Part shown: one piece after another, positions 1 to 64,000 of the stretch
Position numbering within the stretch: position 1 is the first letter of the stretch
Layout of the letters: each line of letters begins with the position of its first letter
Origin: a virus
Lineage: Duplodnaviria; Caudoviricetes
Length of the DNA: 64,000 nt
Strand: one strand, 5' to 3'
Virus record (IMG/VR): IMGVR_UViG_3300011116_001229
Notes under the pieces: generated by a model
The model's database searches: none
The model's input: the letters and a program-made list of their open reading frames with translations, nothing else
What the model was told of the DNA's origin: nothing
Made by a program: the position numbers and the translations under genes

Positions 1-1
1 T

Positions 2-817
2 GTTCTTGGTCCATGCGTCAAGAGGCTTAAGATTGATGGAATGCATGCAGCGCCTCTTGAAGACAGAATTGATGAGCTCAATTGGGCATTTTCTAGTGAT
101 GAGATTTCCGCTGTATTTTGTGCAATAGGTGGAATCGGAAGTTCTGCTGTTTTACCCTATCTTAATTATGATGCCATTTATAATAGCAGAAAACCTTTAC
201 TTGGTAGGTCTGACATCTCAGCATTAAATTGCGGTATTTTAAAGCACGCCGGACTAATCAGCATAAATGGTCAGACTCCGAGTATACGTCTAGATAAAGG
301 TAGCAAGCACCAAATTGGTCAAACTGACTCTTTTGTGAGAACGTTAAAGTTAATGATGTCAAATAGACCTTGGGGCATTTCGCCGCTTACACACAATGAG
401 TATATACCCCGAACAGTATCTTCAGGTATTGCTGGAGGTCATGCGATCGGTTGTACTGCCGACACAATCTCAAGACTGATAGGCACACCACACGAGCCAG
501 ACTTTTCAGATGCAATCTTATTTTTAGAAGACATTCATGAAAGCCCCCAGAGCCTTGCAAGAATTTTCTTGCATATGAAGTTGGCGGGTGTGCTAGATAG
601 AGTTGCAGGTGTGGTCATTGGAGAATTTCAAGACATTAGAGATGCAGATGATCATGATATGGAAGAGGTCGTTAAAGAATATTTCTCAGACGGCCCACCA
701 TGCGTCTTTGGATATTCTTTTTCTCACGGATCTACTGTGTCACCCATTCCAGTTGGTGCCCAGTGCACAATGAATGCAGATACTGGAGATATTTCTTTCG
801 ATTTTTCAATGGGTTGA
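2..817 (+). CDS. ldcA: LD-carboxypeptidase (peptidase S66 family), 5'-truncated by window edge
   Basis: Frame open from window start; S66-type motifs 'AIGGIGS', 'GRSDISAL', 'LFLEDIHE', 'FSHGS'. Confidence 0.85.
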   Translation, partial: VLGPCVKRLKIDGMHAAPLEDRIDELNWAFSSDEISAVFCAIGGIGSSAVLPYLNYDAIYNSRKPLLGRSDISALNCGILKHAGLISINGQTPSIRLDKGSKHQIGQTDSFVRTLKLMMSNRPWGISPLTHNEYIPRTVSSGIAGGHAIGCTADTISRLIGTPHEPDFSDAILFLEDIHESPQSLARIFLHMKLAGVLDRVAGVVIGEFQDIRDADDHDMEEVVKEYFSDGPPCVFGYSFSHGSTVSPIPVGAQCTMNADTGDISFDFSMG

Positions 818-843
818 TACAAGACTGATTTAAGCTGTATAAG
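814..843 (+). promoter_or_regulatory. sigma70-like promoter
   Basis: TTGATA-18 nt-TATAAG with extended TG, 17 nt before ATG 861. Confidence 0.5.
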
Positions 844-860
844 ATAACCACGAGGTACTT

Positions 861-1124
861 ATGAGTTATAAAATTTCAGATTCAGTCGCAATGCGTTTCA
901 TTCAAATCTTTCAAGAAGCTGTCTTGATGGGTCTAGATGGAGCTGACTTAATGAGACAAGTAAGATTAGTTGTCGATTCTGAAGAAGCTGATACATTAAC
1001 ACTTGATCCTGAATATAAGAAATTTGTTCAGGAATCTCACGAAAAGTATTTGGCCGACATTGAAAAGAAACTTTCTACAAATAGTGATCTCAATATTCAG
1101 TTCGAAGATTCAAAAAAAGTTTAG
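861..1124 (+). CDS. hypothetical protein
   Basis: 87-aa ORF with SD-like GAGG and upstream promoter. Confidence 0.65.
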   Translation: MSYKISDSVAMRFIQIFQEAVLMGLDGADLMRQVRLVVDSEEADTLTLDPEYKKFVQESHEKYLADIEKKLSTNSDLNIQFEDSKKV

Positions 1125-1204
1125 TCGAGGGGTTACCTTACAAAAAGTAATGATTATCTTCTGATCACAAGGCAACAGCCTAATAACACAGGAGAAACAA
1201 TACT

Positions 1205-1582
1205 ATGTTAGCTAAGTACTATTTGGACAGACTTGACTCTCGTAATTTTTTTGATCCCTTTTGCTCCCTTTCTGAACTTGCTTGGTCAGAGACGCCCGGT
1301 AAATCTAAACGAAGAATTAGTTATGACATCACGTCAGATGACAATTCTTTAACTCTCACAGTTGACTTACCAGGTGTAAAAAAAGAAGATTTGCAAGTCG
1401 AAGCCACTGGCCAAACGATTGCTGTAAAAGCAAAAAGGGGAGAAGAAGATTGTTCAACAACCTATAAGATCTCTAAAGAATATGACACATCTCAAGTAGA
1501 TGCGCACCTTGACGATGGTGTTCTTACGCTTAAATTCAATAGAGCAAAGTCAGCAGACGTTAAACGGATTGTTATTAGATAG
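1205..1582 (+). CDS. small heat shock protein (Hsp20/alpha-crystallin)
   Basis: 'VDLPGVKKEDL', 'AHLDDGVLTLKF', C-terminal I-x-I; SD AGGAG. Confidence 0.9.
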   Translation: MLAKYYLDRLDSRNFFDPFCSLSELAWSETPGKSKRRISYDITSDDNSLTLTVDLPGVKKEDLQVEATGQTIAVKAKRGEEDCSTTYKISKEYDTSQVDAHLDDGVLTLKFNRAKSADVKRIVIR

Positions 1583-1610
1583 CTGATAAACTCTGATATT
1601 TAGAAATAGG

Positions 1611-1640
1611 GGGGACGCGTCAAAAAGCGTCCCCTTTTTT
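1611..1640 (+). terminator. intrinsic terminator
   Basis: GGGGACGC-8 nt loop-GCGTCCCC followed by T6, downstream of hsp20. Confidence 0.85.
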
Positions 1641-1694
1641 ATTTTCAATGAATAATTAGTATCATCTGTTTATAGAAACACTATTAGGACTAAA

Positions 1695-2891
1695 ATGCGT
1701 CTAGACAACAAAACTCAAAAATTGCACAGCGTAATCAAATACAAGGCATATACATCTCTCCTTGAGGGAAGAATCACTCAGAAAGAGTACAATATGCTCT
1801 CTGAGATCGGTTTTCTCGACAAGATCAAATCTTTTTTTGGTGGCGGAGTTGATGTCAGCAAGGACCTGGGCAAATTATTTTCTAACAAGGTTGCACAGCG
1901 TCAATTAACAGCAGCAAAAGATGCAATTACGAAAGCTGTTCAAGATTTAAGAAAAGTTGCAGGTGAAGCTGGCGTTGATGAAGACACAATCAATGAGTTT
2001 TTGATGGGCGTCTTTAAGAGTGCTGATATTGATCCTGCCGAGGTAGCATCAGCAGGCAAGGGCGGCGGTGAGGACAAGGGCGGAGAGAGCGCAGCAGGAG
2101 AGGCTCCAAGTGGCACGCCAGTCAGCGCTGCAGCTATTGAAAAGAACCCTGCAGTTATTACAAGGATAGTTGCTGACGTCACTGGCAAAGATGAAGAGAA
2201 AGTCGCAGCTGAGATCGAGAAGAAGAAGCCCGATGTCGCTGCTCTGTCAGCTGTTCTTGGCAACGCAATCGGTAAAAATGTTGGTGTTGATGGAAAGATC
2301 GTTACAGACGTCGTCAAGGCTCTGATTGACAAGGGACATCTTAAGCTTGAGAACGGAAATCGTCTCACTCTCCGCGGATTAATGAGCTTTATTAATGAAG
2401 TAAATGAGTTAAACAATCAGTATGATCTCATGGAAAGATGGCAGAAACTTGCAGGTGTAAGAACTGGTGTAATGTTAGAGGGTCGAACAGGAGACATTCT
2501 AAAAGACATAAAAGCGAAAAAAATAAAGTCTGTAGAAGAGCTTGAAGCAAGAATTAAGCAGGCTACTGCCGATGGTCAAGGTGGTCAAGTTCTTAAAAGA
2601 AAAGATGAGATTATGTCTGCATTTAAAGAAATTAATCCAGACGTCAAGCCTCAAGATGAGAAAAAAATTGATACAGCAATTCAGGACGCAGGAAAAGATG
2701 CGCCCGCAGGCGGTGATAAGAAAGAAATTTCACCTGAAGATCAAAAGAAAGCTGAAGAAGTCAAGAAAGAGTTTGGACCTGCTTTCAAGGATGTCCGAGC
2801 TGTTATCGATCCCAAGAAGGTCGATGATACAACTTTAGCCAAGGTGATAGGTGCAATTGACGGCTTTAAGTCTGTTTCGATTGCTGCTTAA
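1695..2891 (+). CDS. hypothetical protein, charged/Gly-rich, possible virion protein
   Basis: 398-aa ORF, upstream ATAATTA (1652-1658), several LxE motifs (LLE, LSE, LME, MLE). Confidence 0.65.
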   Translation: MRLDNKTQKLHSVIKYKAYTSLLEGRITQKEYNMLSEIGFLDKIKSFFGGGVDVSKDLGKLFSNKVAQRQLTAAKDAITKAVQDLRKVAGEAGVDEDTINEFLMGVFKSADIDPAEVASAGKGGGEDKGGESAAGEAPSGTPVSAAAIEKNPAVITRIVADVTGKDEEKVAAEIEKKKPDVAALSAVLGNAIGKNVGVDGKIVTDVVKALIDKGHLKLENGNRLTLRGLMSFINEVNELNNQYDLMERWQKLAGVRTGVMLEGRTGDILKDIKAKKIKSVEELEARIKQATADGQGGQVLKRKDEIMSAFKEINPDVKPQDEKKIDTAIQDAGKDAPAGGDKKEISPEDQKKAEEVKKEFGPAFKDVRAVIDPKKVDDTTLAKVIGAIDGFKSVSIAA

Positions 2892-2913
2892 TATCACACT
2901 TACTTGATACTTG

Positions 2914-2948
2914 AAGCGCCTAACAAGTTACAATACTTTTAGGCGCTT
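2914..2948 (+). promoter_or_regulatory. hairpin covering RBS of the methyltransferase gene
   Basis: AAGCGCCTAA...TTAGGCGCTT 10-bp inverted repeat, inner AAGT/ACTT, loop TACAAT; ends 2 nt before ATG 2951. Confidence 0.6.
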
Positions 2949-2950
2949 TT

Positions 2951-3733
2951 ATGTATTTGCGAAAAGATTTACACAAAGATGGACTGACTATTTGCGGTGA
3001 CTGCACTGATCCTGACGTTCTTGCTGAAGTCAAAACTTACCTTGAAAGTCAAGGTCAAGGAAAAGCAGCATTGATCTATGCTGATCCACCTTACGGTAAT
3101 ATCTTAGATGAAAAATGGGATAAAACCAAGCTTAATGAAAAGCAATTTGCGTCCTGGATGATCGATTGGTCAAAACAGTGGTGCGATGTTCTTGAAGACG
3201 GCGGCGCTTTTTATGTGTGGGGCGGTGTAGGTAAAAGAAATTTCCGTCCCTTCTTTCAATACATGCTTGACGCCGAAACTGACTCATTCCAGTTAGCCAA
3301 TCTAATTACGTGGAAAAAGAAGCGTGCATACGGTGTACCCAGAAATTATATCTTCACACGAGAAGAGCTTGCTTATTTCGTTAAAGGTCGCGCTGATAGA
3401 CCTCGAAAATTTAACATTCCTTACCTGGATGACAAGCGAGGTTATGCAGGATACAACAAGAAATATCCTGCCAAGAGTGAATTTTATCGTAGAACAAACG
3501 TGTGGACTGACATTACTGAGATCTTCAAAGGCAAAGTTCACCCTACGGAGAAACCTACAAGACTTGCTCAGATTCCTATCGAAATTCACACAGAGCAAGA
3601 TGAATATGTGATTGACATGTTTGCAGGAAGCGGTTCCACAGCTCATGCTGCAAGACTGCTAGGAAGAAAATTCATTCTTGTAGAAAAAGATCCAGCGTAC
3701 TATGATAAAATTATTGACTCTTTAAAAATTTAA
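2951..3733 (+). CDS. DNA N6-adenine/N4-cytosine methyltransferase, beta class
   Basis: DPPY motif IV N-terminal, 'HPTEKP', 'DMFAGSGST' motif I C-terminal. Confidence 0.9.
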   Translation: MYLRKDLHKDGLTICGDCTDPDVLAEVKTYLESQGQGKAALIYADPPYGNILDEKWDKTKLNEKQFASWMIDWSKQWCDVLEDGGAFYVWGGVGKRNFRPFFQYMLDAETDSFQLANLITWKKKRAYGVPRNYIFTREELAYFVKGRADRPRKFNIPYLDDKRGYAGYNKKYPAKSEFYRRTNVWTDITEIFKGKVHPTEKPTRLAQIPIEIHTEQDEYVIDMFAGSGSTAHAARLLGRKFILVEKDPAYYDKIIDSLKI

Positions 3734-3780
3734 GCAGTCGTATGCGTACAAGAGCTAATTATAGAACGAATGGGCTGTCA

Positions 3781-4305
3781 ATGAAAATGTCACTCTTGTT
3801 GAATGACGATTACACACCCTTAAATTTTGTCTCTCCAATTCGTGCTTTGACGCTTTTATTTAGAGGAAGTGCTGAAGTTGTATCTGTTGATGGTCCAAGC
3901 ATGTGGGATATCACATATGCAACTACTAGCAGAGAGTATAAAGCTCCAGCAACTTTGCGTCTGAAAAGAAGAGTCCCAAGAATTGAGGTACCGCCTCGCT
4001 TTCGAAGAAAAGCTCTGTTCAATAGAGATAATTGGCAGTGTCAATATTGTGGCGTTGATCTAGATGATGACACTGTTACAATTGATCACATTATTCCAAA
4101 GACGCGAGGTGGTCCAAGGTCTTGGAAAAATTGTGTTACAGCGTGTAAAAAATGCAATTTAAAGAAGGGTTCAAAAGCTTTGTCTGAATCGGGTCTTCGT
4201 CTTTTAAAGAGTCCTGCTTCGCCAAAGATTCATCACTTTTGGGACATTCGTAAGAAAAATTTTGAGTGGCATTCTGACTGGGTTCATTTCTTAAACAACA
4301 TGTAG
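3781..4305 (+). CDS. HNH endonuclease
   Basis: 'RDNWQCQYCG...TIDHIIPK.RGG..SWKNCVTACKKCN'. Confidence 0.9.
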   Translation: MKMSLLLNDDYTPLNFVSPIRALTLLFRGSAEVVSVDGPSMWDITYATTSREYKAPATLRLKRRVPRIEVPPRFRRKALFNRDNWQCQYCGVDLDDDTVTIDHIIPKTRGGPRSWKNCVTACKKCNLKKGSKALSESGLRLLKSPASPKIHHFWDIRKKNFEWHSDWVHFLNNM

Positions 4306-4318
4306 ATAATTACTTGTT

Positions 4319-4519
4319 GTGAAAGATACGTCAAATAAGCGCTTGAGATTGCTGCTAAGACAACTTGTTAAAGAAGCTGTATTGGCTGGGTCTCACCCAG
4401 ACGAATCTTATAAAAATCAAATGATAGACGACCCTGCTTTTAATGAAAAAAGCGTCTATGTATCTGATGATATCAAAGATGCTATAAAGAAATGGCTGAA
4501 GGCCATGAAGTTAGATTAA
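4319..4519 (+). CDS. small hypothetical protein with LRxLVKE motif
   Basis: GTG start 6 nt after ATAATTA (4306-4312). Confidence 0.55.
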   Translation: MKDTSNKRLRLLLRQLVKEAVLAGSHPDESYKNQMIDDPAFNEKSVYVSDDIKDAIKKWLKAMKLD

Positions 4520-4570
4520 TTTTTCAACCTTTTGCGCTCGTTGATATTTAGAAACTAGGAGTGTCTTTGA

Positions 4571-5704
4571 ATGCAACTCAAGCTGAAGAATCTGCAAGGA
4601 ATCGTCAAAGAGACGATGAAGAGAGAAAAAGCTGCACATCAGTTAATGAAAGAAGCAGTTGAAGTTTTTGGTCCGACTGTTGAAGTCTCAAGCGATCCGC
4701 GCCGAGTTTTCGCAGCGATCAATGATAAATTAACCGTTATGGAAGCGCGCGGCCAAGATCTGCCAGTTGGATCTTTGAGAGTCTCAGCATTATTGTCAGC
4801 TGCTGAAACTAACAAAGAAGCTAGAAAATTAGCAGCAAGATTACTTCCTGAAAAATATGCTGTTAAATTTTTAACTGATAAAGACTCGAGCGTTAGATGC
4901 GCAGCAGCAAAGAGGTTTTCTTATGATCAGCTTGCTGAAACGCTGAGAAGATATCCATTCGATGATCAGCTCTTGACTATAGCACAGCAAAAGCGTCTTT
5001 TTGAAGCAGGAATTCCTACACCAAAATCTGACGATGATCAATTTGATATGTACGGTGACGGTCCTATCGCTGAGATTCTCGATGGATATGAACCAGAAGA
5101 TTTAACAGATGGCTGGTACAAGAGGATGGCTGTTAAGATTTTCAACGATTATAGAGGTAGACTAGACGGTAACTGGAAACACCTAGCTGTTTCAAGGCTC
5201 TGCTCGAGCATATACGCAACGTCTGGCGTCAAAGTCGATTACATGAAACTCACAGAAGAACTCGAAGCAGTGTGTGAGAACTATGGCTTCCTCAAGGAGG
5301 GCTTTGCCTTTGAAGAGACTAAAGAAAGACTTATCTTTGAAGCAGACGAAGCAGAAACTAATGTTATGCCCGTCCTCGATGAGAGCTTCTTTGCTGATCC
5401 TATTAAGGAATTGCTTCGAGAAGGATCTTCAAAAACAAGCTATGTTGACTCTGCAAACAAGCTGTTTAACATTACACATGACTTAATAGAAGAATCACTG
5501 TACACGGGTGATGTGCAATTAGTTGAAGCTCCTCAATATGGACGACTTCCCGGTGGTTATAATTGGAACTCGTCTGCTGAGAAAGCTCTTGATAGATACG
5601 TAAGTAATTGGAATGAAAGAGCAGACGCGAGAGGCTCTAATTGTAGAATTGCTTGGAATTACGGCTTTAACACAAAAATTAACTTTTCAGTGGTGGACAA
5701 ATGA
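4571..5704 (+). CDS. hypothetical protein with N-terminal LQGIVKE motif and HEAT-like segment
   Basis: 377-aa ORF, ATATTTA 4544-4550, SD AGGAG; 'LTDKDSSVRCAAAKR' is HEAT-like. Confidence 0.65.
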   Translation: MQLKLKNLQGIVKETMKREKAAHQLMKEAVEVFGPTVEVSSDPRRVFAAINDKLTVMEARGQDLPVGSLRVSALLSAAETNKEARKLAARLLPEKYAVKFLTDKDSSVRCAAAKRFSYDQLAETLRRYPFDDQLLTIAQQKRLFEAGIPTPKSDDDQFDMYGDGPIAEILDGYEPEDLTDGWYKRMAVKIFNDYRGRLDGNWKHLAVSRLCSSIYATSGVKVDYMKLTEELEAVCENYGFLKEGFAFEETKERLIFEADEAETNVMPVLDESFFADPIKELLREGSSKTSYVDSANKLFNITHDLIEESLYTGDVQLVEAPQYGRLPGGYNWNSSAEKALDRYVSNWNERADARGSNCRIAWNYGFNTKINFSVVDK

Positions 5705-6273
5705 ATCTAAAATCTTCTGGAGTAGTTCCTGTAAAGGCTGCAGTTACTGTAGTTGCTGTTGAGCCTAACATTAATATCTTGACAGATAATATGATTGCTG
5801 AGTGGGGACACGTCCCATATGCAGGCTTGTCAGTCGTCTTATCGCATCTTAAGTATTTGTATGAATTGCATCAGTATCATCACTGGACTGCAATGGGTGA
5901 CCCTTTCTACGGAGATCATTTGCTCTTTCAGCGTTTATATGATGGCGTCTCAAAAGAGATTGACATGATTGCTGAGAAAGCTATTGGTCTAGGCTGCACG
6001 ACAAATGTTGACCTTCACCTAGTTCATTCTCAAGTTCTAAAATTGATCTCTGGCACTGATTCCGCGACTATGATTCCTCAATCTTCTGACCTTGCAAGAA
6101 AATCTTTGATGGCGGAGACGAATTTCTTAAAAGTGATTGAGCACATTATCTCGCACCTTCAAGAGTGCGGTCTTCTCACCTCAGGACTTTCAAATATGCT
6201 TGAAGGAATTGCTGACTCTCATGAAGGGCATGTTTATTTGTTAAAGCAGAGAGTCTCTAATCCCCTAGTTTAA
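5701..6273 (+). CDS. Dps/ferritin-like protein
   Basis: 'HQYHHWTAMG..FYGDHLLFQRLY....E.D..AEK', four-helix ferroxidase pattern. Confidence 0.8.
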   Translation: MNLKSSGVVPVKAAVTVVAVEPNINILTDNMIAEWGHVPYAGLSVVLSHLKYLYELHQYHHWTAMGDPFYGDHLLFQRLYDGVSKEIDMIAEKAIGLGCTTNVDLHLVHSQVLKLISGTDSATMIPQSSDLARKSLMAETNFLKVIEHIISHLQECGLLTSGLSNMLEGIADSHEGHVYLLKQRVSNPLV

Positions 6274-6281
6274 GGAACATT

Positions 6282-6974
6282 ATGAAACTTACAACCTCAC
6301 AGCTTCGTCAAATTATCAAAGAAGAACTTAATGATATTAATAGCGTCACAAACGATTCTCAGCGTTTCTTGCACGGCTATGAAGAGAATCATCCTCACGA
6401 TGACGAAGGTTATATGCTGAAGTCTAATCTGTATTCTATGAAACAGATGGCGGAAGAAGTCTGTGAAATTGTTCAGTCGGATGATCAGCTTCCAGGTTGG
6501 GTACAAGAACTTTTAGCCGTATCTCATGAGAATCTCTCACACGTGCATCGGTACCTTACAGGCGATGAAGCACTGAGAAAATATTCTCAGCAGCCACAAA
6601 TGAAAGAATCTAAACTGAACGAGAGTCATAATCGTATCACTAAAGAAGAGATGGATGCTTGGATGAGAGGTGACTGGGGTTTTGTTTCAGAAGGGGGCAC
6701 TATGAAGACCTATGATAACAATACCGACTGGGTGAACGCTGTCTATTCTGATGATCGTACCATTGGACAATTGCTTAATGCTCATGATGACATGTCAAAA
6801 ACCCCCATTCGAGGTTACGACGTGTCCGTATCAAGTTCTGCATTTCAAGATCTTTTACCTTATGAAGATTTGAAGATCAATAATTTACAAGATCCAAAAA
6901 TTAATGAAAGAGTCAAAGAACTTGTTTCTGATTTGATAAGCTTGGCTGCTGCTATAGACGAAGACATGATGTGA
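6282..6974 (+). CDS. hypothetical protein with MKLTTSQLRQIIKEEL N-terminus
   Basis: 230-aa ORF with SD AAGGA. Confidence 0.7.
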   Translation: MKLTTSQLRQIIKEELNDINSVTNDSQRFLHGYEENHPHDDEGYMLKSNLYSMKQMAEEVCEIVQSDDQLPGWVQELLAVSHENLSHVHRYLTGDEALRKYSQQPQMKESKLNESHNRITKEEMDAWMRGDWGFVSEGGTMKTYDNNTDWVNAVYSDDRTIGQLLNAHDDMSKTPIRGYDVSVSSSAFQDLLPYEDLKINNLQDPKINERVKELVSDLISLAAAIDEDMM

Positions 6975-6982
6975 ATATCTCT

Positions 6983-7011
6983 TTGTAAATTCAATCATAA
7001 GATGTTATGAT
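6983..7011 (+). promoter_or_regulatory. sigma70-like promoter
   Basis: TTGTAA-17 nt-TATGAT with extended TG, 7 nt before ATG 7019. Confidence 0.5.
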
Positions 7012-7018
7012 TGAATAC

Positions 7019-8110
7019 ATGCAAAAAACTCTTTGCTTTGATGATGTACTGTTAATTCCTCAATATTCTGAGATTGAGTCAAGAAAAAATGTTGATCTAA
7101 CAGTCTCAGGATTTGATGAAAATGCTGCAAAATTAACATGTGCTTTTCAGGCATTGAGATGCCCTATTGTGGGATCTCCTATGGACACTGTAATGAGCCC
7201 AGACGCTGCTGCTGTGCTGGATCGAGTGGGAGGTTTTGGTATTTTACACCGTTATTGTACAATAACTGAAGCTGTAAAAACGTTCTTAGACACAATGGAA
7301 AAGACGGTCTATGAGGATAATCCTATGCCCAATATTATGTCTGCAGTTGGTGCAACTGGCGATTATCTAGAAAGATCACATGCACTTTATGAAGCAGGTT
7401 GCCGAGCCTTTTGCATTGATGTTGCTCACGGACATCATGCTTCTGTTAAAACAGCTATCTCTGAAATGCGTCTAAAATTTGGAGATGATATCCACATCAT
7501 GTCTGGAAATGTTGCCACGCTTGAAGCGTTCAATGATCTTGCAGATTGGGGGTCAAACTCGATTCGTGTTGGAGTCGGCGGTGGATCCATGTGTTCTACT
7601 CGTATTCGAACTGGACATGGAATTCCAACTTTGCAATCTGTGTTAGATTGTGGGAAATCAGATAGAGACGTATTGTTAATTGCTGACGGAGGTATTAGAA
7701 ATAGCGGCGACTTTGTAAAATCACTTGCTGCAGGCGCGGATATGGTGATGCTAGGTTCACTTCTTGCAGGTCACAAAGAATGCCCAGGCGACGTGATAGA
7801 TGACAAAGGTTTCATATACCAGAATCTGCCATCGGGCTCTATTAAATTATTTAAAAAATTTAGAGGAATGGCCTCGCGTGAAGCACAGCTCAAATGGAGA
7901 GGACGTGTTTCTGTCGTTGAGGGAGAGTCAACAGCTGTACCTTACAAGGGACTAATGATGAATACCATCGCTGATCTGCTTGAAGGAGTTAGGTCAGGCC
8001 TGTCTTATTCAGGTGCTAGAACAATTAGAGAGCTACGAAGTAAAGCGAGGTTTGTTTCTGTGACATCGCAGGGAGTACGAGAAAATGTACCCCATGGTAA
8101 ATTGGCTTAA
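7019..8110 (+). CDS. guaB: IMP dehydrogenase / GMP reductase family (no CBS domains)
   Basis: 'FDDVLLIP', 'SPMDTV', 'IDVAHGH', 'GGSMCSTR', 'ADGGI', 'FRGMAS', 'EGES'; guaC not excluded. Confidence 0.85.
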   Translation: MQKTLCFDDVLLIPQYSEIESRKNVDLTVSGFDENAAKLTCAFQALRCPIVGSPMDTVMSPDAAAVLDRVGGFGILHRYCTITEAVKTFLDTMEKTVYEDNPMPNIMSAVGATGDYLERSHALYEAGCRAFCIDVAHGHHASVKTAISEMRLKFGDDIHIMSGNVATLEAFNDLADWGSNSIRVGVGGGSMCSTRIRTGHGIPTLQSVLDCGKSDRDVLLIADGGIRNSGDFVKSLAAGADMVMLGSLLAGHKECPGDVIDDKGFIYQNLPSGSIKLFKKFRGMASREAQLKWRGRVSVVEGESTAVPYKGLMMNTIADLLEGVRSGLSYSGARTIRELRSKARFVSVTSQGVRENVPHGKLA

Positions 8111-8131
8111 TTTAAAGATCAATTATTTAAG

Positions 8132-8764
8132 TCATTCTTTTTCACTTGGCCATTTCCCATAAGCCTTGTGTGTCATCCATGCAGCCGCCGCCGCTGGGTC
8201 ATCAGCCCAACTTGAAACTTTCTTCATTTTTTGCTTAAATGATTTTGTGCCTCGAAGAATTTTTCGAGCAGTTTTAGCTGATGGTCCTTTCTTTGACTCA
8301 CTCATGTTGCAGCCACACGAACCATCAACAGGCATCATGCCGCAGTCTGGGCAAACTTCATCGTTCTGTTCACACCCGCACTTGCCATCAATTACCATCA
8401 TGCCACATTCTGGGCACGCTGATTCATCTTCTGCGTTAGCACCTAGCGCATCACCCAGATCAATTTTAATCGTTACTGGATCAAGCTTGACTGGGTCAAC
8501 GATAGAAAGCTTAATGGGCTCTTCTTCATATTCCTCACATCCGCAAGATCCGTCCATTATCTGCATTCCACAGTCAGGACAAATTTCTCCATCATCTTGT
8601 TTGTCGCTGTGATCGCAGCCACAAGAATTATCTATGTGCATCATACCGCAGTCCTGACAAACTTCTGATGAGATTTCATTTCGTACACCAGCTGGGGCGT
8701 CTCCTGCATAAGATCCAATAGGTTCACCAAAAGCCTCTTCTAAAATCTTTTCATATTTGTCCAT
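8132..8764 (-). CDS. Cys-rich repeat protein (4x CxxCGM-x5-CGC) with basic C-terminus
   Basis: Four repeats visible in translation; ATATTTA 6 nt upstream on minus strand. Confidence 0.7.
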   Translation of the reverse strand: MDKYEKILEEAFGEPIGSYAGDAPAGVRNEISSEVCQDCGMMHIDNSCGCDHSDKQDDGEICPDCGMQIMDGSCGCEEYEEEPIKLSIVDPVKLDPVTIKIDLGDALGANAEDESACPECGMMVIDGKCGCEQNDEVCPDCGMMPVDGSCGCNMSESKKGPSAKTARKILRGTKSFKQKMKKVSSWADDPAAAAAWMTHKAYGKWPSEKE

Positions 8765-8835
8765 AAAACCTAAATATTACGGTCCCTTTGTACTTTACTT
8801 CCAATGATTCTAAAATACGATTAAGGAAAAGACAC

Positions 8836-9201
8836 ATGGATAAACTTGACGAGATGTATAACCAGCAGCGAGACTTCAATTATCTCTTGAGAGATGAAAG
8901 AGGTTATCCTGACTTTCCGCTCGATCTAAAAGAAAAGAAGAATCAACAGATTCTTAAGGGGCTTGCGCATGAGTGCATGCATGAACTCTTCGAGGCTAAT
9001 CATCTACTAAAGAATAGCAAGAATCATCGAGTTACCGAAGTAAAAGAATTTGACAGAGAGTCTTACAAAGAAGAACTTGTTGATGCGCTACATTACTTCT
9101 TTGGAATTGTAATCTATAGCGGCATTTCTGCAGAAGAGCTACATGAAGCTTTCATGAAGAAGGGTGCTGTTAACGTGCAACGAGTGAAGACCGGTTATTG
9201 A
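8836..9201 (+). CDS. dimeric (all-alpha) dUTPase/dCTPase-like NTP pyrophosphatase
   Basis: 'HECMHELFEA....KN.KNHR', 'YKEELVDALHYF'; SD AAGGA before ATG 8836. Confidence 0.75.
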   Translation: MDKLDEMYNQQRDFNYLLRDERGYPDFPLDLKEKKNQQILKGLAHECMHELFEANHLLKNSKNHRVTEVKEFDRESYKEELVDALHYFFGIVIYSGISAEELHEAFMKKGAVNVQRVKTGY

Positions 9202-10145
9202 CTATGACAAAGTGGGACGACTTGCATAATGCTCTAAAAGCTCAGAAATCCTTTTCCGATTATTTTTATGACACTAATCAACTAACAAATGAGCAGAAAA
9301 TTGAAGAACTAAAGACTTTGAGCTTAGCGTTACACTCTGAGATTTCAGAGATGTGCAATGCTGTCAATTACAAAGAGCATCGCAGAGAATCTCGCGAAAC
9401 AGACTTGCAGAAGATTCTGTACAAGTCTGCTGATGCTTATCGTTATATTCTTGCTATAGCAAACCTATGGGGAATAACTGCAGATAAATTAACATCTGCC
9501 TTAGAACAAAAGGACCACTATCTGCACTATAGACATCAACTTCGTGACAAGAGATGGTGCGGAGAACCGATTGTGCTCTTTGATATTGACGACGTACTTG
9601 CTGAGTTCAGATATGAGTTCTGCAGATTTGTTACAGATCAGACTGGAATCTTCATGGATCCTAACAGCTCAGAGTACTATAACACTGTTAAGTTCAAAGA
9701 ACACGGTCTTAACAGCGAGTATTTCTTTAAAAAATTTATTGACGATCATGGATTTTTGAGATTGGACTTGAACAAGCGTTACTACGATTTGTTGACGCGT
9801 CTAAAAGCTCGAGGACACTGGGTGCAAATAGTCACTGCACGAGATGCAAGCAATCTCACGTGTTTCTATGACACTTACGCATGGCTGCATCTCAACAACA
9901 TTCCAGCAGATGATGTAGTTTTCACGCCCGAGAAATTTGCCTGGTTGGCAGGCCAAGATTTCTATAAGACAGCTCGATTATTTGCTGTTGATGATTCAGC
10001 AAAGCATGCATCTGAATACGCTAAGCATGGCGTGACTTGCGTTGTTCCAAAAAAATCTTACAATGTTGAAGTAAAAAATGTCAAGGGTGTCATCTACATC
10101 GAAGACAGCGACGATATTTTTGCTAAAATTAACACTATCCTTTAG
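9198..10145 (+). CDS. fusion: MazG/dUTPase-like domain + HAD 5'(3')-deoxyribonucleotidase
   Basis: N-half 'LALHSEISEM...NYKEHR'; C-half HAD motifs 'FDIDDVL', 'VTAR', 'K', 'AVDDS'. Confidence 0.75.
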   Translation: MTMTKWDDLHNALKAQKSFSDYFYDTNQLTNEQKIEELKTLSLALHSEISEMCNAVNYKEHRRESRETDLQKILYKSADAYRYILAIANLWGITADKLTSALEQKDHYLHYRHQLRDKRWCGEPIVLFDIDDVLAEFRYEFCRFVTDQTGIFMDPNSSEYYNTVKFKEHGLNSEYFFKKFIDDHGFLRLDLNKRYYDLLTRLKARGHWVQIVTARDASNLTCFYDTYAWLHLNNIPADDVVFTPEKFAWLAGQDFYKTARLFAVDDSAKHASEYAKHGVTCVVPKKSYNVEVKNVKGVIYIEDSDDIFAKINTIL

Positions 10146-10215
10146 CGCGAGAACGTGTTATACTTTACAGACTGCTCGACTAATAATTGCAGCTTGACTC
10201 AAACTTGGAGAAATT

Positions 10216-11196
10216 ATGCCCATTAATAAAGACCTACAGCCGATTGAACTACCCATGGAATTAAAGTTCGGACGACCTGTTCGCACCAAGTTCCATAATA
10301 ATATTGATGCACTAAAGATTGAGCTCGTCGACCATCCTGCGCGTCAACAAGCATGGAACGTCGCTTGGCATTATGTTAAGGCAACTTGGGCAGATAGACC
10401 TGACATCTCGCCTGAGTCTGTATCGCATCGAGAACTTTCTAAAAACCTGGAAGATGTTTTCGGAGGCCGCACTCTGCCAGCGCCCATGGAATGTCTTGGC
10501 TTCACATTTAGATTAAGTGGTATGTCTTTTCAAGAGGTGACTCATATTATCAGACATCGTGCAGGAACTTTTGCTGCACAATGCACAGGCGATCGTGACC
10601 TCCGAGATGATGATGCAGTAATTCCAGAACCCGTAGAGAATTCACCTGAGTTCTTAGCGCGCTGGAAGAAGATTGTGGAAGATTCCAAGCAACTCTATGC
10701 TGATATGACTGATTCAAAGGTTGTGTCCATGATGGACGCACGTTTGATTCTACCAAAGTGCATGACGTCTTTCTACTACATGCGACTTCCTCTCAAGGAG
10801 CTAATTGGCTTCATCTATCAACGTCAGGATAGGCAGATTCAGACGTCAGCTGATAATATTCTGGCAGCACGCATGGCAGTTGAGGTGGCTAAGGTCATTC
10901 CTGAGTTCACTACGCTAGTTGATTTCAACAAGCCTGACATGCACTACATCAAGACCTTCCGCGTGAAGGAAGGTGATAAGTTCGTGTCTCGCGGAACGAA
11001 CCTCTATTGGCCGGAACCCAAGAACGACAAGTTTGAGTTCCACCCAGATGACACTATCTACCAGGCTCGCCGTGAAGAGCTCAACGGCACGCATGGTGAT
11101 GGCCCACAGCGAAAGTTTGTAGCTGCCTGGGATTCTGCAGTGTCCGAGTTTGAGAGTATTAAAAAGCAACACAATGATTGGAAGGAAGGTAAATAA
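10216..11196 (+). CDS. thyX: ThyX-like flavin-dependent thymidylate synthase (atypical signature)
   Basis: 'THIIRHR', 'DARLILP', 'FIYQR' ThyX-fold motifs; signature RHRx7C rather than RHRx7S. Confidence 0.75.
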   Translation: MPINKDLQPIELPMELKFGRPVRTKFHNNIDALKIELVDHPARQQAWNVAWHYVKATWADRPDISPESVSHRELSKNLEDVFGGRTLPAPMECLGFTFRLSGMSFQEVTHIIRHRAGTFAAQCTGDRDLRDDDAVIPEPVENSPEFLARWKKIVEDSKQLYADMTDSKVVSMMDARLILPKCMTSFYYMRLPLKELIGFIYQRQDRQIQTSADNILAARMAVEVAKVIPEFTTLVDFNKPDMHYIKTFRVKEGDKFVSRGTNLYWPEPKNDKFEFHPDDTIYQARREELNGTHGDGPQRKFVAAWDSAVSEFESIKKQHNDWKEGK

Positions 11197-11238
11197 AGTA
11201 ATTAAGTACTTTTGTACCTGACGGAGATAAGTATAGCC

Positions 11239-11418
11239 ATGAAACAATCGAAGATCTCGGTCGATGAAGAGACCCATAAATTGCTGAAGATATACTGTGC
11301 TCAGCACGGTCTGATTATGAGTCAGTTCACCGCCGAGATCATTCGAGAGAGGATTGGCAATGAAAGAGAAGATCTGCGCACAATGCGAAAAGAAATTTGT
11401 GCCAAAGAATCCATTTAG
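11239..11418 (+). CDS. small ribbon-helix-helix-like DNA-binding protein
   Basis: 'KISVDEETHKLLKIYCAQHGLIMSQFTAEII' RHH pattern; SD GGAG. Confidence 0.55.
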   Translation: MKQSKISVDEETHKLLKIYCAQHGLIMSQFTAEIIRERIGNEREDLRTMRKEICAKESI

Positions 11419-12253
11419 TAATAAGTCTGGTTTCTTCTTTTGCTCGAAAGAGTGCACTTATCTTGCTCAGAAGAAGGGCGGTGTCACATATGAGCTCCGT
11501 CGAAAGAGGTCACTAGAGAAGCACGGCACCGACTTTCCAATGTCTTGCCCTGAGATAAAGAATAAGCGCAGCAACAACAACATAAAAAAGTACGGTGTTG
11601 CCAGCACGTTTGAACTTGATTCAGTCAAAGAGAAGTCAAAAAAGACTTCACGTGAGAAATATGGGGTTGATGTTTACTCACAAACAACAGAATTCAAGTC
11701 CAAGATCGAAGAGACAAATCTAAAGAGATTCGGACATAAGTCTCCGATAGAAAATCCCAACATTCTAGAACGACGACGGCAGACAATGATCGACAGATGG
11801 GGAGGTCCATCAACTTTCGAATCACCTGTTCTACGAGCTCGCGCTGAAGATACCTGTATTGAAAAGTTCGGAGTTCATAATATTGTCTTATCGCCGACGT
11901 TTATCTCTTCTTCCATGGATAAGAAACTGCTCAAATCACATGGAAAAACTTGGCAGCAGTACATCGATGACCTACCTGAATTTCAGGATTATCGAAGAAA
12001 AGTCGATCACTTTACACGCATGCAGCCGATCGAACAGCTAGCCAATCATGATAAACGTGGTGAATATCATCTCGATCACAAGTTTTCAGTCGCTGAAGGG
12101 TTTAGACAAGGTCTACCACCCGAGGTGATAGGTCACATTGTGAATCTGGAATTCATACCGGCTGCAGAAAATCTTCGAAAACAGTCAAGTTGTTCAATTG
12201 ACAAAGACGCATTACTATCAGAATACTCAACTAGAAAGGTAAATCAAAGATGA
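11360..12253 (+). CDS. putative homing endonuclease (Zn finger, KYG repeats, C-terminal HNH-like domain)
   Basis: CxxC...CxxxC, repeated 'KYGV/RFG' units, 'YHLDHKFS...NLEFIP..EN'. Confidence 0.7.
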   Translation: MKEKICAQCEKKFVPKNPFSNKSGFFFCSKECTYLAQKKGGVTYELRRKRSLEKHGTDFPMSCPEIKNKRSNNNIKKYGVASTFELDSVKEKSKKTSREKYGVDVYSQTTEFKSKIEETNLKRFGHKSPIENPNILERRRQTMIDRWGGPSTFESPVLRARAEDTCIEKFGVHNIVLSPTFISSSMDKKLLKSHGKTWQQYIDDLPEFQDYRRKVDHFTRMQPIEQLANHDKRGEYHLDHKFSVAEGFRQGLPPEVIGHIVNLEFIPAAENLRKQSSCSIDKDALLSEYSTRKVNQR

Positions 12254-12705
12254 ATCGAAAAAAGATGTATCTCGCAAGCGGATGGTTCAACCCTACACAG
12301 GAAGCAGAGCTCACGAGGCTCGAGCAGATTATGGAAGCACGTAAGGACTGGATCGATATGGCTTCACCACGTAGGATCTTCATCTGTCCACCTAATGCAT
12401 CTCGTGAAGTACAAGATGCAACCTATCAGGGTAATCTTAAACACATCCGCGAGGCTGACTTCCTCGTTGTGAACACCCGCGACAAGGATCTCGGTACGAT
12501 CATGGAATGTGGTTATGCTACAGCCTTTGACAAGCATATCATCTACTTCTGTGCAGGACTTCCCCCCGGAGCAAAATTTAATCTTATGCTTTCAAGATCG
12601 GGTGCATTCGTGGCTACTTCGTTCGAACAACTCGAAGACTACCTCGATCGGTGCAAGTCTGCAGGCGAGATGCTTTACGAACCGTACGACAAGGAAATTG
12701 AGTGA
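12250..12705 (+). CDS. nucleoside 2-deoxyribosyltransferase / nucleotide N-glycosidase family
   Basis: 'YLASGWF', 'ADFLVV', 'DLGTIMECGYA', 'FNLML'. Confidence 0.85.
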   Translation: MNRKKMYLASGWFNPTQEAELTRLEQIMEARKDWIDMASPRRIFICPPNASREVQDATYQGNLKHIREADFLVVNTRDKDLGTIMECGYATAFDKHIIYFCAGLPPGAKFNLMLSRSGAFVATSFEQLEDYLDRCKSAGEMLYEPYDKEIE

Positions 12706-12765
12706 CTTAAAGTGAAAATGAAGAGAGGCGCTATAAAATTGGCGTCTCCTTCATAATTAAGTGTT

Positions 12766-13527
12766 ATGTTAATCAAGCTTTCACAACTTCGTAAAATTAT
12801 TAGAGAAGAGCTTTCACGTACTTTGAGTGAAGACGCATCTGATTTAAGCGCAGCAGAACCAAGCGAAATGGTAAAAAATCTAGCTGGGAAAACAGGATTG
12901 GGTCCTTTCTCTTACGGCCCTATCTCTTTAAGAAATTTAATGGCAAAAGTTGAATCAACAGGAGATATATCGCTGTTAGATAACTGGGACAAAGTAGTTG
13001 CTGCAGCGTATGAAACAGAGAAAGAAATAAAGCGAATAAGAAACACTCCTACTTATGAGATCACTGATGCGCAGGGAAATAAACAAGTTCGACCCAGATC
13101 TCCTGGTTCAATTTTAAATACTGAGAGTAGAAAAGCAGCTGAAGATGCAGCAGCTGAACAGGGCCTCGAAGGAGAAGTTGCCGGTCGAGATTATGCAGCA
13201 TATGTTTCAACACTTGTCGATAGCATGAAGAACTTTAAACAGGTTCCGCCTATAAGAGCTGATATCCTCGCTGCTCTTGAATTTCGCAAACAAAAGAAAG
13301 AAGCTCACGAGAATAGAGAGGCTTCACCCGAAGATATAAAGAAGCTTAGAAATCTTTTAGCATCCCACGATTGGTACTACGAGAGAGCTGAAGGTCTTCA
13401 GCCGTCTTATACTAAGGGTGCTGCTCAAGCCGAAGAGATTAAGCTCCTTGTCAATAAAATGGGCAAAACAGGTAGAGATATGTACAACGCTGCCGCAGCA
13501 AAAGCATTCCCAAAGGGTGCGACTTGA
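12766..13527 (+). CDS. hypothetical protein with LSQLRKIIREEL N-terminus
   Basis: ATAATTA 12753-12759, ATG 6 nt downstream. Confidence 0.7.
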   Translation: MLIKLSQLRKIIREELSRTLSEDASDLSAAEPSEMVKNLAGKTGLGPFSYGPISLRNLMAKVESTGDISLLDNWDKVVAAAYETEKEIKRIRNTPTYEITDAQGNKQVRPRSPGSILNTESRKAAEDAAAEQGLEGEVAGRDYAAYVSTLVDSMKNFKQVPPIRADILAALEFRKQKKEAHENREASPEDIKKLRNLLASHDWYYERAEGLQPSYTKGAAQAEEIKLLVNKMGKTGRDMYNAAAAKAFPKGAT

Positions 13528-13590
13528 TCTAAGCGAGATGATTAAAATCTTCTTTGCAGTTATATTTAAAGACATCATTTGGAGAAAAAC

Positions 13591-13869
13591 ATGAAATTGA
13601 CATCATCACAGCTTCGCAAGATCATCTCAGAAGAGGTCTCAAAGGTTGTCACCGAGCAAGGATTAACACCAGGCAGACTTGCGCTAGGATCACTTGCAGA
13701 TATTTCTGAAATAGAAAAAGCAAAAGCTGCTTTAGACTCTTTTCGTATGCACATAGAGAAGAATGCTATCGCCGAGGGGCATGACAGTGAAGAAGCAGAA
13801 GACTTCGCGCGCGACGGATTGGGCGAGATGTTTCAAGAATTCATGCAAAGCATTGGATACAGGATGTGA
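13591..13869 (+). CDS. hypothetical protein with MKLTSSQLRKIISEEV N-terminus
   Basis: ATATTTA 13562-13568, SD GGAG. Confidence 0.7.
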   Translation: MKLTSSQLRKIISEEVSKVVTEQGLTPGRLALGSLADISEIEKAKAALDSFRMHIEKNAIAEGHDSEEAEDFARDGLGEMFQEFMQSIGYRM

Positions 13870-13909
13870 TTTTTAGTTTGTAATTCGTTCTTAAAATCTC
13901 GAGATGTAT

Positions 13910-13941
13910 AAAAAGCGACCTTGTATTTGGTCGCTTTTTTT
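13910..13941. terminator. bidirectional intrinsic terminator-like hairpin
   Basis: AAAAAGCGACC-TTGTATTT-GGTCGCTTTTT(TT). Confidence 0.7.
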
Positions 13942-13968
13942 GTTATAATGGTCTGCATCGGAGGAAAC

Positions 13969-14961
13969 ATGCGTTTTTACATCACAGGTGGTGCAGGTTT
14001 TATTGCTAGACATTTGAAGAAGAATCTGATTGTTAGAGGGCATTCGATTCTCTCGGACGCCGATCTGATCGGTGATGGCATGCTTACCTTGCCCAAGACG
14101 GGTGAAGTCTGTGTGCATCGCAATTCAGAAGACGCTTGGACAAGAGCTTTTGAAAAATACGGCGTTGATGTTGTTGTGCACAATGCAGCTGTGGTGGGAA
14201 CAGACGTGGTTGCTCTCAATCCCGCAGAAGCGACTCTGAGCAACGTGCACGGTTCTTACAATATTGTTAGAGCAGCTAACGCAACTGGTGCCGGCGTGTG
14301 CTACATGGGTACCACCGTGATTTATGACACGCCTTCCTACCAGAACCAGCAAATTTTTGAAGATTCTGTCAGAAAACCACTTACGTACTACGGCGTACAG
14401 AAGCTTGCAGGTGAACAGATCATCACCAGCATGGCAAAACGCTGGTCTGTGGTGCGTCCTCTCTTCGCTTTTGGTGACGAGGGTGACATGAATTCACTCA
14501 TCGCCAAGAGTATCTATGCATCCTTGCAGAACAAAGATTCTGTTGACATCTTCTTAGACCCCGCGAAGATCAAGGATTATCTCCACGTGTCCGATTACTG
14601 TGAAGCCGTGTCGATGATCTGTGAGAGCAAGGATGGTTGGGGTACTGATTTTAACGTCGCAGCTGAGACACCTCACACCGCCGCAGAGATCATGAATCTT
14701 GTTTCTCGTGTTGTCGGGAAAAACGTAGAAAAAATCGTCCGCTGGTATCCAAAGACTGATTATCTCGGAAACCACAGACTGTCATCTGCCAAGGTCAGAA
14801 AGCAAATTGGCTGGTCTCCGAAGCTTGACTTGGAGGGCGGCGTCAAGGCGACTTACGATTGGATTTCTTCAAATTCATCTAAGAACTATAACCCTCTGAA
14901 GTATCTCGATGAAGCTAAGTCGAAAGGTACAGATCTACTGCAACATTTCCCTAAAGTTTGA
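13969..14961 (+). CDS. NAD-dependent epimerase/dehydratase (extended SDR)
   Basis: 'TGGAGFIA', 'HNAA', 'YGVQK' (YxxxK); SD GGAGG. Confidence 0.88.
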   Translation: MRFYITGGAGFIARHLKKNLIVRGHSILSDADLIGDGMLTLPKTGEVCVHRNSEDAWTRAFEKYGVDVVVHNAAVVGTDVVALNPAEATLSNVHGSYNIVRAANATGAGVCYMGTTVIYDTPSYQNQQIFEDSVRKPLTYYGVQKLAGEQIITSMAKRWSVVRPLFAFGDEGDMNSLIAKSIYASLQNKDSVDIFLDPAKIKDYLHVSDYCEAVSMICESKDGWGTDFNVAAETPHTAAEIMNLVSRVVGKNVEKIVRWYPKTDYLGNHRLSSAKVRKQIGWSPKLDLEGGVKATYDWISSNSSKNYNPLKYLDEAKSKGTDLLQHFPKV

Positions 14962-15063
14962 CGTGTAAATAACTAGTATGTGTGTGATGTTCTCCATATT
15001 TATAATGAGTCTCGAGAAAAGATACGGCCTTGTGCCGTAACTATTTGACCACCGGAGGAAACA

Positions 15064-15957
15064 ATGGAGAGTAAATGTGAAGTTTGCGGAATTAGCATAG
15101 AATCAAAACCAAGACTACGTACTTGTTCAAAAAAATGCGGTTACGTGTTGAGAAGTCGTACTAGAAATATAAAACATGAGCCTGTTGAAAAGATATGTCT
15201 CGACTGCGAGTGTAATTTTCAAGATACTTCAAAAAAGAAGTTAGTCGTTAGATGCAAACCATGCATAAACAATTCCATGGTTGCTACACGTTACGCAAGA
15301 GGAAGCTATGAGCGCTCAGAAGAGCAGAACGAGAAATTGTCTATTACGCTTAAGACAAAGTACGAATCAGGATGGAACCCTAACACTGAAGAGCATCGAG
15401 AAAAATTATCCGAGGGAATGAAGGCTCGCTGGCAAGATGGTTCAATGAGAAAGAAGTCGGTTGCAACAACGCTTGAAAAGTATGGAGTTGAGCACTGGGC
15501 GCAGTCTGAAGAAGGAAAGACAGTGCTATCACAGAGGTCAAGAGGCAGAAAATTTTCTGATGAAACTCGTAAAAATATGAGTCAAGGCGCTGCAAGGCGC
15601 ATTAGAGAGAATAATAATCATTATGAACGAGGTAATGGAGGTTTTAGAGAAGACCTCGGACACTATGTACGGAGTAACTGGGAAGCTAATTTTGCTAGAA
15701 TATTAAAAATTCAAGGAAAGTCTTACGAATACGAACCTAAGACATTTCAAATTGCTGAGGATAAAACGTATACACCCGATTTTCTTGTCGATGGTATTTT
15801 CTACGAAGTTAAAGGCTATTGGACCGAAAAATCGAAACTTAAATTAGAATCATTTGTAAAAATATATCCCGAAATAGAATTGCAAATCATCGACGGCACA
15901 AAGTACAATGAGCTTAGAGAAGCTTACCAAGATCTAATTCACTGGGAAGGCAAATAA
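15064..15957 (+). CDS. putative homing endonuclease (Zn fingers, NUMOD3-like, PD-(D/E)xK nuclease)
   Basis: CxxC pairs, 'GRKFSDETRKNMS', 'RSNWEANFAR..YEYEP..YTPDF..EVKG'; SD GGAGG. Confidence 0.75.
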   Translation: MESKCEVCGISIESKPRLRTCSKKCGYVLRSRTRNIKHEPVEKICLDCECNFQDTSKKKLVVRCKPCINNSMVATRYARGSYERSEEQNEKLSITLKTKYESGWNPNTEEHREKLSEGMKARWQDGSMRKKSVATTLEKYGVEHWAQSEEGKTVLSQRSRGRKFSDETRKNMSQGAARRIRENNNHYERGNGGFREDLGHYVRSNWEANFARILKIQGKSYEYEPKTFQIAEDKTYTPDFLVDGIFYEVKGYWTEKSKLKLESFVKIYPEIELQIIDGTKYNELREAYQDLIHWEGK

Positions 15958-15960
15958 TAA

Positions 15961-16056
15961 ATGAACAGCACAAAGGAGAAGAGCTACTTGAAGCTTGAGT
16001 CCGTGCGACCTCCTACTCGGTTTGTGGGGTTTCACGCGCACTCAGGCTTCTCGTAA
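15961..16056 (+). CDS. dnaE: dnaE upstream mini-ORF encoding PHP motif I (…RPPTRFVGFHAHSGFS*)
   Basis: Manual translation of 15961-16056; alternative TTG 15988 is 9 nt after AAGGAG; ends TCG-TAA; missed by ORF track. Confidence 0.8.
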   Translation: MNSTKEKSYLKLESVRPPTRFVGFHAHSGFS

Positions 16057-16063
16057 AGTTACG

Positions 16064-19000
16064 ACATTTGACGGTTTGGGTTACCCTGCAGATCACATTG
16101 CCTTTGTCACCTCTGAGTCACAAGGCATGGATGCCTGGGCACTGACAGATCACGGCAATGGCAACGGACTTGCACACGCACATTCTGCTGCCAAGAAGAT
16201 TCAGAAGAAAGGTGTGAAGTATCGACAGCTCTACGGCGTGGAGTTCTACTTCGTTCCTTCACTTTCGCAGTGGCGTATCGATTACGAGGCCCACAAGCAA
16301 TCAGTCAAGGACGCGAAGTCTGCAGCTGAGGCTGAGAAGAAAGCAAAGATTCGAACTGACATCGACGCTGACGAGGCAGCAGAGGAAGAGGAGGCCGGTG
16401 GCCACGTCGTGGAGGATGAGGCAGAGACGAAGGCCGACGACTACAAGGAGAAGCCTGACTGGCAGCGTCGTTACCACCTCGTGGCAGTGGCGCAGTCAGC
16501 TGAGGGGCTCGCGAACATCAACCGTCTCGTCAAGGCATCATTTAAAGACGGATTCTACCGTTATCCACGCATCGACTTCGACCTCCTCAGAAAGTGGGGC
16601 AAAGGGATCGTGTGGTCGAGCGCCTGCCTCGGCGGAACAATGGCGGGTACAATTCTACGAGGCGTAGCACATAATAGAACTTCTGAGCAAATTATTGCTG
16701 ATCTTGAAGTTCTCACAGGTCAGTTCGTCGAAGCAGTCGGCCAAGAGAACTTCTTCCTCGAACTGCAATTCAATAAGCTCGAGAAACAACACACCGTAAA
16801 CAAGTACCTCATCGACCTGTCTCGAAAGACCGGTGTGAAGCTGCTGGCCACATGCGACTCTCACTATCCAGATCCCTCCAAGTGGCAGGCCCGTGAGCTC
16901 TACAAGAAGCTGGGCTGGATGGGCACGAAGCTAGACGAGCAAGCACTACCGAAGTTCGAGGACCTGAAGTGCGAGCTGTATCCCAAGAACGCTACCCAGA
17001 TGTGGGACGAGTTCAAGAAGTCCTACGAACAGTACGACTTCTACAAGGGTTCCGAGGAGGAAGTTCGTGACGCGATCGAGCGGACTCACGACGTCGCTTG
17101 GCAGCATTGCGAGGACACTTGGGTCGATGTGAAACCAAAGCTGCCCAAGGTCGACACACCAGAAAAAACAGCATTCCAGCAGCTCACTGAGCTTGTTAAA
17201 GAAGGTCTTACCCGCGAAGGTCTTGCTGATAAGCCTGAGTATGTCGATCGAGCTAAATATGAGCTCGGAGACATCAAATATCTGAATTGTGCTTCTTACT
17301 TCATTACGATGTATAAAGTGTTCAATCTTGCGAAGGAGAAGACGCTCTTTGGAAGCGGCCGCGGGAGTGGTGCGGGATCGCTCGTCAACTTCCTGTTAGG
17401 CATCACGCAGATCGATCCGATACCATACGGTTTGCTTTGGAGCAGATTTTTAGGACGACACCGAGTGAGCTTTCCGGATATCGATACAGACGCAGGTGAC
17501 AGGGATGTCCTTATCGATGCGGCACGAACTCTGTTCGGCGATGACGCCGTGATCCCGGTGTCCAACTTCAACACCCTGAAGCTCAAGTCCCTCGTCAAGG
17601 ACATCGCCAAGATCTACGGCGTGCCCTTCGAGGAGGTGAACGAGATGACCGGCCCTCTCCAGGACGAGGTGATGCCGCTGGCTCGAGACGAGGACCAGGA
17701 GAAGTCGGTCTTCGTGCTGAAGCATGAGGACTGCATGAAGTACTCGCCGAAGTACACGGCCTTCATGGAGAAGTATCCTGACGTTGCTGCACACGTCGAG
17801 ACACTGTTCATGCAGAACAGGTCCATCGGAAGGCATGCAGGAGGCGTACTCTTAGCAGATCCTGAAGATCTTGCTGCAAACATGCCTATCATTGGCGTCA
17901 GAGGCGAGCTGCAGACACCGTGGACAGAGGGTATGAACTTCCGCAATCTGGAGGATAACGGCTTCTTGAAGTTTGACTTCCTAGGTCTCACGCTTCTCAA
18001 AGATGTCGAGAACTGCATTAGACGCATTCTCATCAAGAATGGCAATCTTGATCCTACCTTCCTGGACATTAGAGGCTTCTTCGACAAGCATCTAAACTGT
18101 CGATACGTGAAGCAGGACGATCCTGCTGTGTGGAAGCATGTCTACCAGGACGGCTCGTTTGTGTCAGTCTTCCAGATGACTGCAGAGGGTGCTCGGAAGT
18201 TCTGCAAGGCAGTTAAACCGACGAAGATCGAAGACCTCACAGCTATTACAGCGATCTACCGCCCTGGGCCTCTCAAAGCAAACGTGCACAACCTCTTTGT
18301 CGAAGCTAGAAAGCTTGACAAGATCAATTACCCACACCCAATCATCGAGCAAGTCCTTGGACCTACGAAAAATTTCGTTGTGTATCAGGAACAATTTATG
18401 TTGTTAGCAGAAAAACTAGGTGGCTTTACACCTGGTGAAGCTGATCAGCTGCGCAAGACGCTAGTTAAGAAGTCGCTTGACACGCTGGACAAAAAGTCAT
18501 CAGAGAAGGAGCTTGCTAAGCAGAAGTTTATTGAGGGTGCTCAGCGACTTCACGGAGTTCCTCCAGAAGTGACCGAGCCTCTTTGGCAAACAATTGACAA
18601 CATGAGCGTCTATTGTTTCAATAAATCCCACAGTTTAGCATATGCTATCGATTCCTACTATGCAGCATGGCTTCATACACACTACGAGAAAGAGTGGCTG
18701 GCAACTGCACTTCAATCAGCTTCCAGCAACCCAAAAGAACTTGCGAAGACGATCTCCGAGATCAAGGCGTTAGGCTTCAAGTTCTCGAAGCACGACATCA
18801 ACTACTCGGGCAAGGAGTGGCAGTTCTCTGAGGAGGCCGATGCTTTCGTGCCGCCTCTCGGTTCAGTGAAGGGAATTGGATCTGCAGCAGTTGAAGAGAT
18901 CATGGCGAACAGGCCCTACAAGGATCTAGCTACTATGCTCTATGACGACGCAGGTGAGTGGCGACACAGCAAGGTGAACAAGACAGCTCTGTCAGCTCTT

Positions 19001-19594
19001 TGCAAGATTGATGCGCTTTCTTCTTTGGAAGATTTTAATCTAGGTAGAGTTAATAATCATAAGCAACTTCTAATGGCTTTGACAGATGACAAGAATTACG
19101 AGATGCTTCGACGTGGTCTCTACGGCCTGACTGCATCGCAGCTGAAGAAGAAAGCTAAGGCCGGCGAAAAGATCGAAGCTTTCTTGGATCTAATGCTTAC
19201 ATCGCTAACAAATGTCGAAGATTGGTCTCGAGAAGAAAAGATTGAGATGTGTCAAGATTTAACACAATCTGTGGACACTGACCTGCTGTTTCCTCCCGCA
19301 GTCATGGAAAAGATTGCAGAAAAAAATGTTCCAAAACTTCATGATGTACCAGCAGGGGCTGAGGGAATAGGATGGTTCTGCGTTGCTGAAATTCAAATGA
19401 AGAAAACTAAGAATGGTAAAGTTTTCTATCGAATTAAAGCAACAGACGATGAACATCGAACAGCTTGGGTTAGAGCATGGGGAACTCCAAAGGAAGAAAT
19501 TCGTCCATACACACTTTGGGTTGCTCAAGTTCAAAATGATCCAAACTGGGGATTCTCAACGTCTGTGTATAAGATGCGTGAACTAGTTGGGTGA
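16064..19594 (+). CDS. dnaE: DNA polymerase III alpha subunit, main ORF (continues mini-ORF after 10-nt gap, +1 frame)
   Basis: 'TFDG', 'ALTDHGN', 'GVEFY', 'GRGSGAGS', 'FPDIDTD', 'KFDFLGL', 'FNKSHS'. Confidence 0.95.
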   Translation, partial: TFDGLGYPADHIAFVTSESQGMDAWALTDHGNGNGLAHAHSAAKKIQKKGVKYRQLYGVEFYFVPSLSQWRIDYEAHKQSVKDAKSAAEAEKKAKIRTDIDADEAAEEEEAGGHVVEDEAETKADDYKEKPDWQRRYHLVAVAQSAEGLANINRLVKASFKDGFYRYPRIDFDLLRKWGKGIVWSSACLGGTMAGTILRGVAHNRTSEQIIADLEVLTGQFVEAVGQENFFLELQFNKLEKQHTVNKYLIDLSRKTGVKLLATCDSHYPDPSKWQARELYKKLGWMGTKLDEQALPKFEDLKCELYPKNATQMWDEFKKSYEQYDFYKGSEEEVRDAIERTHDVAWQHCEDTWVDVKPKLPKVDTPEKTAFQQLTELVKEGLTREGLADKPEYVDRAKYELGDIKYLNCASYFITMYKVFNLAKEKTLFGSGRGSGAGSLVNFLLGITQIDPIPYGLLWSRFLGRHRVSFPDIDTDAGDRDVLIDAARTLFGDDAVIPVSNFNTLKLKSLVKDIAKIYGVPFEEVNEMTGPLQDEVMPLARDEDQEKSVFVLKHEDCMKYSPKYTAFMEKYPDVAAHVETLFMQNRSIGRHAGGVLLADPEDLAANMPIIGVRGELQTPWTEGMNFRNLEDNGFLKFDFLGLTLLKDVENCIRRILIKNGNLDPTFLDIRGFFDKHLNCRYVKQDDPAVWKHVYQDGSFVSVFQMTAEGARKFCKAVKPTKIEDLTAITAIYRPGPLKANVHNLFVEARKLDKINYPHPIIEQVLGPTKNFVVYQEQFMLLAEKLGGFTPGEADQLRKTLVKKSLDTLDKKSSEKELAKQKFIEGAQRLHGVPPEVTEPLWQTIDNMSVYCFNKSHSLAYAIDSYYAAWLHTHYEKEWLATALQSASSNPKELAKTISEIKALGFKFSKHDINYSGKEWQFSEEADAFVPPLGSVKGIGSAAVEEIMANRPYKDLATMLYDDAGEWRHSKVNKTALSALCKIDALSSLEDFNLGRVNNHKQLLMALTDDKNYEMLRRGLYGLTASQLKKKAKAGEKIEAFLDLMLTSLTNVEDWSREEKIEMCQDLTQSVDTDLLFPPAVMEKIAEKNVPKLHDVPAGAEGIGWFCVAEIQMKKTKNGKVFYRIKATDDEHRTAWVRAWGTPKEEIRPYTLWVAQVQNDPNWGFSTSVYKMRELVG

Positions 19595-19601
19595 GACTAC
19601 A

Positions 19602-20513
19602 ATGAAGACACAACTTCCTATCAGGTATATAATCGTCGAAGGACCGGACCTTGCAGGTAAATCTACGTTTATTCAGCAACTGCATAAGGTGACAGGTTTT
19701 AAATACAATATTCAGGATAGATCATGTCTTTCTATGTTGTGCTACGCGAGACAGTATAGTCGGGATATTGATCTACAGCGTCAATTCTTGCATGAAGAGT
19801 TGTCTGATCTTAATAACTTTTTTATTGTGCTCCTACCATCAGAAGAAGTTTTGCTAGATCGACTTGCGTATAGAGGCGATGAGTTTCAGAATTCATCATC
19901 CGTTGTGACTCTTAGAAATCTATTTGTTGAAGAGACTGAAAGTGTTGAGCACAAACCGAATGTTCTCGTGATTAGAAATATTGCTTCAGCAGAACAGCTA
20001 GCTGAGTATGTCAGTCAGCGTTTGCGCTCATATGAAAGTCCTACAATTGAAAAAGCTGGTGCGATGACTTCACGCTGGATTACAAGTGATCAACATCCTG
20101 AAATGCAACTAAAGCTTAAGCTGCACATCAATCCAGCACATGATGATGCTGAAATACTCAAACATCCGCATGAAGGTGAATATTATTCTGGAATATTGGA
20201 AAGATGTTGCTCAATTATTCAAGATGAATTGGATGGAAAGAATCCGTACAACAAACCACAAGATCTCACGTCAAGACGGTTCTTCTATTCAAGTGATTCT
20301 TGCATCTCATCTATTCACTTTTTGCCAAGAGACGGCAGTTTAAAAGTTCTTTGCACGCTCCGCAGTACTGACGTTAACAAGAATGGATCGATTGACACGA
20401 GATTTTTAGCTCACTTGTCAGCTTTCGTTGCTAGGAAATTTAAATGGCCAACATCTAACATTGCGCTTTTCATCAACTTTAATAGTGCACATGTAAGAAA
20501 AGATTTAGAGTGA
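19602..20513 (+). CDS. fusion: dNMP kinase + thymidylate-synthase/dCMP-hydroxymethylase-like domain
   Basis: P-loop 'EGPDLAGKST'; C-terminal C-x19-RSTD-x7-D spacing identical to TS C146/R166/N177 with Asp at the N177 position. Confidence 0.75.
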   Translation: MKTQLPIRYIIVEGPDLAGKSTFIQQLHKVTGFKYNIQDRSCLSMLCYARQYSRDIDLQRQFLHEELSDLNNFFIVLLPSEEVLLDRLAYRGDEFQNSSSVVTLRNLFVEETESVEHKPNVLVIRNIASAEQLAEYVSQRLRSYESPTIEKAGAMTSRWITSDQHPEMQLKLKLHINPAHDDAEILKHPHEGEYYSGILERCCSIIQDELDGKNPYNKPQDLTSRRFFYSSDSCISSIHFLPRDGSLKVLCTLRSTDVNKNGSIDTRFLAHLSAFVARKFKWPTSNIALFINFNSAHVRKDLE

Positions 20514-20529
20514 CATTATAATTGCTGAC

Positions 20530-21525
20530 ATGATTAAGATACTGATAACTGGCGCTGCAGGTTTGCTGGGAAATAATCTATCACGACATTTTATTAGCAA
20601 GGGATTCAGGGTTGTCGGAGTAGATGACTTTAGCGGTGGATTTAAAGATTTAGTGCATGGAAATGTGCATCTGTATGAATGTAATCTGACGGACGATAAA
20701 AAAGTTTCTCAGATCTTTATGACAGAAAAACCCGACTATGTGTTTCACTTTGCAGCATATGCAGCTGTTGGTTTGAGTCCATTTATACGCAGGCACAACT
20801 ATATGAATAATGTTGTTGCTTCTGCAAATGTTATTAATGCGTGTGTCAATTATGGAGTTCAAAAGCTAATATTTGCAAGCTCAATGGACGTATACGGCAC
20901 GCAAGATCCACCGTTTGTTGAGTCCCAGCGACCTATGCCAGAAGATCCGTATGGCATTGCAAAATTTACAATAGAGCAGGACATACATGCTGCAGGTCGC
21001 CTTTTTGGCCTGAGATACAGCATCGTAAGGCCCCACAATGTCTTTGGTGTCTACCAGAATATTTGGGACAAATATAGGAATGTAATAGGCATCTGGATTA
21101 GGCAGAGTTTATCTGGACAACCCCTGACAATCTATGGTGAAGGCAAGCAGATGCGCTCTTTCTCCGACATTGAATTTTACATGGAGCCTTTTGAGAAACT
21201 ATTGGAGCTAGGTGATGGTGAGATTTACAATATTGGTGCTGATAGCTACGTCTCTATTTCCGAAGCTGCAAGTAGATTTCAGTCTGTTGCAAAGCATAAT
21301 GGTCTTGACACTTCGGTTATTCACCTCGAACCTCGAGATGAAGTAATTTTTGCTTATTGCGATCATTCAAAAGCCAAGAGTCAGCTAGGTTTTAAAGACG
21401 GCACACATTTTGAAAATCTAGTTAACAAAATGATTATATGGGCGAAAAGTCAACCACAAAGACCTGTTAAGTTAATGGATTATGAAATAGAAAAGGGAAT
21501 GTACTCTTATTGGAAGAAGAGTTAA
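20530..21525 (+). CDS. NAD-dependent epimerase/dehydratase (extended SDR)
   Basis: 'TGAAGLLG', 'HFAAY', 'PYGIAK', 'RPHNVFG'. Confidence 0.88.
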   Translation: MIKILITGAAGLLGNNLSRHFISKGFRVVGVDDFSGGFKDLVHGNVHLYECNLTDDKKVSQIFMTEKPDYVFHFAAYAAVGLSPFIRRHNYMNNVVASANVINACVNYGVQKLIFASSMDVYGTQDPPFVESQRPMPEDPYGIAKFTIEQDIHAAGRLFGLRYSIVRPHNVFGVYQNIWDKYRNVIGIWIRQSLSGQPLTIYGEGKQMRSFSDIEFYMEPFEKLLELGDGEIYNIGADSYVSISEAASRFQSVAKHNGLDTSVIHLEPRDEVIFAYCDHSKAKSQLGFKDGTHFENLVNKMIIWAKSQPQRPVKLMDYEIEKGMYSYWKKS

Positions 21526-21551
21526 TATGACTGCGTACAAGGAGAGCAGAA

Positions 21552-22505
21552 ATGATTAAGGCGCTTATTACTGGGGGAGCTGGTTTTATTGGAAGCAATT
21601 TATGTAATACACTACATAAAATGGGATGGGATATTGACATTGTTGACAATATGTCTAATGGTCATGTTGAATTTTTGCATGTTGATCTTCGATCAGAAAA
21701 ACTTTGGGTTGAAGATTTTGCTGCTTATGAAGTTCTTGAAAAGATTGGTAGCAAAGAATATGATTACGTCTTTCATTTGGCTGCAAATCCAAGAGTAACT
21801 TACTCTATTGAAAATCCTGTTGAAACACATGAAACTAACGTTTTGAAAACGTTAATGCTGCTAGACGCATGTAAAGGCAATATTAAGCGCTTAGTTTTTG
21901 CTGCATCTTCATCTACTTATGGAAATGCCGATGTACTCCCAACGACCGAGGATTTGCCAGACAGCCCAAAATCACCGTATGCTTTGCAGAAAGCAATCGT
22001 TGAAAAATACTTAAAACTTTATAGCGAGCTCTACGGTTTAGATTCTGCCTGTCTTAGGTTCTTTAATGTTTTTGGACCGAACCAGCTTGGTGATTCCCCC
22101 TACTCTACGGCAATTTGTGCATGGTTGACAGCAATTAAAAGAGATAAATCAATGAGATCAGACGGCGATGGATCTCAATCACGCGACATGTGTTACGTTG
22201 ATAATGTTGTTGATTGCTTGATTAAAGCTGCAATTGCTGAGAAAAATTTAAACGCTGAAGTTTTAAACGTTGGTGTTGGTGAAAGCGTTTCTAACGCCGA
22301 GATTCTTAAATATCTTAAAAAGAAGTATCCACAAGCAGTCTCACATGACGCTCCGTGGAGACCAGGCGATGTCATGCATACTAAGTCTGATATCTCAAAG
22401 GCAAAGAGGCTTATCGGATATGAACCAAAAGTTGATGTCTGGCAGGGCTTAGACAAAACTATCGTATGGTTTGAGGAAAACTGGTCCTGGCTTAAGAATA
22501 TGTGA
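21552..22505 (+). CDS. NAD-dependent epimerase/dehydratase (extended SDR, UDP-glucose 4-epimerase-like)
   Basis: 'TGGAGFIGS', 'HLAA', 'SSSTYG', 'PYALQK', 'RFFNVFGP', 'RPGDV'. Confidence 0.9.
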   Translation: MIKALITGGAGFIGSNLCNTLHKMGWDIDIVDNMSNGHVEFLHVDLRSEKLWVEDFAAYEVLEKIGSKEYDYVFHLAANPRVTYSIENPVETHETNVLKTLMLLDACKGNIKRLVFAASSSTYGNADVLPTTEDLPDSPKSPYALQKAIVEKYLKLYSELYGLDSACLRFFNVFGPNQLGDSPYSTAICAWLTAIKRDKSMRSDGDGSQSRDMCYVDNVVDCLIKAAIAEKNLNAEVLNVGVGESVSNAEILKYLKKKYPQAVSHDAPWRPGDVMHTKSDISKAKRLIGYEPKVDVWQGLDKTIVWFEENWSWLKNM

Positions 22506-22514
22506 GGATTGATC

Positions 22515-23084
22515 ATGACTATTGTACCTGAGTTTATTGTTTACACCGGCCCGATGTTTTCTTCAAAAACATCAAGTCTTCTATCTTCACTTGAAAGATA
22601 CAAATATCAGCACAAGAGAATTGTGCTCTATAAGCCTGAAATTGACGACAGATATAGCATTTCCGAAGTTGTCACACATGGCGGTCTTAAGATGCCTGCG
22701 TTTTGTGTTAAGACGGGCGCTGATATAATTGAGCACTTAGCAACTCTTAATGAAAATCCACACGTAATCGCAGTAGATGAGGCATTCATGATTGCGGGTG
22801 TTGCAGATACACTTATTTGGCTGTATAGAAATGGTTACACTGTTGTTGTATCATCTTTGGACTTGTCAGCTGCAGGCACTGTTTTTCATGAGATTGAAAA
22901 GATGATGATCTGGGCGACTAGAGTTGAAAAATGCACCGCTGTTTGTACTGTCTGCGGTAGAGATGCTCATTACACTCATAAAAAGCAGACTGGGGGAGAA
23001 GAGATTGAAGTTGGTGGATCGGAACTTTACGAGCCAAGATGTTTCTTACACCATCTGCATATTGATAAGAGGCTAACGGACTGA
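22515..23084 (+). CDS. tdk: thymidine kinase
   Basis: 'GPMFSSKT', 'VDEAF', 'CTVCG', 'GGSELYEPRC'. Confidence 0.9.
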   Translation: MTIVPEFIVYTGPMFSSKTSSLLSSLERYKYQHKRIVLYKPEIDDRYSISEVVTHGGLKMPAFCVKTGADIIEHLATLNENPHVIAVDEAFMIAGVADTLIWLYRNGYTVVVSSLDLSAAGTVFHEIEKMMIWATRVEKCTAVCTVCGRDAHYTHKKQTGGEEIEVGGSELYEPRCFLHHLHIDKRLTD

Positions 23085-23085
23085 C

Positions 23086-23511
23086 ATGGACAGACCCGCA
23101 TGGCCTGAAACGTGGATGAAGATTGCTTGGAATATCTCAGACAGATCTTATGATCCTCGACTAAAAGTTGGCGCTATAATTGTTTCAGACGATAATACTC
23201 GATTGCTTTCACTAGGCTATAACGGAAATTATCGAGGCGGTCCAAATGAGCCTGAGAGTGATGTGCCCGGACAAAGCGGAATGATTCACGCAGAAGTAAA
23301 TGCATTAATTAAATGTGATTATAATTTCAATAGAAAAAAGATCATGTACCTAACACATTCGCCGTGTGTATCATGCGCCAAGCTTATTGTAAATGCCGAC
23401 ATTGCCAGTGTAATTTATGACGTGGAGTACAGGGATCTTTTGGGCTTGCAGATACTTACAAATTCAGGCATTCATGTAAATAGACTGGGTGACTTGATAA
23501 TTAGATCTTGA
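23086..23511 (+). CDS. dCMP deaminase (ComEB-like)
   Basis: 'HAEVNA' and 'PCVSC' zinc motifs, 'VGA', 'GYNG'. Confidence 0.9.
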   Translation: MDRPAWPETWMKIAWNISDRSYDPRLKVGAIIVSDDNTRLLSLGYNGNYRGGPNEPESDVPGQSGMIHAEVNALIKCDYNFNRKKIMYLTHSPCVSCAKLIVNADIASVIYDVEYRDLLGLQILTNSGIHVNRLGDLIIRS

Positions 23512-23522
23512 GAATCTGTGCA

Positions 23523-23816
23523 ATGAAGAAAAAAGATAATGACTTTATCAGACTCATGCGTGAAGAGTGGAATGCAAAAATGTCCGCGCTTCAAGAAGAA
23601 GTTGAGCTTATGTTTAATACCAAGGTCGATAATGATAAAAAGACTGTCATTAGCCCCGGCTTAAAGATAAGAAGCAAAGATGAGCAAATTCTTTATAAAG
23701 TAGCCGCCGTGAGCATTAGAGGAGTCGATTTAAGACCACCAGATGCACCTGAAGATGGCTCTAAAGACTTCTTTGTTGACAAGGACACCCTGGAGAAAAA
23801 CTATGAGCTCGATTAA
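23523..23816 (+). CDS. hypothetical protein
   Basis: ATAATTA 23497-23503; 'LMREE/LQEE' motifs. Confidence 0.6.
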   Translation: MKKKDNDFIRLMREEWNAKMSALQEEVELMFNTKVDNDKKTVISPGLKIRSKDEQILYKVAAVSIRGVDLRPPDAPEDGSKDFFVDKDTLEKNYELD

Positions 23817-24534
23817 GAAAAGCGATGAAATTCTTGGCATTGATGTCAATAGCATTATAAAAAATACTTTTAAAGAACAGTCAAAGACTTCTTCTGGCGG
23901 TCTAAAACAGGCGCTTGATGAAGCTTTTGTGCATGAGCCAAAACAGTTTAAGCAAGTTACTGAATTCTTGTCTGAGAAGGCAAAATCTGCACATATTGAA
24001 CTCTATAAGGGCTACATTGAGTCTTTTAATAAGGTGTCAGCAAAACTAGATTCAGTCAATAGATCTGAAGCAAATTCTAGACACGCCGATTACAGATCAT
24101 TAAAACTTGACGAAGCGTATAACTTGAATGGTACATGGCTACACGAACTTCACTTTGCTAATGGTTTTGATCCACATTCAGAAATAGTAATGGATTCAAT
24201 GTCTTATCTTCGACTGCAGAGAGACTTTGGAACTTTTGAAGATTGGCAGAGAGATTTCATTGCCGCCGGCATGAGCGCAGGTAATGGCTGGGTTGTTACA
24301 GGTTTTAATATGTTCTTAAAGAAGTATGTTAATACAATTGTTAGCCATCACAGTGGCGATATTCAAATGGGTCTCTATCCAGTAATTGTGGTTGACATGT
24401 GGGAACATGCTTATTTTAGAGACTATCTTACAGACAAGAAGTCTTATTTGATTGCACAGATGAAAGAGCTGAATTGGACAGTCATTGAGGAGCGCTTCAA
24501 GAAGGCTGAAGCCATAGCTCAGGTGTTAAAATGA
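23803..24534 (+). CDS. Fe/Mn superoxide dismutase family protein with N-terminal extension
   Basis: 'AHIELY', 'LHELHF', 'FGTFEDW', 'DMWEHAYF'. Confidence 0.85.
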   Translation: MSSIKKSDEILGIDVNSIIKNTFKEQSKTSSGGLKQALDEAFVHEPKQFKQVTEFLSEKAKSAHIELYKGYIESFNKVSAKLDSVNRSEANSRHADYRSLKLDEAYNLNGTWLHELHFANGFDPHSEIVMDSMSYLRLQRDFGTFEDWQRDFIAAGMSAGNGWVVTGFNMFLKKYVNTIVSHHSGDIQMGLYPVIVVDMWEHAYFRDYLTDKKSYLIAQMKELNWTVIEERFKKAEAIAQVLK

Positions 24535-25064
24535 AAAATTCTATGTTTAGACATCTTGTAGCTTCGCTCTTATCAGAAGCAGACAAAAACGACAAGAAAG
24601 TAGAGATAGAGGATTCTCTCGATGCTCAAGTCGATAAATTCTTAATTTCATATGAGAAAGACTCAAAAGCTGTCAAGAAAGAATCATTTGACTTTAGGCA
24701 GTCAATGAGAGATATGCTTATTGAAGCAGAAGAAGGCGAAGAAGAAAAATCAGACGATGATAACAAAGATGAACCAGCAGAGAAATTACCTGCTGAAGAT
24801 CTTGACATGGAGGCTTTCGTCAATAACGTAATGCGGCTTGTTGAGAACTATGATAGCTTGCTTGAGGTGAGAGATACAATTCTTAAAAGAGCGCTAAATT
24901 TTATAGCTAAAAATTACAAAAAAGATGCACAGACTTCTTTTGAAGATACAATGCTCGAACTGTATGGTGTAAAAATTGGTAGTTCCAAGCAAGATGTTGA
25001 TGATGAATATTTCCCATCACCAAAAGCAGGTGCTGCCGGCCCGAGCGCTGGGGGTGGTGGTTGA
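24531..25064 (+). CDS. hypothetical acidic protein
   Basis: 177-aa ORF, 'LLSE', 'LIEAEE' motifs, ATGA overlap. Confidence 0.6.
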   Translation: MKNSMFRHLVASLLSEADKNDKKVEIEDSLDAQVDKFLISYEKDSKAVKKESFDFRQSMRDMLIEAEEGEEEKSDDDNKDEPAEKLPAEDLDMEAFVNNVMRLVENYDSLLEVRDTILKRALNFIAKNYKKDAQTSFEDTMLELYGVKIGSSKQDVDDEYFPSPKAGAAGPSAGGGG

Positions 25065-25381
25065 GACACGATATTTTTCAGGACAGAAAAAGTATTCACA
25101 TAAAGCTGTCCAAAGAATCACATGCTGCTTTGCGTGAAAAACTTTTTAAGTTTGGCCTGACTATGCAAGATGTGTTTGAAGAATTAGCTGTTTTAGTTTT
25201 GTCAGATAATTCTCGTGCCGATAGACTGATACAAAGCATCATAAGGAAGAAAATAAAAGAACAGTTAGATGGTCCAAAGAAAAATGTGAGTCATCGACGA
25301 TCTATGAATGAATTTGATGCAGAAACACTGTATAATTTAATTGAAGAAGGACAAGAATTTGATGACGACAGACAAGCATGA
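25061..25381 (+). CDS. ribbon-helix-helix-like DNA-binding protein
   Basis: 'KSIHIKLSKESHAALREKLFKFGLTMQDVFEE'. Confidence 0.55.
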   Translation: MRHDIFQDRKSIHIKLSKESHAALREKLFKFGLTMQDVFEELAVLVLSDNSRADRLIQSIIRKKIKEQLDGPKKNVSHRRSMNEFDAETLYNLIEEGQEFDDDRQA

Positions 25382-25736
25382 TAATGACTCTATTGTGAGT
25401 CAACTAGTCAGCTGGTTAAATAAACATGCTGAATCAAGGCAGTCTGATCCTGAATCAGAAGAATCTCAGAAATCTTTTGATGATGTCACATTAGAACAGT
25501 CTGTTTCAATTCTTTCACAGACACTCACAAAGTGTATTGGTGAAATCTCTAAAGTAGCACTTTCTTTATCTTCAACAATTAAAGCTGTCAATGAACATTC
25601 GACTATGATTGAAGAGCTATATACAATACAGACGTCTATCTTAAAGCTTCTCAAGACAGGAGCAGTAACTGCACCTACCTCGCACGAGTCTAACAGTCAC
25701 GACAAGAATAAGAAAAAAACAGAGAAACCTAATTAG
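25362..25736 (+). CDS. hypothetical coiled-coil protein
   Basis: ORF with SD-like GAAGGA. Confidence 0.55.
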   Translation: MTTDKHDNDSIVSQLVSWLNKHAESRQSDPESEESQKSFDDVTLEQSVSILSQTLTKCIGEISKVALSLSSTIKAVNEHSTMIEELYTIQTSILKLLKTGAVTAPTSHESNSHDKNKKKTEKPN

Positions 25737-25742
25737 TTTTCT

Positions 25743-26159
25743 ATGAGCTTATTTTTAATAAAACTCTGGGAATTCACCAAGAAGAATTGGCAAGCACTTA
25801 TCGTTTTAGCTGCAGCAGTAATAATTGTTTGGCAGGTACGCAGTTTTTTTATTAGTCGTGAAAATAATCTTCTTAAACAGATGGAAGACATGAAGAGAAT
25901 TCATGATGAAGAAATTAATTCTGTAAAGAAAGCACATGAAGAAGAGCGTCAGCGACACGACAAAAACGTGAAGAAGCTAGAAGAAGATTTAAAAACTTCA
26001 CAAGACAAATACGATCAGACAATTCTAGAACTCGAAAATAAGAAAAAGATAAATGTTGTCAAGATTGTGAAAAAATACGGCAAGGATCCTGCTGAGTTGG
26101 CCAAAAAAGTTCAGTCTATCACAGGTTTTGAGATCGTCATGCCGGAGGTAAAAAAATGA
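25743..26159 (+). CDS. membrane-anchored coiled-coil protein
   Basis: N-terminal TM 'ALIVLAAAVIIVW' then long charged helix. Confidence 0.6.
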   Translation: MSLFLIKLWEFTKKNWQALIVLAAAVIIVWQVRSFFISRENNLLKQMEDMKRIHDEEINSVKKAHEEERQRHDKNVKKLEEDLKTSQDKYDQTILELENKKKINVVKIVKKYGKDPAELAKKVQSITGFEIVMPEVKK

Positions 26160-26656
26160 ATTTTAAAAGAGCCATTTCTTTAGGAACATGTTTGTCTCTA
26201 ATTTTTTCAACAACAGAGCTGCATGCACAGTCACCTTCACCCGAGCCCGACCCACAAGAAACAATTTCTAAAATTTCCCCCATGCGCCAGGGCGACGTCG
26301 CGCCATTCACTGGCGTTTTATTTTCACCAAAGGCAACTGCAACTATTATCACTGAGTTTGAGACATTTGACGAGAGAATGAAACTTGAAGTTGACAAGGC
26401 AGTAAGAGACACTATTGCAAAAAAACAATTTGAGATCAATGAAGTTAGTTCAAAATGCACCACAGATAAAACTGTTCTTCAAGCCGACATAACTGCTAAG
26501 TCAAAACAGATAACAAAGCTGTCAGAGGATCTACAAGTTGCGCAAAATGCTGCAGCAAATGCTCCAAGTAGACTAGTTTGGACAGGAATAGGCGTCGCAG
26601 TAGGGGCCGCAACTGCCATTCTTATCACTTTTGCCGTCAACCAGGCTTCTAAATAA
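26156..26656 (+). CDS. exported/membrane protein (signal peptide, coiled coil, C-terminal TM)
   Basis: 'MNFKRAISLGTCLSLIFSTTELHA', C-terminal 'WTGIGVAVGAATAILITFAV'; SD GGAGG. Confidence 0.6.
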   Translation: MNFKRAISLGTCLSLIFSTTELHAQSPSPEPDPQETISKISPMRQGDVAPFTGVLFSPKATATIITEFETFDERMKLEVDKAVRDTIAKKQFEINEVSSKCTTDKTVLQADITAKSKQITKLSEDLQVAQNAAANAPSRLVWTGIGVAVGAATAILITFAVNQASK

Positions 26657-26693
26657 AGATTTGCAGCCTATTTAGTGTGCGGAGTTCTGACAC

Positions 26694-26969
26694 ATGAGCG
26701 AAGAAGCACAAATAAAACAAAAACCAAAAAAAGAAGTTTCTAAACTGTGGATCATTGGCACCGATGGTAAGGCTTCAGTAAGTGCAACATTTGCAACAAT
26801 TGCGTTTCTAGCTACGACTGCTGCTTACGTTGCTTCAATTGTTGAAGCATATGGTGAATTAAAGTTTAGACCATTTGATGTCGCAGCTTGCGGTGCTTAC
26901 ATGGTTCCAATCTTATCACTTTACTTTGGCCGTCGCTGGACAGAGAAATCTTCAAAGAAAGAAGACTGA
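26694..26969 (+). CDS. small two-TM membrane protein (holin-like)
   Basis: Two hydrophobic segments, charged termini. Confidence 0.5.
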   Translation: MSEEAQIKQKPKKEVSKLWIIGTDGKASVSATFATIAFLATTAAYVASIVEAYGELKFRPFDVAACGAYMVPILSLYFGRRWTEKSSKKED

Positions 26970-26970
26970 A

Positions 26971-28428
26971 ATGCAAGCGATGCGAAAGTCAGGTGCCTCT
27001 GTTAGAGATAGCAGATTTGATCATCCTCCTTATGTGCCTGAGGACGATAAACCCATCGACGCTTCGGATGTGGTTGACCCATCAGCTCTGGCTGTAGATC
27101 CGAATAATGAAAATTTTATTCCATCTAATAAAGATGAGCTAAAATTAGCTGTGCAAACAATGCTATCCGATATAGATAATTTAGAAATACCAAGAACATA
27201 TCAGATAATCAAAAAATCAATTGATAAGATGCGCGAGGAGCAAGAAATGAAAAAATTGAGTGCCGTTGATGAGTCAATAATTCGCCGTGTAATTAGAAGC
27301 TTTTTAAATGAAGCTCCCGCAATCTCAGCCCCGCAGTCAACATCAATCGACAAATATGCAACCGACCCCGAGATAGTTGATCTTGTTTTAAGCTTTAAGC
27401 CAAGTGAAAAAGATGAAGGCGAAGAGTCTAAGAAAAAGAAACTAGTCAATTTGCAAAAACAAGTCGAACGTAAGCTTAAGTCAAAAGGTATCAAAGCAGA
27501 TGTAGAAATGATGGCAGCGCAAGTAATGGATAAAATTTTAGATCCTCGAAATGCTGCCGCTAGAGACCAGTATCTTAAGTCTTATGAAGTGACAAAGCTT
27601 GACCCTGGCGCCTCTGCTTCATATGGTCCCGGAGATCCTAAGTGGGAATCAGAAGTTAAGAGTCTTAGAAGCACACTTCAAGGAATGTCATTTGATAAGG
27701 AAGTTGACAAGGGCATTAGTTCAGCAGCGCTTAGAATCGTTAAGAATCACGCTGATAATCCTGTCAATCTAGTCAAGAAGACTGCTCGCTGGCTTAAAGA
27801 CAATGTTTCTGGTGACATTGGAGCAAACCTTTCGCTAGTTATTCAAACAGTAATTGATCTTGGCGATGACTCTGGTGATGAAGACGTCAAAAAAACTGGC
27901 ATGAGCATGCTAGACGTGATCAAATCCCAGCCGAAACTTGTGCCTAGTGAAAAGAAAGCAAAGACGGGGGATGAGTCTCGTGATGCGATTGCATCAGCTG
28001 TTGGTGTCAAATATGGCACAAACGTTCGCGGTATAGAAGAAGAAGCACTTCAAAAATTTAAAGAACGAATCTCACCAGACTCAACTGTAACTGACGCTGA
28101 GCTAAAAGCTAGCGTTGAAATTGCAGTCATGTATGCGTTAAAAGACTTCTTAAACGCAATTCCCGAGTCTGATCTTTATTCCAAGGAAGATATTGCACTT
28201 CTTAAATCTCACCCAGATATAGCAACTGAACTTCCAATATTTAGAGTCTTCTTAAATGGTTATCTTGATAATCTTGATGTTGATGAATTTGTTGACAATC
28301 CAGATAATACTAGCATAAAAAATGCCGCATTGAGAAACGGTCTCAGGGCACTTAAGGGTGAACTTAAGAAAGTCTTTAAAGACGAACCAGCTGAGCTAGC
28401 TCCGGAGCTGACAGACAAATACATCTAA
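26971..28428 (+). CDS. large hypothetical protein
   Basis: Internal 'SIIRRVIRSFLNEAP' motif; ATG 26971 follows the preceding stop. Confidence 0.65.
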   Translation: MQAMRKSGASVRDSRFDHPPYVPEDDKPIDASDVVDPSALAVDPNNENFIPSNKDELKLAVQTMLSDIDNLEIPRTYQIIKKSIDKMREEQEMKKLSAVDESIIRRVIRSFLNEAPAISAPQSTSIDKYATDPEIVDLVLSFKPSEKDEGEESKKKKLVNLQKQVERKLKSKGIKADVEMMAAQVMDKILDPRNAAARDQYLKSYEVTKLDPGASASYGPGDPKWESEVKSLRSTLQGMSFDKEVDKGISSAALRIVKNHADNPVNLVKKTARWLKDNVSGDIGANLSLVIQTVIDLGDDSGDEDVKKTGMSMLDVIKSQPKLVPSEKKAKTGDESRDAIASAVGVKYGTNVRGIEEEALQKFKERISPDSTVTDAELKASVEIAVMYALKDFLNAIPESDLYSKEDIALLKSHPDIATELPIFRVFLNGYLDNLDVDEFVDNPDNTSIKNAALRNGLRALKGELKKVFKDEPAELAPELTDKYI

Positions 28429-28437
28429 TGGTGAAGT

Positions 28438-29196
28438 ATGACCCGAGATAGACAAATAGTAGCAGCTGTACAGTACGAACCAAGGCTCTTGGACGTGCAT
28501 TTTAATCTTTTGCAAGGCCAGCAACTTGCATTTGAAGCTGCAGCAAAGGGTGCAGCTGTAGTTGTTCTGCCGGAACTTTGTTTAAGCGGCTACGTTCTGA
28601 GAGATAAACAGGAAGCAGCTAGTTGTGCGCAAACATCAAATGGCTATCAAACTGAAGCCTTCATACCAATTGCTAAAAAATACAATACACACATTGTGTT
28701 TGGATTTGTTGAGCTAAAGGAAGGCAAACTTTATAATTCTGCAGCCGTAGTTGGTCCGCAAGGTTTAGTCGCAACATGTCAGAAGCACAATCTGTGGGGA
28801 AGTGACTATCTATGGGCAGAGTCGGCCGACAACTTGTTACCAGTTGTCACTACCAGCGTTGGTCGTCTAGGCGTTTTAATATGTCGTGATGCAATGAACA
28901 ACGACAGAGACACATATAAATTCTTTAAAGAGAATCACAAGTATTACAGAAAAGGTTCTGTTGATACAATAGCGCTATTGACTAACTGGGGCGCTGATTT
29001 TGGCTATCCTGATTCAACTTGGGTAGAATTAACTGAAGAGACTGGTGCTAACGTTATTGTGTCAAACAGAGTCGGTAAAGAGCGTGATATGAAATACAAG
29101 GGCGGGTCTTGCATTGTCGATAGAGAAAGAAAAGTTTGGACTCACGGATCCTCATTTAATGAGTCCGCCGTCGTCGGGGGTTATGTCATTCTATGA
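28438..29196 (+). CDS. carbon-nitrogen hydrolase (nitrilase superfamily)
   Basis: E-K-C triad: 'LPELCLSGY', 'QKHNLW', 'LICRD'; 'LYNSA'. Confidence 0.88.
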   Translation: MTRDRQIVAAVQYEPRLLDVHFNLLQGQQLAFEAAAKGAAVVVLPELCLSGYVLRDKQEAASCAQTSNGYQTEAFIPIAKKYNTHIVFGFVELKEGKLYNSAAVVGPQGLVATCQKHNLWGSDYLWAESADNLLPVVTTSVGRLGVLICRDAMNNDRDTYKFFKENHKYYRKGSVDTIALLTNWGADFGYPDSTWVELTEETGANVIVSNRVGKERDMKYKGGSCIVDRERKVWTHGSSFNESAVVGGYVIL

Positions 29197-29564
29197 TTCG
29201 ATCTCTTGCTGATTTGCATGAATCTTTTATCAATAAAGCTCGCGAGCCTATGATCAAAGGATCCCTTCCGGTGCAACCAAAAGAAGATTTTCTTCCGATT
29301 GTTGCCATGAATACCTGGAAGAAGTCGCAAGAATTTTACGTAAAAAAATTTGAATTTAGAACACAGAAACACCGAAACGATTTTATTAAAATTCTTCTTG
29401 AGTATGAAGACGAAGTTGAACATAATGCTAAGATGGTCGTGAACGAGGGATTAGTCGTTCTAATGCTTCAAACTAAAGATGTGGAAAAAGTCACAGAGTT
29501 AGACAAAGAGTATGCCAAATACGCAGATGCAGTGTATAAAGATGTAGTACTTTTACCAGCGTGA
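29193..29564 (+). CDS. pterin-4-alpha-carbinolamine dehydratase-like protein
   Basis: 'KKFEF...F...EHNA....LQTKD...VTELD..YA..AD' PCD/DCoH pattern. Confidence 0.7.
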   Translation: MIRSLADLHESFINKAREPMIKGSLPVQPKEDFLPIVAMNTWKKSQEFYVKKFEFRTQKHRNDFIKILLEYEDEVEHNAKMVVNEGLVVLMLQTKDVEKVTELDKEYAKYADAVYKDVVLLPA

Positions 29565-29566
29565 CT

Positions 29567-29980
29567 ATGATAGACCAAGACACAGCGCGATTATTAGTGA
29601 GTGAAGCTCTAAAAGACAGACTTGCAATTAAGGAGTCGGGAGAAGTAACTTTAGAACAGGGCAGTCCGTTAAACCTGGAATTAATCCTATCTGCAGACGA
29701 TCAAGATAAATTTTCATTTAGCGGTCCACTTATCGATCTTGAGATTAAATCACAAGTAGAAAAATTTTTGCAGTTTAAATCAAGTGTTCAAGATGCGTAT
29801 GAACTACTAAATTTATTAAACGGTCACACGTGCAAATGCTTTGAGTATAGCATTGTTTACCTTGGTAAGGCGGTAAAGTTTACTGGGCCTTACGATGCAA
29901 CTATTAGAAAAATAACAAATTTTGATTACTCAAAAAATCAGTGCACTGTCAGCATTGAACTAATTAAAACTGATCAATAA
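29567..29980 (+). CDS. hypothetical protein
   Basis: ORF in operon, 'LLVSE' motif. Confidence 0.55.
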   Translation: MIDQDTARLLVSEALKDRLAIKESGEVTLEQGSPLNLELILSADDQDKFSFSGPLIDLEIKSQVEKFLQFKSSVQDAYELLNLLNGHTCKCFEYSIVYLGKAVKFTGPYDATIRKITNFDYSKNQCTVSIELIKTDQ

Positions 29981-30001
29981 TTACAACAGAGGAAAAGTTT
30001 A

Positions 30002-30574
30002 ATGCAGCCTTCTAACACAAAGCGGTCCTTGACTGAAATTTTAGACAACATAATAAATCAAAGCTTGCGTTCAGCAAAAAAGAAATCTAAAAATCTTTTT
30101 GAAGCAGACGAGGCTGATCCTTTTGATGATGACGCCGCAGAAGGCAAACAAGACAAAGACACAAGCATCGTTGATGATAAAAAAGAGGAAGAAAAGCTCA
30201 AGAGGGGCGACATCACAGTTGACGATGTTATTGAAAAGTTAAATGCTATCAGATCAGGCAAGTCTTACAAAGATGAAGAAATTTTAACAAAGCTTTCTGA
30301 ATATATTGATGAACTTAAGGATGCAGAGAAAACTGCGTTATTAGCATTCTTGAAAGCGCTCGCTCAAATTGTAACAGGTGAAATTGCTACCAAAGATGTT
30401 TTAAAGCCCTCTGAAAAGCCCGTCGACGTAAAGATGGAAAAGGAACCCGCCGTCAAAAAGCGAACTATTAAGCCGATGGTGATCAAAAAACCTGAGATGG
30501 AAGATGAGAAGGAAAAGACCCCTGCCGAAGACACTAAAGGTCCGGTTCCAATCGTAGCTAAAAAGAAAGGTTGA
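30002..30574 (+). CDS. hypothetical charged protein
   Basis: ATAATTA 29977-29983, SD GAGG; 'LFEADE'. Confidence 0.65.
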   Translation: MQPSNTKRSLTEILDNIINQSLRSAKKKSKNLFEADEADPFDDDAAEGKQDKDTSIVDDKKEEEKLKRGDITVDDVIEKLNAIRSGKSYKDEEILTKLSEYIDELKDAEKTALLAFLKALAQIVTGEIATKDVLKPSEKPVDVKMEKEPAVKKRTIKPMVIKKPEMEDEKEKTPAEDTKGPVPIVAKKKG

Positions 30575-30577
30575 GTC

Positions 30578-30766
30578 ATGATGCAAGTCGCAGATACAGT
30601 TGATATTGTTCTTAGTTCAGGTGACATAGCATCTATAGAGATGTCATCAGAGCTCTTAAAAAGAATTAGACAAGCATATAACCTTGATGAAAGCCAACGG
30701 CCCACTGCGTCTCAGGTTAAATTCTTCTTAGCAAAATCAATGCAAAATGCTCTGGAGATGGAGTGA
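30578..30766 (+). CDS. small hypothetical protein
   Basis: 62-aa ORF packed between neighbours. Confidence 0.5.
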   Translation: MMQVADTVDIVLSSGDIASIEMSSELLKRIRQAYNLDESQRPTASQVKFFLAKSMQNALEME

Positions 30767-31050
30767 TGCACTTTAGCGTCATTAAACAGTACATTAGACT
30801 TATACTGACAGAAAGCAAGCTTAGAGAAGCAGAAATTTCTGGAGACAGAAAAGTTCCCTGGGGATGTCAAGATCACATTGACGATCTTGAAAACCGTGTT
30901 TTAGATGCAGAATATTGGCGCAATAAACATCCAAGAGGATCTGTAAAAAGATACCACTGGGGGACAGTTTTGCGTCAGCTCAAAGAAGAGCTAAAATCTG
31001 CGAAGAGGACTGCACAACAAAGACAGTTGCACGAAAAAGACGAGGAATAA
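30763..31050 (+). CDS. hypothetical protein with YIRLILTE motif
   Basis: 95-aa ORF, stop/start overlap. Confidence 0.6.
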   Translation: MMHFSVIKQYIRLILTESKLREAEISGDRKVPWGCQDHIDDLENRVLDAEYWRNKHPRGSVKRYHWGTVLRQLKEELKSAKRTAQQRQLHEKDEE

Positions 31051-31051
31051 A

Positions 31052-32242
31052 ATGGGTGGCGCAGCTGGGCATCTTCAGCACTTGTACGAAGATAGAGATC
31101 TCACTTTTAAAGATCTTAAAAAGATTTTAAGTGACGCCTCACAGGGTAACCTCGAGGAGGTGACAGAGAAGTTCGATGGCATGAACATAATGTTCAGCTG
31201 GGAATATTCTACGAATGCTCTTCGCGTCGCACGATCTGATGGCGATATAAAGCGCGGCGGGATGAATGCAAAGCAGCTATCAGAAAAATTTAAGGGCCGA
31301 GGTCAACTCTCCGAAGCATTTAACAATGCTTACAAGGTCTTGCGAGGAACTCTTAGCACATTGTCACAGCATGACAAAAAAAGCATCTTCGGCACCAATA
31401 AAAACAGATGGTATTCGGTTGAAGTAATTTACGCGGAAAATCCAAACGTAATTAATTACGATTGTAATGCGCTGACATTTCATAGCTGGCCCGTTAAGTC
31501 GCTGAATTCGAACAGGGTTGTCGTAGTTGAAGCCCCAGAGGCTGCTGACACTTTGATTAAAAATGTTGATAAGATGCAGAAATCTCTTGTGCAGTCAACA
31601 TGGAAAGTCTCAGGCCCGTTTATCTTGAAATTAAAGCGGTTGTCTGATGGTACCAGCTTAAAAGAGGCTGTGAACACTGTCAATGCAGCAATGATGAGAG
31701 CGGGCGTTTCTGACAGAAATACCTTAGGCGACTATTTGCGTTCACTTCTCGAAGAAAGTGTTCTTGATCTCATGCTCACTCCAAAGGTTTCGGAGATGGT
31801 AGTCTCTCGATGCATGGAAGACTCTTTTGCACCTTCTCTGATTGATATTAAAAAACTAGTTGAAAAAAATGAATATGTTGCAATTAGACAATTTGTAGAG
31901 AATTGTCCGAGCCTATTCAGAGAATATCTGCAACCCATCAAGCATGCCATTAACGTACTGGCTACTGAAATGCTAGAGGGGCTGAAGTCGTCGTTAATCT
32001 CCAATGGAGAGCAAGAAATTTCTAGGATTAGGCAGACTGTTAGCTCAAAAATTAGTGAAATTACAGCTTTGGGAGACAAGAAAACTTCTCATCTTCTTGA
32101 AGAGCATCTACGCAGTTTAGGATCAATTGACAGAATTGTAACTCCTGTCGAAGGTGTCGTGTTCGTCTACAAAGGACGCACTTATAAATTTACAGGTTCT
32201 TTTAGCGCAGTTAATCAAATTCTTGGACTGACTCGTTATTAG
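31052..32242 (+). CDS. covalent nucleotidyltransferase (RNA/DNA ligase-like; DUF6267-like)
   Basis: 'MGGAAGHLQHLYE', motif I 'EKFDG', motif IV 'EGVVF', motif V 'YKFTG'. Confidence 0.7.
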   Translation: MGGAAGHLQHLYEDRDLTFKDLKKILSDASQGNLEEVTEKFDGMNIMFSWEYSTNALRVARSDGDIKRGGMNAKQLSEKFKGRGQLSEAFNNAYKVLRGTLSTLSQHDKKSIFGTNKNRWYSVEVIYAENPNVINYDCNALTFHSWPVKSLNSNRVVVVEAPEAADTLIKNVDKMQKSLVQSTWKVSGPFILKLKRLSDGTSLKEAVNTVNAAMMRAGVSDRNTLGDYLRSLLEESVLDLMLTPKVSEMVVSRCMEDSFAPSLIDIKKLVEKNEYVAIRQFVENCPSLFREYLQPIKHAINVLATEMLEGLKSSLISNGEQEISRIRQTVSSKISEITALGDKKTSHLLEEHLRSLGSIDRIVTPVEGVVFVYKGRTYKFTGSFSAVNQILGLTRY

Positions 32243-32245
32243 TAT

Positions 32246-32836
32246 CTAGCTTGCTAAAATATTTCTAATGAATGTTCTTAACAAGGATTCATTTTTCTTT
32301 TTAAGAAGCATACTAGCTATCTCTTTGCTGTGCTTCCTCACATTGGGAGGTAACATTTCAGCAAAGCTTTTAAGATCCCCTGCTTCAAGATATGATCTCA
32401 TTGCGGTGCCGCTGATATCAGGCGTCTCGAACCCGCGAGCCACGCCCCGAGTATTAATCTGGCCTGCAGCCGCTAGTGTCGGCGCGTACTGCATGAGAGA
32501 CTTTTCATTAAATCGCTGAATGTCTTCACTGTCTGAATAGATAGTGAAATTATCTTCTGATTTTTCAGACTCGGCTTTCTCCAATTCCTTCCAGACAGCT
32601 GCAACAGGTACACCAACGTCTATCATCTGCACTTTGCTTGGCAAGCTTGGTCTGACAAATTTATCAATTACTTTCTGCATGTCAGCACCATAAAGTGGAA
32701 GTTCACCCTTTCGTGTTCTATCCGCTGTTGAACTAAAAACATAGACTAGATCATTTTCATCAGCTGCAATTCTGATGAGTGCATCGTGTCCTGCGTGGTA
32801 GGGCTTGAAGCTTCCTGGAACGAGACCAATTTTCAT
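32246..32836 (-). CDS. cytidylyltransferase-family (HIGH-type) nucleotidyltransferase
   Basis: 'PGSFKPYHAGH', 'ISGTAMR'. Confidence 0.85.
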   Translation of the reverse strand: MKIGLVPGSFKPYHAGHDALIRIAADENDLVYVFSSTADRTRKGELPLYGADMQKVIDKFVRPSLPSKVQMIDVGVPVAAVWKELEKAESEKSEDNFTIYSDSEDIQRFNEKSLMQYAPTLAAAGQINTRGVARGFETPDISGTAMRSYLEAGDLKSFAEMLPPNVRKHSKEIASMLLKKKNESLLRTFIRNILAS

Positions 32837-32875
32837 ATGCCTATATTTATCTCATGGAGAGAGTAAGATAAATTC

Positions 32876-33277
32876 ATGAGTGGCGTAATTTCCTGCGGTG
32901 CTGTTGTGTACAGGTTAAATCCTGCACCACAAATTTTACTCATCAAGCAAAGCAGATATGACGATCTCTGGGGTATTCCAAAAGGTCATATGGAACCTGG
33001 TGAAACTTTTATAGAAACGGCATGTAGAGAAGTTAGAGAAGAGACTGGCGTGAAGATACAAGTTGTGAGTCGTCTTCCTCATGTCGTCTTAAAAAAGAAA
33101 AAATTTAAGAAAACAGTCATTCCATACCTTGCTGTGCAAATTTGTAACTCAAAGCCCCGCTGCGATGATGAGAACAGTGAAGTTCATGATGTGAGATGGT
33201 TCAATATCAATTGTCTACCACCGATCTATAATTATCAGCAACCCGTCATTGAAGCCGCCTTACTATTCATCTCATAG
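32876..33277 (+). CDS. NUDIX hydrolase
   Basis: Nudix box 'GHMEPGETFIETACREVREETG'. Confidence 0.92.
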   Translation: MSGVISCGAVVYRLNPAPQILLIKQSRYDDLWGIPKGHMEPGETFIETACREVREETGVKIQVVSRLPHVVLKKKKFKKTVIPYLAVQICNSKPRCDDENSEVHDVRWFNINCLPPIYNYQQPVIEAALLFIS

Positions 33278-33297
33278 TTATATTTACGTAAGATAAA

Positions 33298-34467
33298 ATG
33301 AATTCCCGACAAGAACGCCTTCTAAAAGAATATATTCGTCAGTCATTATCCGAAAAAAGCAAAAGCCTGAATGAGGACTCGGGATTTGATGCCGGCTTAG
33401 GATTAGGCGGCGCAGATTGGGCTGGGTATGCAAAACTAGGCGTTGGACCATTCATGGACCCTATGTTTTATACGGGTGGTAGAGACCCGAATCCCTTGCT
33501 TAAAGCTTTCGTGGAACCCTTTGCCGACGTTTTTAAGACTGCTGTAGCGGGAGCTAAAAAAGTCACAACAGACGTCGCCACACTGATGAGAGTCGTATTT
33601 GAAGGTGCAATCTCTGCAATAATTCCAGGTATATCCGCTGATTATCAAGCCATATTTGATCGACGAGATGAAAAGATGGCTAAACTAGAGTCTGAATACG
33701 CTGATGTGTTTGAGAGAACGGACGCTGCGCTGAAGGACGACGCAAAACTCCTAGCTTTTATGGCAAATCCAGCCGTGTTCTTGGCGGGCTCTGCTGCGCT
33801 AAAAGCTCCTGCTGCCACTAAAGAACTCTTGTCTGTTGCAACAGGTGGTGCCACAGACACTGCTTTTGAGAGCGCAAAGTCAGCATGGGAAAAAATAGAA
33901 CGAGCATTGTTGTCGGGTGACATTACAGCGAAAAAAGCTGCTGCTCGTAAAGAGAGCGTCTACGAAGATTTGATTGCATCTATCGGCGGCGGCGGAAGAT
34001 CGTCAAAGAGAGAATCAATCAATAGATCGTCTGTATTTCGTATTAATGAAGAAAAAGAGTCTGACAGCTTTAAAGATTTTCTTAAAGATGTTCTTAAAAA
34101 TGACAGTGTTAGACAAGCAATTTCTCAAAAGATCAAAAGCAACGATCGAATGAAAGATCTGCATAAAAAACTTGCAAGCATAGAAACTGATACTCTCAAA
34201 GAGGCAGAGCAATCTGCACAGAAGTTTATCAATCAGGTTAGTAGCTTCGAGGGTGTAAAAAATCTTGCTTCTAAAAATCCTAAAATCAAACAACAGATTG
34301 AAAATCTGAACGATCCAAAGGCACAAAAAATGCTAGTTGACAATGTCGAAAAAGCGACCAAGACTGTGTTTATTTCTACATTGTCTACGAGGCTTAAAAT
34401 GCTTCCAAAGGGTTCTGAAGAACGCAAGCAATATGAACAGGCGCTTGCTAAAGTTACAAAACTCTGA
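33298..34467 (+). CDS. hypothetical protein with LLKEYIRQSLSE N-terminus
   Basis: Overlapping ATAGTTA/ATATTTA 33274-33286 upstream. Confidence 0.7.
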   Translation: MNSRQERLLKEYIRQSLSEKSKSLNEDSGFDAGLGLGGADWAGYAKLGVGPFMDPMFYTGGRDPNPLLKAFVEPFADVFKTAVAGAKKVTTDVATLMRVVFEGAISAIIPGISADYQAIFDRRDEKMAKLESEYADVFERTDAALKDDAKLLAFMANPAVFLAGSAALKAPAATKELLSVATGGATDTAFESAKSAWEKIERALLSGDITAKKAAARKESVYEDLIASIGGGGRSSKRESINRSSVFRINEEKESDSFKDFLKDVLKNDSVRQAISQKIKSNDRMKDLHKKLASIETDTLKEAEQSAQKFINQVSSFEGVKNLASKNPKIKQQIENLNDPKAQKMLVDNVEKATKTVFISTLSTRLKMLPKGSEERKQYEQALAKVTKL

Positions 34468-34501
34468 ACAAAATTCTTCTTCTTGTGTATGATATTCAAT
34501 C

Positions 34502-34792
34502 ATGCCAAAGAAGCAACCGAAAAATTATAATATTGCAATTATGCAGCCTGATGAGATTGGTGCTCTGCGCACTCTTGTCAAAGAGTTTGTAACCAAAATT
34601 AATGCTGTTGATAATGAGATTGAACTTCTCAAGGGCGATAGAAAAGAAATCATCGAAGAATATACCGACAAGCTTGATATGAAGACACTTCAAGCGGCAT
34701 TGAAGGTTACAAAAATTCAGAATGAAGTTGCGCATAGAGACACTTTTGATATGTTCCTTGAAGCATTAAATGAAGGGAATGAGCAATCTTGA
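34502..34792 (+). CDS. GapR/T4 DsbA-like dsDNA-binding protein
   Basis: 'FVTKINAVDNEIELLKGDRKEII....D.K.L...L' helical pattern. Confidence 0.55.
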   Translation: MPKKQPKNYNIAIMQPDEIGALRTLVKEFVTKINAVDNEIELLKGDRKEIIEEYTDKLDMKTLQAALKVTKIQNEVAHRDTFDMFLEALNEGNEQS

Positions 34793-35181
34793 AGTCTAAG
34801 AAAAAAGTCAAGGAAGAAGAAAAGATCAAGAAGATCAAACTTTTTGAACTAAAGCTTTCTAAAATTGAACTTATTCACTTAAGGGACATGCTCAGTATTC
34901 TATTCCCCTCTGCAGAGGAGAAAACAATAAGTCAGGCACTTGCAGCTTCTGAACATCGAACATTTGAAGAAGTTTCTTTATGGAAGAAGATTGCTTCTTT
35001 GTGTGTAGATGCTGAAGTGCCTATTGACGATGAAGCGCCCGATTATGCCGTAGTTCCAACTGGGCATGCTCCAATGGGAGTTTTTATGCTTGGTCAGGAT
35101 GATGAGGAGCAAGCTAAGCTATCTTTTCTAAAAGAGCAGACAGAAAATTCTGAAACAAGCAAAGACATTGATGAGGAATAA
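34789..35181 (+). CDS. hypothetical protein
   Basis: 130-aa ORF in operon. Confidence 0.55.
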   Translation: MKSKKKVKEEEKIKKIKLFELKLSKIELIHLRDMLSILFPSAEEKTISQALAASEHRTFEEVSLWKKIASLCVDAEVPIDDEAPDYAVVPTGHAPMGVFMLGQDDEEQAKLSFLKEQTENSETSKDIDEE

Positions 35182-35182
35182 T

Positions 35183-35629
35183 ATGTACGAGATTGGTCAA
35201 GTTTTATTTGTTGTTCTTGCGAGCAAGCAGCAGATATTTCCCATGCAAGTGGTTGAAACTGTCACAAAGAAGACTTTAGAAGGTGAAGAAGTCAAATATT
35301 GTCTTCAGGCAGGATCAGACAAGTCTACAAAAATTATGCTTGATCAATTAGAAGGTGAAGTCTTTATTTCTGCAGAAGAAGCTAGAAGCACGCTTGTAGA
35401 GAGAGCAACTTCTCAAATTAATGCTCTTGTTGCTGCCGCAGAGAAAAAAGCAAGAGTCTGGTATTCGACAGAAACTGAACAAAACAAGATTGATACACGA
35501 TCATTTATGAAGCAGACTGAAGAACTAAAAGTTTCTTATTTAGACGAAGATGACCAAGAAGAAAGCATGGTCGTTTTACCTGATGGGCAAGTAGCAAAAA
35601 TTAAAATGCCAGTTGATAAAGCTGTCTAA
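35183..35629 (+). CDS. hypothetical protein (YEIGQV N-terminus)
   Basis: SD GAGG before ATG 35183. Confidence 0.6.
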   Translation: MYEIGQVLFVVLASKQQIFPMQVVETVTKKTLEGEEVKYCLQAGSDKSTKIMLDQLEGEVFISAEEARSTLVERATSQINALVAAAEKKARVWYSTETEQNKIDTRSFMKQTEELKVSYLDEDDQEESMVVLPDGQVAKIKMPVDKAV

Positions 35630-35646
35630 AAAGATAGTTATCAACT

Positions 35647-36165
35647 ATGAAGATAACAATTAATGCCTTGAAGACTCTTGTCAGAGAGTCGCTAGATACC
35701 ACGAGGATCATAAAAGAAAGACCATGGGCTGTTGAACATGAATTTTCTTTAGGCTCAGGAAAAGCTGAGGACTCTGAGGGTGTTGCACCCGATGGTTTTG
35801 CGATTGTTCTCAAGGGCGAATCGGGTAAAACAGTACGTGTTATTGTTGACACTTACTGGAATCCGCAATCAGGCGACAAATCAGGAAATTCTTTGAAGAT
35901 TGAAATAGACGGTCAGCAACCTGCTGCTGCAGAGACTTACGTCCCGGTCAGATTTGACACAGGCACCAAACAAAAAATAATCATTTCAAACTCTCCTCTT
36001 TCTGGACTGCTTACAGTAGCACACGCTGCTGACCTCAAGGCTGTGCCTATTGTATTATTAGCGGTAAAAAATCCATTTGATATTGACGAAGATATTGAAT
36101 TTGATACAAAGAATTTAGGCAATGGTGAATTCAAAGCCGATGTTGTGAGATTTTCATCAATCTAG
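35647..36165 (+). CDS. hypothetical protein with MKITINALKTLVRESL N-terminus and legume-lectin-like segment
   Basis: ATAGTTA 35634-35640; 'DGFAIVL...VIVDTY' resembles L-type lectin/ConA strands. Confidence 0.55.
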   Translation: MKITINALKTLVRESLDTTRIIKERPWAVEHEFSLGSGKAEDSEGVAPDGFAIVLKGESGKTVRVIVDTYWNPQSGDKSGNSLKIEIDGQQPAAAETYVPVRFDTGTKQKIIISNSPLSGLLTVAHAADLKAVPIVLLAVKNPFDIDEDIEFDTKNLGNGEFKADVVRFSSI

Positions 36166-36170
36166 AACAT

Positions 36171-36200
36171 TTGCAAAATTGCGCCCAGATGTGGTAAAGT
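36171..36200 (+). promoter_or_regulatory. sigma70-like promoter
   Basis: TTGCAA-18 nt-TAAAGT with extended TG; ATG 36208 is 7 nt downstream. Confidence 0.55.
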
Positions 36201-36207
36201 TTATTAC

Positions 36208-36792
36208 ATGGGAATAGGAAAAATTGACCTCTGCGAAGCTAAGTTAATCGCAGAAAAAGTTCTCAGTCACATCGCACCTTCAATGAGTCGGGTTGAAGTA
36301 GCTGGATCTATTCGCCGTCGAAAAGCAATCGTTGGCGATATTGAAATTTGTGGCATCCCAGGAGACAGAGAAAAACTCATTAAATTGCTGGGTGATGTTG
36401 GTCAACACATTAAACCCGGTGTACCTGGAGTGGTTCCATGGGAACCGAAGACCACTGCCAAGTATCTTCGAGTACGCCTTCAAGAAGACATGAATCTTGA
36501 TGTGTTCTTGGCAACTCCTCAGAACTGGGGTGGTCTGTACATGATGCGGACCGGCAGCGGCGCAAGTCCTGATGGAAACACTTTTCATGGCTTCATTCCT
36601 GGTATCTTTGGACGATGGAAGAAGATGTCCGGCGGCGGCCGCATGACCGACTGCATGCCTACTATGCCGTCCGGGGAACAACTTTGGGTCCCTGAAGAGC
36701 AGGACTTCTTTGATCTTTTGGAGATGAATTTTGTCCCTCCTGAGCAGCGCATCACAAAAGGCGCCATTAAGAAACATGTCAAGGTGGCTTAA
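36208..36792 (+). CDS. polX: minimal family X DNA polymerase (palm + thumb only)
   Basis: 'VAGSIRRRKAIVGDIEI', 'LDVFL', 'RTGS', 'EEQDFFDLLEMNFVPPEQR'. Confidence 0.8.
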   Translation: MGIGKIDLCEAKLIAEKVLSHIAPSMSRVEVAGSIRRRKAIVGDIEICGIPGDREKLIKLLGDVGQHIKPGVPGVVPWEPKTTAKYLRVRLQEDMNLDVFLATPQNWGGLYMMRTGSGASPDGNTFHGFIPGIFGRWKKMSGGGRMTDCMPTMPSGEQLWVPEEQDFFDLLEMNFVPPEQRITKGAIKKHVKVA

Positions 36793-36819
36793 AATTAGAG
36801 TCACAGCATAATTGTAGCT

Positions 36820-37089
36820 GTGGTCATAGAGAACTTAACAGTGGGTGCGCTAGTCATACCTAGAGTACCCACGCAACTATTTTCAAGTCTTTTCAAGAAC
36901 TCTGCCGACGGTGCTGTGTTCGCCCCAGATCCGAGCGTATTTGTGTGGGAGCCGCCCGAGATGGCTGTAGTCGTCGAGGTATTTGAGATGCCGTTCGACA
37001 GAAAAAAGCTTTACAGAGTCTTATTGAATCGAGGCGGAGTAGGCTGGGTGTGGGACGATAAACTTCTCTCTGTCTACAAGGAAAGCTAG
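36820..37089 (+). CDS. small SH3/KOW-like hypothetical protein
   Basis: 'LTVGALV...GWVW'. Confidence 0.5.
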   Translation: MVIENLTVGALVIPRVPTQLFSSLFKNSADGAVFAPDPSVFVWEPPEMAVVVEVFEMPFDRKKLYRVLLNRGGVGWVWDDKLLSVYKES

Positions 37090-37090
37090 C

Positions 37091-37672
37091 GTGAAGGTCC
37101 GAAATAGTAGCAGAAAGATCAAAAGCCTTGAGTATTCGATAGCACATCTGAAGCTTGAACTTGAAGAATTATCTGAAGAGATGCAAAATTATGTCGCAGA
37201 CTTCACAAAAAGTCTGTACGAAACTGCTGACTTCAATGAAGAACATAACAAATTAGCAGACACATCTGAGAACGTAAATGAATTTGTGCAACTATCAGAT
37301 ATGCCTGTTCTACCAGATGACCTTAGAAAACTGTGGAAAAAAATAGCATTAATTACACACCCAGATAAAACTGGAAATAATCCAAGACTCACGAGATTAT
37401 ATAGAAGGGCATCTGATGCCGTAAAGACATCTTCTGCACAAGAATTAGTGCAGATTGCAGTTGAACTTGGTATAGAATCACCGACTATCAACAGGGAAAT
37501 CACACTAGCTGCGTTAATAGAATTGCAGGCGAATCTTTCTACAAAGCTTTTGTCTCTTCAAAATTCAACTTTGATAAAGTGGGGTAGATCGCAAAACGAA
37601 GAAGAGAAAAAGTTCATCATGGATTTTTACATCTCTTCAAAGGGATATAAGAACCGCGGTTGCAACAGTTAG
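37091..37672 (+). CDS. J-domain-like protein
   Basis: 'LRKLWKKIALITHPDK' HPD motif. Confidence 0.7.
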   Translation: MKVRNSSRKIKSLEYSIAHLKLELEELSEEMQNYVADFTKSLYETADFNEEHNKLADTSENVNEFVQLSDMPVLPDDLRKLWKKIALITHPDKTGNNPRLTRLYRRASDAVKTSSAQELVQIAVELGIESPTINREITLAALIELQANLSTKLLSLQNSTLIKWGRSQNEEEKKFIMDFYISSKGYKNRGCNS

Positions 37673-37689
37673 CGAACACGTGATAGAGT
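37660..37689 (+). promoter_or_regulatory. sigma70-like promoter
   Basis: TTGCAA-18 nt-TAGAGT with extended TG; ATG 37696 is 6 nt downstream. Confidence 0.55.
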
Positions 37690-37695
37690 ATAAAC

Positions 37696-38529
37696 ATGAC
37701 GATTCTTTGTATCGACTTCATGAATCAGTGTCACCGAGCTCGTAGCGGTTTTAAGCTAGGCCCAGCTCCTGTGGTCTTCAACTTCTTTCGACAGTTTAAA
37801 GCTCTCGTTGAGGAGTTCAAGCCGAATCGGGTCTATGTTGTTCTCGAAGGTCGACCTGTAAAGAGGCACGAAGCTCTTGCAGAGTACAAGGCAAATCGAG
37901 TCATCTCAGAAGATGATCCTCGACGTGAAGAACTCTTGAAATTCTTTGCTCAAAAAGACGTTATTGTAGATCTTCTCACCAAGCATTTTCCTGTATCGGT
38001 CGTGAGGCATCCCACGTCTGAGTGCGATGATACCATCGCGAATCTCGTGCGCAGATCCTCTACAGCGATCCCGTGGGTGATCGCATCCTCAGACACAGAC
38101 TTCATCCAGCTCTTACAAGAGCGAGACAACTTGAGACTCTACAATCCTGTTCGAAAGGAATTTGTGGAAGCTCCTGACTATCCATACGTGACATGGAAAG
38201 CTCTTCGAGGTGACGCAACTGACAACATACCAGGAATTCCAGGCGTAGGTGATAAAACTGCAGAAAAGTTGGCGTCAGATCCGGACCTTCTTTCAGCATT
38301 TCTTAATAAGCCGGAAATAGCGCCAATATTTGAAAGAAACTACGAGCTCATTAGTTTTATGGAATGGTCTGATGAAGACAGGAGCTTGATGACGTCATCG
38401 ACTCCCGCTAAAGACTGGCAAACGGTCAAGTCAGTCTTTGAGAATTATGGATTTAGTTCCATTGTGAAAGATGAATCATGGTCTAAATTTGTAAAAACGT
38501 TCGATGTGCTCTGGGGTTTAGGTGAGTGA
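37696..38529 (+). CDS. 5'-3' exonuclease / flap endonuclease (PolI N-terminal/T4 RNase H-like)
   Basis: 'YKANR', 'ECDDTI', 'SSDTDFIQL', 'LRGDATDNIPGIPGVGDKTA'. Confidence 0.92.
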   Translation: MTILCIDFMNQCHRARSGFKLGPAPVVFNFFRQFKALVEEFKPNRVYVVLEGRPVKRHEALAEYKANRVISEDDPRREELLKFFAQKDVIVDLLTKHFPVSVVRHPTSECDDTIANLVRRSSTAIPWVIASSDTDFIQLLQERDNLRLYNPVRKEFVEAPDYPYVTWKALRGDATDNIPGIPGVGDKTAEKLASDPDLLSAFLNKPEIAPIFERNYELISFMEWSDEDRSLMTSSTPAKDWQTVKSVFENYGFSSIVKDESWSKFVKTFDVLWGLGE

Positions 38530-38790
38530 AAGGGGCTGCAACCAGCCTGCTCCAATCCAGCCAGACTGACCAGAAGACGAAAGAACTCTGTAGGCACCTT
38601 GTGACCATTCTTCGGACGTAGCTTTCCCAAAATCAAAAGTCATTTCTCTATACTCTAAAATTAGTAGTAATTCTTCAGGTTGGGCGCTACCTTGAGGTTC
38701 GTCAAGGCTGCATTCAAGTGATGACCACAATATCAATTGGTCAGCATCAATATTACTAATCGCGAGTTGGCCCGGTCTCAACAATAGCAT
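38518..38790 (-). CDS. small SH3/KOW-like hypothetical protein
   Basis: 'LRPGQLA...YRVL...GWI'. Confidence 0.5.
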   Translation of the reverse strand: MLLLRPGQLAISNIDADQLILWSSLECSLDEPQGSAQPEELLLILEYREMTFDFGKATSEEWSQGAYRVLSSSGQSGWIGAGWLQPLSLT

Positions 38791-38861
38791 AGCATTTTTT
38801 CTTCATTGTATGCGCTTTTCCTAAATTGTTCATGTAGAATATTTAGAAAGAAAGAGGAATT

Positions 38862-39407
38862 ATGTTGACTAGCAACGAATATGAATTATTAGTACTCGAA
38901 GTAAAGAAAGAATTCCCAGATTTTTTAATCTTGCCAAAAGACAAATCTGCGCTCATGAAGTTCATCGATGTTTCATTAATGATGATTACATTTGGGCAAA
39001 TGAAGAACTTCATGACAGGATTTATTACCACAATTGGCAACAAAGTGTACGTTCCTGATTCTTGGGATAAACATACATTTTCTAGCAAAGCAGAAATTAT
39101 TCGTCACGAACGCATCCATATGCGTCAGTCCCGCAAATACGGGCGTCTTCTCTTTTCTTTTCTCTACCTCGCATGTCCGTTTCCTGTCGGCATTGCATAC
39201 TTTCGCAAGAAGTTTGAACAGGAAGCATATGAAGAAAGCCTTAGAGCTCTATATGAGTACCACGGTGAAAAAATCTTTACAGCTAGCTTAAAGCAAGGAA
39301 TTCTTTCTCACTTCACTTCGGCTCAATATTTCTGGATGTGGCCTTGGAGAAAAGACCTTGAAAAGTGGTACGACTCAGCAGTAGAAAAAGTCAAGTCAAA
39401 GACCTAA
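38862..39407 (+). CDS. putative zinc metallopeptidase-like protein
   Basis: HExxH 'RHERIH' plus downstream 'FEQEAY'; ATATTTA 38839-38845. Confidence 0.65.
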   Translation: MLTSNEYELLVLEVKKEFPDFLILPKDKSALMKFIDVSLMMITFGQMKNFMTGFITTIGNKVYVPDSWDKHTFSSKAEIIRHERIHMRQSRKYGRLLFSFLYLACPFPVGIAYFRKKFEQEAYEESLRALYEYHGEKIFTASLKQGILSHFTSAQYFWMWPWRKDLEKWYDSAVEKVKSKT

Positions 39408-39641
39408 TCTATCTTTCACGAGACACTTAGGGCAAGGTATTCTACCCCATTGAATGTTGTCTGAACTCATCATTCGATGGTATGGATCCCCAATTAGTTT
39501 TAGCCACATCTTCAAAGCAGCAGGAGTCAATTGCGAAAGATCAGATAATCTACCCCAGAGCACAGAAAAAAATGCAACACAGCATGCTGGATAACCTTCT
39601 CTCTTGCCACTTAATATGTCATACCTGATTCTTCTCAGCAT
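39396..39641 (-). CDS. small Cys-containing hypothetical protein
   Basis: 'GYPACC...GRIPCPKC'. Confidence 0.5.
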   Translation of the reverse strand: MLRRIRYDILSGKREGYPACCVAFFSVLWGRLSDLSQLTPAALKMWLKLIGDPYHRMMSSDNIQWGRIPCPKCLVKDRLGL

Positions 39642-39666
39642 GATCTGAATACTTATATGAAGTTTT

Positions 39667-40014
39667 ATGATGTATAAAATTTCAGAAGGCTTTGCACAAA
39701 AAATGCTTAGAGAAGGCTGGTTTGACAAGCTGGCTTCTTTCTTTAAAAAGGGAAGATCCTCTTCCTCTGCCTCAAAAAAAATAGCTGATGCCTGGATTGC
39801 TGAAAAAGAAATTGATATTGGCGAAGACTTGTCAGATGAGACAAGAGAACAAATTTATCAATTTGTTGAAAGCAGATATGAAAGAGCGCTTAAAGTTTAT
39901 GAGGACAGCGATAACCCTGTTAGAAAAGCTGTTTTTGCTATTGTAAGATTGCTTGACAAGAAGATAGGACCAATTGTTGACAGATCTTATAGCAATCAAA
40001 TTGATCAATACTGA
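39667..40014 (+). CDS. hypothetical protein
   Basis: ATACTTA 39649-39655; 'MLRE' motif. Confidence 0.55.
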   Translation: MMYKISEGFAQKMLREGWFDKLASFFKKGRSSSSASKKIADAWIAEKEIDIGEDLSDETREQIYQFVESRYERALKVYEDSDNPVRKAVFAIVRLLDKKIGPIVDRSYSNQIDQY

Positions 40015-40053
40015 GTCTTATTTGCGTGTTACAATGTTCTCTCAAGAGGCATT

Positions 40054-41109
40054 GTGAAAAGATATCCCGGTTTTCTTAAAGATCTACAACAACAGTTAGA
40101 AGGCTTGCCGCAAGAAACGCTTTCAAGAGTTTCTAGGCATGGTGGTCTAGATCTTCATGATCTAATTTCATTGCTGCTTGAACCGCAAGACTTTACTGTT
40201 GATTGTCCTGACGTTCTTTCGCAAGATGAAATATTCCATTATGCAGAGATAAAATCCTCAGAGACAGGTAGAAAACTAATTCTTGATGACGAGGTTGCTT
40301 TTTGCATTTTAGCAGGCGGCGCAGGCACAAGAATTGGTGGTCCTAAATGCTTGCTGAGCATCGGTGATGGTGAAACTCTTCTGTCAAGAAAAATTAGACA
40401 GGCTGGTGTTTTAAAAAATATCTGGGTGATAGTAAGCCCAGACCTAAAATCACACGTACGTGAGCACTTGACTGAAAGAGGTCTATTTTCAGATAATATA
40501 AAAATTATTGAGCAGTTTGAATCTGTTCGACTCACTCCAAGCAATCAATTGTTTTTAATGAACAATCAGGCAAGTTTATACCCATGCGGACACGGGGATG
40601 TCGTTCCTGCCTTAATACAGAGTGAAGTTCTACAAAAATTCAATGAGAACGGCGGTAAACACGTTTACGTAGCAAATGTTGATAATTTTTCTGCAAGCAT
40701 CGATCCTGATATATTGGGTCTTCATCATGAAAACAAAGTGCCAGTTACCTGTGAAGTTGTTGCACGAAATTCAAATGATAGCGGAGGCTTTTTGTGCAAG
40801 CACATGGGCATCTCACAGATTGTAGAAGGATTTAGAATGTCTTCTGTCACTGATCAAACAAAGTTTACCCATATAAACACAAACACGATGATTTTTCAGG
40901 CAAACCTTGACTTCAATGCTATTGCTTGGTCGTGGCACAGAGTCAAGAAAAATTATAATGGTAATCTAGTCATTCAGTATGAAAGATTGCTTCAGCAGCT
41001 AACAGCTCATTTTAAGACTCAATTTGTAGAAGTTGAGAGAGAAAGAAGATTTGCGCCGATAAAGAGCGCGTCAGATCTTGATACTATAAAGAAAAATGAT
41101 TCCCCCTAG
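40054..41109 (+). CDS. UTP--glucose-1-phosphate uridylyltransferase (UDPGP/UAP family)
   Basis: 'LAGGAGTRIG.PK', 'YPCGHGDV', 'ANVDN', 'RFAPIK'. Confidence 0.8.
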   Translation: MKRYPGFLKDLQQQLEGLPQETLSRVSRHGGLDLHDLISLLLEPQDFTVDCPDVLSQDEIFHYAEIKSSETGRKLILDDEVAFCILAGGAGTRIGGPKCLLSIGDGETLLSRKIRQAGVLKNIWVIVSPDLKSHVREHLTERGLFSDNIKIIEQFESVRLTPSNQLFLMNNQASLYPCGHGDVVPALIQSEVLQKFNENGGKHVYVANVDNFSASIDPDILGLHHENKVPVTCEVVARNSNDSGGFLCKHMGISQIVEGFRMSSVTDQTKFTHINTNTMIFQANLDFNAIAWSWHRVKKNYNGNLVIQYERLLQQLTAHFKTQFVEVERERRFAPIKSASDLDTIKKNDSP

Positions 41110-41512
41110 GTCGCCTTATTGTCTTATACAAGAAGATCTGTGGCCTGACAAGTGGAAGATGCTTGTGTCTTGTGTTCTTCTTAATAGAACAGCGAGAAAG
41201 CAAGTTGAAAGAATTTTACCTCAGCTTTTTGCATTGTGGCCGTCAGCAATTGACATGGCTCAGTGTGACCCTGCGCTGTTAGCCTCTGTTATATCTCCTT
41301 TGGGCTTTAAGAATAGACGGGCTGTTACACTCATCAATTTATCAAAGAATTTTCTAATGACAAATTGGAATCACGCTAGTGAATTACCCGGCATTGGACA
41401 ATACGGTTCAGCGGTTTGGGACATATTCGTACTTAATAAAATACCAGATCAACCACCAAACGATCATGCTTTGGTTTGGTATTATAACTGGAGATTACAG
41501 AATGACCATTAA
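41096..41512 (+). CDS. MBD4-like HhH-GPD DNA glycosylase
   Basis: 'WKMLVSCVLLNRT', 'LGFKNRRA', 'LPGIGQYG', 'DHAL'. Confidence 0.85.
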   Translation: MIPPRSPYCLIQEDLWPDKWKMLVSCVLLNRTARKQVERILPQLFALWPSAIDMAQCDPALLASVISPLGFKNRRAVTLINLSKNFLMTNWNHASELPGIGQYGSAVWDIFVLNKIPDQPPNDHALVWYYNWRLQNDH

Positions 41513-41807
41513 AAGAAAAGAAGTAGTTAAAGAAAAGAAAGAGAAAGCGCCAAGAAAGCCGCGCCCAAGGAAAGTCGACGCTCAAATTCTACAAGACGCC
41601 ATAGTTGAAGGCAAGTGGACTGTAGCTGTTGGCCAAGACTTTCTTGTGTCTAAGAAAGTTAGCGGAAGGCAGACGCAGTCAATTTGTACTTTTAAAGAAA
41701 TGCTCAATGAAAAAACAGTAAATGCTTGGGACAAGTCTCTTGAGCGATGGTTTGCTTTTAATATTGACGATCTAGAAAAGTTTGGAATTGTCGTAAAGAA
41801 GTTCTGA
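41502..41807 (+). CDS. hypothetical protein
   Basis: SD GGAG before ATG 41502. Confidence 0.55.
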   Translation: MTIKRKEVVKEKKEKAPRKPRPRKVDAQILQDAIVEGKWTVAVGQDFLVSKKVSGRQTQSICTFKEMLNEKTVNAWDKSLERWFAFNIDDLEKFGIVVKKF

Positions 41808-41824
41808 TGTGCCTTATTTAGAAT

Positions 41825-41932
41825 ATGAACTTTCGTGGTATCATAGTATCCATTTTGTTGCTGACGCCATGGACCTTTGTGATACCGGGTGCTATCTACG
41901 CATATAGATACCTTAAAAACAGAAATAAATAA
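41825..41932 (+). CDS. 35-aa single-TM microprotein
   Basis: Manual translation MNFRGIIVSILLLTPWTFVIPGAIYAYRYLKNRNK*; TATTTA just upstream. Confidence 0.4.
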   Translation: MNFRGIIVSILLLTPWTFVIPGAIYAYRYLKNRNK

Positions 41933-41962
41933 AGGCCGATGTTTTCCACCGGCCTTATTTAT
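41925..41962. terminator. bidirectional terminator between convergent genes
   Basis: AAGGCCG...CGGCCTT stem flanked by A-rich and T-rich tracts. Confidence 0.65.
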
Positions 41963-41968
41963 CCTGAT

Positions 41969-42781
41969 TTATTTAGAAGAGTTTTCTTGAGGTTGTTGTT
42001 CTAACAACCTTCGTTTTTCTTCACGATTTTTAGCTTGAGTCTTGCGTCTTTTTTCAATCGTTTCTTGAGAAGGAGAAGGTCTGGGCTTTCCCTTTTGGGA
42101 TTCTGACATTCTTTTTTTCGTTTCTTCTGAACGTTTTCTTCCTTTACTAACGGCAGATAACTTTTGCCTCGTTTCTTCTGAAACTGGCTTTTTATTCTCT
42201 GCTATCTTTTTCTTTTGTTCTTCCGTAAGCTTCCACTTTCTTCTGGCTTCAGAAAGCTTTCTTCGATGTTCTTCTGATTTAGGACCGGTATTTTTCCCCT
42301 TCATAGACTCAGACATTTTGCGAAGTGTTTCTTCAGAATGAGGTGGAGGTTTTTTGCCTTTGTTGACTTCCCGAAGCTTTTGTTTATGTTCTTCAGAAAG
42401 ATGTTTGCCACGGAATGAAGAACCTCGTATATAACGTTGTTCATCTGAAAGATTTGAATTTGCTTCTTTTATCTTTTGTATTGTTTCAGTTGAAAACTCA
42501 AAATGATCGCCGCCAGACGTTAGGTTATAACCTCGTTTAAAAGAATCGAATCTTTCTATCCATACACGTTCTCGTTCATTTGTAACTTCATCTTCACACT
42601 CTTCTATTATTTCGAATGTAAAGTTTTCTTTACCGTATTTTCTAATAGCAGCGTGAAATTTATATCCTGTTCCTTTTAACGCTTCACAAAGATGACCCCT
42701 TACTCTTTTGTTAAAATCTTTTGTTTGTCCTACATAACATTTACCATCTAACAAATTTTTTGCCAAATAAATAAACCGCAT
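41969..42781 (-). CDS. GIY-YIG homing endonuclease with NUMOD3 repeats
   Basis: 'FIYLAKN...CYVGQT', 'GYN', repeated 'HSEET.RKMSE'; ATACTTA 5 nt upstream. Confidence 0.88.
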   Translation of the reverse strand: MRFIYLAKNLLDGKCYVGQTKDFNKRVRGHLCEALKGTGYKFHAAIRKYGKENFTFEIIEECEDEVTNERERVWIERFDSFKRGYNLTSGGDHFEFSTETIQKIKEANSNLSDEQRYIRGSSFRGKHLSEEHKQKLREVNKGKKPPPHSEETLRKMSESMKGKNTGPKSEEHRRKLSEARRKWKLTEEQKKKIAENKKPVSEETRQKLSAVSKGRKRSEETKKRMSESQKGKPRPSPSQETIEKRRKTQAKNREEKRRLLEQQPQENSSK

Positions 42782-42865
42782 ACAATTAAGTATACGGCTT
42801 ATTTAAAGTTAGCAACTAGTAATATAAGGTAAATTATTGCAAAGTGTCTAAATAGTTGAAATCAT

Positions 42866-44800
42866 TCACGAATCTCTCCAGAGGTTATTTGTGGCAAAAA
42901 CGAGGACCTCCTCGGCGGATTCTGGAGAATATGAGTAATCACGGATCATGGTTTCAACCATGTCACTGTACTTCTTCTGCTGTTCATCATTCCTCGTCTT
43001 AGACTTGGTGATGATTCTTGCCATTGTTCTAACTGAAGATATCAAGAATGACTCGATTGCATTCTTGAGCGGCTCGTAAGTCTTGTAAGAAACCTTTTCA
43101 CCTCGTCTCATCTTGGCAAACATGTAAGCTGTGACATCGGATCGGAAGCCGTCCTTTGCTGAACCTGTGACGCCGATCTGCTCTTCAATAGACACCATGA
43201 ATTGCTCATCAGGCTTGCGCTCTTCTTTGGTGATCCTATCCTTGAGCTTTGATCTCGTTGTGTAAGCCTCAGCATTATCGAGGTAAGAGTCAAAGAGAGA
43301 CTGTGCTTGTTCCTCATATGCTGAGATGAAAGCCTTGGCAATCTCGGTCTCTAGGATTTTGAGGTACTCTTCTCGAATTGTTTTCTGAAGAAGCTCTAGG
43401 CACTTTGACTTGAATTGCTCATCGACAATTTGCTCTTTCACCATCTTGGTCAAAGAATCCATGATAGAGATTGGTGTGATCATGTTCTTGTCGGATGCTG
43501 TAAGAGCATTGTCAAGAGCCTTCGTGATGAACCGCGTAGAGATGCCATCAAGACCTTCGTGCTTCGCTTCCTCCCTAAGGTCCTTGATGTCGACCTTGCG
43601 AACCCTTCCCTTTTCGAGGACGTCTTCACCGTTGTAGATCTTCATCTTGGTGAGGAGGTCACACTTGGCAGAATCCTTGAGACGGCTCATGACTGAGAAC
43701 ATTGAAGCAATCTTTAGGGTGTGCGGAGCGATATGTGACTCGAAGTCCGACTTGCCCAACATCTTCTCGTAGATCTTTACTTCTTGATTTAGCTCAAGGC
43801 AGTAAGGAACGGAGATCTTCACGATGCGGTCCATGATGGCTTCGTTGGTGTGCTCAGACTTAAATCTGTTCCATTCAGCCTCGTTGCAGTGTGCTAGGAT
43901 AACACCGTCGAAGTGAAGCATGTCGGACTTACCAGGAGATGGGACTCGCTTTTCCTGCGTTGCTGTGATGATGGTGTGGAGGAACTCAATCTCGTTCTTG
44001 AAGACCTCGACGAGTTCAACGATACCACGATTACCCACGTTGAATGCACCGTTAAGAGAAAGAGCTCTTGGATCATCTTCTGCGTACTTATCAAGTTTCG
44101 AGATGTCGACGGAGCCGATGAGAACGGAAACGTCTTGCGAGTTAGCATCCATTGGAGGAACAGAGGCTACGCCACGTCTGCCGCGCTGTGAGAAGGTAAC
44201 TTCTTCAACCTCGAAGTCCTCGTACTTGCCAGCGTAATCGTTGAGAAGCTTGTGACGAGCGACAGGAGAAATGTCACCGTCAATTTTCACGTTGATAGCC
44301 GCTTCGATTGATGGGCGGAGCGAACGTGGGATGAGTTGTAGAGGTTCACCGCGGTGAGGATCGCCTTTGAGGGTGTAGTACTTCTTTCCTTCGAGAGCCT
44401 TTTTGATGTGCTCTGTTAGCGCAGACTTACCTGCGCCGACTGGACCCATGAGCAAGAGGACCTGACGAGATTCTTCACCCTTGTGAGCCGCGGAAGACAA
44501 GAAGCTCATGACCTTCTCGATGACTGTCTCCATTCCGAAGAACTCCCCCTCGAAGTACTTGTGAATCTTGATGTTCTCGCCGTCGAAAATCTTATTTTTT
44601 CTTGGATCAGAATCTGGCAGGACATAAGAACCATGTTCAGAAATTGCGTCGAAAAGTCTCTTGTGAGCAGACTTGACAACAGCTGGATCTTTCTCAACCA
44701 TCTCGATGTAGTCCATCAAATTACCTGAGAATTTCTTGGTCTTGCTTGATTCTTCTCTTGCTGATTTAATCTGTTGTAGAAGTTGTTTCTTGATGCTCAT
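42866..44800 (-). CDS. prkA: PrkA/YeaG family AAA+ serine kinase
   Basis: 'FFGME', Walker A 'GPVGAGKS', 'GNRGIVELVEVFK', 'GISTRF'. Confidence 0.92.
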   Translation of the reverse strand: MSIKKQLLQQIKSAREESSKTKKFSGNLMDYIEMVEKDPAVVKSAHKRLFDAISEHGSYVLPDSDPRKNKIFDGENIKIHKYFEGEFFGMETVIEKVMSFLSSAAHKGEESRQVLLLMGPVGAGKSALTEHIKKALEGKKYYTLKGDPHRGEPLQLIPRSLRPSIEAAINVKIDGDISPVARHKLLNDYAGKYEDFEVEEVTFSQRGRRGVASVPPMDANSQDVSVLIGSVDISKLDKYAEDDPRALSLNGAFNVGNRGIVELVEVFKNEIEFLHTIITATQEKRVPSPGKSDMLHFDGVILAHCNEAEWNRFKSEHTNEAIMDRIVKISVPYCLELNQEVKIYEKMLGKSDFESHIAPHTLKIASMFSVMSRLKDSAKCDLLTKMKIYNGEDVLEKGRVRKVDIKDLREEAKHEGLDGISTRFITKALDNALTASDKNMITPISIMDSLTKMVKEQIVDEQFKSKCLELLQKTIREEYLKILETEIAKAFISAYEEQAQSLFDSYLDNAEAYTTRSKLKDRITKEERKPDEQFMVSIEEQIGVTGSAKDGFRSDVTAYMFAKMRRGEKVSYKTYEPLKNAIESFLISSVRTMARIITKSKTRNDEQQKKYSDMVETMIRDYSYSPESAEEVLVFATNNLWRDS

Positions 44801-44832
44801 AGTATTTATTGTACTTATTGTTAGGTGTTTGA

Positions 44833-46143
44833 TTAATCAATTTCCCAAGGTTCTTCTTCTACAATAGTGTAGAATTTGACCGGTTTGCCCCAGAGGTGTT
44901 TGACGTGTTCAACCACCTCGTCAGCATGTTTTAATTCAAGATCACGTCCGTCATGCTCATGCCTTATCACTAACAGTCCGTCTTTCTTTAACTCATCAAC
45001 ATAAACGACGGGTATTGAACCCCCCGCTACATTTGCGATGAGGTCTTCTTTCACTTCCTTCCAGCCTTTTTCATCTGAAACGTCATCAACTGTGACACCT
45101 GATTTTTTCTTAGATGAATAGCTAAAAAGATTTAGATCAACGCAATCCTCTTCGGTTAGATACTGTCGTAAGAACGAAACATCGTAACAGACTTCGCGAG
45201 CCAAGAAGCACTCGTCAATTCCGTGTCGTTCTTTAATTTTTTGGAAAAGATGGAATCCAAGGTGGTAGGGATTAATGGAACCAATATGTGGGCGCACAAC
45301 AGCGTTATGCATCTTGATGATGGGGATGTGAAGTTCTCCAGGAAGATCTAGTTCGTGACAGAGCGTATAGTGCCAGTACGAAGCCCAGCCCTCGTTCATG
45401 ATCTTTGTCTGGATCTGTGGCCAAAAATATTGACCTTCTTCGCGACACACATGAATGATATCACGCTTCCATTCAGGAATGTCAGCATTGTCTTCTATGA
45501 ATCCTAATAAGTCGTAGTCGGGTTCAAGTGGGTATGTGTCTAGATTGAAATCTTTGTATTTGCTTTCGTCTTTGTTGCTGTTGATTTCCTCAATATACTC
45601 AGCTTTAATTTCATCGTGTGATCTTCTGATTTGCCCGTATTTTGTCGTCTGAAATTGCAGGGCCTGACAGGCATCTAGTGTTCTCTCGACTTTTTCAATT
45701 CCAATGTGCTGATCTTCTACGTACTTTTGGATTCTCTTCTTTGCAGAACGTAAACGCTGGATCACGGATTCGGGACGCGTGTTCTTGAACATCCTGTTGT
45801 TCTTGAAGAAATCAGAGTGTCCGACGCAGTGCGCCATGATGAGAATCTGAAGATATAACGGATTCTCTCTCATAAGATACGCCAACGACGGATTGCTATT
45901 GATGATAAGCTCGTAGGGCAATCCTTCGGCACCGAGGTTGTAGCGATTCATTGTCTGTTCGAAAGACTTGCCGAAAGACCAGTGGGAATACATGGACGGC
46001 ATGCCGTGATGTACCATTGCGCCGATCATCTCATGATAATCAACGACTTCGTAATCTAAGTCAAACCAGTCGAGATTATGATTTTTAGCTAACTCAATGA
46101 TTCGTTCGTCCCAAGTCTTAAGATCTTCAAGCTTATAATCCAT
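44833..46143 (-). CDS. spoVR: SpoVR/YcgB family protein
   Basis: 'HWSFGK', 'YELIINSNP', 'AHCVGHSDFFKNN', 'KIMNEGWASYWH', 'NPYHLG'; ATG overlaps yeaH stop (TAATG). Confidence 0.92.
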   Translation of the reverse strand: MDYKLEDLKTWDERIIELAKNHNLDWFDLDYEVVDYHEMIGAMVHHGMPSMYSHWSFGKSFEQTMNRYNLGAEGLPYELIINSNPSLAYLMRENPLYLQILIMAHCVGHSDFFKNNRMFKNTRPESVIQRLRSAKKRIQKYVEDQHIGIEKVERTLDACQALQFQTTKYGQIRRSHDEIKAEYIEEINSNKDESKYKDFNLDTYPLEPDYDLLGFIEDNADIPEWKRDIIHVCREEGQYFWPQIQTKIMNEGWASYWHYTLCHELDLPGELHIPIIKMHNAVVRPHIGSINPYHLGFHLFQKIKERHGIDECFLAREVCYDVSFLRQYLTEEDCVDLNLFSYSSKKKSGVTVDDVSDEKGWKEVKEDLIANVAGGSIPVVYVDELKKDGLLVIRHEHDGRDLELKHADEVVEHVKHLWGKPVKFYTIVEEEPWEID

Positions 46144-47303
46144 TATTGTGCCTCCACTGTGCCATTCATCAGATTCAAGAAGCTCGGCCAAACGTCCTCT
46201 TTCTTTTGAATTCTCACTTGCTTTAATTTATTGCCTTGAAGGGGCTTAAGAAGTGAGTATATCTTGTCAGGTGCTGTCGACCAATTAGCATCCGGTTCTA
46301 TTTCGCAGTAGCCGTACAGTTGAATCGACGTGAGAAGCTTTCTTGCTTCATTTAGAAAATTCTCATTATCGTCAGAGAAGTTGTCTCCATCTGAACACTG
46401 GAAAAGGTAAACGTTCCACGAGTTGGGATGGAATCTCTTGCTCATGATGTCGGAGGCAAGCTTGAGCGCAGACGAGGCTCTAGTCCCGCCAGTTGATGCT
46501 TTTTCGAAGAAGTCTTTTTCTTCAACTTCTTGTGCTTCTGTGTCGTGAGAAATAAAGACGATCTCTATCGTCTCGTACTTGAGCCTGAGGAACTGATACA
46601 GGAGAAAGAAGAAAGATCTCGCTAAAAACTTCTTATCCTGTGACATGGACCCCGACACATCCATGACAAAGAAGATGACTGCATTCGTGCACGGCTTCTT
46701 TGTAATCTTATAATGTCTGTACTTCAGATCGTCTTCGTGAAAGGGAAAACTGTCATCTTCAGAATTTTCATGATCAAAGCCTGCTGCCTTCATCCTTTTG
46801 ATCCTAGCAATTGCAGATTTTTTGCGATCAAGTCGAGGTATGATACCCTCAGTTCTATAGCCTTTTCTCTTCAACTTTTCTGTGTCAATATTGCTTAATT
46901 GACGCTTCTGCAATTCAGGAAGTTGCAGTTCTGAGAAGAGGTATTCAGCGAGTTCTTCATGTGTAATCTCTACGTCGTAGTATTCTTCACCTTTGTCACC
47001 GCTTGCTTTGTTTGGTTGACCCTGTCCTTCGGGCGGAGGATCACCAATCTTCTGACCTCTCTTGACGTCTTTTCCTGGTGCTGATCCTACTTGTTTACCG
47101 TTGCTGCCGTAAACAAATCTGTACTCTTTTATTCCTCTGACTGGAATGCGGTACTTTTGCTTACCATCCTTGCCGATGATGCTTTCATCGGCAACAATGT
47201 GGTGAATTCCCTCGCGTATCGCCTTTTCGATCTTCTGCTTGTGTCGGCGCCGATCTGATGCAGTTCGATCTGCGACAGTTTTGTGTTCTCGAAAAATACT
47301 CAT
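46143..47303 (-). CDS. yeaH: YeaH/YhbH (DUF444) vWA-domain protein
   Basis: 'DRRRH', 'MDVSGSM', 'FISHDTEA', 'GGT..SSA', 'SDGDN'. Confidence 0.92.
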   Translation of the reverse strand: MSIFREHKTVADRTASDRRRHKQKIEKAIREGIHHIVADESIIGKDGKQKYRIPVRGIKEYRFVYGSNGKQVGSAPGKDVKRGQKIGDPPPEGQGQPNKASGDKGEEYYDVEITHEELAEYLFSELQLPELQKRQLSNIDTEKLKRKGYRTEGIIPRLDRKKSAIARIKRMKAAGFDHENSEDDSFPFHEDDLKYRHYKITKKPCTNAVIFFVMDVSGSMSQDKKFLARSFFFLLYQFLRLKYETIEIVFISHDTEAQEVEEKDFFEKASTGGTRASSALKLASDIMSKRFHPNSWNVYLFQCSDGDNFSDDNENFLNEARKLLTSIQLYGYCEIEPDANWSTAPDKIYSLLKPLQGNKLKQVRIQKKEDVWPSFLNLMNGTVEAQ

Positions 47304-47379
47304 GAGTTAGTGTTCTGATTATAAGTAATCGTCTAAACTTTGATTATCTTTTGTTTTTTGAAAGTCAACAATTACTAGG

Positions 47380-47409
47380 TTGCAAATATCAGACTGAATG
47401 TGTTACAGT
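47380..47409 (+). promoter_or_regulatory. sigma70-like promoter
   Basis: TTGCAA-18 nt-TACAGT with extended TG upstream of fpg. Confidence 0.55.
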
Positions 47410-47439
47410 TAGATTATTAATAGAAAGGCGGGTATTCCA

Positions 47440-48285
47440 ATCCCAGAAGGTCCAGAGCTTAAACATTCACGTGATAGACTTAGAGAGGTCTTGCTTGATA
47501 AAAAAATCACAAGATTGATGACCGCTGAAACGGGTCGCTACAAAACAAAGCAACCCGATGGCATGTCAGAAATCATTGAAGATTTGCCTCTCAAGGTCAC
47601 TTCAATTGACACAAAGGGCAAGTTCATGTGGTGGACTTTGTCAGGAAAAAATAAATTTTGGTACATGTGGTGTACATACGGCATGTCAGGTCAGTGGTCG
47701 CGTGCAGCAGGCAAACACGTTGGTTTCATTGTAGAATTCAATGATTCAGGTGCACTAATCACCAGAGATCAGCAGAAGATGTTCTTTAATGACACTAGAC
47801 GGTTCGGTACAATTAAATTCGTCTGCAATCAAGATCAACATGATAAGAAGTTGAACTCACTAGGCCCAGATGTACTGGAAGACCCACCAGTTGACCCAGA
47901 ATTATTCGCAAAAAGAATTCTACATAAACCTAATCGCACAATAGCAGAAGCTCTCATGGACCAATCTTGTGTCTCTGGCGTAGGAAATTATCTCCGTTCG
48001 GAAATTTTGTATGATTGTAAAGTTGATCCCTGGCGGTGTGTAACTGATATTACTAGCGAAGAATTCGTGAAGCTGTGTGAGGCAACAATAAGAATCGCAA
48101 AGAAATCCTACAAATCACAGGGAGCGACCATCAAAACGTATCGAAATATTGATGGATCTGAAGGGACCACGCAATTTAATTTTAAGGCATACGGTCGCAG
48201 GCTGTGCCCGTCAGGTCACGTGATTGCTCGGAAGAAAGATAGAAATGGAAGGATGATGCATTGGTGTACTTTGTGTCAAAAGTAA
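47440..48285 (+). CDS. mutM: Fpg/Nei family DNA glycosylase/AP lyase (inferred ATC start)
   Basis: ATC-CCA-GAA-GGT-CCA-GAG = (M)PEGPE; 'KGKF', 'GMSG', 'DTRRFG', H2TH '[10 protein letters not shown]', C-terminal zinc finger. Confidence 0.85.
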
Positions 48286-48319
48286 GTTACATGAAGCCTG
48301 GACTCCTATATTTAGGAGT

Positions 48320-49096
48320 ATGATCATATACTCATGCTTTAATACAAACACGGGCAAACACTACATCGGGCAAACCAAGTTCACTGTATTCGAGAGGTTC
48401 CGCGGGCATCTCAAAGATGCCAGAATGCAAAAATCGTATAGAAAAGGAAGTAAGTTTCACTCAGCATTAAGAAAGTACGGGAAAGACGCGTTCATTATTA
48501 CTGTTCTCACCACATGTAATACCCAAGAGGAAACAGATTTGGCTGAGCAGTACTGGATATCGTACTTCAACTCAACGGATGATGATTTCGGATACAACAC
48601 TGCGATTGGTGGATTAACACACTTTGGCCCCAAGAATCATTCCGAGGAAACTAAGGCAAAGATGAGGGCAACAAAACTCGGCAAGAAATTTACAGAAGAG
48701 CACAAACGAAGAATAAGTGAATCCAACAAGGGAAAGCACAATCACTCAAAAGAAAATCATCCGCTTTGGGGTAAAAAACACTCTGAAGAAACTAAGCAAA
48801 AGATTGCTGATGCAAACAGAATAAAAAGCTCAGGTGAAAACAATGCACGATGGGGAGCAATAGTTTCTGATGAAACTCGAAGAAAAATATCCGAGGCAAA
48901 CAAAGGGATGTTCTTGGGATCTAAATCTCCCTCTGCGAAATTAAATGAAGATAAAGTTGTAGAAATTCTCATGTACTCTTTATCTCATTCAGAAAAAGAT
49001 ACATGCGATACCTTTTCGAAAAAATTTGATGTATCACAGCAACTCATAAAAAGTGTGGTAAGAAGAAAATCGTGGAAACATGTTGAAATTAAATAG
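48320..49096 (+). CDS. GIY-YIG homing endonuclease with NUMOD3 repeats and C-terminal HTH
   Basis: 'IIYSCFN...HYIGQT', 'GYN', 'HSEETK'; ATATTTA 5 nt upstream. Confidence 0.88.
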
Positions 49097-49232
49097 TGAC
49101 GGACGGTTTTTGTCACAAGACGACGAGAGAAGAAACAGAAGACCGACGTACATCCTGGTGGTGTGAAACTTGTCAAAATTAAACTAACTTGTCAATTTAT
49201 GCTATATTTAAATTTGATGACTCAAGGTCGTT

Positions 49233-49508
49233 ATGAAGACTGACATGGCAACAAGAAGTAGCTCAGCTGGCTGGAAGATCGGTGAAAGATCTACAGAATT
49301 TCAGCTACACAAGTCTCAGCTTCCTGCGTCTAATGTCAAAAAGGTCTTGGACTACACCGAACACAGGCTGAGAATTTTTCTCCAAAGAATCTTAGACCCT
49401 CAGCAAAAACAAACACTCAATGAAGTCATTAAAAAATATTGCAAGGGCGAGGTTGCAGTTGCTTGGAAAGCTGGAAAACCTGTCTGGATTAATGTGACGA
49501 AAGATTGA
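49233..49508 (+). CDS. hypothetical protein
   Basis: 91-aa ORF, ATATTTA 49204-49210. Confidence 0.55.
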   Translation: MKTDMATRSSSAGWKIGERSTEFQLHKSQLPASNVKKVLDYTEHRLRIFLQRILDPQQKQTLNEVIKKYCKGEVAVAWKAGKPVWINVTKD

Positions 49509-49551
49509 CGTAATTTATACAGTTTGATCATTTGACTTAAAATTCAAAGCT

Positions 49552-51186
49552 ATGTACGTCAATAATGATCAACCGAAAACAACTAAAGTTGTATTTTCAT
49601 CCGAAGCGCGCAAGTCACTTTTTCAAGGAATGCAAACAGTTGCTCGTGCAGTTGGAAGCACTTTAGGACCGCGCGGTAAGACTGTTCTTATACAACAAAG
49701 CTCAAATTCTCAACCAATTATTACAAAAGACGGAGTTACAGTTAGCAAGTCTATAAATCTAAAGACTCCGATTGAGAGAATGGGAGCCCAGCTCATAAGA
49801 GAAGCAGCGTCACAGACTAATGAAATTGCAGGTGACGGCACTACAACCGCAACCGTTCTCACTTTCTCCATGGTGAAATCCGGACTTAAATTGTTGGAGG
49901 CGGGCTATGACGCTAAAGCACTTTGTTCGGGCATCACCAGCGCATCAGAAGCTGTTTCTTGTTTGTTAAAAGAAAGTGCAAAGCAATTGACAACCGTCGA
50001 AGAGATTGCTCAGATCGGAACAATCAGCGCAAACGGCGACAAATCAATAGGTCATCTCATTGCTGACGCAATGACAAAAGTGGGCCATGATGGGATCATA
50101 ACAGTTGAAGAGGCTAAGAGTATGCAAACTCAGCTTGACGTAGTTGAAGGCATGCAAATTGACAGAGGATATCTCAGTCCATATTTTGTTACCAACAATG
50201 AGAAAATGCACGCTGCTTATTCTGATGCTAAAGTTCTATTAGTTGATCAAAAACTTAATAGCATGAGAGAAATGCTGCCACTTCTTGAAAAAGTTTTGCA
50301 ATCAAAAGTTCCTTTATTAGTAATTGCTGACGAAGTTGAGGGTGAAGCTTTGCAGGGCTTAGTTGTTAACAGAATTAATGCACATTTACCTGTTGTTGCG
50401 ATTAAAGCACCTGGTTATGGCAAAAGCAGGGAAGAATTCATGCGAGACATCGCGGTAATGACTGGTGCGAAAATTGTGTCGCCTTCAACTGGTCTATCCA
50501 TGAGCAAGACAACTATGTCCGACTTGGGATCTCTCAAGAGTCTGCTTGTTGATGCAAAATCTACTACTATGGTTGGCACAGGCGCAACAAAACAGTCTAT
50601 TAATGCGCACGTTGAAGAACTTAAAATTCAATTGAGAGACATCACGCTTACACAGGAAGAAGCTGAAAGACTCAGACTTCGAGTAGCTAGATTATCTTCC
50701 GGTGTGGCTATTATCAAAGTAGGTGGAGCAACTGAGCTTGAGATCATTGAGACTAAGTACAGAATTGAAGATGCATTAAATGCAACCCGCGCTGCCGTTG
50801 ATGAAGGAATCGTTCCAGGCGGAGGGATGGCGCTGTTTGAAATTTGGAGAAAACTCTCCAGTGACAAAGATTCTGGTTGGGCTCAATTTGGCACGGGTGG
50901 ATCAATTGTTGCTGATGCTTGCTTAGCTCCCATTCAAAAGATTTCTGAAAATGCCGAGAAGAGTTACGAAGTTATTATTAGCGATCTTATGCGTCAGAAA
51001 AAAGAAGACAATTGTCCAGAGATTGGATACAACGCAGCATCTGAAGAGTACGTCAATATGATTGAAACAGGAATAATCGATCCTGTTAAAGTAACAAGAA
51101 CGGCTCTCAGAAATGCCGCCTCAGTTGCGTGTACATTTCTCTCTCTTGATGCAGTAATTGTCGAAGAAGATGATGAACAAGAATAA
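49552..51186 (+). CDS. groEL: chaperonin GroEL (no GGM tail)
   Basis: 'TLGPRG', 'ITKDGVTV', 'GDGTTTAT', 'IKAPGYG', 'GIVPGGG', 'IIDPVKV'. Confidence 0.95.
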   Translation: MYVNNDQPKTTKVVFSSEARKSLFQGMQTVARAVGSTLGPRGKTVLIQQSSNSQPIITKDGVTVSKSINLKTPIERMGAQLIREAASQTNEIAGDGTTTATVLTFSMVKSGLKLLEAGYDAKALCSGITSASEAVSCLLKESAKQLTTVEEIAQIGTISANGDKSIGHLIADAMTKVGHDGIITVEEAKSMQTQLDVVEGMQIDRGYLSPYFVTNNEKMHAAYSDAKVLLVDQKLNSMREMLPLLEKVLQSKVPLLVIADEVEGEALQGLVVNRINAHLPVVAIKAPGYGKSREEFMRDIAVMTGAKIVSPSTGLSMSKTTMSDLGSLKSLLVDAKSTTMVGTGATKQSINAHVEELKIQLRDITLTQEEAERLRLRVARLSSGVAIIKVGGATELEIIETKYRIEDALNATRAAVDEGIVPGGGMALFEIWRKLSSDKDSGWAQFGTGGSIVADACLAPIQKISENAEKSYEVIISDLMRQKKEDNCPEIGYNAASEEYVNMIETGIIDPVKVTRTALRNAASVACTFLSLDAVIVEEDDEQE

Positions 51187-51194
51187 TTTATGAT

Positions 51195-51413
51195 ATGAAT
51201 CTTGGCACGCTAGTCGCCAAAAAAATGAGATGGTCGATAACTTCATCACAAGTAGGCGTTATAATTGACAAATCCAATAAAAAAGATTGTTGGGTTGTAC
51301 TCTGGACACAAAATGGTGAATATAGAATACAAGAACACTTAGAATATGCTTTAATTGATTTGGAGGCTTATTCAGAAAGAGATTTGAAAGTTAGAAAATG
51401 CACATCGATGTAG
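51195..51413 (+). CDS. small SH3/KOW-like hypothetical protein
   Basis: 'MNLGTLV...VGVII...WVVLW'. Confidence 0.5.
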   Translation: MNLGTLVAKKMRWSITSSQVGVIIDKSNKKDCWVVLWTQNGEYRIQEHLEYALIDLEAYSERDLKVRKCTSM

Positions 51414-51631
51414 GAGACCTAGTCACTGTTCGACATCACAGTGACCCTGAAAAATTGCTAGGAATTGTTGTCAAAAAGACTATTTCTAATGAAGGAATAG
51501 AAAAGTCTGGACATTCTAGGCACATTGCAGGCTCATATTTGCCAGTTTTCTACGTATGTTCTATTGATGGTAATTTTCAAGGACCATTTTTAAGGTCAGA
51601 GCTTTCTTTGCAACAAACTTTTACACCATGA
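51398..51631 (+). CDS. small SH3/KOW-like hypothetical protein
   Basis: 'IDVGDLV...LGIVV'. Confidence 0.5.
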   Translation: MHIDVGDLVTVRHHSDPEKLLGIVVKKTISNEGIEKSGHSRHIAGSYLPVFYVCSIDGNFQGPFLRSELSLQQTFTP

Positions 51632-52023
51632 ACGCAATTTATTTGGATAGTCTTGAAATAAAGATTCCAAGCTATTTGACATGCTTGTCTCAAGAACGCA
51701 TTAATGCTCTGCTAAAACTCGATGATCTTAATGATAGAATTATAGCTTCTGGTGTTGATCCAAAAGACGGAAAAGTTGTCCTTATCTTGGCATCAGGAAT
51801 TATAATGTTATTTGACGGTGATAGCTATTACATTCCAAGAGGACGTTACATTCCAAACCCAGATGGTAAAACCGTATTTCTTTCTAATGAAAATGGCCGG
51901 TGGCCTGGCACTGTTGAGGGATTTAACGTTGAATCAGCATGGATTATTGCAAAAAGTGTCAGTGCATTAAAGAACTCTGAACTTTTTGTCAATGATAAAT
52001 CTTTTGGAACATTTGAAATTTAA
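51628..52023 (+). CDS. hypothetical protein
   Basis: 131-aa ORF, ATGA overlap. Confidence 0.55.
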   Translation: MNAIYLDSLEIKIPSYLTCLSQERINALLKLDDLNDRIIASGVDPKDGKVVLILASGIIMLFDGDSYYIPRGRYIPNPDGKTVFLSNENGRWPGTVEGFNVESAWIIAKSVSALKNSELFVNDKSFGTFEI

Positions 52024-52059
52024 AACAAACACATACTGAAAGGATACAATAAAACGCAG

Positions 52060-52383
52060 ATGGACGCAAGAAACGATAGTGAAAATTTTGACACTTATGA
52101 TTCAGGTGAAGTTAGAAGATCTCGAAGTAAGAATAAAAATAAGAGACATACTTCAGTACGCAAAGATGAGAGAGATGATAGACTTGTTCTGAACGGCGTT
52201 GTTGAAGAAGCATTGCCCGGAACTTGGTTTAATATCAAAATAAATAATGGAGATGTAACCGTCTTAGCAACTCTCAGCGGTAAAATGAGACAAAATCATA
52301 TTCAGATTTTGCCGGGTGACAAGGTAACAGTTGAAGTTTCTCCGTATGACACATCTCGCGGTAGAATTACAAGAAGAAATTAA
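52060..52383 (+). CDS. infA: translation initiation factor IF-1 with N-terminal extension
   Basis: 'GVVEEALPG..F', 'LSGKMR.N.I.ILPGDKV.VE.SPYD..RGRI'. Confidence 0.93.
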   Translation: MDARNDSENFDTYDSGEVRRSRSKNKNKRHTSVRKDERDDRLVLNGVVEEALPGTWFNIKINNGDVTVLATLSGKMRQNHIQILPGDKVTVEVSPYDTSRGRITRRN

Positions 52384-52396
52384 CAGAAGGTGATTT

Positions 52397-52567
52397 ATGC
52401 ACGAATGGACAATGGAACATCCTTATTTAACGTTTACTCTTGCTTTTTTTTGGATAATCATGCTGAACAACATCATAATGGGCTTGATAAGATCTCCTGA
52501 AAAGTCTGAGAATGAAACTAAGACCAAGAAGTCTTCCTTGCTTAATGACGACTCTGAGAAAAATTGA
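52397..52567 (+). CDS. 56-aa single-TM microprotein
   Basis: Manual translation MHEWTMEHPYLTFTLAFFWIIMLNNIIMGL...; SD GAAGGTG. Confidence 0.45.
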   Translation: MHEWTMEHPYLTFTLAFFWIIMLNNIIMGLIRSPEKSENETKTKKSSLLNDDSEKN

Positions 52568-52637
52568 CTAGTTTGTTTAAAAGTCTGACTCTTAGGTATC
52601 ATAGATGATTTAAATAATGATACTTAAGTAAGTCAGA

Positions 52638-53027
52638 ATGATTAACAAAATAGTCGATAATATTCACAGAGTACATTCTCGCTTAAGAGAAAAGAATAAG
52701 TCAAAAAGACGATCCCCTGACTGGGATAAAGTGCGAGATGCTCATCTCTCATTGCACCCATTGTGTGCTGCATGTGGTGGGTCTGAAGAGCTTCAGGTTC
52801 ACCACATTATTCCTTTTCACGTTGAAGCTTCGATGGAACTTGAGCCTTCAAATTTGGTGACTCTATGTATGGGTCGTTTAAATTGTCACCTACATGTTGG
52901 TCATGGAGGATCATTTCGATTTTATAATCCTAGCGTTCTTAAAGATGCCTTAGTGGCATCTGCGTCTTTTTTTAAACGACGTGATAGACTAATTGCTGAG
53001 ATAAAGAAAAATCGTCTAAGAGACTAA
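52638..53027 (+). CDS. HNH endonuclease-like protein
   Basis: 'CAACG...VHHIIP...NLVTLC...CHLHVGH'; ATACTTA 52620-52626. Confidence 0.8.
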   Translation: MINKIVDNIHRVHSRLREKNKSKRRSPDWDKVRDAHLSLHPLCAACGGSEELQVHHIIPFHVEASMELEPSNLVTLCMGRLNCHLHVGHGGSFRFYNPSVLKDALVASASFFKRRDRLIAEIKKNRLRD

Positions 53028-53371
53028 TTGTCAAGCTCGTCTAACGAATCTTCGTCAATTTCATCTATCTCTGCTGTTGTTTCAGCGGGCGATGAAGGTG
53101 GCGGGGGTGGATTCATTCCAATATAAGCTGCTGCATCATCGGGTCTATAATTCCCGCCTGTTGCCTTGTCGCCAGGAGACTTGTACCAATAACCGTAGAT
53201 GTCAACTCCGCGTTCAATATTATAATTATCATACGGAGCGCCCGCTGATGTAGGATCTGTTGTGACACCAGGGCCTGCAGAGTCTGTTTGTTTGATCGAC
53301 CTTTGACCACGTTTAGCTTCTAGAATTAGCCTGATGTATGTACGTAGAGAATTATTCTGATTATTTCTCAT
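53024..53371 (-). CDS. hypothetical protein with LRTYIRLILEA N-terminus
   Basis: 115-aa ORF, acidic/Pro-rich tail. Confidence 0.6.
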   Translation of the reverse strand: MRNNQNNSLRTYIRLILEAKRGQRSIKQTDSAGPGVTTDPTSAGAPYDNYNIERGVDIYGYWYKSPGDKATGGNYRPDDAAAYIGMNPPPPPSSPAETTAEIDEIDEDSLDELDN

Positions 53372-53372
53372 G

Positions 53373-53573
53373 TCAGCATCCGCACGGTCGACCGTAACCG
53401 CCCCCGAATTCTTCTATGTCTTCTTCGGTCTCACTCATACTTTTATCATCTTCGTCTTCGGGCCGAGTAGTTGCTAGAGGACTCATGCTCCATACTGCAT
53501 CTAAGTTTCCCTCATTCATAGACTCATTAATGAGAAGACGGATTGTAGTCCTAAGAATTTTTAAAGAATTCAT
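53373..53573 (-). CDS. small acidic protein with LRTTIRLLINE motif
   Basis: Tandem ATATTTA motifs 6 nt upstream. Confidence 0.55.
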   Translation of the reverse strand: MNSLKILRTTIRLLINESMNEGNLDAVWSMSPLATTRPEDEDDKSMSETEEDIEEFGGGYGRPCGC

Positions 53574-53576
53574 TGT

Positions 53577-53598
53577 GTGTAAATATGGTGTAAATATG
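53577..53598. repeat. tandem 11-bp duplication containing the ATATTTA element (minus strand)
   Basis: GTGTAAATATG x2. Confidence 0.7.
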
Positions 53599-53641
53599 GT
53601 CAATTAATCAATAATATATTAAGCGTTAAGATGAGTAAGCT

Positions 53642-53833
53642 ATGGTAAAGCTGATGAACTTAGAAGAAGGAGTAGATTGGTATCGAGACACCTCGACAGG
53701 CAATTACGTGTGGACTTCTAAGTTCTTGCTCGATCGCGGCTTTTGTTGCCACGGTGGGTGCAGGCACTGCCCCTATGATGAAAAAGGGGCAGTGAAACCT
53801 GAACATCAAATTAAAATTAATGTGATTCGCTAG
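53642..53833 (+). CDS. DUF5522-like small Cys protein
   Basis: 'YVWT..FLL.RG.CC..GCRHCPY'. Confidence 0.75.
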   Translation: MVKLMNLEEGVDWYRDTSTGNYVWTSKFLLDRGFCCHGGCRHCPYDEKGAVKPEHQIKINVIR

Positions 53834-55071
53834 GACGATCGACGAGGACGGCCTACATAAGGCAGTACTATTTTGTAATCACCTGGTCGTTCTAGTACCA
53901 CTTCAATCCTAACCTCGTCAGGAATCGGCAAGTCAAAATGCTTCTCGATGGCCTCTTTTGGGTTCTTTATCAGATGTGCCTTAAACACAGGATCATCGAC
54001 AGCTTTCTGAATCAACTCACGTTCAAGCTCACTTCGTGACATGATTCCGAACATCTCATGCCAACCCCTAGCCCTTCTCTTACTCTCTTTCGTTATCTCT
54101 TGCTTCTGTCTAGGTTTCTTGGAATGAACTGGATGATCGTTCAAGTTACCTTGTAACGGCCAATTATAGAAAACATCTCGCCGCGTGGTGACAGCATCAG
54201 GATTAAGAACTTTGCCGTACCCATCATCTTGCATCAACCAATCACACATCTCTTTGGTGGGAACATCTCCATGGTAATAATCCCAATTGGAGTACCAATC
54301 GCCCACACCGATTCGTGGCTCATTCGTCGACATACCATTGTTGGGGCATCCAGCGCAAGACCCGTCTTGGTCAGGCCACCAGACGAGGAAAACCTCTCTG
54401 TTGTTATCGACCTGATCTTGAGCAAATTTACGTGCATCATCGTCCGTCCATCCATCCCAAAACTCATTCTTCGGATCATGAAGTATCGACCACTTCTTAC
54501 CCATCTCCATCTTCGTGATATTGTACCGAGATGATACAATCGTCTTACCGGTTAAATCGTTGAATGCGTCAGGATTGAAGAACTGGGTGTTTGCATATTC
54601 AGGATCCTGTGTTGGGAAGAAAACATTTGGATCGGCAAGATCACTCACGGTGAAACTCTTGCCAGAAACGGGATCTGTGTAAACTTCATTCCAATGTTTG
54701 TCAGGATTCTGAGAGAAGTCTCCAAAGTCAGACTGGGCTTGCTGAAAAGTAGCGCCAAACCGACCCCAAAGATCTCCGAATGCATTTTGCAGGCTAGACG
54801 GCGTATTATCTTGATAAGATCCCATCAATGACTGTATCGCGTAACCTGTGATCGCAGCGCCAGGAAAATCGACATCACCAATTCCTGCGAAGATGAGGTC
54901 CATGACGTTCGTCATGACGTGCTGACCTGGATCCTCGCTAGATTGGCTCAGCTTGTCATATATCTCATTGATGACATCAGCAAGCTGAAGATGAGTGTGG
55001 TCGAGCCATAATGAGATGAAATAACAGTTCTTTCTGAGATGATCAATTTGCTCTGGGGTGGGCTGTTTCAT
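53830..55071 (-). CDS. hypothetical protein with C-terminal NHLP (nitrile-hydratase-like leader) domain
   Basis: C-terminal 'ELIQKAVDDPVFKAHLIKNPKEAIE....IPDEVRIEVVLE....IVLP'. Confidence 0.7.
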   Translation of the reverse strand: MKQPTPEQIDHLRKNCYFISLWLDHTHLQLADVINEIYDKLSQSSEDPGQHVMTNVMDLIFAGIGDVDFPGAAITGYAIQSLMGSYQDNTPSSLQNAFGDLWGRFGATFQQAQSDFGDFSQNPDKHWNEVYTDPVSGKSFTVSDLADPNVFFPTQDPEYANTQFFNPDAFNDLTGKTIVSSRYNITKMEMGKKWSILHDPKNEFWDGWTDDDARKFAQDQVDNNREVFLVWWPDQDGSCAGCPNNGMSTNEPRIGVGDWYSNWDYYHGDVPTKEMCDWLMQDDGYGKVLNPDAVTTRRDVFYNWPLQGNLNDHPVHSKKPRQKQEITKESKRRARGWHEMFGIMSRSELERELIQKAVDDPVFKAHLIKNPKEAIEKHFDLPIPDEVRIEVVLERPGDYKIVLPYVGRPRRSS

Positions 55072-55511
55072 TAATAATCCTCGTATCTTTCACATTTATA
55101 GTCTATGCATGCATCATACCTGTTGCAGCAATCAATGTCAGACTCGCAACTCTCAAATGTGTCTGAGCAGTCGCAATGTCTCTTGCCGCAGCTACCGATT
55201 AGATCATCGAGCGCCGGATCTTCCAGCCAGTCAGTTGGGCCTGCTTCGTGTGTCTTAACAGGTTTCATGGGAGCTGCCGAAGGTGCGTGTTGCACACTTG
55301 CCGAGCCAGTTGGATCAGGTGGAACAATTACCACAGTTGCTTTTGGAGCGAGAAAAAATCCGGGATCATCCACAGTGATTGGGTCAGGATGCTTAAAATC
55401 TTTGTTTTCCAAACTGACTTCTGGATCGTCCCAAACTAAGGTGCACCAACCAAGAGTTACCATGACAGGAAGGGCGATGACAATAGCTGTGTCTAATTTT
55501 TTGCTCTTCAT
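55071..55511 (-). CDS. membrane-anchored protein with Pro-rich linker and C-terminal Cys-rich domain
   Basis: N-terminal TM; C-x6-C-x5-CC-x5-C-x4-C; stop overlaps next start. Confidence 0.6.
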   Translation of the reverse strand: MKSKKLDTAIVIALPVMVTLGWCTLVWDDPEVSLENKDFKHPDPITVDDPGFFLAPKATVVIVPPDPTGSASVQHAPSAAPMKPVKTHEAGPTDWLEDPALDDLIGSCGKRHCDCSDTFESCESDIDCCNRYDACIDYKCERYEDY

Positions 55512-55558
55512 AGTTTGTATATTGTTATAATAAATCTAGAAAAGTGTACAAACGTGTG

Positions 55559-56566
55559 TCAAGGTACGATGCGCCCGATACTCTCAGGATCATCGCTCCA
55601 GTACAGGACAACCCCGTCAAGTTTGCTGATCAAAAACTCCATCATTGAATTTTCTGAATCAAAGTCGACGACTTCTCCGTTGTTATACAGCTTCCAGGCT
55701 TCAAGCTCTCTAAGAACATCGACTTTGCTCATGATGAGGTCTGTCACACCGTTAATACGAGTAGCTTTTACCAGACGATCTACGTCTAGCCAGTTGCATT
55801 GTCTTGGTCTTCCCGTCGTCGCGCCGTATTCATTTCCCATGTTTCTGATCTTAGAGAAAATGATATCGTCGGGTTCAAACTTTTTAGATCCTACGTAGGT
55901 TTCGTAGATTTTAGCTGCACCGTAGATTCTTCTAATCTTCTGAGGGGGAACGCCATTCATAACTGCAGAACCAGCAGTGCAGTGTGACGAGGTGACATAC
56001 GGATAATCTCCCCAATCTATGTCTAGGTAAAACCCCTGCGCACCTTCAAATAATATTCTGCTGTCATTCTGTGCCAAGTGCAGTTCATCATAGATGTCTA
56101 TGAGATAGTTTTGTAGTTCAGGTATCTGAGAGGCTCTAATTCCTTTGCGGTCGTACTTGTCGCGGTAAGCAGGACCGTTGCCGCGACGGGTGGTGCCGAT
56201 CACAACTTCTTTTGAATCTTCAAGGAGGTGATCATCAGTGATGATGTGAGTGTTGGCTGAGATCTTCACCAGGTCTCTCACGTAAACGCTGCTCTCTTCG
56301 AGTTCTCGTAGCTCTTTGAAGAAGTGTTTGACATTGAGAACACAACCCGGTCCGATGATGCTACGAACGCCGTGAAGTACACCCACGGGAATTGCGTGAG
56401 TCACTACTTTCTCACCGTTTAGATAGATCGTGTGACCGGCATTATTGCTGCCGTTATAACGAACTACATGAGTGTATTCGCCGTGCTGGGTCAAGTAATT
56501 TGCGATCTTGCCCTTACCGCTATCGCCTTGCTGGAGGTCTACTATGATGTCTGCGTAATTGATCAC
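55559..56566 (-). CDS. purA: adenylosuccinate synthetase
   Basis: 'GDSGKGK', 'NAGHT', 'FEGAQG', 'DWGDYPYVTSS', 'EYGATTGRPR'. Confidence 0.93.
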   Translation of the reverse strand: MINYADIIVDLQQGDSGKGKIANYLTQHGEYTHVVRYNGSNNAGHTIYLNGEKVVTHAIPVGVLHGVRSIIGPGCVLNVKHFFKELRELEESSVYVRDLVKISANTHIITDDHLLEDSKEVVIGTTRRGNGPAYRDKYDRKGIRASQIPELQNYLIDIYDELHLAQNDSRILFEGAQGFYLDIDWGDYPYVTSSHCTAGSAVMNGVPPQKIRRIYGAAKIYETYVGSKKFEPDDIIFSKIRNMGNEYGATTGRPRQCNWLDVDRLVKATRINGVTDLIMSKVDVLRELEAWKLYNNGEVVDFDSENSMMEFLISKLDGVVLYWSDDPESIGRIVP

Positions 56567-56615
56567 TCTATTTCTCCCATGCTGATACTAATTTGGTCGG
56601 TCGTGTATGTGTAAA

Positions 56616-56966
56616 TCAAAGAGAACACTTGTAGTCCTCTATGCTCTCAAGCCACACGCCCTTGCTGAAACCGCCCTTTGATTCTCGTTTTCTTCTCGCT
56701 GCATCGACGAGGTCCTTGTCAACATAACCCTCGTCGCTCAGTATGGCGATGAGAACTTCGTAGATGTCTGCAGCTTCTTCGAGAATGTATTCTCTACAGA
56801 CAGTAGATTGAAGCTCTTTGATTTCTTCAAGCAATTTCTGATTGAGCGCAAGTCTACGCTCAGCTCTCGACAACTGCTTGGTATGAGCTTTTGAACTACG
56901 ACTTTCTATGATCTCTGGTATCTTGTCTCGAACAAGCTTCTCATACTTGGTAATGTGATTGCTCAT
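56616..56966 (-). CDS. MazG-like/phosphoribosyl-ATP pyrophosphohydrolase-like protein
   Basis: 'KLVRDKIPEII', 'KLLEE..E', 'EEAADIYEV', 'KRESKGGF'. Confidence 0.8.
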   Translation of the reverse strand: MSNHITKYEKLVRDKIPEIIESRSSKAHTKQLSRAERRLALNQKLLEEIKELQSTVCREYILEEAADIYEVLIAILSDEGYVDKDLVDAARRKRESKGGFSKGVWLESIEDYKCSL

Positions 56967-57016
56967 GTGCACGATAATACACAGCAATCGAAAAATTTAC
57001 TGAGAATAAGAAAATT

Positions 57017-57093
57017 TGGTGGGCCATCCCCGTCCTGCCCGGGGGACCTCCACTTTATCAGAGTGGCTATCTAACTAACTGATATAATGGCCC
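57017..57093 (-). tRNA. tRNA-Ile(GAU), atypical D/T loops, CCA encoded
   Basis: GGGCCAT/ATGGCCC acceptor, TATC/GATA D stem, CCACT-CTGATAA-AGTGG, CCCCG-GGCAGGA-CGGGG, ACCA. Confidence 0.8.
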
Positions 57094-57094
57094 T

Positions 57095-57181
57095 TGGTGG
57101 AACGGGAAGGATTCGAACCTTCGTAGACATGACGTCAAAGCGTTTACAGCGCTTCCCCTTTAACCTCTCGGGCACCATTCC
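57095..57181 (-). tRNA. tRNA-Tyr(GUA), long variable arm, CCA encoded
   Basis: GGAATGG/CCGTTCC acceptor, anticodon loop CTGTAAA, GAAGG-TTCGAAT-CCTTC, ACCA. Confidence 0.92.
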
Positions 57182-57185
57182 ATAG

Positions 57186-57257
57186 AGCCGCCCGTGGGAG
57201 TCAAACCCACCTGATCCTCATTACAAGTGAGGTGCATGATCGCTATGCTAGAGCGGC
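57186..57257 (-). tRNA. tRNA-Thr(UGU), no encoded CCA
   Basis: GCCGCTC/GGGCGGC acceptor, CCTCA-CTTGTAA-TGAGG, GTGGG-TTTGACT-CCCAC. Confidence 0.82.
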
Positions 57258-57270
57258 AAAATTTTAATTT

Positions 57271-57447
57271 TCAAGGAGGAAGTACAGAATAAGATTCAGA
57301 ATCTCTGACCTCGCAAGAATCGTTGTAGAGATACCGACCATTGACGACTCTTACACAGTTATACTGATGCTTCGGAGGCACTGCAGGGAAGTCCCACTCT
57401 CGGTAGCAGCCCGTCAGGGAAACACAGAGAATTAACAGTGTCCTCAT
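57271..57447 (-). CDS. small putative lipoprotein
   Basis: 'MRTLLILCVSLTGC' lipobox-like start inside the longer called ORF. Confidence 0.45.
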   Translation of the reverse strand: MRTLLILCVSLTGCYREWDFPAVPPKHQYNCVRVVNGRYLYNDSCEVRDSESYSVLPP

Positions 57448-57498
57448 GAAGTCAATATACACCTGGGTCTCGAATTTGTGCATATTTATTACACCGCT

Positions 57499-57933
57499 AT
57501 GCTTAATTCTTTGGAATACAATCCATTCCATCCTGACAACCTTCCGAACGACACCGAAATACTCATGCACACTACTTCTGTGTTCTGCATCAGCTGCGGA
57601 AATGATCTCATCCATCTTTGGGAAGCTCAGTGTTGTAAGTCTTGCCTGAAGAGAAAGATCAAGGAAGAAGATGAGGCAGGCTGGCTTTCAAAGAAAAAAT
57701 TTAATCTACAAGATTTTAAGCCGGGAACTCTATTCAGGGTATGGTGGCGCGGTAACAAGAAATCTGCTTTCATTCGCATGGTAATTGCTGCAGGCACAGA
57801 AGACGGCAATCCATGGCTCTCATTAATAGACCCAGCAACTAAATCACTGATGTGCTGGGGTTCTCACTCGATACAGCTCAGCGTTGTTCCTCTCTTGCAT
57901 GGAGGTCATCTAGGAATACAGAAAATTTGTTGA
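57499..57933 (+). CDS. hypothetical protein with CxxC...CxxC zinc ribbon
   Basis: ATATTTA 57482-57488 before ATG 57499; 'CISC...CKSC'. Confidence 0.5.
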   Translation: MLNSLEYNPFHPDNLPNDTEILMHTTSVFCISCGNDLIHLWEAQCCKSCLKRKIKEEDEAGWLSKKKFNLQDFKPGTLFRVWWRGNKKSAFIRMVIAAGTEDGNPWLSLIDPATKSLMCWGSHSIQLSVVPLLHGGHLGIQKIC

Positions 57934-57962
57934 TGCAAGTTCTCACGACCGCGCAGTATAGT
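57933..57962 (+). promoter_or_regulatory. sigma70-like promoter
   Basis: ATGCAA-18 nt-TATAGT; ATG 57970 is 7 nt downstream. Confidence 0.45.
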
Positions 57963-57969
57963 ATGATAC

Positions 57970-58899
57970 ATGGCTTTAGGACTTTGCTGTCAGTACGTAG
58001 AGATCGAGCGATCGCCTCGAGGCATCGAGAAGCAGAAAAACATCTTCGACGAGCGCATCTTGCAGCTGGGTCGATGGAACCAAGGAAAGTATTCAGAAGA
58101 TGAAATCAAACATGTTTATCTCAGTAACGCTGATAATCTCCTCACCGCTTTCCGCAGAGTTATTAGCGATGGCTACAAGTGCTTTCGTGTTTCTTCTAAC
58201 CTGATTCCACTCGCCGACAAGGTACCGCGCCACTGGTGGGACAATGACAAGCTTCGTGAGCGATACTGGAAGTTTGGCGAACTAGCTAAACGCGAAGGTG
58301 TACGCATCACCATGCATCCTGGGCAGTTCGTCGTCCTATCTTCTGACTCTGCTAACGTCGTGAAGAATGCTGTGGGCGACCTCGAGACACACGCATGGAT
58401 CATGGAAGCTATGGAACTAGATCGATCTCCGTTCTATGCGATTAATATCCACGGAGGTAAAGGTGGGCGACCGGACAATCTCATTCGAGAGATCAAGAGT
58501 CTGCCAGATCACATTCGATCTAGACTCACACTCGAGAACTGTGAAAACGCTTACAGTGCTACAGACCTGAATCCGGTCTGTGAAGCTACTGGCGTGCCAA
58601 TCGTCCTCGATGTTCATCACCATACTTTTCGCACAGGAGGTTTGTCTCTAGGTGAAGCTATTGAATTAGCTACAAAGACGTGGCGTGGTGTGAAACCACT
58701 GCAGCATCTCTCAAACACGAGTCCTGATGTGCCCACTGAAGCTCCTGCTTCAAAGCGACGTGCTCACTCTGACTGGGTCCACTACATCCCTGCTGAACAA
58801 AGAGCTGTTCTAAACAAAGTGGATGTCGAGATGGAGTTCAAGATGAAGAATTGGGCCATTGAACTAGCTGTGAAGGACCACGGCTTGCCACTCGTCTAA
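57970..58899 (+). CDS. uvsE: UV damage endonuclease
   Basis: 'LGLCC', 'FRVSS', 'TMHPGQF', 'NIHGG', 'LTLENC', 'LDVHH', 'QHLS', 'AHSD', 'EFKMKN'. Confidence 0.92.
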   Translation: MALGLCCQYVEIERSPRGIEKQKNIFDERILQLGRWNQGKYSEDEIKHVYLSNADNLLTAFRRVISDGYKCFRVSSNLIPLADKVPRHWWDNDKLRERYWKFGELAKREGVRITMHPGQFVVLSSDSANVVKNAVGDLETHAWIMEAMELDRSPFYAINIHGGKGGRPDNLIREIKSLPDHIRSRLTLENCENAYSATDLNPVCEATGVPIVLDVHHHTFRTGGLSLGEAIELATKTWRGVKPLQHLSNTSPDVPTEAPASKRRAHSDWVHYIPAEQRAVLNKVDVEMEFKMKNWAIELAVKDHGLPLV

Positions 58900-58901
58900 T
58901 C

Positions 58902-59375
58902 TCACATTTCACTGCTACGCGGGGCGTTGCGCTTGGATCCACCGATCCGGGGCACGCCCATCTTGCTTTTTGCAGCTTCATCACATCTATCACATAGGAT
59001 CTTAATCCATCCGGTGCCGCGCTTTTCACCCGGACAGCCGCAACCCTCGCACGTGCGATGAGTCATAGATTCTGCCATCATGACAAGACCTTCAATGACG
59101 TCGTCTCCTCCGCTGTAGTAGAAACGAAGCGTGCCGAACTTCTCTTTTACTTGGTCGGCAACAACCTGGAGAGACTCGACTTCTTCTGCAGAGAGATTCT
59201 TAGACTTCCAGTCGATATAGTTCTGAATCTCGTGGCACAGGATATCTATGATGTCAAACCATCCAGAATCACACTCAAAACCCCAGGCCATGGGAGTATC
59301 CATGATCGAACCGTCACGATTCTTGAAGATCTTCGGATATTTTTGACAGAGAATTTTGTCTTCGTCTTCAGTCAT
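58902..59375 (-). CDS. conserved phage hypothetical protein
   Basis: 'GFEC.SGW', 'QVKEKFGTLRFYY', 'CEGCG'. Confidence 0.7.
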   Translation of the reverse strand: MTEDEDKILCQKYPKIFKNRDGSIMDTPMAWGFECDSGWFDIIDILCHEIQNYIDWKSKNLSAEEVESLQVVADQVKEKFGTLRFYYSGGDDVIEGLVMMAESMTHRTCEGCGCPGEKRGTGWIKILCDRCDEAAKSKMGVPRIGGSKRNAPRSSEM

Positions 59376-59450
59376 ATTTCAAATTATATAACAAAAAAGG
59401 AGCTTTTACTTTTGTAAAAACTCCATTATATCATTGCTAAATTAGCAGTA

Positions 59451-59960
59451 TCAGGCGCTACGTCGAGCAGATGAAGTTGCTGGACTAAATCTTCCGACGC
59501 CAACACCTCTGTCGCCCATTGGTTTTATTTTACCTTTAATCTTTGCAACTTCCATTACTTCCTGTATAGCAGCTCTGAAAAGATCGATGCCTAACACGGC
59601 AACGTCATTGTCTTCTCCGACGTAGCCGTTGTCTTTAAGCATGTCTTTTGCATTTTTTTGGAGACTCATAAGACTCTCTTTTATTTGCATTTGGGTCTTA
59701 GACTCTGCTGCATCATTTTTTGCTTCTTGCTGCTTACTAAGTTTCTCTTTTTCTTCTTCACGAGATTTTTTGAATGCTTCTTTTCCACCGCTAATAGCGC
59801 CCTTAACAGCTTTGCCAAGAGAATCAAAGAGACCTTCATCAAGATTCTCAGCTAGCATTCTGACTTGTCTTTGCGTGGGACTGTAGCCCTTGGACTCAAG
59901 TATGACTTTAACGTATTCTTCGCGAATTATCTGCTGTAATTGATCTTTTGTTATTTTCAT
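59451..59960 (-). CDS. hypothetical protein with MKITKDQLQQIIREEY N-terminus
   Basis: ATATTTA upstream (59988-59994 minus strand). Confidence 0.7.
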   Translation of the reverse strand: MKITKDQLQQIIREEYVKVILESKGYSPTQRQVRMLAENLDEGLFDSLGKAVKGAISGGKEAFKKSREEEKEKLSKQQEAKNDAAESKTQMQIKESLMSLQKNAKDMLKDNGYVGEDNDVAVLGIDLFRAAIQEVMEVAKIKGKIKPMGDRGVGVGRFSPATSSARRSA

Positions 59961-60043
59961 AAAGTTTCTCTAAGCAATGATGCCTAATAAATATTGCTTC
60001 CATGTGAAAATAACAGCAGGAGTAGTAATTTATTTAAAGATGG

Positions 60044-60709
60044 TCAAGTTCCGTTGATATAAGCTAATGTTTCAAGATTTTCGTAGCTGTCTACATATCC
60101 TTCTCGTACCTCAATGACCTTCATGGTGCGTGGGTCCACAACGGTATTAAGGGGAGTTGAAAATAAACTTTTATGAGCGAAAAGAGCGCTGGGATCAGCA
60201 CCCACGTCGACTGAATTGAGACTGTACATAGATTTCCATTGGATTGCCGAGCTAATATCAGCAGGACTATTCGTAGGAGAATTAAAAACCAACGTTACAA
60301 TCTTTATATTTAGACCCGAATCCCGCCAGAAAGAAGCTCTACTTTCAAGCTCTTTTGCTTCTTTGACGCATGCTTGACAGTTGTACTTAGAAGTTATGAC
60401 TAGAACAGCATCGATATTCTTGATGCCATCAGGATCATACCAGTCTACTACGTATAATTTTGTAGGAGAGCTTTCTCCAGTTTTCACTCCGTCCCACTCA
60501 AAAGAAGCTGGGACTATTTGATCTATTGTGACTCCACCGGGCCCGTCAGGCCAGCTGTAGTCAGCTCCCGACGCAGATGAACTTGCTGCAGAAACGCCTA
60601 CAGTCGATGTATTTGAGCTTGAAGTACCGTGAACAGGATAGGGTTTGATCTTTCGATCCCCACAACCCAGCACAGAACACACCAGAAGACCCAAGATTAA
60701 TTTTCTCAT
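60044..60709 (-). CDS. lipoprotein with thioredoxin-like (CxxC redoxin) domain
   Basis: Lipobox 'VLGC', Ser-rich linker, 'DWYDPDG', 'CQAC', 'TP.NTVVDPRTMKVI'. Confidence 0.75.
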   Translation of the reverse strand: MRKLILGLLVCSVLGCGDRKIKPYPVHGTSSSNTSTVGVSAASSSASGADYSWPDGPGGVTIDQIVPASFEWDGVKTGESSPTKLYVVDWYDPDGIKNIDAVLVITSKYNCQACVKEAKELESRASFWRDSGLNIKIVTLVFNSPTNSPADISSAIQWKSMYSLNSVDVGADPSALFAHKSLFSTPLNTVVDPRTMKVIEVREGYVDSYENLETLAYINGT

Positions 60710-60755
60710 AATTTTTATATTAACTTATAAAGTCAATAAATGACATAATTAAAGT

Positions 60756-60950
60756 ATGCTCTCAGAGTCAGAGGAAATATTACTCAGACAGATCATCTCA
60801 GAAATAATAAGAAAATGTGGAACCAAACGGTGGTGTCTTTATACTAAGAAAAAAGATCCCACATCTGGCAAGAGAAGGCGCCTAGGCACTCATAGGTCTA
60901 GATCGGGAGCAAAGCGTCAAGAGAGAGCTATTAAAGCACGCGGTGGGTGA
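60756..60950 (+). CDS. small basic protein with LLRQIISEII motif
   Basis: ATAATTA 4 nt upstream; Lys/Arg-rich. Confidence 0.6.
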   Translation: MLSESEEILLRQIISEIIRKCGTKRWCLYTKKKDPTSGKRRRLGTHRSRSGAKRQERAIKARGG

Positions 60951-61500
60951 AGCGAGTCTTACTAATGTAGTCGTACATCGCAATGGAAGAAGCTGTGCCC
61001 ACATTCAGACTACGAACAGATCCGAAATTAGGAATCTCTACGAGAATGTCGCAAAGTTTCATTACGTCTTCTTGAATACCCTTGCCTTCTTCTCCTACAA
61101 TGATACAGGGAGTTTTTTCCAATTTCCAGTCGAAGTTGTAGAGCGGAACAGTGCCTGGGACGTTGTTTTCAAATCCCACGAATGTGTATCGATCTTTTAG
61201 AATATTGAGATCATCCCACGAATTTAAGTGCTTTACGGGCGTGTATTTGTAGACGCCTACTGCCCCTCGCCGGTCGATCTTCTTCTTTCCGTAGTAGAAG
61301 AACTCTGAAGCTCCGTGGAAATTCGCTGATCGAATTGCAGATCCAATATTAAAATCACCCTCAACATGCGTCATGAGCACGGCAAATCCGTTAGACTTCT
61401 TAGCAATTTGTACTCTAATCTCTTCATCTGAGAGTGTCTTAAATTCATCAATGACATTTCGTGTCCACTGGCAAAAGGGACTATTTGGATCGTATGACAT
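60931..61500 (-). CDS. SpoU/TrmH family RNA 2'-O-methyltransferase (SPOUT)
   Basis: 'FNIGSAIRSA', 'VGEEGKG', 'VEIPNFG.VRSLNV.TA'. Confidence 0.9.
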   Translation of the reverse strand: MSYDPNSPFCQWTRNVIDEFKTLSDEEIRVQIAKKSNGFAVLMTHVEGDFNIGSAIRSANFHGASEFFYYGKKKIDRRGAVGVYKYTPVKHLNSWDDLNILKDRYTFVGFENNVPGTVPLYNFDWKLEKTPCIIVGEEGKGIQEDVMKLCDILVEIPNFGSVRSLNVGTASSIAMYDYISKTRFTHRVL

Positions 61501-61542
61501 ATAAGCATGTATAACATTCGCGTGCGTCAAGTTGCAGCTTCT

Positions 61543-61773
61543 TTAATCAACAACGTAGATATAATCACTGTATGTCCAACCGACCGCATCGCCTACGATA
61601 ATGCGCACCCTCCTGTAATTCCTTTTCGGTTTAAAATCGATTATTTCAATGATTATTCCCGGTACTTCTCTCCACGTCAATTCTACGTCGTCTATCTGTT
61701 CATCCATGCTCTCTGGTCTACTGAACAGAAACTCTTCATCATTCTCGGGAAGAACTAAATCGCCTACTTTCAT
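61543..61773 (-). CDS. small SH3/KOW-like hypothetical protein
   Basis: 'MKVGDLV...GIII...VGW'. Confidence 0.55.
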   Translation of the reverse strand: MKVGDLVLPENDEEFLFSRPESMDEQIDDVELTWREVPGIIIEIIDFKPKRNYRRVRIIVGDAVGWTYSDYIYVVD

Positions 61774-61997
61774 TGAATTTTTCTCAACCTATTTTTCCAC
61801 GTCCAACCAATCCTACCGTTTTGGCTTACAACTTTTATATTATCACTAATAATTTCTAGAATCGTCATCAAACCGCTAGTAGGAACGTGTCCGGTTTCTG
61901 CAGGCTTCATGAGTCTGATCTCATCTCTCAGCCAAATACCGGAATGGTAATCTGGGTGTACTGATACTAGCTCTCCCACAGCAAAAGTAATTCTCAT
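61770..61997 (-). CDS. small SH3/KOW-like hypothetical protein
   Basis: 'FAVGELV...IGW'. Confidence 0.5.
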   Translation of the reverse strand: MRITFAVGELVSVHPDYHSGIWLRDEIRLMKPAETGHVPTSGLMTILEIISDNIKVVSQNGRIGWTWKNRLRKIQ

Positions 61998-62065
61998 ATG
62001 TTTATCATAACTAGTTTATTCTTTTTAGCATTTACTAATTGCGTGCGGATTGATAATTATGTGAC

Positions 62066-62419
62066 ATGAACGAGTCACAGCAATTATTGAGCCTCATACG
62101 AGAGCTCATCACAGAAATTGTGATTTTAGAAAAGACGAAGAGAAGCAAGCCGGGTGGGCCCTTGACAAAACTAGGCGCTTTAAAAAAGCTTCATCCTGGT
62201 GAATTTGCAATAAACGTCAAGGGTGCAGTTGATTCCGCTAAGGGAAGCGTTGCTGATGCAGCTCAAAATTTAGGTGTTGCTGACAGAACGCTTTACCACT
62301 ACCTTGACACTATTCCCACGCTTAGTCGAGTGAAGACGACAGAGGACAGAGAAAAAGAAAAAGAAGAAAAAAGAAAGTCTGACGAGAGAAAACGACTAAA
62401 GAAATCTCAGACTAAATAG
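62066..62419 (+). CDS. HTH (Fis-like) protein with LIRELITE N-terminus
   Basis: 'VADAAQNLGVADRTLYHYL'; ATAATTA 6 nt upstream. Confidence 0.65.
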   Translation: MNESQQLLSLIRELITEIVILEKTKRSKPGGPLTKLGALKKLHPGEFAINVKGAVDSAKGSVADAAQNLGVADRTLYHYLDTIPTLSRVKTTEDREKEKEEKRKSDERKRLKKSQTK

Positions 62420-62954
62420 TTCCAAATCCATCTCCGAAGCCATCGCCAAATCCATCGCCTTCACCAGCAGTGTCTCCCTCGATATTATCTGTGTTTTCAG
62501 AGCCACTAAGCGGGTCTTTATTTGCGTCAGCTTCAGTAGATTTATTCAAATCATGTGATTTTTCTGATTCAATCTTACTGTCGACATAACTCATCAGTAT
62601 CTTTTCAAGATCAGCTTTGTCAACCTTGCTGAGGTCGATCTTGTTTTCTTTGGCAGCTGAATACAATTCATTTGGTCTGATTCCCGATGACTGAAAAGAC
62701 TTAGCTAATGAACTATCTCTTGAGAGGTAACCCCAGGGAGAGCCCCCGCCATAGTCACCATAGCCATATCCATAACCGTAACCTCCTCCATAGCCACCGT
62801 AACCGCCACCGTAGGAACCTTTTGAAGAGCTACTGGTGCTCGTCCTTCTCTTCTTGATCGCATCTATAGTCTTGCGCAACATGTCGCTAGACATAGACTC
62901 ATTCAGCACGAGCTTAATAGCTTCTCTTAGTAATTGCTCTTCACGCTTCTTCAT
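62412..62954 (-). CDS. Gly/Tyr-rich low-complexity protein with LLREAIKLVLNE N-terminus
   Basis: 'GGYGGYGGGYGYGYGYG', '(GDGF)3'; ATAATTA 6 nt upstream. Confidence 0.65.
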   Translation of the reverse strand: MKKREEQLLREAIKLVLNESMSSDMLRKTIDAIKKRRTSTSSSSKGSYGGGYGGYGGGYGYGYGYGDYGGGSPWGYLSRDSSLAKSFQSSGIRPNELYSAAKENKIDLSKVDKADLEKILMSYVDSKIESEKSHDLNKSTEADANKDPLSGSENTDNIEGDTAGEGDGFGDGFGDGFGTI

Positions 62955-62981
62955 GATGCATAATTATTAGAATCACTGCGA

Positions 62982-63296
62982 CTATTCACCTTTTAGTCTA
63001 TCTAGGCCTAACTCTCTTACGCCTCGTGCAAACCACCAAGTGAGTATACCTACTGGTACAGCAGTCCAGAACACACATGATTTCCATGCTTCCCACGCGA
63101 AAGGAAGATAGTCTAAGCACAGACAAATTACAAACGCCCATGTGCCGAAAAATAGTGTGTAAACTGGAAAAACAATAGTCGCGAATAGAAATTGCGTGAG
63201 TCGAGGAAAGAACACAGCTAGGAAAAAGCTGGCGACGAAAGCCCAACCTGCACCGAACAAATAAGCAAATCCCCAGGCTAATAGCCAACCTAGCAT
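62982..63296 (-). CDS. multi-pass membrane protein
   Basis: Three to four hydrophobic segments. Confidence 0.55.
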   Translation of the reverse strand: MLGWLLAWGFAYLFGAGWAFVASFFLAVFFPRLTQFLFATIVFPVYTLFFGTWAFVICLCLDYLPFAWEAWKSCVFWTAVPVGILTWWFARGVRELGLDRLKGE

Positions 63297-63356
63297 GATG
63301 CTTATATTATGATTTGATTTTTATTTTGTTTAATTGAGACCATGGTCTCACTGTAA

Positions 63357-64000
63357 TTATTCTTGCGTGAGGAGATTATTGTCAAAGATAATTTGACATA
63401 TGAGGCGTGACGCATCTGTATCAGACGGGTAATGTATAGCTGTTATCTCTCTAGAAGCTGCTACTTGTTCACCCAGGTGCCTCAATTTGCTTTCAAGATG
63501 TGGATATTTTCTTGAATAATGTTCACTCATGACGAAACCAACCAATGCATGACCGCTTGGATAAGACGCTGTCATCGCGTCAGTTCTGATTAGAGGATAT
63601 AGGGGTAAACCAAAGTGATAAGCAAGCTGATACGGTCTTGGGCGATTGATCAGTTCTTTCAGGTGGAATAGCAATGGAAGAGTTTGATTGTCAATTCTAT
63701 AGTATTCTTCTAAAGTCTCATCGTATCCGTTGTCTGAAAGAAGCTCGAGAAATAATTTGGCAATGTTACTCTCATCATCAACATAACGAGCATATGCAAC
63801 ATCTCTTGACGTCGCAGAACTAGTCATTTTTAGAAGTCTCGCTAGATCTTGACGCGTGACGTCGCTACTGTTGCTGGGTGCAGAATTTTGAAGTTCATCT
63901 AGCCAACCACTCTTGATAAACCAGTCTTTGATAGGATCGTTAGTCTTCTGTGCAAGTTTAACAAATTCCAGCGGAGCATGTCCATAGCATATGCTATCAG
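63357..64000 (-). CDS. PAP2 / class A acid phosphatase / haloperoxidase superfamily, 5'-truncated by window edge
   Basis: Frame open to window end; 'K...NRPRP', 'SYPSGHA', 'SR.....HYPSD'. Confidence 0.85.
   Translation of the reverse strand, partial: DSICYGHAPLEFVKLAQKTNDPIKDWFIKSGWLDELQNSAPSNSSDVTRQDLARLLKMTSSATSRDVAYARYVDDESNIAKLFLELLSDNGYDETLEEYYRIDNQTLPLLFHLKELINRPRPYQLAYHFGLPLYPLIRTDAMTASYPSGHALVGFVMSEHYSRKYPHLESKLRHLGEQVAASREITAIHYPSDTDASRLICQIIFDNNLLTQE

Follow-up and report, generated by a model that had tools for sequence, protein, structure and literature searches.

Few cases of natural programmed translational bypassing are known: gene 60 of phage T4 and its homologs, the byps of yeast mitochondria, and a proposed case in the Streptomyces phage phiHau3. 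The elements of the MobA/gene 60 locus lie in the order free-standing homing-endonuclease gene, unique N-terminal extension, replacement homologous segment and stop-initiated gap ending at a landing codon (Bonocora et al. 2011, cited in Manning & Atkins, bioRxiv 10.1101/2022.08.31.505936). Bypassing has been proposed for two 10-nt inserts in the phiHau3 terminase gene (Smith et al. 2013; PMC10732093); when a stop codon (UAA) was placed in the A site, mass spectrometry detected the junction peptide in E. coli (PMC10732093). In Magnusiomyces capitatus mitochondria there are up to 12 byps per coding sequence (Lang et al. 2014, cited in PMC10732093). Byp inserts are 27–55 nt long. No published bypass in dnaE was found in the literature searched; one candidate report, PMC4351075, was rejected as it concerns a tape-measure gene.

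Here we examine a stretch of 64,000 nt of phage DNA (IMG/VR record IMGVR_UViG_3300011116_001229, hereafter the window), in which the dnaE gene is split by a 10-nt insert beginning with a stop codon. An original prediction, made from sequence alone, had proposed that the polymerase is produced by ribosome hopping or by excision of a 10-nt RNA element. The features discussed below are as follows, all on the plus strand.

14972–15063 (+): probable left end of a mobile cassette, after the epimerase gene, whose stop is at 14961, and before the nuclease gene, with motif CTAGTATGTGT; the exact boundary is inferred
15064–15957 (+): free-standing homing-endonuclease-like gene (P0003, 297 aa), identified by domain matches
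15961–16005 (+): cassette-encoded N-terminal extension of DnaE (MNSTKEKSYLKLESV), with an internal AAGGAG at 15973–15978 and an alternative start at TTG 15988
15961–16056 (+): frame A, 31 codons from ATG 15961 to the stop TAA 16054–16056, ending ...FVGFHAHSGFS with last codon TCG 16051–16053
15990–16050 (+): 5′ stem-loop, in which the 5′ arm (15990–16008) pairs with the HAHSGF codons (3′ arm, 16032–16050)
16006–16053 (+): replacement copy of the dnaE 5′ end (RPPTRFVGFHAHSGFS), carrying PHP motif I and the HxH metal ligands, its 3′ end being the take-off codon TCG 16051–16053
16051–16064 (+): mini-palindrome TCGTAA-AG-TTACGA linking the take-off and landing codons, able to form a 5-bp stem with a 4-nt loop
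16054–16063 (+): the 10-nt insert, comprising the stop TAA (16054–16056), AGTT (16057–16060) and the landing codon ACG (16061–16063)
16064–19594 (+): main dnaE reading frame, from the resume codon ACA 16064 (TFDGLGYP...) to the stop at 19592–19594

Reading frames, selection and interrupted relatives

Frame A ends at TAA 16054, and the +1 frame, read from the landing site as ACG ACA TTT GAC GGT, is open to 19594. This downstream frame of 1176 codons encodes a complete DnaE with Pfam domains PHP, DNA_pol3_alpha, finger and HHH_6 (E-values of 5e-49, 9e-36, 5e-18 and 4e-10, respectively) and 51–88% identity to 160 environmental phage loci. Excision of 16054–16063 gives HAHSGFS-TFDG, with spacing identical to that in 126 of 127 uninterrupted relatives, all of which lack the insert. 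The original prediction thus held for the stop, for the +1 resumption with TFDG at 16064 and for the exact 10-nt deletion that restores the motif. It also had the +1 frame only resuming after the gap, which requires correction: that frame is already open from TTG 15995, although the 23 codons this adds have no homology to DnaE. The source phage is uncultured and from freshwater; a DNA-level search with the window found no match among GenBank phages, and protein-level searches of INPHARED (August 2025) found no relative close enough for use as an experimental system (best identity approximately 29%).

The claim that a structured insert is not a sequencing error also held. Logan contigs from seven runs in seven studies, drawn from viromes and from lake, river and estuary metagenomes, span 16040–16080 with no gaps and no mismatches, and the sampling of these studies was spread over several years. 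Purifying selection acts on both pieces of the gene. None of the 19 distinct interrupted sequences has a broken downstream frame, and dN/dS is 0.04–0.07 between the window and the other interrupted genes. In the 16 codons upstream of the insert the window differs from relative L084 by nine synonymous and no non-synonymous changes; the gene is therefore functional.

Alignment of related dnaE 5′ ends revealed stop-containing inserts at the same PHP motif in 29 of 156 loci (19 distinct sequences). In relatives, 17 distinct insert types occur at this motif, each with a Ser take-off codon directly followed by TAA, TAG or TGA. Inserts of 5, 9, 10, 11 and 12 nt follow GFS, and those of 38, 39 and 40 nt follow HAHS. 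Landing is on TCN in 12 types and on ACN in the remaining five, including that of the window, whose ACG matches the take-off codon TCG at two of three positions. TCG take-off with ACG landing is also found in L084/L166 and L102, and the closest cassette, in L168/L169, reads TGA AGTT ACG, a change which preserves the stop and leaves a G.U pair in the mini-hairpin. As an observation in its own right, ACG is a Thr codon. All three frames are represented (e.g. in-frame inserts of 9, 12 and 39 nt and +2 inserts of 5, 11 and 38 nt), so that neither frameshifting nor readthrough can serve as a general rule. Reassignment of a stop codon was rejected, since the inserts between them use every stop codon and fall in every frame.

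The 38–40-nt gaps fold strongly (z of −3 to −6) with compensatory changes; these GC-rich hairpins were considered as intrinsic terminators, and this was rejected as their 3′ tails are not consistent U-runs. Pairing between the gap and sequence 5′ of the stem's 5′ arm was likewise considered as a general feature, and fails in the window and in most types. It is confined to the 9-nt types of L012, L014 and L028, where 0.01–0.05 of random gaps match as well and one compensatory change is seen.

A conserved 5′ stem-loop and a nuclease-bearing cassette

The original prediction missed two features of the locus, a long stem-loop 5′ of the insert and a homing-endonuclease cassette, and placed its emphasis on a perfect hairpin at 16051–16064. 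That claim holds only in part: the 6+2+6 palindrome is real, but a 2-nt loop cannot form, and the 5-bp stem with a 4-nt loop that remains possible is not above shuffled sequences (z −0.5 in local context, with 26% of shuffles at least as stable), hence chance is not excluded. The strongest RNA signal is instead the stem-loop at 15990–16050, whose last pair lies at nucleotide −1 relative to the take-off codon. In the window, the 75 nt preceding the take-off codon have a minimum free energy (MFE) of −31.5 kcal/mol (z −3.0), and mean MFE is −26.8 in the 19 interrupted sequences compared to −10.5 in 95 uninterrupted ones (Mann-Whitney p ~1e-10). Of 16 insert types, 15 have a 5′ stem-loop ending at the take-off codon, and none of the 95 uninterrupted controls does; the stem positions mostly show compensatory pair changes, with some G.U pairs. 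Conservation of this element is thus shown directly by the DNA.

Immediately upstream of dnaE lies the P0003 gene, whose product combines Cys-rich and NUMOD3-like N-terminal parts with a C-terminal PD-(D/E)xK domain of the T7 endonuclease I type. It matches phrog_945 'endonuclease' (2e-13), PDB 1m0d (1e-6) and Pfam PF05367 (Phage_endo_I; 9e-7, 29.0 bits, just below the 29.1-bit cut-off), while the NUMOD3 match is weak. A nuclease homolog immediately precedes dnaE in 19 of 29 interrupted loci compared to 0 of 127 uninterrupted ones, and each of the seven P0003 homologs, distant or close, whose contigs were examined adjoins dnaE. The association of nuclease and insert, though strong, is not invariable, because two distant nuclease homologs at L161 and L164 adjoin an uninterrupted dnaE. 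Among 11 independent pairs the nuclease moves with the interruption in approximately 6.5 and in the opposite direction in none (sign test p ~0.016). On the DnaE tree the interruption must have been gained or lost 11–14 times, and its presence can differ even within near-identical DnaE pairs.

The arrangement of the flanking sequence points the same way. From the end of the epimerase gene to the dnaE motif is 37–136 nt in uninterrupted relatives versus 1063 nt in the window, and approximately 1.0–1.1 kb wherever the cassette is present; in L012, the L014 group and L036 a truncated old dnaE 5′ end persists upstream of the nuclease gene. The motif TAGTATGT, present in a single copy in the window, is also found after this truncated fragment in both L012 and L036. 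Exact matches to it occur in three lineages only, and it was rejected as a universal left end of the cassette. Between the start codon and the F of RFVG lie 15–24 codons in interrupted genes, whereas the 87 distinct uninterrupted genes have a median of 11. Over the added extension (15961–16005) the window and L168 are 100% identical at the nucleotide level, and the next 16 codons vary at synonymous sites; whether the extension acts as a nascent-peptide signal is no more than a possibility. The peptide RPPTRFVGFHAHSGFS of the adjoining replacement segment agrees with the family consensus. Finally, variant contigs from three further studies equal the window from the 3′ end of the nuclease gene to 16098 and diverge beyond that point (from 6/45 to 28/159 positions differing), which is the pattern expected of a recently transferred cassette.

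The cassette architecture and its patchy phylogenetic distribution are directly evident from these comparisons, and the interruption is the 3′ end of a mobile cassette of approximately 1 kb that brings the nuclease gene, a new start with an extension of 15 residues and a replacement dnaE 5′ end. The activity of the nuclease, its target and any role in immunity are inferred, as there are no cleavage data. We propose that it probably cuts uninterrupted dnaE at the PHP motif and that the insert would immunise the genome that carries it, comparable to the 50-nt gap and MobA in T4. The original prediction's suggestion of a regulatory switch is a conjecture only; more likely, the insert is there to make the cassette immune to its own nuclease.

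Probable ribosome hopping and the alternatives

The favoured explanation is that DnaE is made by programmed ribosome hopping over the 10-nt insert, to which we assign a probability of roughly 0.75. The inference rests on DNA alone: the only RNA-like run, X20 (probably DNA), ends short of the junction, and there is no RNA-seq, ribosome profiling or peptide coverage there. Hopping is favoured because the inserts of 5–40 nt occur in all frames, begin with a Ser codon and a stop, end with a landing codon at which the tRNA could re-pair, and join two pieces that are both under selection. Among the readings considered it is the only one that fits both the window and its relatives, and to that extent the original prediction is supported, with the mechanism remaining inferred.

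In the proposed mechanism, a ribosome with peptidyl-tRNA-Ser on TCG 16051 would stall with TAA in its A site. The anticodon would then unpair, the mRNA would slide by 10 nt and the tRNA would re-pair at ACG 16061, through two of three positions, after which decoding would restart at ACA 16064 to give ...HAHSGFS-TFDG.... The 3′ arm of the 15990–16050 stem-loop would be inside the ribosome at take-off, and its refolding on the exit side may pull the mRNA forward. The hop and its efficiency are both predictions; with an ACG landing codon it is possible that efficiency is low, or that the product differs by one residue.

A bolder reading may also be drawn, which makes three claims jointly: that hops of 5–12 nt are a recurrent, selected means of immunisation by homing endonucleases at protein motifs that cannot be changed; that the hop in the dnaE family is driven mainly by a cassette-built 5′ stem-loop zipping behind the ribosome; and that the window is the case which lands on a near-cognate ACG. 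On balance we lean towards this combination, by a narrow margin. If true, natural bypassing would be a family-wide phenomenon with dozens of testable variants, and more than a curiosity of T4.

Among the alternatives, +1 frameshifting at TCG-TAA-A, a shifty stop of the prfB type, would yield GFS-KVT-TFDG with three extra residues. In its favour, the window has a +1 offset, A-site stops are the classic trigger for such an event, and the relative L079 tolerates a one-residue insertion at this motif. However, the slipped tRNA-Ser would meet CGU with no re-pairing, there is no Shine-Dalgarno sequence 3 nt upstream (the upstream sequence, TCAGGCTTC, contains no such element), and motif spacing is otherwise constant in all but one of the uninterrupted genes. 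Nor could +1 frameshifting rescue those relatives with the same cassette whose inserts are in-frame or +2. We therefore regard this explanation as unlikely.

It is similarly unlikely that DnaE functions in two pieces, with a 31-residue peptide associating non-covalently with a fragment reinitiated at, for example, TTG 16076, in the manner of T4 gp39/gp60. Homing-endonuclease insertions are known to split genes into working subunits, as in the T4 topoisomerase, and selection on both pieces is compatible with such an arrangement. However, neither the window nor the in-frame 9-nt types have a start codon with a ribosome-binding site after the stop, restart at TTG 16076 would lose the conserved Asp of FDG, and the matched landing codons and take-off stem-loop would be left without a role.

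That the gene is a pseudogene or carries a tolerated lesion, with another polymerase replicating the phage and the insert representing a nuclease repair scar, is very unlikely. Scars are expected at mobile-element junctions, which is where the insert lies, and a second polymerase elsewhere cannot be excluded as the whole genome is unavailable. Against this stand the intact 1176-codon frame (19/19, dN/dS 0.04–0.07), the exclusively synonymous changes in the 16 upstream codons, the recurrence of the interrupted allele in seven studies over several years, and the retention of a stop as a stop (TAA to TGA) in L168.

Excision of the 10 nt from the mRNA before translation, whether as a micro-intron or by hairpin cleavage and ligation, is also very unlikely. 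The gap does lie inside a palindrome, and RNA data do not exclude excision, as none exist. However, a Rfam search of 14900–16400 found no intron or ribozyme family; members of the same cassette family have gaps of 5 nt, too short for an intron; and the Ser codon, stop and matching landing codon are features of translation. To our knowledge no mechanism excises 5–12 nt from bacterial mRNA, and the micro-intron alternative of the original prediction thus finds no support.

A sequencing or assembly artefact, for which we found no supporting evidence, is all but excluded by the presence of the insert in independent contigs from seven studies and of related inserts in dozens of unrelated assemblies.

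Comparison with known bypassing systems

If hopping occurs, the closest parallel is the T4 gene 60/MobA locus. In both, an essential replication gene carries, at a conserved site, an inserted free-standing homing-endonuclease gene, and the window has the same order of elements, from nuclease gene to landing codon. The dnaE family further shares with gene 60 take-off and landing codons that match, though only nearly in the ACN types, and a patchy occurrence in which insertion has been repeated and the nuclease lost in 'hit-and-run' fashion. There are also clear differences. The nuclease of the window is of the PD-(D/E)xK type, similar to T7 endonuclease I, whereas MobA is an HNH enzyme; the target is dnaE rather than a topoisomerase gene, and the host gene is not divided between two subunits. 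The dnaE gaps are mostly 5–12 nt (10 in the window) compared to 50 nt in gene 60 (20 nt in one clade), and take-off is from a Ser rather than a Gly codon. The short dnaE gaps have no Shine-Dalgarno-like element; in the window none is present in the 7 nt (TAAAGTT) 5′ of the landing site, which unlike the gene 60 gap leave no room for one, and an AAGGAG is located 73 nt upstream, beside the stem's 5′ arm. No feature of the dnaE family is better conserved than the 5′ stem-loop, which is not conserved among gene 60 homologs. As there is no sequence homology between the two cassettes, the dnaE cassette is analogous and not homologous to MobA/gene 60.

The phiHau3 terminase resembles the window in that an essential phage gene carries a 10-nt insert, in the +1 frame, which homologs lack; a stem-loop lies close by, and there is an internal Shine-Dalgarno sequence. 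Its natural trigger, however, is the rare Leu codon UUA, read by the host bldA tRNA and proposed to act as a lysis/lysogeny sensor, while the A-site codon at take-off in the window is a true stop, TAA. Furthermore, no homing-endonuclease cassette is described for phiHau3 in the relevant sections of PMC10732093, whereas the insert of the window is part of a mobile element. The byps of M. capitatus are similar to the dnaE inserts in being many, short, mobile and non-coding and in being skipped during translation, but they occur in yeast mitochondria with no associated nuclease described, and the dnaE inserts are found in phages, at one site per gene, and are nuclease-borne. A +1 frameshift of the prfB type shares with the window an A-site stop as pause signal and a +1 change, but the window lacks both the slippery P-site codon and the Shine-Dalgarno sequence 3 nt upstream, and the 0 or +2 shifts that its relatives require could not be supplied in this way.

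Gene calling yields truncated or split versions of these polymerase genes, and essential genes of large uncultured aquatic phages are consequently mis-annotated. The dnaE inserts also provide a natural series of 17 gap variants, spanning 5–40 nt at one site with matched or nearly matched landing codons and a strongly conserved 5′ stem-loop, which makes it possible to test what drives the forward sliding of the mRNA, how strictly the landing codon must match and how short a hop can be. If the hop is real, the family represents a separate origin, independent of and not homologous to that of gene 60, for the pairing of a homing endonuclease with a bypassed gap.

Reading frames and inserts at the dnaE motif

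The frame opening at ATG 15961 has the product MNSTKEKSYLKLESVRPPTRFVGFHAHSGFS and is ended by TAA 16054–56. Ten bases past this stop the +1 frame reads ACA TTT GAC GGT (TFDG) and stays open as far as 19594, and the DnaE (DNA polymerase III alpha) that it encodes is complete, with PHP, pol III alpha, finger and HhH domains. The original prediction had described these split frames from sequence alone, and its description held when the frames were re-read, with the correction that the +1 frame is already open from TTG 15995, its first 23 codons not being DnaE-like. Its claim that the 14-nt palindrome at 16051–16064 is a perfect hairpin held only in part: only a 5-bp stem with a 4-nt loop can form, and in local context the stability of this mini-hairpin is not above that of shuffled sequence (z -0.5).

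The 10-nt insert is real DNA and not an assembly artefact, as Logan contigs from seven runs in seven studies (viromes and lake, river and estuary metagenomes) cross 16040–16080 without gap or mismatch and keep the 10 nt. Three of the seven runs are possible sources of the window, the remaining runs being independent. None of the RNA runs found reaches the dnaE junction, and an Rfam search of 14900–16400 gave no match.

No close phage was found in GenBank (no DNA match, protein identity no higher than ~29%). IMG/VR and metagenome contigs, many of them 100–285 kb in length, yielded 160 loci (labelled L) with 51–88% identical DnaE, and insert counts are based on the 156 in which the 5' end was readable. 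The uninterrupted motif ...RFVGLHAHSGFSTFDGLGYP occurs with invariant spacing in 126 of these; L079 is also uninterrupted, yet has one extra in-frame codon at the motif. A stop-containing insert lies at the same place in 29 loci (19 distinct sequences), and further cases came from contigs fetched as neighbours of nuclease genes.

Insert types at the dnaE motif (17 in total), by take-off position and gap length
After GFS, 5 nt: one type (L084, L166)
After GFS, 9 nt: four types (L012; L014 group; L152; L162)
After GFS, 10 nt: three types (window; L168/L169; L072/L111)
After GFS, 11 nt: two types (L036; L171)
After GFS, 12 nt: two types (L023 group; L128)
After HAHS (three codons earlier), 38 nt: three types (L058; L102; L105)
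After HAHS (three codons earlier), 39 nt: L112, L170
After HAHS (three codons earlier), 40 nt: L081–L083, L088

All 17 types end the upstream frame on a Ser codon (TCG or TCC) followed by TAA, TAG or TGA; immediately before the resume codon, 12 types have the triplet TCN and 5 have ACN. TCG take-off codons are paired with TCG, TCA, TCT or ACG landing codons, and TCC with TCC, TCT or ACT. The ACG landing codon of the window is not a one-off, since it recurs in L168/L169, L084/L166 and L102. L168/L169 carry the closest cassette, differing from the window within the gap only by TAA to TGA, which keeps the stop and converts an A-U pair of the mini-hairpin to G.U. Hairpins within the long gaps are strongly structured and show compensatory changes; a role as terminators was rejected, as they are not consistent terminators. 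Pairing of the gap with upstream sequence was significant in the L012/L014/L028 types only and did not hold as a general feature.

Comparison of interrupted genes gives dN/dS of 0.04–0.07 for the downstream ORF (dS being saturated), and in the 16 codons upstream of the gap the window and L084 differ by nine synonymous and no non-synonymous changes. From these substitution patterns we infer that both pieces are translated and subject to selection, and that dnaE is functional in its interrupted state.

Proposed ribosome hopping and the 5' stem-loop

Depending on the type, the frame shift imposed by the insert is 0, +1 or +2. A solution common to all insert types can therefore not be frameshifting, readthrough of the stop or a reassigned stop codon. 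Re-pairing of peptidyl-tRNA-Ser at a downstream codon could, we infer, account for every insert frame. Programmed ribosome hopping over 10 nt, from TCG 16051 to ACG 16061, as originally proposed, is thus retained as the best explanation (probability roughly 0.75), on comparative evidence only. Two tRNA genes were also noted in the window:

57095–57257 (-): adjacent tRNA-Tyr(GTA) and tRNA-Thr(TGT) genes

The tRNA-Thr(UGU) would decode the resume codon ACA, probably by coincidence.

Among interrupted dnaE genes the most conserved signal is a 5' stem-loop. The distance from the start to the F of RFVG is 15–24 codons in interrupted genes, compared to a median of 11 in uninterrupted ones, and this N-terminal extension is complementary to the conserved codons immediately before the take-off codon. 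In the window, 15990–16008 pairs with 16032–16050, with the final pair at nt -1; folding of the 75 nt that precede the take-off codon gives -31.5 kcal/mol (z -3.0). Of 16 types examined, 15 show this design, which occurs with either take-off position; the sole exception is the 5-nt type L084. Mean MFE is -26.8 in the 19 distinct interrupted sequences versus -10.5 in 95 uninterrupted sequences (Mann-Whitney p ~1e-10), with mean z of -3.0 and +0.2 respectively. At most positions of the stem there is co-variation between types, and G.U pairs are present, which suggests that the structure forms in RNA rather than DNA. The extensions contain recurring 'EK' or 'KEMRDV' because the complement of GGCTTC or CACGCGCAT encodes these residues. 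The window and L168 are 100% identical over the extension but carry seven synonymous differences in the 16 codons that follow, a pattern that fits constraint at the nucleotide level. In nearly all types an AAGGAG-like element precedes the 5' arm by 0–12 nt, at the spot expected of the ancestral dnaE ribosome-binding site; possibly it still drives initiation at TTG 15988.

In the proposed mechanism, the 3' arm of the stem would be inside the ribosome at take-off and, after codon-anticodon separation, would re-pair with the 5' arm waiting on the exit side, pulling the mRNA forward.

A mobile cassette with a putative homing endonuclease

15064–15957, directly upstream of dnaE: P0003 ORF, with a C-terminal PD-(D/E)xK nuclease domain like T7 endonuclease I

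The nuclease domain of P0003 matches Pfam PF05367 (29.0 bits, just below the cut-off of 29.1), PDB 1m0d (1e-6) and phrog_945, and its N-terminal parts are Cys-rich and NUMOD3-like. These matches suggest that it is likely a free-standing homing endonuclease, although neither its activity nor its target has been assayed. Homologs of P0003 immediately precede dnaE in 19 of 29 interrupted loci compared to 0 of 127 uninterrupted loci, and in 11 phylogenetically independent pairs nuclease presence changed in the same direction as interruption in ~6.5 and in the opposite direction in none (p ~0.016). The association is not absolute, since L161 and L164 have distant homologs beside an uninterrupted dnaE. 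In some loci the nuclease is reduced to C-terminal remnants (including L105 and L112), and in L111, L058 and L081–83 it is lost and the gap kept.

On a DnaE tree built on the first 330 residues after the motif, interruption must have been gained or lost 11–14 times, and its state can vary even between near-identical proteins (L105/L069, L012/L013, L152/L153, L058/L059; also L084 with 5 nt versus L082 with 40 nt). The distance from the end of the upstream epimerase gene to the dnaE motif is 37–136 nt at most empty sites, versus 1017–1084 nt with a full cassette (1063 nt in the window). Ahead of the nuclease gene, three lineages (L012, L014 group, L036) still have the old dnaE 5' end, comprising ribosome-binding site, start and codons through ...HSHSTF or ...HGHTG. 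These fragments are truncated within two codons of the bypass site, and the element therefore entered dnaE at this motif. The cassette supplied a new start, the N-terminal extension and a copy of dnaE codons to replace those lost, the gap being its 3' end. Contigs of strain variants from three runs (X16, X17, X19; within 15967–16257) match the window exactly as far as 16098, starting from the nuclease 3' end or within the extension; beyond this point mismatches number 6/45, 28/159 and 10/69 respectively. This sharp mosaic boundary, ~35 nt past the landing codon, suggests that the cassette was transferred recently, along with a short co-conversion tract. We consider the cassette and its mobility well supported and very likely.

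Several further observations concern mobile elements and neighbouring genes. L112 is 90% identical to the window in the epimerase and 87% in DnaE, and has a 39-nt hairpin gap at the HAHS site and a nuclease remnant of only 31 residues; L170 has the same gap but an intact nuclease gene. Closely related phages thus carry different cassette variants. Many relatives (L045, L055, L057, L059, L069, L072, L077, L078, L080, L112, L171) have 1.3–1.9 kb of extra sequence inside dnaE, with an Intein_splicing match in L171 and a nuclease-like segment at 5308–5481 in L059, which marks dnaE in these phages as a hotspot for selfish elements of several kinds. Elsewhere in the window are:

11354–12253 (+): ORF with a DUF7487 domain (2e-23)
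41969–42781 (-): second free-standing homing-endonuclease gene, GIY-YIG with three NUMOD3 motifs (Pfam 2.5e-11, 2.5e-15)
42866–47303 (-): prkA / DUF444 (yeaH-like) / spoVR trio, with strong Pfam matches throughout

The first of these is possibly a further mobile gene, for a DNA-binding protein or nuclease, since the N-terminal part of P0003 weakly matches the same family. The GIY-YIG gene lies just downstream of the PrkA gene, and its adjoining genes appear intact. The trio, with a 49-nt overlap between the DUF444 and SpoVR ORFs, is an unusual auxiliary set for a phage.

Comparison with known bypassing systems

No published dnaE bypassing, nor this nuclease cassette, was found in the full-text literature searched. 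By gap size the closest case is the phiHau3 terminase, for which mass spectrometry showed 10-nt bypassing after the A-site codon was made a stop (PMC10732093). As a system, the T4 mobA/gene 60 cassette comes closest; in it nuclease, unique N-terminal extension, homologous replacement region and a bypass cassette ending at the landing codon follow in order (Manning and Atkins), an order common to the dnaE cassette. The 'hit-and-run' states of the mobA element are matched by the gap-only loci described here, including L105 and L112 with their nuclease remnants. The idea that re-pairing of a 5' stem pulls the mRNA has been put forward for gene 60 (in the title of bioRxiv 10.1101/2024.12.09.627546); however, the 5' stem-loop is not conserved among gene 60 homologs, unlike in the dnaE family. 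The nuclease family and target gene also differ, and the likeness is therefore convergent. The gene 60 gap shields its carrier from MobA (Manning and Atkins). By analogy, and with bypass itself inferred from comparative evidence, the dnaE cassette likely represents an independent origin, with different signals, of bypass combined with homing-endonuclease immunity.

What the first reader, a model, noticed from the sequence alone, without database searches (positions are those of the whole stretch)
19602..20513. Kinase-thymidylate-synthase fusion with a cytosine-specific Asp: possible new cytosine hypermodification pathway
Seen: N-terminal P-loop dNMP kinase fused to a short TS-fold domain. Cys (codon 20301), Arg-Ser (20361) and Asp (20394) are spaced exactly like E. 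coli TS C146/R166/N177. Established: Asn at that site selects dUMP, whereas Asp (T4 dCMP hydroxymethylase D179) selects dCMP. The gene directly follows dnaE and precedes two NDP-sugar SDR enzymes, TK and dCMP deaminase. A ThyX-like gene elsewhere could supply dTMP. Inference: the domain modifies dCMP, the fused kinase feeds it into the dNTP pool, and the base may later be glycosylated.
Basis: partly seen in the sequence, partly recalled or inferred. Interest (0 to 1): 0.8.

Follow-up and report, generated by a model that had tools for sequence, protein, structure and literature searches.

The report
Kinase fused to minimal thymidylate-synthase-like domain
An uncultured freshwater giant phage encodes, right after its DNA polymerase, one protein that joins a nucleotide kinase to a stripped-down thymidylate-synthase-like enzyme built to read cytosine, so the phage probably makes a chemically altered C for its DNA, though which one is unknown.

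Summary
ORF 19602-20513 encodes 303 aa. Residues 1-145 are a trimmed TMPK/YorR-like P-loop kinase. Residues 146-303 are a thymidylate-synthase (TS) fold that no Pfam, NCBIfam or single-sequence search detects. Structure search and profile comparison do detect it: Z 8.5-10.6 to seven TS-family chains, and hhalign 96.6%, E 5.5e-10. Cys234, Arg254-Ser255 and Asp265 align with E. coli C146, R166-S167 and N177.

Asp265 is invariant in 54 of 54 diverse family members and Cys234 is kept in 51 of 54. The nearest solved relatives by sequence profile are the flavin/O2-dependent dCMP 5-hydroxylase AfhB, then T4 dCMP hydroxymethylase. No ThyA reached E 10.

The folate-binding parts are missing or variable, and the D169 position flips between Asp and Asn at least 7-8 times in the family tree. 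This argues against folate chemistry.

The best reading is a bifunctional dCMP C5-modifying enzyme plus dNMP kinase, most likely of the recently described 5-hydroxy-dCMP synthase type. The product is unproven.

The gene follows DnaE in 80 of 81 loci of one clade of uncultured aquatic jumbo phages. The glycosylation link is not supported.

First readers of this scan noted the same fusion on another genome. I rate it a new variant of a known kind, interest 0.62.

The parts
19602..20513 (+). Kinase/TS-like fusion gene (KTS), 303 aa, P0001
   Evidence: Translation. There are 280 word-index homologs and 229 exhaustive representatives, nearly all about 300 aa and fused.
19590..19595 (+). GGTGAG Shine-Dalgarno-like box overlapping the dnaE stop codon (19592-19594), 7 nt before the ATG. 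This suggests translational coupling to dnaE.
   Evidence: Sequence read directly. In relative L001 the dnaE stop and the KTS start overlap.
19602..20036 (+). N-terminal TMPK/YorR-like P-loop dNMP kinase domain (aa 1-145). It has the P-loop E13-G-P-D16-x-x-G19-K20-S, D39-R40-S41, and lid residues R87/R91-G-D93. Only 18 residues separate the P-loop from the DR motif.
   Evidence: D16, G19, K20, R40 and D93 are invariant in 54 of 54.
20037..20510 (+). C-terminal minimal TS-fold domain (aa 146-303)
20274..20279 (+). Arg225-Arg226, equivalent to E. coli R126-R127. In TS these bind the phosphate of the partner subunit's nucleotide.
   Evidence: hhalign. Present in 52 of 54. In the predicted homodimer they touch R254/S255/N294-H297 of the other copy.
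20301..20303 (+). Cys234, equivalent to the TS nucleophile C146
   Evidence: hhalign. Present in 51 of 54.
20361..20372 (+). Arg254-Ser255-Thr256-Asp257, equivalent to R166-S167-C168-D169. Position 257 is Asp here and Asn in 27 of 54 relatives.
20394..20396 (+). Asp265, equivalent to N177 (Asp179 in T4 dCMP hydroxymethylase). This is the base-discriminating residue.
   Evidence: hhalign. Present in 54 of 54.
20490..20492 (+). His297, equivalent to TS H207. The protein ends six residues later, so the TS C-terminal folate-closing segment is absent.
   Evidence: plus the translation.
15995..19594 (+). DnaE-type DNA polymerase III alpha, immediately upstream. Conserved partner in 80 of 81 loci.
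20530..22505 (+). Two extended-SDR NDP-sugar epimerase/dehydratase genes (context; a role in the pathway is not shown)
   Evidence: An SDR lies within 10 kb in 64 of 81 loci.
22509..23511 (+). Thymidine kinase and dCMP deaminase (conserved downstream context)
   Evidence: Found in 68 and 66 of 81 loci.
8788..10145 (+). An all-alpha NTP pyrophosphatase that is locally similar to T4 gp56 dCTPase/dUTPase, and a second such domain fused to an NT5C/HAD nucleotidase. These are candidate suppliers of dCMP.
10216..11196 (+). Divergent ThyX paralog (context). A second candidate pyrimidine-modifying enzyme.

Best explanation
KTS is a bifunctional nucleotide-pool enzyme. The C-terminal domain is a dimeric, minimal member of the thymidylate-synthase superfamily. 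It binds a pyrimidine deoxynucleoside 5'-monophosphate through R225'/R226' (from the partner subunit), R254 and S255. It reads the base as cytosine through the invariant Asp265, and Cys234 attacks C6 to make C5 nucleophilic. Almost all folate-contacting parts of TS and dCMP hydroxymethylase are deleted or variable, and the D169 position swaps freely between Asp and Asn. The electrophile is therefore probably not methylene-tetrahydrofolate. The most likely chemistry is O2-dependent 5-hydroxylation with a loosely bound flavin, as in AfhB of phage HY126 and gp48 of RB69, giving 5-hydroxy-dCMP. The fused TMPK-like kinase then phosphorylates the modified dNMP to the diphosphate. Host NDP kinase finishes the job, and the co-translated DnaE replicase incorporates it. 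Shown here: the fold, the homology, the conserved catalytic set, the predicted TS-like dimer, the conserved fusion and the synteny. Inferred: the substrate dCMP, the non-folate chemistry, the hydroxyl product, the kinase acceptor, and incorporation into DNA. My confidence is about 0.5 for 'dCMP C5 modification plus phosphorylation' and about 0.3 for the hydroxyl product specifically.
For: - **Fold:** the seven best of 48,161 chains are all TS-family members (Z 8.5-10.6), then the scores drop to 5.4. Foldseek ranks AfhB entries 9iqu and 9iqc first.
- **Homology:** the profile of 51 diverse C-domains against ThyA + T4 gp42 + RB69 gp48 gives 96.6%, E 5.5e-10, and aligns the SRR, C, RS-D, D and H motifs.
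- **Nearest relatives:** against all PDB sequences the profile hits only AfhB (E 4e-4) and T4 dCMP hydroxymethylase (E 2.2e-3) among TS-family entries. No ThyA reached E 10. The hhalign scores are gp48 45.8, gp42 45.1 and ThyA 33.5.
- **Conservation:** D265 in 54/54, C234 in 51/54, R225/R226/R254 in 52/54, S255 in 53/54.
- **Position 257 (D169):** Asn 27, Asp 22, with at least 7-8 switches forced by well-supported branches. Asn here is the published 5hodCMP-synthase signature (PMC13326640). Asp169 is critical for folate binding in TS (PMC6400193).
- **T4 dCH folate contacts:** I81/W82/V85 fall in a segment absent here. Y218 and R220 correspond to R299 and D301. The essential D145 corresponds to the variable S231.
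- **Homodimer prediction:** score 0.54 against a best control of 0.25. The mark was reached by 20 of 30 proteins solved as pairs of one chain and by 1 of 23 solved as single chains. The runs share at least 64% of contacts and the partner pLDDT is at least 79. R225/R226 contact R254/S255 of the other copy. The pass may reflect likeness to solved TS dimers.
- **Kinase link:** a YorR/Tmk-like nucleotide kinase is encoded beside the 5hodCMP synthase in DLP3, RB69 and RL38J1 (Table 1 of PMC13326640; RB69 map). The P-loop of P0001 matches RB69 gp45.
- **Pathway context:** a T4 gp56-like NTP pyrophosphatase lies upstream. Canonical ThyX is present and no ThyA or DHFR was found in five large relatives, one of them 100% complete.
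Against: - This protein itself has Asp257 and Ser231, not the Asn and Glu/Asp seen in the characterised 5hodCMP synthases.
- No flavin reductase, DNA glycosyltransferase or other downstream modification gene was recognised next to it.
- The equivalents of TS E58 and R21 could not be placed, because the N-terminal half aligns unreliably.
- A 158-aa domain may be too small to hold a flavin on its own.
- The operon partners TK and dCMP deaminase serve dTTP synthesis.
- No nucleoside analysis or native long-read data exist for this phage. All holders are assembled contigs.
- The conserved synteny reflects a single phage lineage, so it is weak evidence for functional linkage.
Confidence: 0.5

Rival explanations
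1. KTS is a folate-dependent dCMP hydroxymethylase or methylase fused to its kinase. This would be a compact version of T4 gp42 plus gp1, making 5-hydroxymethyl-dCDP or 5-methyl-dCDP.
For: Asp257 (D169) is retained in this protein and its close relatives. T4 dCH is the second-best PDB sequence hit, and its hhalign score nearly ties with gp48. The T4-like pathway logic fits, with a gp56-like pyrophosphatase and a dCMP deaminase present.
Against: The segment carrying T4 dCH residues I81/W82/V85 (E. coli W80/W83) and the C-terminal Y218/R220 contacts are absent or replaced. The position of the essential D145 is Ser here and variable in the family (D19, S17, N6, Q5). The D169 position is Asn in half the family and switches repeatedly between sister sequences. 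No DHFR was found in five relatives, which argues against reductive methylation.
Confidence: 0.12
2. The TS-like domain no longer catalyses C5 chemistry. It serves as the acceptor-nucleotide-binding or allosteric sensing module of a trimmed dNMP kinase, so the protein is only a kinase for dCMP, dTMP or a modified dNMP.
For: The kinase lacks most of the base-binding region: 18 residues separate the P-loop from the DR motif, against about 75 in TMPK by my recollection (and my own knowledge). Both halves are minimal, and the whole-protein model is rigid (pTM 0.89). The 100%-complete relative G001 has no other PF02223-type kinase at E 0.01 or better. Three of the 54 family members have lost the Cys.
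Against: The full catalytic set is kept across sequences only 24-50% identical: Cys 51/54, His297 51/54, Glu209 52/54, Tyr216 38/54. Such conservation is unexpected for a mere binding module.
Confidence: 0.15
3. KTS is the phage's thymidylate synthase-thymidylate kinase: dUMP to dTMP to dTDP. This would complete a dTTP operon with TK and dCMP deaminase.
For: The gene order KTS-TK-dCMP deaminase is conserved. The P-loop is TMPK-like. Viral fusions of a full-length TS domain with a thymidylate kinase exist as a 437-aa Atlas cluster.
Against: Asp is invariant at the N177 position (54/54), which in TS selects dCMP over dUMP (PMC13326640; PMC6400193). Every large relative already has a canonical ThyX. 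The folate-binding elements are missing. No ThyA sequence reached E 10 in the PDB profile search. No DHFR was found.
Confidence: 0.08

Closest known systems
AfhB of E. coli phage HY126 (PDB 9iqu, 9iqc), RB69 gp48 and DLP3 gp80: flavin/O2-dependent dCMP 5-hydroxylase (5hodCMP synthase)
   Same: TS fold. Cys nucleophile. Asp at the N177 position. The TS C-terminal tail is lost. It is the best Foldseek hit and the best PDB profile hit. A YorR/Tmk-like kinase belongs to the same gene set. Asn at the D169 position occurs in 27 of 54 members of the KTS family.
   Different: 158 aa against 217-238 aa. About 17% identity. This protein has Asp257 and Ser231 instead of Asn and Glu. The kinase is fused rather than neighbouring. 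No arabinose or glycosyltransferase genes lie nearby. The cofactor and product are untested.
T4 gp42 dCMP hydroxymethylase with gp1 dNMP kinase and gp56 dCTPase
   Same: The dCMP-specific Asp. The R-R / C / R-S-x-D core. The pathway logic of dCTPase, then C5 modification of dCMP, then kinase, with dCMP deaminase and TK alongside.
   Different: The THF-contacting residues I81, W82, V85, Y218 and R220 and the catalytic D145 are absent or not conserved. The two activities sit in one polypeptide. The replicase is DnaE, not a family-B polymerase.
ThyA thymidylate synthase (PF00303)
   Same: The fold (Z up to 10.6). A predicted dimer with a shared phosphate site. Cys, Arg-Ser and His.
   Different: Asp instead of Asn177. 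About 100 residues shorter. No PF00303 match at any threshold tried. The folate-binding segment and the C-terminus are missing.
B. subtilis SPbeta YorR (PDB 2axp, 3kb2) and thymidylate kinases
   Same: The N-terminal domain. Profile E 5.5e-11 to YorR. Foldseek TM 0.64 by target. An E-G-x-D-x-x-G-K-[ST] P-loop, a D-R-x motif and an Arg-rich lid.
   Different: About 30 residues shorter than YorR between the P-loop and the DR motif. Below the Pfam PF02223 cut-off (16.6 against 27 bits).
437-aa viral 'Thymidylate kinase/Thymidylate synthase domain' cluster (ESM Atlas) and standalone mini-TS proteins such as AFDB A0A0F9MSN6 (187 aa)
   Same: The same kinase-then-TS order in the 437-aa cluster (feature score 0.90, TM 0.52). 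The standalone protein has a similarly reduced TS core (TM 0.70 and 0.60).
   Different: The 437-aa cluster carries a full-length PF00303 domain. The standalone protein has no kinase. As far as the tools show, none of them is characterised.

Membership tests
Thymidylate synthase superfamily (ThyA / dCMP hydroxymethylase / MilA / AfhB) | TS alpha/beta fold | tested here: met
   VIA-align wide: the top seven chains are all TS-family members, Z 8.5-10.6, 136-144 of 158 residues aligned, and the next hit is Z 5.4. Foldseek probability 1.00.
Thymidylate synthase superfamily (ThyA / dCMP hydroxymethylase / MilA / AfhB) | Catalytic Cys nucleophile at the C146 position, with R166-S167 and the R126-R127 pair | tested here: met
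   hhalign 96.6%, E 5.5e-10, aligns C234, R254-S255 and R225-R226. They are conserved in 51-53 of 54.
Thymidylate synthase superfamily (ThyA / dCMP hydroxymethylase / MilA / AfhB) | Obligate homodimer in which the Arg pair reaches the partner's active site | tested here: met
   This is a prediction only. Score 0.54 against a best control of 0.25. The mark was reached by 20 of 30 solved one-chain pairs and 1 of 23 single chains. The runs share at least 64% of contacts and the pLDDT is at least 79. R225/R226 touch R254/S255 of the other copy. The pass may come from likeness to solved TS dimers.
Thymidylate synthase superfamily (ThyA / dCMP hydroxymethylase / MilA / AfhB) | Match to the Pfam model PF00303 | tested here: not met
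   No hit for P0001 at E 0.01 or better, and none for any of 33 C-domains at E 10 or better.
Thymidylate synthase superfamily (ThyA / dCMP hydroxymethylase / MilA / AfhB) | Conserved Glu (E58) and first phosphate-binding Arg (R21) | tested here: inconclusive
   The N-terminal half aligns unreliably even in global mode. The invariant E191 and E209 are candidates for E58.
5-hydroxy-dCMP synthase (AfhB / RB69 gp48 type) | Asp at the N177 position (cytosine specificity) | tested here: met
   D265, 54 of 54.
5-hydroxy-dCMP synthase (AfhB / RB69 gp48 type) | Asn at the D169 position, the published diagnostic residue | tested here: not met
   This protein has Asp257. The family has Asn 27 and Asp 22 of 54, with at least 7-8 switches on the tree. 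The diagnostic comes from PMC13326640.
5-hydroxy-dCMP synthase (AfhB / RB69 gp48 type) | Acidic residue at the L143 position | tested here: not met
   Ser231 here. The family has D19, S17, N6 and Q5. The neighbouring position 232 is Asp here and in 30 of 54.
5-hydroxy-dCMP synthase (AfhB / RB69 gp48 type) | Flavin cofactor and O2-derived hydroxyl | not testable with these tools
   This needs purified protein, UV-vis or HPLC of the cofactor, and 18O2 labelling.
5-hydroxy-dCMP synthase (AfhB / RB69 gp48 type) | Companion DNA glycosyltransferases and a sugar-donor pathway in the same cluster | tested here: inconclusive
   No GT family was found among the window ORFs scanned, and two large unknown ORFs are not GT-like. 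Relatives carry GT1/GT2 genes more than 100 kb away, and none was found in G004. Phage DNA glycosyltransferases are often invisible to Pfam.
T4-type folate-dependent dCMP hydroxymethylase | THF-contacting residues (I81, W82, V85, Y218, R220) and catalytic D145 | tested here: not met
   The region between the long helix and the S-R-R motif is only about 13 residues. Y218 and R220 align to R299 and D301, and the protein ends at 303. D145 aligns to the variable S231.
Thymidylate kinase / YorR-like dNMP kinase (N-terminal domain) | P-loop G-x-x-x-x-G-K-[ST] with the TMPK-type Asp, a D-R-x motif and an Arg-rich lid | tested here: met
   E13-G-P-D16-L-A-G19-K20-S21, D39-R40-S41, and R87...R91-G-D93. 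D16, G19, K20, R40 and D93 are invariant in 54 of 54. The assignment of these motifs to TMPK rests on my own knowledge.
Thymidylate kinase / YorR-like dNMP kinase (N-terminal domain) | Pfam PF02223 gathering score and a complete NMP-base-binding region | tested here: not met
   16.6 bits against a cut-off of 27. Only 18 residues lie between the P-loop and the DR motif.

The most novel reading that the evidence does not exclude
The minimal TS domain may represent a third cofactor regime of the thymidylate-synthase superfamily, neither folate nor the AfhB-type flavin. One example would be a bare tetrahydropterin/O2 hydroperoxide, recycled by the pterin-4a-carbinolamine dehydratase that is conserved a few kb downstream. 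Another would be an unknown electrophile. In that case a whole clade of widespread freshwater and marine jumbo phages would replace dC with a cytosine derivative that has not yet been chemically described, made and phosphorylated by a single polypeptide coupled to the DnaE replicase.
Probability: 0.12. Interest if true: 0.85.

Novelty: new variant of a known kind. Interest (0 to 1): 0.62.

Why it matters
TS homologs are the entry point of almost every known pyrimidine hypermodification in phage DNA. This family is invisible to Pfam, NCBIfam and routine annotation. Yet it follows DnaE in 80 of 81 loci of a clade of uncultured jumbo phages, with contigs up to 284 kb. DNA nearly identical to this window's stretch is held in lake, river, estuary and other freshwater metagenomes of nine studies, and a 46%-identical relative sits on marine contigs.

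If the domain is active, modified cytosine could be common in environmental phage DNA. That would affect restriction and CRISPR evasion, library preparation and long-read base calling. The family would also define the smallest catalytic TS core and show the modifying enzyme and its kinase as one protein, which confirms the functional pairing seen only as gene neighbours in RB69, DLP3 and RL38J1. It is directly testable with the published E. coli expression and LC-MS assay.

Tried and rejected
- **Single-sequence searches** of P0001 found no TS relative in Pfam, NCBIfam or PDB sequences. The 33-sequence C-domain profile also failed. Only the 51-sequence profile and structure search worked.
- **Phage collection:** tblastn of P0001 against 50,697 records gave no match. 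The best DnaE relative among cultured phages is 29% identical, so there is no cultured model.
- **Whole genome:** none is held for this window.
- **Distant family members:** context look-ups for three of them gave only contigs of 1.6-3.2 kb.
- **Bridging proteins:** a word-index search with the C-domain profile found only the same fused family and no standalone bridge.
- **N-terminal half of the domain:** global hhalign was unreliable, so the E58 and R21 equivalents stay unassigned.
- **Palindrome avoidance:** no 4-mer or 6-mer palindrome is depleted in the 64-kb window, whether it contains C/G or not. This is compatible with protected DNA but does not discriminate.
- **Sequencing runs:** no RNA holder is listed, and all 20 DNA holders are assembled contigs. 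Neither expression nor base-modification signals could be examined, and read laying was not used.
- **Large unknown ORFs as hidden glycosyltransferases:** 31052-32242 is DUF6267/nucleotidyltransferase-like and 33298-34467 has no confident fold.
- **PurA-like gene as a Z-base PurZ:** it scores 282 bits to PurA and 120 to PurZ, both below their cut-offs.
- **Literature:** the He et al. paper on AfhB is not in the held library, so flavin-contact residues could not be compared.
- **Kinase domain versus RB69 gp45:** they share only the P-loop.
Full report
**1. What is there**

The window is part of an uncultured phage genome. It has about 40% GC, nearly all genes on one strand, many homing endonucleases, and genes for GroEL, PrkA/SpoVR/DUF444, DnaE and nucleotide metabolism.

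ORF 19602-20513 translates to 303 aa, stored as P0001. Its ATG lies 7 nt after the dnaE stop codon, and a GGTGAG box overlaps that stop.

**2. N-terminal domain (aa 1-145)**

- PHROG 761 'thymidylate kinase' matches at E 5.3e-11.
- Pfam Thymidylate_kin scores only 16.6 bits against a cut-off of 27.
- A 33-sequence family profile hits the SPbeta prophage protein YorR (2axp, 3kb2) at E 5.5e-11, followed by thymidylate kinases.
- Foldseek on the whole model also finds YorR (TM 0.64 by target) and deoxynucleoside kinases.
- The P-loop is E-G-P-D-L-A-G-K-S. An Asp at that P-loop position, the D-R-S motif and the R...R-G-D lid are, from my own knowledge of the family, the TMPK pattern.
- D16, G19, K20, R40 and D93 are invariant in 54 of 54 diverse members.
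- Only 18 residues separate the P-loop from the DR motif, so most of the usual base-binding region is missing.

**3. C-terminal domain (aa 146-303)**

Sequence methods with one sequence or a shallow profile see nothing.

The AlphaFold models are confident: pLDDT 93.6 for the whole protein with pTM 0.89, and 93.1 for the domain alone.

- *Exhaustive structural comparison.* Against 48,161 PDB representatives the seven best hits are all TS-family members. They are Brucella and Burkholderia ThyA, the 9iqc flavin monooxygenase, plant DHFR-TS, MilA, Elizabethkingia ThyA and T4 dCMP hydroxymethylase. They score Z 8.5-10.6 with 136-144 of 158 residues aligned, and the next hit is Z 5.4.
- *Foldseek.* It ranks the phage HY126 dCMP hydroxylase AfhB (9iqu, 9iqc) first. 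BFVD and AlphaFold DB searches also return only TS/dCMP-hydroxymethylase-like proteins, including a 187-aa standalone mini-TS.
- *Profile-profile comparison.* A profile of 51 diverse C-domains (A5) against E. coli ThyA + T4 gp42 + RB69 gp48 gives 96.6% probability and E 5.5e-10.

That comparison gives an ungapped register through the catalytic core:

| KTS | E. coli ThyA |
|---|---|
| S224-R225-R226 | S125-R126-R127 |
| C234 | C146 |
| R254-S255 | R166-S167 |
| D257 | D169 |
| D265 | N177 |
| H297 | H207 |

**4. Which branch of the superfamily**

- Against all 177,635 distinct PDB sequences, the A5 profile hits, among TS-family entries, only AfhB (E 4e-4) and T4 dCMP hydroxymethylase (E 2.2e-3). 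The D179N mutant of the latter scores lower. None of the many ThyA entries reaches E 10.
- The hhalign scores are 45.8 for RB69 gp48, 45.1 for T4 gp42 and 33.5 for ThyA.
- Across 54 representatives that are 24-53% identical to P0001, Asp265 is invariant. Cys234 is kept in 51, R225, R226 and R254 in 52, S255 in 53, H297 in 51 and E209 in 52.
- Asp at this position selects dCMP in T4 dCH and in TS N177D mutants (PMC13326640; PMC6400193).

The domain is most simply read as an active, cytosine-specific member.

**5. Which chemistry**

Lee et al. 2026 (PMC13326640) and the 9iqu/9iqc structures define a new branch of TS homologs that hydroxylate dCMP at C5 with O2 and a loosely bound flavin. Its signature is N177D, L143E and, as the diagnostic, D169N.

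In the KTS family the D169 position is Asn in 27 and Asp in 22 of 54. A maximum-likelihood tree shows at least 7-8 Asp/Asn switches forced by well-supported branches, several of them between sister sequences. The residue is therefore interchangeable within one orthologous family.

[quoted passage not shown] Further points against folate use:

- The residues that hold THF in T4 dCH are I81, W82 and V85 on a segment between helix B and Tyr96, plus Y218 and R220 after the conserved His. Here they have no counterpart. The long helix is followed by only about 13 residues before S-R-R, Y218 and R220 align with R299 and D301, and the chain ends at 303.
- D145 of T4 dCH, whose D145N mutant is inactive, aligns with a variable position (Ser here; D19, S17, N6, Q5 in the family).
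- No DHFR and no ThyA were found in five large relatives, one of them 100% complete.

I conclude that folate-dependent methylene transfer is unlikely, and that AfhB-like oxygen chemistry is the best available model. The caveat is that this particular protein carries Asp257 and Ser231, so it fails the published diagnostic.

**6. Quaternary structure**

Two copies of the domain are predicted to pair. The score is 0.54 against a best control of 0.25. The mark was reached by 20 of 30 proteins solved as pairs of one chain and by 1 of 23 solved as single chains. The runs share at least 64% of their contacts, and the partner pLDDT is at least 79.

The interface runs along the beta-sheet, and R225/R226 of one copy touch R254, S255 and N294-H297 of the other. 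That is the TS arrangement. Because TS dimers are solved, the pass shows likeness and is not independent proof.

**7. The fusion makes sense**

In the three characterised 5-hydroxy-C systems, a YorR/Tmk-like 'nucleotide kinase' is encoded beside the synthase: DLP3 gp78 (best hit YorR 3kb2), RB69 gp45 and RL38J1 gp214 (Table 1 of PMC13326640; RB69 map). P0001 shares its P-loop with RB69 gp45.

An ESM Atlas cluster of 437-aa viral proteins combines a thymidylate-kinase domain with a full-length PF00303 domain in the same order. KTS therefore looks like a reduced, fused version of a pairing that recurs in phages.

**8. Distribution and context**

- The family has 280 word-index hits and 229 representatives at 50% identity. 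Nearly all are about 300 aa, and all known taxa are viral.
- In 80 IMG/VR loci plus the window, KTS follows DnaE in 80 of 81. TK (68 loci), dCMP deaminase (66), an SDR enzyme (64) and a Sod_Fe_C-like protein (58) lie within the 10-kb flanks, usually downstream.
- Contigs reach 284 kb.
- All members belong to one broad lineage, so synteny is weak evidence of function. Some subclades have no SDR beside KTS.
- Upstream in the window lie an all-alpha NTP pyrophosphatase with local similarity to T4 gp56 (E 2e-7), a second such domain fused to an NT5C nucleotidase, a divergent ThyX paralog and a nucleoside-deoxyribosyltransferase-family protein.
- Each of five large relatives has both a canonical ThyX (129-174 bits) and the divergent one (66-69 bits). 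dTMP supply therefore does not need KTS.
- A separate PF02223 kinase over the Pfam cut-off was found in only one of the five relatives. In some relatives the KTS kinase may therefore also serve dTMP.

**9. Glycosylation**

No glycosyltransferase was recognised in the window. In relatives the GT1/GT2 genes form clusters more than 100 kb from KTS, and none was found in an 87%-complete genome. Earlier first-reader notes place a large glycan cluster next to tail genes in this genome (unchecked). The link from KTS to DNA glycosylation is therefore not supported, although phage DNA glycosyltransferases can escape Pfam.

**10. Where the phage lives**

DNA nearly identical to this stretch is held by 20 runs from nine studies of lake, river, estuary and other freshwater metagenomes. 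All are kept as contigs, so no modification signal could be read. There is no palindrome avoidance in the window.

**11. Verdict**

It is overtaken in part by the 2025-26 discovery of 5-hydroxy-dCMP synthases, and it is unsupported on glycosylation.

The family is an unannotated, strongly reduced, kinase-fused branch of the TS superfamily, and its product must be determined experimentally. First readers of this scan noted the same fusion independently on another genome.

Noticed in passing
window 10216-11196 (+): A divergent ThyX paralog of 326 aa. It scores 59 bits to Pfam Thy1 and 33 bits to TIGR02170 (cut-off 88), and it keeps an RHR motif followed by a changed Ser/Gln region. Each of five large relatives has this paralog near DnaE as well as a canonical ThyX elsewhere. 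It is a second candidate pyrimidine-modifying enzyme.
   Followed up: partly
window 15900-18300 (inside dnaE, 15995-19594): The first two thirds of dnaE run at 48-57% GC, against about 40% for the rest of the window. This also produces many spurious antisense ORFs. It may reflect recent acquisition or strong codon constraint.
   Followed up: no
window 55559-56566 (-): A short (335 aa) adenylosuccinate-synthetase homolog. It scores 282 bits to PurA and 120 bits to the PurZ (2-aminoadenine) model, both below their cut-offs, so it is not a clear PurZ. A GMP reductase/IMPDH-like gene lies at 7007-8110.
   Followed up: partly
window 28438-29564 (+): A carbon-nitrogen hydrolase gene overlaps a pterin-4a-carbinolamine dehydratase homolog. 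The pair is conserved in relatives (L003 and the P0079 contig). No pterin-dependent hydroxylase was recognised nearby.
   Followed up: partly
window 23743-24534 (+): A 263-aa protein that matches only the C-terminal domain of Fe/Mn superoxide dismutase. It is conserved downstream of dCMP deaminase in 58 of 81 loci of the clade.
   Followed up: no
window 42866-47303 (-): A complete PrkA / SpoVR / DUF444 cassette (the bacterial yeaG-yeaH-ycgB type stress module) in a phage. A GroEL-type chaperonin lies at 49552-51186.
   Followed up: no
window 3742-4305, 11354-12253, 15064-15957, 41969-42781 (-), 48320-49096: Five homing-endonuclease-like genes (HNH, DUF7487, endonuclease-I-like, and two GIY-YIG+NUMOD3) are scattered among replication and nucleotide-metabolism genes. 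One sits between ThyX-like and NDT, and one directly before dnaE.
   Followed up: no
window 12250-12705 (+): A nucleoside 2-deoxyribosyltransferase-family protein, which could be a dNMP N-glycosidase. It is conserved upstream of DnaE in 37 of 81 loci, often next to the ThyX paralog.
   Followed up: no
window 31052-32242 (+): A 396-aa protein of the viral DUF6267 group. Its Atlas structural neighbours often carry a CTP_transf_like nucleotidyltransferase domain and distantly resemble RNA ligases.
   Followed up: partly
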